From Rhizaria sp. SCN 62-66 (lineage: Eukaryota): a stretch of 20,623 nucleotides of DNA. Under the pieces are notes generated by a model. That model saw only the letters and a program-made list of their open reading frames with translations, was not told the DNA's origin and ran no database searches. This document shows positions 1-20,623 of this stretch, one piece after another. The first letter of the stretch is position 1, and each line of letters opens with the position of its first letter. The stretch spans positions 62,001-82,623 of the forward strand of contig MEDY01000224.1 of assembly GCA_001724265.1 (NCBI GenBank). Reading direction: 5' to 3'. Position numbers and translations under genes: made by a program.

Positions 1-1032
1 AAATCTATTGATATTATATGGATTAAAACAAGGAATGTACATACACAAAACACGTCACGTCTCATAATCAACATCTGTACGATCTATTCATCTCCTTCAC
101 ACAGAGCAGCTCTCTTCCCTGACTGTTACCGCGATGATGCAGCGCGTGGCATAAGCTCGTAGGGCGTCGATGTTGCCGAAATTATTGCGTGTCGCTTTAC
201 CTCACCTCTTGGACTGTGCTCCGCCACAAGCAAACTCCCTCCTCAACGTTAACGTTGCCAAGGTGCAGGGTGAGACTTTCAGCCAAGGTAACACCGTCTC
301 CAACGCAGGTACGAGCTACGGTCTCTCTGTATCTCGCCTGCCACTCGTGGCGTCTTTGCACCTTGCCACACCATCCAAGCTCAGTTTACCATTGTCCCAG
401 AAACAATCTCCCCGTATTCTGCCAATGGGAGCTGCGTCGTCCTTGGGTGTCATCACTCGCGCATTTGCCACGGCGGCGCGGGCAGTGATCGACTCTCGGT
501 CCGTTTGTGGCTGCTGCTAGGTTCTCGGTTAAAGTGGCTGTTGACGAGGTAAATCTCAAAATGAACGTATTGACAACTGCGAGGGAGCGGTCCCTCCTTC
601 TTGATATTCCGGCGGCTGAGTTCGACAAATTTAGATGATAGTTACGTCTGTACGTAGTACGTATGAGGCATTGATGCAGAAGAAGTACTATATTTCATGA
701 GAAAGCAAGCTGAAAATCGGTGGTAAACGTCAAATTAGAGGTCATGATTGAATGAATAACATTCGTTCTATTGTGGATTATGTTGAACAACTTATAATCA
801 ATTTCGCATCAACTGCAAATGCAGACAGTTTGATACGTACGACGTATTAGTCCGGAAAATTGTGGAATGGGACAGTCAAACAAATTAGAACAATACACTT
901 GAAGAGAAGCAAATACGAAAGCTTAACAACACGTCAAATATCGAACAGAATAAGTAACAAACAGCAGCAACTAAAACACTTCTTGTATCAGTGTAAGTCC
1001 GCTGTACACAGTAAACAGCAGTCCTTTATAAC

Positions 1033-4000
1033 TTACTCGAAGTCGTCGAACGAGATGTCGAGGTCGAACGGGTCGTCATCGTCATCGTCCTGAGCAATGA
1101 TAGCCGCGGGAGCAGCAGCAGCAGCGCCGCCGGCCTTCCGGGGGGCAGGCTCGGGAATGCGCTGCACAGACTCGAACTTGTCGTCATCGTCGTCGTCATC
1201 AACGTCGTCGTCGTTGTTCTCATTGTCGGTGTCGTTGATGGACTGGCTGAGGTCCACGTCGCTGCTCGCAGGACTGGGCTCCAAACTGCTCGGCTCCACA
1301 GCCTCCGCCCCCGCGCCCGCGCCACGGAGGTTCGCAGGCGCCAGCGACGGAGTGCTGACCGTGAGAAGCGACGGCGTGCTCGCGCCGCCAGCGCCGCGGG
1401 CGTTGTTGCTGGGGGTTGCCTTGGCCGAGCTGGCAGCGCTGGCCTTGCCCTTGGCGGCCGCGGCGGGCAGCGGCGTGGGTGCGACGACAACGTCCTCATC
1501 GCCGCCATAGTCCGCAAGCTCAGGCGCAGCAGCAGCAGCAACAGGAGTGGCGTGATTGTACGCAGGCGGCGAGCCCGAGCCCTTGGGCTGGGACGGCTGC
1601 GCGCGGGGCGTCTGGTGCGGCGTGCGCTGCGGCGGTGGCGGCATGTTGCTGTGCAGCGTCGGCGCGAACACCGACTCGCGACGGTTCGCCGCGTCGTTGT
1701 CGTCCTTGTCATCGGCCTCAGCGCCAGCGTCGTTGCCCTTGGCATTGGCTCTGTGCGCGGCGAGCTCGGCCTGGGCGTCCGCCTGCGCCTGCGCCCGCGC
1801 GCGCGCACGGCGCGCCTCGGCGGCGTCGGCGGCCTCCTGGCCAACCGCCGCGAGCGCGGCCGCCGCGTCACCGCCGCTGCCGCCGTCTTCCTCGGCAATC
1901 GGCGCGGGCACGCCGCGCGGGCGGGAGCTCGCGGGTGCCAGGCGACGGCGGCTCGCGCTGCCGGGCGGGGACCCGCCAGCGGCGTTCTCGCTCTCGTTGG
2001 CGTTAGAGCTCGCAGCGGCGGCGGCAGCGGCGGCGGCAGCGGCGGCGTCCTGCTGCTGCTTGCGGAGAAGAAGGCGCGCGCGCATCTGCTCGATCCACTG
2101 GTAGTAGGCGACCAGGGTAGCGAGCGACATGAAGAACTCCGCGGCGTCGGTGGAGGTGGCGAAGGCGACGTCGAGCGAGCGCGCCTCCTTGGGCGTGGGC
2201 GCACCGATGACGACGGTGGACTCGCAGTGCACGAGCGCGTCGCCGTCGAGCACGTACCCGCTGCCGACTGCGAAGAGCGAGTGGCCGCGCATCTCGCCGC
2301 CCGCGGCAGCGCCGGAGGAGACGGCGGTGACGGCGCCGCGCTCGTGCAGCGTGGGCGTCGCGCGCTCCGCAGAGGCGCCAGGCGTGTCGAGCGACTTCAT
2401 GTTGGGCGTGCGGCGCGGGGCCGCCTCGGTGCCGTTGAGGCGCGCGCGCAGGCGCGACATCAGCCCCTTCTGCGGCTGCTGCGGGCCAGCGCTGCCGCCG
2501 GGGGTCGCCGCGACAGAGGCGCCACTGTCACCAAACTCACTGTTGGTGCTGTTGCTGCCGTTCGCGTTGCTGGGGGTGGCGGGGACCATGGCGGTGGTCG
2601 TGCTGACCGTGCCGTTGGCCGGGGACGCGGCGACGGAGCCGGCGCCACCGTTGTTGCGCGCGCCGGAGGGCGAGATCGCAACCGTGAGCGCGCGGTGGCC
2701 GCCGATCGCGGGCGACGCGGCGTTGTCAAGATCCACGCTGCTGTTCGCTGAGGTGACGTTGGTGGCGTTGTTGTTATTGGCGCTGGCGTTGGGGTCGGGC
2801 GGGAACTGCAGCACGGAGACGCACAGCGCGGGGTGGATGCTGTTGGGGATGGTGTTGGCAGTGAACACATGCGTCTTGCGCCCGCGCGCGACGGCGCCGA
2901 TGTTGAGCACGGCGATGCACTTGTCGGCGGCGGGCTCGACGCGGCCCGCGCGTACGGCGTCGCGCGTCTTCGCATCGTCGCACCAGTACAGACAGCGCAG
3001 CCGCGGGTGGTAGGCCAGCACGCGCCGGCTCGCCTTGCCGTTCTTGTGCGAGAACTTGAGCACTTCGTACCCGGCCGTCATCTGCTCCAGACGCGCGTCC
3101 GACAGCGGCAGCGGCTGCCCCTTGGGGCCGACGGGTGTGCCAGAGGGGCCCAGCAGCAGCCCGCCGCGGCGCACGGCGTGGCGCAGGCGCGAGCGCAGCT
3201 GCGAAGGTTCGTTGTCCCCCGCCGTGTTGGCATGGGAGCGCGTGGTCGAGGCATCGTCGCGCTGCGAGTCGCGCTGAGAGCTGCGGTCCCGGTCGCGGGA
3301 GGAGCGCTTGTCCTTCTTGTCCTTCTTGGCCTTTTTGTCCTTCTTCTCCTTCTTGTCAGTCTTCTCGACGAGCGCAGTGCTGTCGGGCTCGACCGCGACG
3401 AGCGCAGTCGTCTCACCCTTGGCAGGCGCAGACGCAGGGGCAGCAGCAGCGGCGGCAGGCTCGGGGCTGTTGACGGCTGCGGCAGCGGCAGCGGCGGCGG
3501 CAGCAGCAGTGGCCGCCGCCGCAGCGGCCGCCGCGGCGACGGCAACGGCCTCAGCGGCGGCCAGCGCCGCGGGCGTCGGAGCTGGAGCCGCAGCGGCCGT
3601 CGCAGGAGCAGCGACAGGAGCCGCTACAGCAGCCACAGCAGTCGCAGTGCCAGGAGCGGCGGGAGCGGGGACGGGGGACTCGTCGTCGACGGTGAAGAGC
3701 CCCGCGACGAGGCGCTTGGCGCCCAGCACCAGCGGGTCCACGGGCGTGAACAGACAGCCCAGCGAGACGGAGAAGGCGCCTAGCGACAGCGCGCGGGACA
3801 TGTCGCGCAGCCGCTTCGCGCGCGCGCGCGAGACGTGGCCCGGCAGCTGTGCGGCCTTGCCCGCGCTGGCGGCCAGCGCGGCCGAGGCCGCGGCGGCCTC
3901 GGTTGCGGCGGCCGCGGCGCGGTCGGAGCGCGTGTAGGCCGCGATGGCCGTCTTCCAAGCCGCGTGCACGGCGCGCGGCTGCGACAGCGGCACGTTGACG

Positions 4001-7000
4001 CGCGTGGCGAAGACCTGCCCGGGGACGAGCGCGAGCGCGAGCTCGCCGGAGACGAAAGCATCGTCGCCGTCGCCGTCGTTGTCGCCGTAGCCGGCCTCGT
4101 TGTCGTTGCTGTTGTTGAACGTGGCGTCGAGCGCAGAGCTGCCAGACATGAAGAGCGAGTCGTCGGCGCCAGTGCCGTTGCAGTTGTTGGTCGGCTCTTC
4201 CCAGCGCCAGCCGCCCGCGCCGCCGCCGTTGGCCAGCGTGGACGCCGGCGCGCTCGACGCGTCAAGCCCGCTGGCGTTGGGCAGGGCAAGGGCGCGGTCG
4301 CCGCGCCGCAGCCATGACTCGTCGTCGTTCGCACTCGTAGGGGCGGAGGCGGCGGTGGTGCTGGCGGGGGCCTGCTTGCGCGCCGCGGCGGACGAGGCCG
4401 TGGCGGCGGCGCGGCGACGCGCCTGCACCGCCATCTCAATCGCGCCGTGCGCGATGCGGTTGGCCTGCGTGCCGCGGACGCACGCCGTCACTAATTGATC
4501 CAACCCGATCTCAGCCTCGGCGAGCCACTGCGCCGCGCCGGTCGTCTCGCGCGTGGGGGCGTCAGCGAGGTCGTAGAGGTTCAGCTGCAGCGAGCCGCGC
4601 GCGTGGGGCGCGTACAGCACCGAGAAGGTCGTCGTGAACACGGCCTCGCCGGGGCACAGCGACTGCAGCGCGCCTGCTGGGGCCGCGCCCGGGAGCGCGC
4701 GCGAGGCGAAGCACTGCGACGCGGGCACGCCCGCGTTGCTCGCGGCGCCGGTGGCGATGTTGGGAGTCGTTCCAGCAGCGGCGGCGACGAGCTTGCGCGA
4801 GGCAGCGTTCGGCGACCCGCCCGCGGCGCTCGCGGCGGATGGCTTGGCGGCGGGGGCCGGCGTACCGGGCAGCGGGCCGGGGACGTCACCGTACATGGCG
4901 TCCGTGTGGCCCAGGAAGCGGCCCGCGCGGTCCGCCGTCGAGCGTGCGAAGGCGCCCATGAGCCACAGCGGCAGCGGCGAGACCGGCGACTCGCTGCCGT
5001 GCGCACTCGCCTCGCCGGCAGCGCTGGCCGCCTCGGTGCCCCCGTCGGCCGCGAGCGTGGGCAGCATCGAGTAGGACACGGTGACCGTGAGCAGTCCGGG
5101 CGGGAGCGGCTCGACCACGCACATCGGCATCGGCCGCTGCGACAGCAGCTGCAGCAGCCGCGCCGCGCGCCGCAGCTGCGCCAGCGTCGTCGGCGGCACG
5201 TCGCGCAGCGAGAACTCGCCGCGCGCGTCGCTAACATCGCTCCAGCCGTAGCCGCAGACGACGCTGACGTTGCTGGGCGAGGCCGCGTTAGCCGCCGCGC
5301 CCGCGGCGCCGTCCTCGGGGCTGGGCCGCTTGCCCTCGCCGTCGGCAGCGTCATCGGGCCGGGAGACGGTGAAGACGACGCCGCCGGCCGTGACGCGCGG
5401 GGTGCGGGCCAGCGCCGCGCGCTTGCGCTGCGCCGTGCCGGGCGCCAGCGGCTGCTGCGACTCGGCCAACGCGAACGCGCGCGCAGGCGTGTTCACGGCA
5501 GCTGTCTCGCTCGTCGCGACTGTGATCGCGGCGGCGTCGAGGGGCGTGCCGTCGGGGCGCGCGCGCGGCGTGCGCGCGAGGCGCCGCACGGTGTAGGGCG
5601 TCTGCGGCACGGCCGCGCCGCCGCCGGGCAACGCGAGGCGGCCACCGCTGTAGGCGCTGCCGACGCTGCTGGCGCCGGGGCCGCGGGGCCGCGGCGCGCG
5701 CACCGGCGTCTGCACCACGGCATTGTTATTAACCACGCCGTTGACCGAGAGCGTGACGACGGGGGCCACGAACGCGGGCGCGGGCGCGGGCACGGCGGGC
5801 AGCGCGGGCGGCGGCGGCAAGATCGCGGCGATGCCCGTCAGCGCCGCGGGCGCGAGCCCCCACGCCGCGCTGCTGGCCTCGAGCATGCGCGCCACGTCCG
5901 CGGGCGTGTACAGCGTCGGCGGGGTCAGCGCGGGCACGGACGTCGCGGCGGCCGCGTTGGCTGCGGCGGCGGCGGCGGTGGTGGCGGCGACGGCAGCGGT
6001 GGCCGCGGCGGCCTCGGCAGCCTTCGCGGCGTTGGCCGCGGCCGCGATGGCGTCATTGGCGGCCGCGGCGGCACCGAGCTCGTCGGCCAGCGCCTCAGCC
6101 TCCGGCGCGAGCGAGTTCAGCAGGCCGAACAGCGCGGCGCAGGGCGCGGCGAACACAGGCGGCGGTGCCACCGCGAGCGCGCGCGCACGGCGCACCAACA
6201 CGTCTCCGCTGGCCGCCGCAGAGTGCGGCGCAGAGGCTGAGAAAGCGGAGACCGAGGCCGCGAGCGCGGATTGCGCGTGCGTGCGGACGGAGCCGGCGGG
6301 CGCGTGGCGGGCGAGAGCGGCGACGGCCCACTGCGGCGCGCGCTCGTACACGACGACGGGGCGCGGCGCCGCGGCCGTGTGCGGCAGGAACGCGGCCGAG
6401 AAGGCCGAGACCCAGGTGTCGCGCAACGCCGCGGTGGGGAAGCTCAGCCGCAGGCAGCGCAGCTCGCTCAGCGCGTCCGCCGCGGCCGCAGTCGCAGGCG
6501 AAACGCCGTTGCTGTTGGTGTTGCCATTACTGGCGTCGGCGTCTGCATCTGCGTCGGCGGAAGGCAGCGCGCGGCGGTAGAGCACGGCCACGAGAGCCGG
6601 CTGGCGCGGCACGCGGCCGCGGCGGCGACGAGCCTCTGCAGCGGCCGCGGCCGCGGTCGCGGCGGCCGCATCGCCGCTCTCGGCAGCCGCGGCCGCAGCA
6701 GCGCTGGCGTCGGCGGCATCGGCGGCGTCCTGGTCGGCGGCGTCGGCGTCGTCGGCCTCGGCCTCGGCGACGGCGTCGGCGTCCTCGGAGGCTGCGGCGT
6801 CGTCAAGTGCGTGGCCAAGCTCGGACAGCACGCTCTGCGGCACCGACGCCGCGGCATTTACACCGCCGGCGCCGCCAGAAACAGAGGAGCTAGCGACCGA
6901 GCCGGAGATGGAGCCATTTGCGTCCGCCGCCGCCGCACCAATGGGAGAGAGGACGCCTGCAATGCCCGCGGTGGCCGCGGCGTCGGCGCGCTCCGCGGCG

Positions 7001-10000
7001 GCGAGGCGCGCGAGGCGGGCCTGCGCGGCGAGCAGCGAGAGCATGCCGTCGCCCTCGTCGTCCGCAACCAGCGCGGCGGCGGCGCCGTCGACGCACACGG
7101 CGGCCACGTGCGCGAGCGGCGCGACGCGGCCAGCGGCGAAGGCGGCGTGACGCGCAGGGAACAGCATCGCCTGCAGGGTCGCCTCGGCCTCGGCAGGGGT
7201 CGTCGCCCCAGCCGCACCAGACTTGCTGCTGTTGCTGTGCTTAGCGTTGTCGCCGCGGAGCGAGATGCGCATGAGACGCGCGACGGCCAGCGCGGCGCGC
7301 TCCGAGGCGGCGGCGTCGGCGCCCGGCGCGGGGACGGGGGCCGCCGAGGCGCGCGCCAGGTCCACCGACGTGCTCACAGTCGCGCTCACGTTCGCTGAGT
7401 CAGCGGCAGCAGCGGAGGCGTCGCTGCCACTGCCGCTGCCGCCGAGCTGCGCGGGGAGGCTGAAGCGCGTGCCGGCGACGGCGGACGACGCGGAGCAAGG
7501 CGGACACCACCACAGAGCGCCCAGGTCGACCGCGGCGGCGCCGCCGAGGCGCGCAGCGTCGAGCGTAGCCACGGCCGCGGCCGCAGAGCTCGACTCCGCA
7601 GCCGCCGCCGCCGCCGCAGTCTGGGACTTGGACTTGGTGGTGGTGGCGTTGACCGCGGTGACGAAGGTGGCGTCGGCGTATGACTGCTCGCCCTCGTCGT
7701 CGGTGAAGTCGCCCGCGTCGACGTCGTCGTCGACATCGACATCCAAGGCGTTCGCGCCGGCAGCCGCGGCCGCGGTCTCGGCGGCCACGGCGGCGGCCTC
7801 AGCGGCCGAGGCGCTCAGCGCGGCGGCCGCGGCGGCGCGGGGCAGGTCGCTCGCGCCCGCGGGTGCCGGGTGCGCCGCCAGCGCGGCCAGCAGCGTCTCT
7901 GCGGCGCGGCCTGCGGCGCCCGCAGGGGCAGTGGCGGGAGCCAGGAAAAGGTGCGTCTCGCTCGCCGAGTGCGCGGCGCGCGCGCGGGCCTGCGCGGCGG
8001 CGGCGACGGCGCGCGCCAGAGTCGCGGCGACGGCGCGCGCGGCGACCGAGCGCGCGACAGCGGCCGGTGACCACACGAAGGCGGTGGCGAGCAGCGCGGT
8101 ATTGCTGCTGGCGGCGAGCGCGAAGGCCGACTCGGCGCTCGCGAGCAGCCGCAGCAACACGCGCAGCGGCGACAGCGCGGAGACGGCGGCGTTGCTGAAG
8201 CCCGCAGAGGCAGAGCACTCCGCCTCGCCCCGCGGGAAAGGACCTGATCGCGCCGCAGCAGCGGCGGAGTGGCCGTGATGCCCGTGCTGGCCGATCTGCG
8301 ATTGCGGCTGTGAGGCCTGCGAGGCGGCGGGCAGCGTGGCGAACGAGTCGGACAGAGTCATCGCAAGCAGCGACGACGCCGCGAAGACGCCTCTATCGTT
8401 AGCATCAGCATTAACAGCGCTCGCGTTCATGTTATTGTTAGCGTTGTTGTTGTGATTGTCGGATGTGACAGCGAGCGCGGCCGCGAGCAGAGCGCGCGTG
8501 CGCGCGGGCAGCGGCGCGGCGAGCAGCTCGGCGCCCGCAGCAGCGACAGCGGCGGCGTTGTTAGGACTACTTGCAACGGCGGCGTCGGGCAACGAAGCGA
8601 TGATGGAGCCCTTGATGAGCCACGCGCGCAACAGCGAGACGACAACCGCCGCGGACGCCGCGCCCGGTGCAGCCAAACCGGCAGCGTCACCACCGTTCAC
8701 AGTCAACGCGGTCGAGCTCGCGCTGCCCGCGGCGGCGGCTGCGGCGTCGGAGGTCGCGGGCAGCAAGTAGCGCGCGCCGAGCGAGCCGAAGCTCGCAGGC
8801 ACCGGATCGCACCGGCCCTCGCTCGCTCTGGCGCCGCCGGCGGGTGCAACGGCGGAGGCGGCGGCGGCGGCGGCGGCGGCGGTCTCAGCGGCGTTGGCAG
8901 CGGCGGCCGCGGCCTCTGAGGCAGCGGCATTGGCGGCGGTGACCTCAGCCGCGGCGGCCTGCGCGGCGGCCTCGGCGGCGGCGACGGCGGCCGGGTCCGG
9001 CGCAGCCAGGTAGAGCACTGTACCGTCGGGCGTAACCGTGATGGCGCCCGCCGCGGCCGACTGCGCCGTGGGCGAGGGCGCGGCGGGCGCGGACCGCAGC
9101 AGCAGCGGCGCGTGGCGCACCAGGAGTCCCTGCGCGGCGGCGTCGGCCTCGGCCTCGCAGTCCAACGACAGCGCGCTCGCACCCAGCGCCGAGTCCGCCG
9201 CGGAGGCGCCGTTGCCCGCGGAGGTGGGCACGGCGGCGAGACGCTTGGGCGCGGCGGCCTCGAGGGGCTCGCGCGCGGCGACCGAGGTGGCGGCGGCCAG
9301 GGTAGGGAATAGTGCGTTCTCGCTGGGAAAGACGACCTCGCGTCCCGGCGCAAAGGTGTTATCCGCGCCGTTGGGGACGAAGTTTGAGCCGAAGACGCGG
9401 ACGGCGGAGACGAAGCTGCCCTCGCCGAGCCCGGCGAGCGCGGCAGGCGCGGCGGGCGGCGTAGGCCCCAGCGGCAGCGCGGTGCCGGCCAGCGGCAGGT
9501 CGAGCGCGAGCGGCGTCAGCAGCGGCAGCGTCGCGACAAGGTTGGCGTGGCGCAGCACCGCGGCCGCGCCCGGCACGCGCTGCGCGAGGTACAGGTGGTG
9601 CAGCGCGAGCGCGAGCGCGGCCAGGAACAGCGAGCGGTCCTGGGCGGACGCGAAGTCGAGTGACAGCGCGTACAGCGGCGGCGCGTCGGCGGGCAGGGCG
9701 GCGGCGTTGGCGGGCGCGGGCAGCGGGACGTAGCCGCCGGCCGCGGGGTCGAAGCCCCAGCGCTGCGGCGACTCGGGCGCGCCGGCCACGAGCAGCGTCA
9801 GCGCGCAGTCCTCGGGCACCGCGGGGGAGACCACGAACGGGCGCGGGGCGCGGCCGACGTAGAGCTCGACGATGTCGCGCGGGTCCAGCGGCTTGAGCGC
9901 GCGCAGCGGGGGCGCGGCGGCAGCGGAGTTGGCGTTAGACGCGGACGCTGCAGGGTTGCGGATGGGCGCGAGCCACTCGAACAGCGGCAGCGCGAGCGGG

Positions 10001-12732
10001 TTGGTCACCGGGGGCGGCAGCACGGCGTTGAAGGCCTCGGCAGTGTAGTGCCGCAGCACGACCACGGCGGCGTGCTGCGAGACGCTCAACGGCGCGCTCG
10101 CGGCCGTCGCAGGGGAGACACAGCTACTGCTGCTGGAGCTCATATTAAGGCTGGCATTGGCGTCGGCAGCCGCGGCGGGGGGCGCGAGACGGACCCTGCC
10201 GACCGCCGCCGCCGCGGCCGCCGTGGTCGCCGCGGCCTCCGGCTCGCGCTGGGTCACAGCCACACCGGCGGCGTCGGGCGCCAGCGTCCGCGCGGCGGCC
10301 ACGGCGGCGGCGGCCGCGGCGTCGCCCGGCGGCGTGTAGCGGAGCCCGTAGGCGCGGACGGTGACCGGCAGCCCGCCCGCGTCGGCGAGCGCGGCGCGGG
10401 CGCGCGCGGCCTTGCCGTTGAGCCGCACACGCTGTGCCTTGGCCTGCACGGCGGGCGCGGGCGCCAGCCGCAGCGGCGCCGCGGGGGAGCCCGCCGCAAA
10501 GCGCGATGTCAGTGCCAGAGGGGCACCGGCGCCGGTCGCCGGGTCGAAGCCGGCGCCGGCGCCCAGCAGCCACTCGTGCAGGAACAGCCCCGAGGCAGCG
10601 ATGCCGGCAGCGCGCGCGGCTGCGGCGGGCGCGGCGGCGGGCAGCGCGGCGGCGGGCACGGGCGCGGGCTGCGAGAGCGCGTACCCGGCCCAGAGCCCGC
10701 CGGCGCGCTCGGCCAGCGCGGCCTGCAGCGGCGACGGCGCGGGCAGCGCGGGCGGCGGCGACGGCGGCGACAGGCGCAGCGCCTCGGCCGTGTCCTCGAT
10801 GAGCGCACTGTGCGTCGCGGCGGCGGACACGTAGTCGATGTTGACGTCGATGCGCTGCGCGACGATAAAGGGTGTGGGCACGCCACCCGCGACCGGCGCG
10901 GACGCGGGCGGGGTCGCGGGCCGGGGCAGCGCCGTGTACTTGATGCTCAGCGGCAGCGGCGTCGCGCTGGCCACGAGCGCCGCGACCGACTGCGGCGCGC
11001 GGCGCGGGTAGTCCCCGGCAGCGCCGTACCATTGAGGATGCTGCGACTGCTGCTGCTGCTGCTGTTGTTGCTGGAGCTGCTGCGAGGCGTACGGACTGTT
11101 GCTGTGTGTTTGCTGCAGTTGCTGCTGTTGCAGCGCGCCCGGCGTCGCAGGCCCCGCCGCCGCCGCCGTGTTGCCCGCGCTGGCGCTGTCGGGGCTGGAC
11201 AGGGCGGCGCGGGCGGTGCCGGTCGACTGCGGGGACAGAGACGTGGCCAGCACGGTCGGCGACACGCGCAGATGCTCCATGTTGGACGACGATGTCGCAG
11301 TGGCCGCGACGGAGCCCGACTGGGTACCCCAGATGCCCGTCGAGGCCGGGTTGATGGGCGTTGTGGTAAAGCCGAGCGGGGAAATGGCCGAGACGCGGGG
11401 AACGTCCGCAGGCCGCACGCTCCCACCGGCGCTGGCGTTGCCGCTGGGGGACGAGTGCGGACCCATGGGGTCGTTCCCCGCCAGCGCACTATGGGCCGCG
11501 GGCGCCGCCAGTGGGCCGTGCGCGGGCGAGTGCGCGCGCGAGGGGCCCGTGCTGATGGGCCGGTGTGCGAGGACACGCACCGTCACGGCCTGCACGCCGC
11601 CGGGCTGCACGCCAGCTGCGCCCAGCGACACGGGCGCGCGCGCGGGGCTCGTCGCGGCCGCGGCCGCGGTGGAGCTGTTGAGTTTGGCGCGCAGCGCGGC
11701 GAGCTTGGCGCGGCGCGCGTCGGCGGCGTCGCCGAACGAACCCATGCTCGCACTAGCCGTGCTGGCGCTGGCGTTGGCGGCCGCGGGCGTCATCGCAAGT
11801 GTAGTGCTGTTGCCGCCGTAGAACCCGCTCTGCGACAGCGTGTTGTTATTGTTGTTACTATAGCGCGGGGCGGGGGTGGCGTAGATGGAGGGTCCCGGCA
11901 GCTGCGTGCCGTCGAGCGACTGCTCCCAGGCATCGCTCTGGCGGAAACCACCGTGGTTGAGCCCGCTGTCGCTCGCAGCGGTCGCGGCGGGCTGCTGGTG
12001 CTGCTGGGCGGGCGTCGCGGGCACGGGCGCAACAGCAGTAGGAGCAGCGGCGGCAGCGGCAGCGGCGGGCGCGGGATTGGCGGCCTCGTTGAAGAGGACG
12101 CGTTGGAACTGCACCTGGGGCCGCTCGACGGCGACGATCTTAAACAGCGACAGCGCCCACATGTCGCGCGCGGCGGGCGACGGCGCCTGCAGGTCGATGC
12201 AGACGTAGCCGGGCGCGGCGGCGTTAGAGTCCTTGCGCTGCACGACCAGCGTCACCCAACAGTCGGTGACGCCCTCGGGGGGCGTTTCGCGGACGGCCTC
12301 GGTGGGCAGCGCGTAGCGGCGGCCTTGCGAGGCCGTGGTCTGGATGTGGCACCAATGGAGCCCGCCGAGGATGGTGGCGGTGCCCGCGGCGATGCCCTCG
12401 TCGGCGTAGCGCCGCGAGTCGGCCACGGGCGTCACGGTGAGCTGCCCCGTGATCGCGTGTAACGCGGAGAAGTTGCCGCAGTAGATGCCGACGATCTGCG
12501 ACGTGGCAAACGAAAAGGGCTTCTTGTCCGGCAGCGACTCGCCCTTAAGCGCGCCGCCGCGGCCGCTGGCGTTGCCCTCGAAGGCGATCGAGGCGGACGC
12601 CGTCTTGACCTTGCCGATGCCCGCCGTGGCGGGGGACAAGGCGTGGGAAGGCTTGGTGAGTGTCGTGCGCGCAAACTGCGCCCGGCGCTGCAGATGCTGC
12701 ACGGCGCGCGCAACGGGGTCGGCGGCGCTCAT
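1033..12732 (-). CDS. Giant Ala-rich multi-PH-domain / C2-domain protein (~3,899 aa), single uninterrupted ORF
   Basis: 11.7 kb open frame with strongly GC-ending codons. The ORF track starts at a TTG (12918), but the first 62 codons look like pyrimidine-rich UTR. The ATG at 12732 (MSAADPVARAVQHL) coincides with the start of GC-rich coding composition. PH-like and C2-like motifs are recognisable. The frame ends in TAA at 1035-1033, which overlaps a possible splice donor (see findings). Confidence 0.9.
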   Translation of the reverse strand: MSAADPVARAVQHLQRRAQFARTTLTKPSHALSPATAGIGKVKTASASIAFEGNASGRGGALKGESLPDKKPFSFATSQIVGIYCGNFSALHAITGQLTVTPVADSRRYADEGIAAGTATILGGLHWCHIQTTASQGRRYALPTEAVRETPPEGVTDCWVTLVVQRKDSNAAAPGYVCIDLQAPSPAARDMWALSLFKIVAVERPQVQFQRVLFNEAANPAPAAAAAAAAPTAVAPVPATPAQQHQQPAATAASDSGLNHGGFRQSDAWEQSLDGTQLPGPSIYATPAPRYSNNNNNTLSQSGFYGGNSTTLAMTPAAANASASTASASMGSFGDAADARRAKLAALRAKLNSSTAAAAATSPARAPVSLGAAGVQPGGVQAVTVRVLAHRPISTGPSRAHSPAHGPLAAPAAHSALAGNDPMGPHSSPSGNASAGGSVRPADVPRVSAISPLGFTTTPINPASTGIWGTQSGSVAATATSSSNMEHLRVSPTVLATSLSPQSTGTARAALSSPDSASAGNTAAAAGPATPGALQQQQLQQTHSNSPYASQQLQQQQQQQQQSQHPQWYGAAGDYPRRAPQSVAALVASATPLPLSIKYTALPRPATPPASAPVAGGVPTPFIVAQRIDVNIDYVSAAATHSALIEDTAEALRLSPPSPPPALPAPSPLQAALAERAGGLWAGYALSQPAPVPAAALPAAAPAAAARAAGIAASGLFLHEWLLGAGAGFDPATGAGAPLALTSRFAAGSPAAPLRLAPAPAVQAKAQRVRLNGKAARARAALADAGGLPVTVRAYGLRYTPPGDAAAAAAVAAARTLAPDAAGVAVTQREPEAAATTAAAAAAVGRVRLAPPAAAADANASLNMSSSSSSCVSPATAASAPLSVSQHAAVVVLRHYTAEAFNAVLPPPVTNPLALPLFEWLAPIRNPAASASNANSAAAAPPLRALKPLDPRDIVELYVGRAPRPFVVSPAVPEDCALTLLVAGAPESPQRWGFDPAAGGYVPLPAPANAAALPADAPPLYALSLDFASAQDRSLFLAALALALHHLYLAQRVPGAAAVLRHANLVATLPLLTPLALDLPLAGTALPLGPTPPAAPAALAGLGEGSFVSAVRVFGSNFVPNGADNTFAPGREVVFPSENALFPTLAAATSVAAREPLEAAAPKRLAAVPTSAGNGASAADSALGASALSLDCEAEADAAAQGLLVRHAPLLLRSAPAAPSPTAQSAAAGAITVTPDGTVLYLAAPDPAAVAAAEAAAQAAAAEVTAANAAASEAAAAAANAAETAAAAAAAASAVAPAGGARASEGRCDPVPASFGSLGARYLLPATSDAAAAAAGSASSTALTVNGGDAAGLAAPGAASAAVVVSLLRAWLIKGSIIASLPDAAVASSPNNAAAVAAAGAELLAAPLPARTRALLAAALAVTSDNHNNNANNNMNASAVNADANDRGVFAASSLLAMTLSDSFATLPAASQASQPQSQIGQHGHHGHSAAAAARSGPFPRGEAECSASAGFSNAAVSALSPLRVLLRLLASAESAFALAASSNTALLATAFVWSPAAVARSVAARAVAATLARAVAAAAQARARAAHSASETHLFLAPATAPAGAAGRAAETLLAALAAHPAPAGASDLPRAAAAAALSASAAEAAAVAAETAAAAAGANALDVDVDDDVDAGDFTDDEGEQSYADATFVTAVNATTTKSKSQTAAAAAAAESSSAAAAVATLDAARLGGAAAVDLGALWWCPPCSASSAVAGTRFSLPAQLGGSGSGSDASAAAADSANVSATVSTSVDLARASAAPVPAPGADAAASERAALAVARLMRISLRGDNAKHSNSSKSGAAGATTPAEAEATLQAMLFPARHAAFAAGRVAPLAHVAAVCVDGAAAALVADDEGDGMLSLLAAQARLARLAAAERADAAATAGIAGVLSPIGAAAADANGSISGSVASSSVSGGAGGVNAAASVPQSVLSELGHALDDAAASEDADAVAEAEADDADAADQDAADAADASAAAAAAAESGDAAAATAAAAAAEARRRRGRVPRQPALVAVLYRRALPSADADADADASNGNTNSNGVSPATAAAADALSELRCLRLSFPTAALRDTWVSAFSAAFLPHTAAAPRPVVVYERAPQWAVAALARHAPAGSVRTHAQSALAASVSAFSASAPHSAAASGDVLVRRARALAVAPPPVFAAPCAALFGLLNSLAPEAEALADELGAAAAANDAIAAAANAAKAAEAAAATAAVAATTAAAAAANAAAATSVPALTPPTLYTPADVARMLEASSAAWGLAPAALTGIAAILPPPPALPAVPAPAPAFVAPVVTLSVNGVVNNNAVVQTPVRAPRPRGPGASSVGSAYSGGRLALPGGGAAVPQTPYTVRRLARTPRARPDGTPLDAAAITVATSETAAVNTPARAFALAESQQPLAPGTAQRKRAALARTPRVTAGGVVFTVSRPDDAADGEGKRPSPEDGAAGAAANAASPSNVSVVCGYGWSDVSDARGEFSLRDVPPTTLAQLRRAARLLQLLSQRPMPMCVVEPLPPGLLTVTVSYSMLPTLAADGGTEAASAAGEASAHGSESPVSPLPLWLMGAFARSTADRAGRFLGHTDAMYGDVPGPLPGTPAPAAKPSAASAAGGSPNAASRKLVAAAAGTTPNIATGAASNAGVPASQCFASRALPGAAPAGALQSLCPGEAVFTTTFSVLYAPHARGSLQLNLYDLADAPTRETTGAAQWLAEAEIGLDQLVTACVRGTQANRIAHGAIEMAVQARRRAAATASSAAARKQAPASTTAASAPTSANDDESWLRRGDRALALPNASGLDASSAPASTLANGGGAGGWRWEEPTNNCNGTGADDSLFMSGSSALDATFNNSNDNEAGYGDNDGDGDDAFVSGELALALVPGQVFATRVNVPLSQPRAVHAAWKTAIAAYTRSDRAAAAATEAAAASAALAASAGKAAQLPGHVSRARAKRLRDMSRALSLGAFSVSLGCLFTPVDPLVLGAKRLVAGLFTVDDESPVPAPAAPGTATAVAAVAAPVAAPATAAAAPAPTPAALAAAEAVAVAAAAAAAAATAAAAAAAAAAAVNSPEPAAAAAAPASAPAKGETTALVAVEPDSTALVEKTDKKEKKDKKAKKDKKDKRSSRDRDRSSQRDSQRDDASTTRSHANTAGDNEPSQLRSRLRHAVRRGGLLLGPSGTPVGPKGQPLPLSDARLEQMTAGYEVLKFSHKNGKASRRVLAYHPRLRCLYWCDDAKTRDAVRAGRVEPAADKCIAVLNIGAVARGRKTHVFTANTIPNSIHPALCVSVLQFPPDPNASANNNNATNVTSANSSVDLDNAASPAIGGHRALTVAISPSGARNNGGAGSVAASPANGTVSTTTAMVPATPSNANGSNSTNSEFGDSGASVAATPGGSAGPQQPQKGLMSRLRARLNGTEAAPRRTPNMKSLDTPGASAERATPTLHERGAVTAVSSGAAAGGEMRGHSLFAVGSGYVLDGDALVHCESTVVIGAPTPKEARSLDVAFATSTDAAEFFMSLATLVAYYQWIEQMRARLLLRKQQQDAAAAAAAAAAAASSNANESENAAGGSPPGSASRRRLAPASSRPRGVPAPIAEEDGGSGGDAAAALAAVGQEAADAAEARRARARAQAQADAQAELAAHRANAKGNDAGAEADDKDDNDAANRRESVFAPTLHSNMPPPPQRTPHQTPRAQPSQPKGSGSPPAYNHATPVAAAAAPELADYGGDEDVVVAPTPLPAAAAKGKASAASSAKATPSNNARGAGGASTPSLLTVSTPSLAPANLRGAGAGAEAVEPSSLEPSPASSDVDLSQSINDTDNENNDDDVDDDDDDDKFESVQRIPEPAPRKAGGAAAAAPAAIIAQDDDDDDPFDLDISFDDFE
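2098..3090 (-). other. PH-like domain 4 (best conserved; PLC/Num1-Mcp5 type)
   Basis: MTAGYEVLKFSHKNGKASRRVLAY..LYWC ... CIAVLNIGAVARGRKTHVF ... LCVSVL ...(about 200 aa insertion)... RSLDVAFATSTDAAEFFMSL. It has a basic K-x(n)-RR beta1-beta2 loop, as in phosphoinositide-binding PH domains. Confidence 0.8.
3307..3366 (-). repeat. Coding imperfect 9-bp repeat encoding a Lys-rich patch (KKEKKDKKAKKDKKDK)
   Basis: Repeated tccttcttg-like units on the + strand, followed in the protein by RSSRDRDRSSQRD. Confidence 0.8.
3764..5095 (-). other. C2-like domain (copine-like) with large insertions
   Basis: LLTVTVSYSMLP ... RFLGHTD ... AVFTTTFSVLY ... SLQLNLYD ... WLAEAEIGLDQLV ... NVPL ... LGAFSVS resembles the copine C2 pattern 'GrTE ... 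P.F...f...Y ... L.f.vYD ... lG.....L..l'. Confidence 0.6.
6383..7525 (-). other. Degenerate PH-like domain 3 of the giant protein
   Basis: Dispersed blocks GALWWC ... VAPLAHVAAVCVDG ... LVAVLYR ... LRCLRLSFPTAALRDTWVSAF. The last block is a typical PH beta7 plus C-terminal helix. Confidence 0.5.
9594..10400 (-). other. PH-like domain 2 of the giant protein, split by Ala-rich insertions
   Basis: LDPRDIVELYVGRAPRPF ... EDCALTLLV ... ALSLDFASAQDRSLFLAALAL repeats the same pattern, with Phe in place of the helix Trp. N-terminal strands are tentative. Confidence 0.6.
11042..11133 (-). repeat. CAG/CAA poly-glutamine tracts within the giant protein
   Basis: (ctg)n/(ttg)n runs on the + strand translate to QQQQLQQ...QQLQQQQQQQQQSQ. 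Confidence 0.9.
12122..12710 (-). other. PH-like domain 1 (PLC/Num1-Mcp5 type) of the giant protein
   Basis: FATSQIVGIYCG ... DCWVTLVVQ ... VCIDLQAPSPAARDMWALSLFKIV follows the 'I..v..G ... c.s.v ... LDL.a.s...rd.W...L' pattern of this PH subtype, including the Trp of the terminal helix. Boundaries approximate. Confidence 0.7.
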
Positions 12733-13711
12733 CAGGAGGCAGGAGGAGACGCGGAGGGCGCGGCCGGGGGAGCGGCTGAGTGTGTGTGGGGACGACGAGG
12801 GTGGCCGGGGAAAGGGGAGGCACGCGCGATGGTGAAGGGCTTCTGCCGTGGGGGAAGAGAGAAGGCTGGAGGAAAAAAGATCGATTTCAGGGAACATGTG
12901 AGAGAGAGGCAAGTTCAACGGCAGTGCTAGCAGGGAGGTTTACAAGGTGTTCATTGAGTGGCAGACTGATGAGAGGATGAGTCGAGGCGCTAGTTGCAGG
13001 ATATCCAGGAACCGGCCCATATTTCAAGCTCTTTGAGTTGGAAGACCATTGCCCTAGAAGCGGAGGTTCCGGTGTAAAAAGCATTAGCAAACGTGATTCC
13101 TAGAAACATCTATGTGATACACTAGTGTTACGATTGGCGAGTACTGGACACTGGAAAGATGCAGCTGGCTCGAGGATGGTTCTAACTAGGTCGGTTGTGC
13201 TGAACCTGTCATGAGACCCACACCAGTTTGTAAGCAAGTTACAGAGATGGCGACATTTGAATATCAAATACACTCCACGGGTATTCTTTCAATTAATTTT
13301 CAGATATAGATACGTAGAATAAGACCAACCAAGCAGCGTTAAAGTAGAGGCCAACCGCGGTTTCTTTTCTGGCCTAGCTTTTTTTTTTTCGGCCCATGCC
13401 CGATCGGCCGTCGTTGTCCGGCCGACTGCGAGCTACTTTTCCATCTTCATGCGCACGTGTATGATCGTCAATAGTGTGAGAAATCCGCTTTTCGCGAAGA
13501 TTCAAGTTGTAATACGTTCATTATGTTATTATATTTCCTATGCACATCGTATAGCTTGCCGCATGACACTGTGCTTTTGACCACTCACTGACTTCTTTGC
13601 CACCTCTCGCTTAACCCTCCCAGCCAGACCGATTGACAGCAAAGCTCTGAACGTCTATCCACACGCTTGACCGTTAGATAACGCGCTTTATTTGCGCTGA
13701 CACCCCGCTAA
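12733..13711. promoter_or_regulatory. Divergent (head-to-head) intergenic region; probable bidirectional promoter plus 5' UTRs
   Basis: 979 bp between two outward-facing ATGs; AT-rich, with an 11-T run (13379-13389) and a GGCC-rich island (13348-13425). Confidence 0.6.
13459..13623 (+). other. Possible 5'-UTR intron of ASNSD1 (165 nt)
   Basis: GTATGA donor; CTTAAC about 10 nt before a CCCTCCCAG acceptor, the same arrangement as in the RhoGEF intron. Confidence 0.45.
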
Positions 13712-16700
13712 ATGTGCGGTATCGGCGCCCTAGTCGCGTCCTCGGTGCGTCTGACAAGCCGTGCCGCGGCCGCATTGAACCTCGCGCTCGCGCAGCAGCG
13801 CCGCCACAACGTTAAGACAACGTACAACGCACGCCGCCGCGCCGCTGCCTGGCGCGCCGCCACTGAGGCTGCGACCGCCGCAACAACGTCGACACCCGTG
13901 ACTGCAGCCGCGTCTCACGGTGCAAACTCAAGCTGTGCGAGTTCAAGTGTCAATGAGCGTGTGGACGAGCGTGCGTGCGTGTGCGATGTGAGCACTGGCG
14001 TGTGGTGCGTCACATGCGTTGCGGCCAACGCGGTTGCGCTTGCGGAGACGCTGCTTCCGCGCGGACCTGACGCAGCTGGCTTTGTGTCATTCGCTCACAA
14101 CGCTGCCCTTCAAAGCAGCAGTGCAGCGGCGATTCCTGAGACTACATCGAGCGAGATGTCATCGAGTTCCGTAGAGCTTAAGGCTGGGCCCCGGACTGTA
14201 GCGCTTAGGCCTACAACAGCAATGCCTTTGGAGCAGGCACGCGCGGCACTCTATAGCAATGTGTCAGCTGCAACGAGTCCTAATTTCACCGAAGCACAGA
14301 AGACGACGCCTACAGAAGGTATGTGCAGCTCTGTGCGTGCGCCGCCGCTCTCGCTGTTGGCATCGGTGCTTTCTCTCCGCGGTGATGGCGTCCCTGTGAC
14401 ACAACCCTATTCTATTGGAGCTAACAGCCACTCTGCCGCAGAGTCATCAACACAGTCTAGCGAGCCGCTGTGGCTGTGTTACAACGGCGAGGTGTTCGGC
14501 GGCCCTCTGTGCCCGCCATCGGGGGGCTCCGACACTGCGACCGTTGCGGCCGCTCTTGCCACAGCAGCCGCACTGTCTGCACCTTAGTCTGCGGCTGACG
14601 CCGGCACCGGCGCAGACTTTCCGACTGCAACTGGTCCCGCGCTGGCCTCCGCAGCGGCGCGCGCGTTGTCGGCGAGCGAGGGCCCATTTGCTCTCATCCT
14701 GGCCGAGCCTGCGCTGGGGCGGCTTGTGGCGGCGCGCGACAGGCGCGGGCGCCGGTCGCTGCTGCTCGCGCTGGGGCCGCGGTGCAATCGAACCAAGAAC
14801 AACAAAGCTGGGGCCGATAGTGATAACGACTTCAGTGATGACGAAGATTATGATGATGATGATGGAGAATTGGTTTCAGGCATCACCTATTTTGGCGCAG
14901 CGCTGTCTTCGGCGGCCTTTGACGTGTCGTCGCCGGCGTTACCTGAACACAACTCACACGCGACGGCATTTGACTTGAGCTCGCTGTCGCGTGCACATCG
15001 GTTTGCGAGGTGGATTGAACTGCCATGCACTGGTTTGTTCTCACTTCAATTCACGAAGCGGAACAACAATTACTCCAGTGATACACCGGCTGCCAGCATT
15101 TCTTGTTTTAGCGGGAACAACACTCAAGACAACGACAAAGATGGTTGTGTTGAGATCGATTTTGTGCCTTGGCTGTCTTCAACCCCGACCGCATCTAACA
15201 CAGACACAGACTCTGCCGTTGAGAACGTTGACGCTGCCAACACAGTGACCTCCGAGTTACCTTTGTCGCCAGCCCCGCTGCCGCCTCTGTTCAGAGCGTA
15301 TCCTCACTTGCCCGCGTCCCCCGCTGCTGCAGTTAGTACACTCCCTGCTGCATTGCTTCCGACCGCACGCGCTCTCATCACGACACAAACGAACCCCAAG
15401 CTGAACAACACGACTGGTAACACCAACAACAGCGCTGACGGCACCGCTGTGGAGAATGCGACTGTGGGGGGCGCGGCGGCGACGGTGTTCCTGTCGCTGC
15501 TCGCGCGTTCTGTTGCGCGCCGTGTTGCTCTGCAAGACCCTTTGCAGACGCAGGAAGAACACATCAAAGGTGCCGCGAGTGATGCCGTGTGCAACTTTCA
15601 GCCGGCATTGCCGCTGCTGTCCGACGCTGGTTCGCGTCCAACTTTGATCGCATCTTCCTCTCCCAACACGACAGCGTCCTCTGTGTCCAGTTCGCAGTTT
15701 TCTGACGTATGCTCGCTGCGCTCTGATTCCCAGCCTCAGCAACTGCTCGCCGGCAGCGAGTTCGGCCAGTGCGGCCGCGTCGCTGCCGTCGACGCCACCG
15801 CGGCCCTGCGCCCCGCGCGCGTGGCCGTGGCCTTCAGCGGCGGCATCGACTGCTCTGTGGTGGCGCTGCTGGCACACTACGCCCTGCCGGCGGGGGAGCC
15901 CATTGACCTCATCTCAGTCGCTTTTCAGGGCGATGTTGACGCAGACACGGTACGTGGACTGTCTCGACGCGAAAGCCGTTTAGTTTATCATATCTGCCGT
16001 TGTTTTTGAGATGTATTTAATTTCATTTTCCTTCGTCTATTTTGCTTTCTTTTGTATTCGAGTGCAGATCGATGCTGCGACGCCGGATCGTCTCGCTTCG
16101 ATCTTGGGTCTCCAGGAGCTGCGCACAGCGGCTCCAGAGCGCCCCTGGCGGTACGTTTATTTCTGTTATGCGCAACAAAGTAAATCTGCGTTGATACGAA
16201 CTTCTTGACGCTTAATATGCCTTTTCATTTTTTTACCTGTGTATGTTAAACTTGTTTCTCATGTTTAGCTTGATCAAGGCCAATCTTACGACCGCGGGCG
16301 TTTCGTCCTCCCGCGCCCGCGTGCTCTCGCTGCTGCGGCCACACGCCACGGTGATGGACTTTGGCCTCGCCTCAGTGCTGCACCACGCTGCGCGCGGACA
16401 GGGCGCGCTACACTGCATCTGTCCGCCTGCTCCCAACGCCACCACTACAGCCAAGACGACATCGGCAACATCAGTGTCGGGTAACGGGCATCTATCGGGT
16501 TGTCCGTTGGCCGACCTTGCTCACAGCCACTTTGAGCCTGCTGCTGTTGATCACTGCCTGTCGACAGAGACGAAGAAAACCAAGGCTAACTGTGCGTTTG
16601 AGCTCGCTGCAGCAGCCGCTCTGCGCCCGCGTTCTGGGACGGCAGCCGCCGCCGCTGCCGCGCCCCGTCCCGGCGCAGACCCCGCTCTCCGCTTCTCTCC

Positions 16701-18477
16701 TGCGGACACTGGCAATAGTAGCGGCACTGCGACTGGTACGGTGATAATCGCGAAGCTGCCTATGCCTCAGCGCACCGCTCTGCGGCGTGCCGTTTCCACC
16801 GCGTCCTCGATCGCGCCCCTGCGCGAGCGGTTCGGGTCGGAGCGCGCGGCCGCCGCGGAGGCCGAGGCGCGGGCGCGTGCGGAGGCGGCAGCGGAGCTAA
16901 TTGGGGTGACTGTGGGCGCGCTGGCAAGGGCCGCGGGGCTGCCCGGGGGATTTGCGGGGCTCGGCGCATATGAAGATGAACAGGACAACAACAAAAACAA
17001 CGCGAGGCTGACTACTGCCACGACCGATGATGCAAGTGCTCATGGTAATGAGACTGCTCCCATAAGTGACTGTGAGTTTGATAGGATTGATGTGATGTAT
17101 CGCTCGCAGGCACGCGTTCTCCTCACGGGCTCAGGTACGTAACAAAACGCATCTCACAAACGTCTTTGAAATACCACCAAATACGTCATTTGTATGCATT
17201 ATTGATTTTGTGGTGTTCACGCTTTCACCGAGACAATTTGATGTTTGCTTTATTGCTATCTACTTTTCCCAGGCGCCGACGAGCAGCTTGGCGGCTACGG
17301 ACGGCACCGCACGACATGGATCCGAGCGCAGCGGCCCGACGCCACCGCGCCTCCATTCGCGAGTGCAAACGCTAATTTAGGCTCAAGCGTTGGTTCTAGC
17401 ACTGATAGGGCTGACGCAAGCGGTGCCGCGGCGCGTGATGACGACGGCGACGGGGAAGGCGAGGGCGCGGGGGCAGCCGCCGTGGCTGCGCTGGCGCTGC
17501 ACGATCCTCAGAACTTTGGCCAGATCCGGGAAGGTTTCAAGCTCCTCTTCCCAGATGGACTGGATGGTATGGCCGATACTCGTTTGTTCGATAGCTTATT
17601 TTTGTATTTGCCGTTTTTTTTCAATGTAGTTATTGTTATCTCACCTCAACACATCTGTTTCCGTTTTTTTTTTCACACAGAATCGTCCCTGTCTCCCGAC
17701 GCGCTGGCGCTGCTACGGCGCCGCCGCGCCCAGCGCGCGCTGTCGCTGCAGCTGCGGCACGACGTGTCTCGCATTTGGCTGCGCAATCTCGGCCGCGACG
17801 ACCGTGCAGTGGCGGCGTGCGCGCGCGAGGCCCGCAGCCCGTTCCTCGACGAGGGCGTCATGGCCTTTTTGGCGCGCTTCCAGGACGGGGCGCCCGGGGA
17901 CGCATGCAGCGGCAAGACTATCTCGGAAAGGACTGAAAACGACACGAACGGCAGCAATACTGCGCTGTTTGTCGATGCAGAGGGCGATGAAGGGTTAATG
18001 GCGTTTGTTCGCGACATTTTCGCAGCCATTAATAATGCGTGCAATGAAGACAGTTGCAATGATCGTGCAATTGTAGCGCATACTACGTCCGAGCCTGAGT
18101 CTGCGACCCCGACTGCTTCTGCGACTGTAACTGTGACTACAGTTGAACACTCTTGGCCTGTCCTGCCTTTACGCGCTTTGTGCGACCCCCGCCTGCCCGC
18201 GGGCGCCGGGGACAAACAGCTGCTGCGCCTGGTCGCGCGCGCGCTCGGTCTGCGCGGCGCGGGGCGGCTGGTCAAGCGCGCGATGCAGTTCGGGACGCGG
18301 TTGGCGGATAAAGAGGCTGACGCGACCGCGACTGTGGGGCCCGAGACGCCGCTGGAGAGGCTCGTGAACCCGCGTTTTGTGGGTGAGGCGGCCGCGGCGA
18401 TGGGCGGCAAGAGCAGCAAGGACGGTAAAAATATGAAGAGCAACAAAGGGGGAACTAACAAGGCTGCTGTGCAATGA
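13712..18477 (+). CDS. ASNSD1: Asparagine synthetase domain-containing protein 1 (ASNSD1/YML096W family); join(13712..15949,16068..16150,16269..17134,17273..17566,17681..18477), 1,426 codons including the final TGA and one internal TAG at codon 292
   Basis: Ntn amidotransferase motifs MCGI, RGPD, VLSLRG..QP, YNGEVF, SDT, EGPFA, RD..GRRSLL. Synthetase motifs VAFSGGIDC, PIDLISVAF, PDR, TVMD, LLTGSGADEQLGGYGRH, RNLGRDDR, EARSPFLDE, GDKQLLR, KRAMQFGTR. Splicing at four GT-AG introns joins the motifs in frame (4,278 nt, divisible by 3). Confidence 0.92.
15950..16067 (+). other. ASNSD1 intron 1 (118 nt, phase 0)
   Basis: GTACGT...T-rich...TGCAG; joins DADT|IDAATPDR. Confidence 0.9.
16151..16268 (+). 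other. ASNSD1 intron 2 (118 nt, phase 2)
   Basis: GTACGT...TTTAG; joins PERPWR|LIKANL. Confidence 0.9.
17135..17272 (+). other. ASNSD1 intron 3 (138 nt, phase 1)
   Basis: GTACGT...TTTTCCCAG; removal rebuilds the conserved TGSG|ADEQLGGY motif. Confidence 0.95.
17567..17680 (+). other. ASNSD1 intron 4 (114 nt, phase 1, in frame and stop-free)
   Basis: GTATGG...very T-rich...TTTCACACAG; composition matches the other introns rather than the flanking exons. Confidence 0.8.
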
Positions 18478-19151
18478 AGCATTGGGGAAATGTTGAAACA
18501 CAAATGAATACGGTAACAATTAAGTGCTGTGCCTATATAGTGAATACACATATACTAGATGATATTTTTCACTTTAGACGTTGACACAGGTCTCGCACAG
18601 AAGATTCACAAGTGTGGCTTTTACGAAAGCATTCAAGAAGCTCAATTAGGATATCCCACTTGTCAGCGTTGTCAATAGACGGATATCAATACTATTGACA
18701 GTCAACATAGTTCAATCGCGTTTTTGCATGATGTGACACAACAGATGATTAAGAGGATCCATTGACTCAATGGTTCTCGAGTTCCATCATCACCGACTGG
18801 AGATTGGCACTGGTTCCTAAAAAATCGGCCGGCTGGTAGGCCGGATCGACGAGGACAATCCAGAGGCAAACTTTGGGTTCTATCTTGTCAAAATATTCGT
18901 ATTTGTGTTCGCCTATTAGCGTAGAGATACGCATATTGTACAGAGAGCTTAATGAATATTCAAATCTTCAAATCATATCTCCTGATAAAGTCGTATTTGA
19001 GCTGCTATGCCCTATTTCGAGCGACCCATTTTGCATGACCCTCCTCTAACCCCATTTGCTGTTTCAACCTCCCTGCTCTCTTCCAATTCTCACTGTTTCA
19101 TTGCTGTCATTGGCTGTGCATGTTACTCCGCTTCTGCAGGACCGCGTCTCA

Positions 19152-20623
19152 ATGGCTGATACCGCGGGCAAATCGCAGAGCTCGCGCCCCGGCGGGTTCC
19201 TCAACATGCCCGATCTCCGCACGCTGACGGCTCCCCAGGCCGCGGACGCGCTCGTCAAGACGGAGCAGTTCTACGTCCACAAGGGTCTCCGCGTCATGGA
19301 CGAGATCCGCCGCCGTCTCCTGCTCCACTCTGAGCGCGGCGACGAGATCCTGCCTGAGAACGTCATCAACGAGATCTTCCTCTCAACCGAGCAGCTCTAC
19401 GATTTCAACTCCGGCCTGCTCAAGAAGCTCGAGGAGGCCCGCTGGGAGGGCACCGAGAGATTCCTCTGCACGCTGGGCGAGATCATCGACCCGCTACTGC
19501 CCTACCTGCGTCTTTACACCGAGTTCGTGCTTAAGTCCCGCGCTTCCATCTCCGCCGTGAGGGAGCGTAACGAGAAGAGCAAGACCTTCCGCAGTTTCCT
19601 CGAGATCAACGAGAAGGTCGCCGGCACCGACCTCTTCACGCTCCTCTCCTCTCCCATGAACCGTTTCCCGCAGTACATCACGTTTCTCGGCGCAATTCAC
19701 TCCGCGCTGCCCCCCGACCACCCGGCCGCGGTGTCCCTGGGCGCCACCATCAACAAGGTCCAGGGCATCATGGACTCCATTTCTTCCCGCGCTGAGAATA
19801 CCATCCGCCGCGAGCGTGTCGTGCAGCTGCAGCAGAACTTTTTCAAGAACGACGTTGCGCTGGTTGACCCCACGCGCCGCTTTTACCGCCAGGGCCTCGT
19901 CTACGTCGTCAAGGACGCGCGTCGCAAGGAGGAGCACTCCATGACGCTCTTCAACGACTGCATTCTGCTCTCGCAAAAGGGGCTTTTCGGCGTTTCGGTC
20001 AAGCACGTTGTGCAGCTCGCCGGTATCGGGCTCTCGCTCTCGCCCTCCGCGGCGGGCGTCGAGAACTCGTTCAAGCTCACCACCTCGCTCGGCGGCGTCA
20101 AGGAGGAGTATTGGCTTCAGGTATGTTTCTGAACGAAACGCACATATTTCGTATAATATCTGGGCACTTTTCGAAATTATTTCATTTTATAATCCACATT
20201 TTGTTGCTGTTCTTATATCTTATTTGAATTTTTATTCTTACCTGATGACATTTTGATGATATGTCCCTCATTTTCGTCTTACACTGGCCGTTCTTAACTC
20301 CCTAGGTCGAGTCTGACAAGCTGCGCGCGCGCTGGCTGAACGACATCGTCGAGGCCGTCTACTCCTACTACTCCTGGGATCTCGACTCCGCGGACCCAGC
20401 CAAGCGCACCGGCACCGGCGCGGGCGCCACGGGTACCGGTACGCGTGCCCAGTTCAACCTGCAGGTGCTGCACCCGTCCGAGTTCGGCAAGATGATCCGC
20501 AAGAAGAGCTACGACGAGAAGAAGCTCATCCCCAAGGTCGAGCCCACGTTCTCGCCCGAAGTCATGGCGCTTACCGTGGACCGCCGCCGCAAGGCCGCCG
20601 CCACGGCCGCCGCGGCCGCGCCC
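19152..20623 (+). CDS. Dbl-family Rho guanine nucleotide exchange factor (DH-PH), 3'-partial; join(19152..20120,20306..>20623)
   Basis: DH domain (~19230-19797): LVKTEQFYV, IFLSTEQLYDFNSGLLKKLE, LGEII...LRLYTEFV, LLSSPMNRFPQY. PH domain: PTRRFYRQG, LFNDCILL, NSFKL, and after the intron VESDKLRARWLNDI. The frame stays open to the window end. An additional upstream coding exon cannot be excluded. Confidence 0.9.
20121..20305 (+). other. RhoGEF intron (185 nt, phase 0)
   Basis: CAG|GTATGT...AT-rich...CTTAAC branch-like motif...CCCTAG|GTC; removal completes the PH C-terminal helix. Confidence 0.93.

Follow-up and report, generated by a model that had tools for sequence, protein, structure and literature searches.

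A lone in-frame TAG in an otherwise intact ASNSD1-like gene of a GC-rich eukaryote, possibly a young nonsense mutation

The window, which is the whole stretch of DNA analysed here (20,623 nt of contig MEDY01000224.1, Rhizaria sp. SCN 62-66), carries an ASNSD1-like gene, a neighbouring gene for a DH-PH RhoGEF (RhoGEF/PH family by Atlas) and a large gene on the minus strand. We modelled the ASNSD1-like gene as five exons with 1425 codons and a TGA stop, in which a TAG is the sole internal stop (Table 1). ASNSD1 is widely conserved among eukaryotes. Exon 1 contains the MCGI start, RGPD, NGEVF, SDT, EGPFA, RDRRGRRSL and the PP-loop AFSGGIDCS, and the sequence joined at the exon 3/4 junction agrees with the family consensus G.GADETLGGY.RHR. 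The features of a class-II amidotransferase were found (Cys2 nucleophile in MCGI, RGPD, NGE[IV]F, SDT, GP[FYW]A and RD..GRRS), as were those of the Asn_synthase (PP-loop) domain (SGGxDC, GADE..GGY, NLGRDDR, P[FY]LDE, GDK..LR and KRA.QFG.R). Pfam PF00733 (Asn_synthase) scored 26.8 bits on 17245-18474, above the cut-off of 21, and 17.1 bits, under the cut-off, on 14588-16008. In the Atlas, clusters under the name 'Asparagine synthetase domain-containing protein 1' matched one of the homologues (P0008) with scores of 0.93-0.94, and the nearest relative (P0006), a protein fragment that begins past the site of the TAG and is encoded on a 7,447-bp JGI contig, showed 49% identity in the aligned stretch. 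The source organism recurs in wastewater-type metagenomes of several studies (bioreactor, wastewater and activated sludge), and public assemblies include a 57.9-kb contig of it. A block NGEVFGG.LCPP.G.SDT is common to trypanosomatid-like homologues; we rejected a trypanosomatid placement from this block, which is too short, and a DH-PH RhoGEF lies next door.

Table 1. Positions in the window of the ASNSD1-like gene model, its in-frame TAG and the surrounding hairpin.
Feature	Position	Strand	Remarks
Exon 1, 746 codons	13712..15949	+	Donor GTACGT at 15950
Imperfect 65-nt hairpin enclosing the TAG	14564..14628	+	Fold z -1.89; marginal; function not indicated
In-frame TAG, codon 292 of the ASNSD1-like gene	14585..14587	+	Sequence, frame, matching contigs, loop alignment
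Exon 2, 83 nt, encodes ...TPDRLASILGLQELRTAAPERPWR	16068..16150	+	Family consensus APDR..A....EL...R.WRLV
Exon 3, 866 nt	16269..17134	+	Exon 3/4 junction restores LLTGSG/ADEQLGGYGRHR
Exon 4, 294 nt	17273..17566	+	Pfam Asn_synthase on ORF 17245-18474
Exon 5: RNLGRDDR, SPFLDE, GAGDKQLLR, KRAMQFGTRLA	17681..18477	+	TGA stop at 18475-18477

The TAG and its flanks read ...GCA CCT TAG TCT GCG GCT..., and the translation of 13712-16011 contains one '*' only, at residue 292, where the uninterrupted coding sequence of an ASNSD1-type gene is broken. An earlier note on this DNA had described a gene intact in every other respect, and we found the same. ORFs 13712..14587 and 14666..16009 lie in one common frame (offset 954 nt); the TAG falls between SDT and EGPFA, in a variable loop of the N-terminal glutamine-amidotransferase domain; the 1133 codons that follow it (3.4 kb, spliced) contain no stop or frameshift; all family motifs are kept when aligned column for column with 10 homologues; and all four introns are GT-AG. 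The note had also placed the TAG in an Ala-rich insertion, which the alignment contradicts. With the TAG counted as one residue, the spacer from SDT to GP[FYW] is 48 residues long, the modal length (4 of the 10 homologues; range 32-53). Trypanosomatid-like homologues have L, M or T at the site, and a gap also occurs among the homologues. A spacer of 48 fits a point change within a residue codon.

We compared the site with contigs assembled from other runs. The results showed no other letter than those of the window across the TAG, either in the X2/X3 contig (13400-14834) or in the X4 contig (14306-14755), which comes from a different study ten years on. An ORF of 291 residues, closed by the TAG, was found on seven contigs from three public sources (JGI/IMG, Logan and ENA), which may not all be independent of one another. 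Because contigs of other runs carry the TAG without a difference and seven contigs carry the ORF that it ends, the base-call error that the earlier note had allowed for is refuted, and the TAG is genuinely present in the DNA of multiple samples. Across four runs, diversity was very low, with one difference in 5.5 kb.

Among proteins of 410-1306 aa, we looked for a read-through form and found none; the search returned only the piece after the TAG (P0002) and one weak match to exon 1 (P0003, E 2.2e-5). Among 5.8 billion clusters, no close relative was found for exon 1, the RhoGEF or the N-terminal piece, the matches being the window's own proteins and P0003 only. A query with P0005 for the N-terminal piece of the relative returned only the window's own protein (8000 candidates scored, probably mostly Ala-rich low-complexity proteins). 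We also sought more DNA of the source organism or of the P0006 organism in collections of metagenome, viral and genome contigs, and obtained nothing usable; the genome contigs gave only three unrelated loci (L001-L003), bacterial and asparagine-synthase-like. In the polyA RNA run X5, the sole RNA run compared, no contig covered 14448-15315 and spliced contigs were absent. Its contigs retained introns, one (16120-16272) spanning intron 2 and another (17423-17603) extending 37 nt into intron 4. Because the TAG is uncovered and the contigs include introns, X5 is informative neither on the TAG nor on splicing.

We counted codons in the three genes of the window. The results showed that TAG occurs once in 5755 codons, in one gene of the three. 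In the same 5755 codons, the rarest sense codons were ATA (2) and CGA (3) and the rarest ending in G was AGG (11), so every G-ending sense codon is used at least ten times as often as TAG. From positional base composition, about 44 TAGs would be expected, 14.8 in the ASNSD1-like gene and 28.8 in the large gene. GC3 in the genes of the window is 0.66-0.88; the large gene (3899 codons from MSAADP) has a GC3 of 0.88 and ends in TAA. The earlier claim that this gene and the RhoGEF contain no TAG or TAA thus stands for in-frame internal codons and fails for the terminal TAA of the large gene. Only two terminators are visible in the window, this TAA and the TGA of the ASNSD1-like gene, and they are compatible with TAG either as a stop or as a sense codon. 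An ORF at 155-520 ends in TAG (518-520). We rejected the ORFs in 1-700 as evidence for a TAG-terminated gene; since none of the eight matches any Pfam family, there is no usable TAG terminator. A tRNA search of the window found none. In these three genes, then, there is a single in-frame UAG at a variable position, as opposed to the many UAGs at conserved positions that mark a reassignment. The evidence in the window leans against established UAG reassignment; a very rare sense codon or gene-specific readthrough is compatible with it. Among the papers listed by a literature search for code changes reported in wastewater eukaryotes, none carried the word 'wastewater', and those listed for ASNSD1 were unrelated.

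We also examined the surroundings of the TAG for recoding signals. The 76 nt centred on it folded with the z score given in Table 1 (10 of 200 shuffles as good), and the downstream 120 nt alone gave a z of -0.24. Two perfect 8-bp stems lie at the TAG, at 14565 and 14586; exon 1 as a whole has five, against 1.59 in block shuffles (maximum 7). We rejected the hairpins as a signal, as runs of Ala codons are self-complementary and the fold is only marginal. Rfam matches at gathering score were absent from the window, and the only two sub-threshold ones near the TAG were at chance level (E 0.036 and 0.8). The context CCU UAG UCU GCG GCU contains no stimulatory 3' sequence of the readthrough type and nothing of the CARYYA type; neither the 3' context nor the downstream structure of programmed readthrough was found. 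The adjoining 12-mers CTGTCTGCACCT and TAGTCTGCGGCT share 8 of their 12 letters position by position, which could reflect an LSAP/xSAA duplication; we did not treat this match as significant.

Several explanations of the TAG compete with a nonsense mutation. It may be decoded, a possible reading to which we give a low but appreciable probability: either as a very rare sense codon genome-wide, with UAA and UGA as terminators, or by gene-specific readthrough or editing (e.g. A-to-I, giving UGG), it would then yield a 1425-residue enzyme. The rest of the gene is perfect, with all motifs, four clean introns and 1133 codons intact past the TAG, which favours this reading, as do the presence of the stop in all seven contigs with no open allele found, its place inside a marginally stable hairpin and in a variable loop that should accept any residue, and the poor sampling of the lineage. 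The use of TAA and TGA only, with TAA despite a GC3 of 0.88, is also like that of the rhizarian exLh (UAA 56, UGA 15; excerpt of PMC5304391), although two terminators carry little weight. However, the excerpt gives 384 in-frame UAGs in 71 genes for exLh, against one in three genes here, and the genome prefers codons ending in G, among which even the rarest sense codon far outnumbers TAG. No readthrough-type 3' context, stable downstream fold or tRNA in the window supports decoding, and known UAR capture in trypanosomatids accompanies AT-rich genomes (excerpt of PMC12153298). In particular, we regard it as rather unlikely that UAG is decoded as a nascent, extremely rare sense codon or is efficiently read through, with gene ends left to UAA and UGA. 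It is very improbable that the same cells also contain an intact copy, the TAG being either a heterozygous allele or an error of sequencing or assembly. The comparison at the site used contigs, which drop minor variants, and depths were low (5-7x), but the independent X2/X3 and X4 assemblies agree exactly, and the seven contigs from three sources have the same TAG-ended ORF with no longer form on record. A balanced heterozygous allele is unlikely, as some assemblies should have retained the open allele.

It is likewise improbable that the TAG is spliced out or skipped, whether within a short GC-rich intron, within a euglenid-type nonconventional intron or by a bypass from CCU (codon 291) to CCG 12 codons downstream. 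The five clear introns of the window (four in the ASNSD1-like gene and one in the RhoGEF) are 114-185 nt long, with GTACGT (three times), GTATGG and GTATGT as donors, and the four of the ASNSD1-like gene are 33-38% GC. As the intron profile of this genome we used a GTAYGK donor, a YAG acceptor after a T-rich tract and these ranges of length and GC. The earlier note had seen no GTA-type donor between NGEVF and the TAG and nothing intronic about the site, and both observations were borne out: the GT sites there are GTGCCC, GTTGCG and GTCTGC only, a second GTCTGC beginning on the G of the TAG itself. Four frame-keeping GT-AG candidates do cover the TAG (45-168 nt, 64-74% GC, donors GTGCCC, GTTGCG and GTCTGC twice), and one of 45 nt (14543-14587) ends in CCTTAG; all four fail the profile, and the 45-nt candidate would remove the conserved helix after SDT. 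A 72-nt candidate (14562-14633) matches the Euglena nonconventional intron signature N3-CDG...CH'G-N5-6/R with base-paired ends (excerpt of PMC12501133), its CAG and CTG being paired in the minimum-energy fold. However, in-frame candidates with paired ends cover 46-79% of the coding nucleotides in five control stretches, and a mean of 43 candidates with the signature lie over any exon 1 codon. The signature, seen in this candidate and in others around the TAG, is therefore non-discriminating. On the side of removal, P0006 departs from the family sequence right after ...IAIAF, which suggests that intron positions differ among relatives. Against splicing and skipping alike, any removal would cut the SDT-to-GP[FYW] spacer to 35 or fewer residues, whereas the modal length is 48. 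The bypass over the hairpin was rejected: one Pro codon in a stretch of 15 is no more than chance predicts, and CCU and CCG require different tRNAs. We know of no cytosolic translational bypassing in eukaryotes.

The best explanation, with a probability of about 0.5, is a lineage-fixed nonsense substitution, which would make the gene a very young pseudogene or null allele. A single-base substitution would have turned a residue codon into the TAG, in a variable loop on the surface of the amidotransferase domain, and would by now be fixed or nearly so in the lineage, which is almost clonal and belongs to an undescribed GC-rich eukaryote. With the standard code, translation would end after 291 residues, so that the amidotransferase domain would lose its end and the synthetase domain would be missing altogether; re-initiation is unlikely because the first in-frame ATG after the stop is in exon 3. 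Too little time would have elapsed for further damage to the gene. Given the very low diversity, a mutation in the ancestor of the lineage would show up in every sample, and since the 1133 downstream codons hold no second lesion, a pseudogene would necessarily be very young. Both termination at the TAG and the recency of the event are what we infer. For the nonsense reading, TAG behaves like a stop in the coding sequence of the window, and the known UAR reassignment in Blastocrithidia is tied to falling GC (excerpt of PMC12153298), as against the high GC3 here. Against a young pseudogene, the five exons keep every family motif with no second lesion, and ASNSD1 had evidently been kept under selection in the lineage, given the identity to P0006. 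No gene in the window ends in TAG, and TAA ends the one with a GC3 of 0.88. The stop is carried by 7 of 7 contigs, and no functional allele is known.

If the TAG is a nonsense mutation, the gene is an ordinary young pseudogene or null allele, and the case mainly warns against reading a new genetic code into a lone in-frame stop. A decoded TAG would mean that a GC-rich, so far unsampled eukaryotic lineage has either undergone a rare UAG-only code change or recodes a stop in mid-domain. The lineage could even stand midway in codon capture, a stage that comparisons of known reassignments have not revealed according to the excerpt of PMC12153298. Nascent decoding of UAG, if true, would be an early UAG capture in a GC-rich genome, seen in no described reassignment.

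Stop-codon readthrough in viruses and animals has characteristic motifs, fungal A-to-I editing turns UAG into UGG, and adenosine deaminases favour the triplet U-A-G. The locus resembles these systems in having a UAG within an ORF that continues in frame, and differs in the absence of a CARYYA-type context and of significant downstream structure. With exLh, in which UAG encodes Leu, and Iotanema spirale, in which it encodes Gln (excerpt of PMC5304391), it shares an in-frame UAG, UAA and UGA at gene ends and an obscure protist host known only from mixed samples; unlike the many UAGs at conserved Leu positions in exLh, the one here is at a non-conserved position. Blastocrithidia also has in-frame UAGs inside conserved genes, but its AT-rich genome has reassigned all three stops and uses them at per-cent frequencies, with no intermediate stage known (excerpt of PMC12153298), whereas the genes here are GC-rich and TAG is nearly absent. 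Nonconventional introns occur in euglenids and hemistasiids (excerpts of PMC12501133 and PMC12621601), and the stretch spanning the TAG can likewise pair its ends and carries the CAG...CTG signature; in contrast, such a signature arises by chance over much of the coding sequence here, and the host has a DH-PH RhoGEF and no established euglenozoan affinity. Unitary pseudogenes and null alleles differ from the locus in that it has no second lesion in 3.4 kb and no known intact allele or paralogue, and its loss of function is presumed. It resembles them in its lone in-frame stop within an otherwise intact gene, carried in every sample's DNA at a codon that encodes a residue in homologues, in a window whose coding frames otherwise lack TAG.

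The TAG at 14585-14587 lies in the context GCA CCT TAG TCT GCG GCT, and two ORFs share one frame, 13712..14587 (291 aa, beginning MCGI) and 14666..16009. Direct translation of 13712-16011 yielded one '*', at residue 292. We constructed an ASNSD1-like gene model from the sequence; its four introns (114-138 nt, 33-38% GC) have GTACGT (three) or GTATGG donors and YAG acceptors. The spliced frame comprised 1425 codons ending in TGA, with the TAG as sole internal stop, and family motifs were restored across exon junctions, as in LLTGSG joined to ADEQLGGYGRHR and ...PDR...ELRTAAPERPWR joined to LIKANL (consensus APDR...EL...R.WRLV). Because sequence, frames, translation, gene model and rebuilt motifs agree, the earlier note's description of a single in-frame TAG is borne out. 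Two adjacent 12-mers at 14573-14596, CTGTCTGCACCT and TAGTCTGCGGCT, agree in 8 of their 12 positions and yield LSAP and then xSAA; they may stem from an ancient tandem duplication, the TAG then matching a Leu codon, a resemblance not significant alone.

Coordinates of features in the window
Feature	Position	Strand	Remarks
ASNSD1-like exon 1	13712-15949	+	sequence-based model
ASNSD1-like exon 2	16068-16150	+	sequence-based model
ASNSD1-like exon 3	16269-17134	+	sequence-based model
ASNSD1-like exon 4	17273-17566	+	sequence-based model
ASNSD1-like exon 5	17681-18477	+	sequence-based model
Large Ala-rich low-complexity gene	1033-12918	-	3899 codons; 70-79% GC; GC3 0.88; ends TAA
Pyrimidine-rich tract	13560-13640		sequence
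Pyrimidine-rich tract	19040-19140		sequence
Pyrimidine-rich tract	upstream of 12732	-	sequence
Stop-to-stop frame	155-520	+	121 codons

Pfam matched the C-terminal ORF to Asn_synthase at 26.8 bits (cut-off 21), and the stretch 3' of the TAG scored 17.1 bits, under the cut-off. When 1.84 billion representatives were searched in full with HMMER, 435 matched at E<=0.001, and only the two self pieces reached E<=1e-30. The non-self matches were long proteins starting MCGI that share with the window gene RGPD, NGE[IV]F, SDT, GP[FYW]A, RD.LGRRS, SGG.DC, GADE.LGGY, NLGRDDR, P[FY]LDE, GDKR.LR and KRAIQFG.RIA. One homologue, P0008, groups with Atlas clusters named 'Asparagine synthetase domain-containing protein 1' (scores 0.93-0.94). 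Because of the Pfam match, shared motifs and cluster names, we identify the gene, judging by sequence, as an expanded ASNSD1-type gene rich in low complexity, with the TAG in its N-terminal amidotransferase domain. The nearest relative, P0006 (JGI/IMG, 7,447-bp contig), showed 49% identity in the aligned part and is known as a protein fragment only, its first residue 8 before EGPWA, a start that a stop, an intron or the end of the contig may explain. Another homologue, P0007 (EukProt, 2739 aa), belongs to the trypanosomatid-like group with which the protein of the window has the LCPP block in common. It runs about 1600 residues beyond the normal ASNSD1 C-terminus, through sequence of intergenic look and into other genes, as would be expected had the gene been modelled with a code that has few stops or none.

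The window derives from a metagenome, and 13 of 14 listed sequencing runs hold at least part of it. We compared contigs from four runs with the window. Runs X2 and X3, from different studies and years, had contigs, depths and loose ends identical row for row; they probably represent a single data set deposited twice and were counted as one source. Their contig (13400-14834) and that of X4 (14306-14755), from another study ten years later, showed 0 differences from the window. Over 5.5 kb in the four runs, one difference was listed, G>A at 15441 in the polyA RNA run X5. The exact 291-aa ORF ending at the TAG occurred on 7 contigs (JGI/IMG, Logan, ENA) and the post-TAG piece on 4 in the protein collection. 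Given these identical contigs and the recurrent TAG-ending ORF, a base-call or assembly error is refuted. X5, the one RNA run, gave no contig across the TAG. Its contigs at 16120-16541 and 17423-17603 contained intron 2 in full as well as 37 nt of intron 4, with spliced joints absent from the listing, indicating that the X5 material at the locus is unspliced RNA or carried-over DNA.

The neighbouring genes are sharply unlike in composition, the ASNSD1-like and RhoGEF genes (13712-20623) having about 60% GC and GC3 0.66-0.81 beside the large gene. Each of the three start codons has a long pyrimidine-rich tract 10-90 nt upstream; these tracts end in AG and look like 3' splice acceptors, of 5'-UTR introns or trans-splicing; an RNA contig starting at 13660 carried no extra leader. 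The frame at 155-520 ends ...SVCGCC followed by TAG, recalling a prenylated small-GTPase tail, and had no Pfam match at E<=1.

The most economical reading, with a probability of about 0.5, is a recent nonsense substitution that would have hit a variable-loop codon, reached fixation in a lineage close to clonal and been too young for further decay. On present evidence the lesion is of an ordinary kind; the gene is new and the eukaryote carrying it unsampled. Balanced heterozygosity at the site is unlikely, and a second allele that stayed hidden is highly improbable, since the TAG-ending ORF recurs and no read-through version was found among proteins of 410-1306 residues in the collection. That unusual splicing or bypass removes the TAG is very unlikely. 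Four frame-keeping GT-AG pairs between NGEVF and EGPFA could remove the TAG, but their GC content is 64-74% and their donors are GTGCCC, GTTGCG and GTCTGC (twice), unlike the AT-rich, GTAYGK-donor pattern of the five clear introns in the window (including the RhoGEF intron, GTATGT...CCCTAG). The sole candidate of protein-plausible size (45 nt, 14543-14587) would remove the conserved helix after SDT. If the TAG is taken for one residue, 48 residues separate SDT from GP[FYW], as in 4 of 10 homologues (range 32-53), which a point change in the codon of a residue would predict. Because the NGEVFGG.LCPP.G.SDT block is akin to trypanosomatid-like homologues, the euglenid nonconventional-intron signature, taken from the available part of PMC12501133, was also tested. 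In-frame candidates with paired ends were present (e.g. 14562-14633); equivalent chance candidates covered 46-79% of five control coding stretches and a mean of 43 signature candidates lay over any codon of exon 1, so the signature is uninformative at the TAG.

Decoding of the TAG, as a rare sense codon or by readthrough or editing, is possible but doubtful. The earlier note's sense-codon idea is favoured by the visible terminators, TAA and TGA, although two terminators carry little weight, by the TAA belonging to a gene with GC3 0.88, and by the otherwise flawless ASNSD1-like gene. A 65-nt imperfect hairpin surrounds the TAG (z -1.89; matched by 10 of 200 shuffles), the 120 nt downstream gave z -0.24, Rfam returned nothing relevant, and the window contained no tRNA. 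TAG occurred once in the 5755 codons of the three window genes, where the rarest sense codons were ATA (2) and CGA (3) and the rarest G-ending one AGG (11), G- and C-ending codons being strongly preferred. Since base composition by codon position would give 14.8 TAGs in ASNSD1 and 28.8 in the large gene, in-frame avoidance of TAG is similar in strength to that of TAA and TGA. The bold reading, that UAG capture is beginning in a GC-rich genome, is unlikely and would be notable if true. In contrast to the single TAG here, the available part of PMC5304391 gives 384 in-frame UAGs in 71 genes for the rhizarian exLh, which reads UAG as Leu and is the model for a UAG-only change. In trypanosomatids, according to the available part of PMC12153298, known UAR reassignment goes with AT-richness and no intermediate stages are seen.
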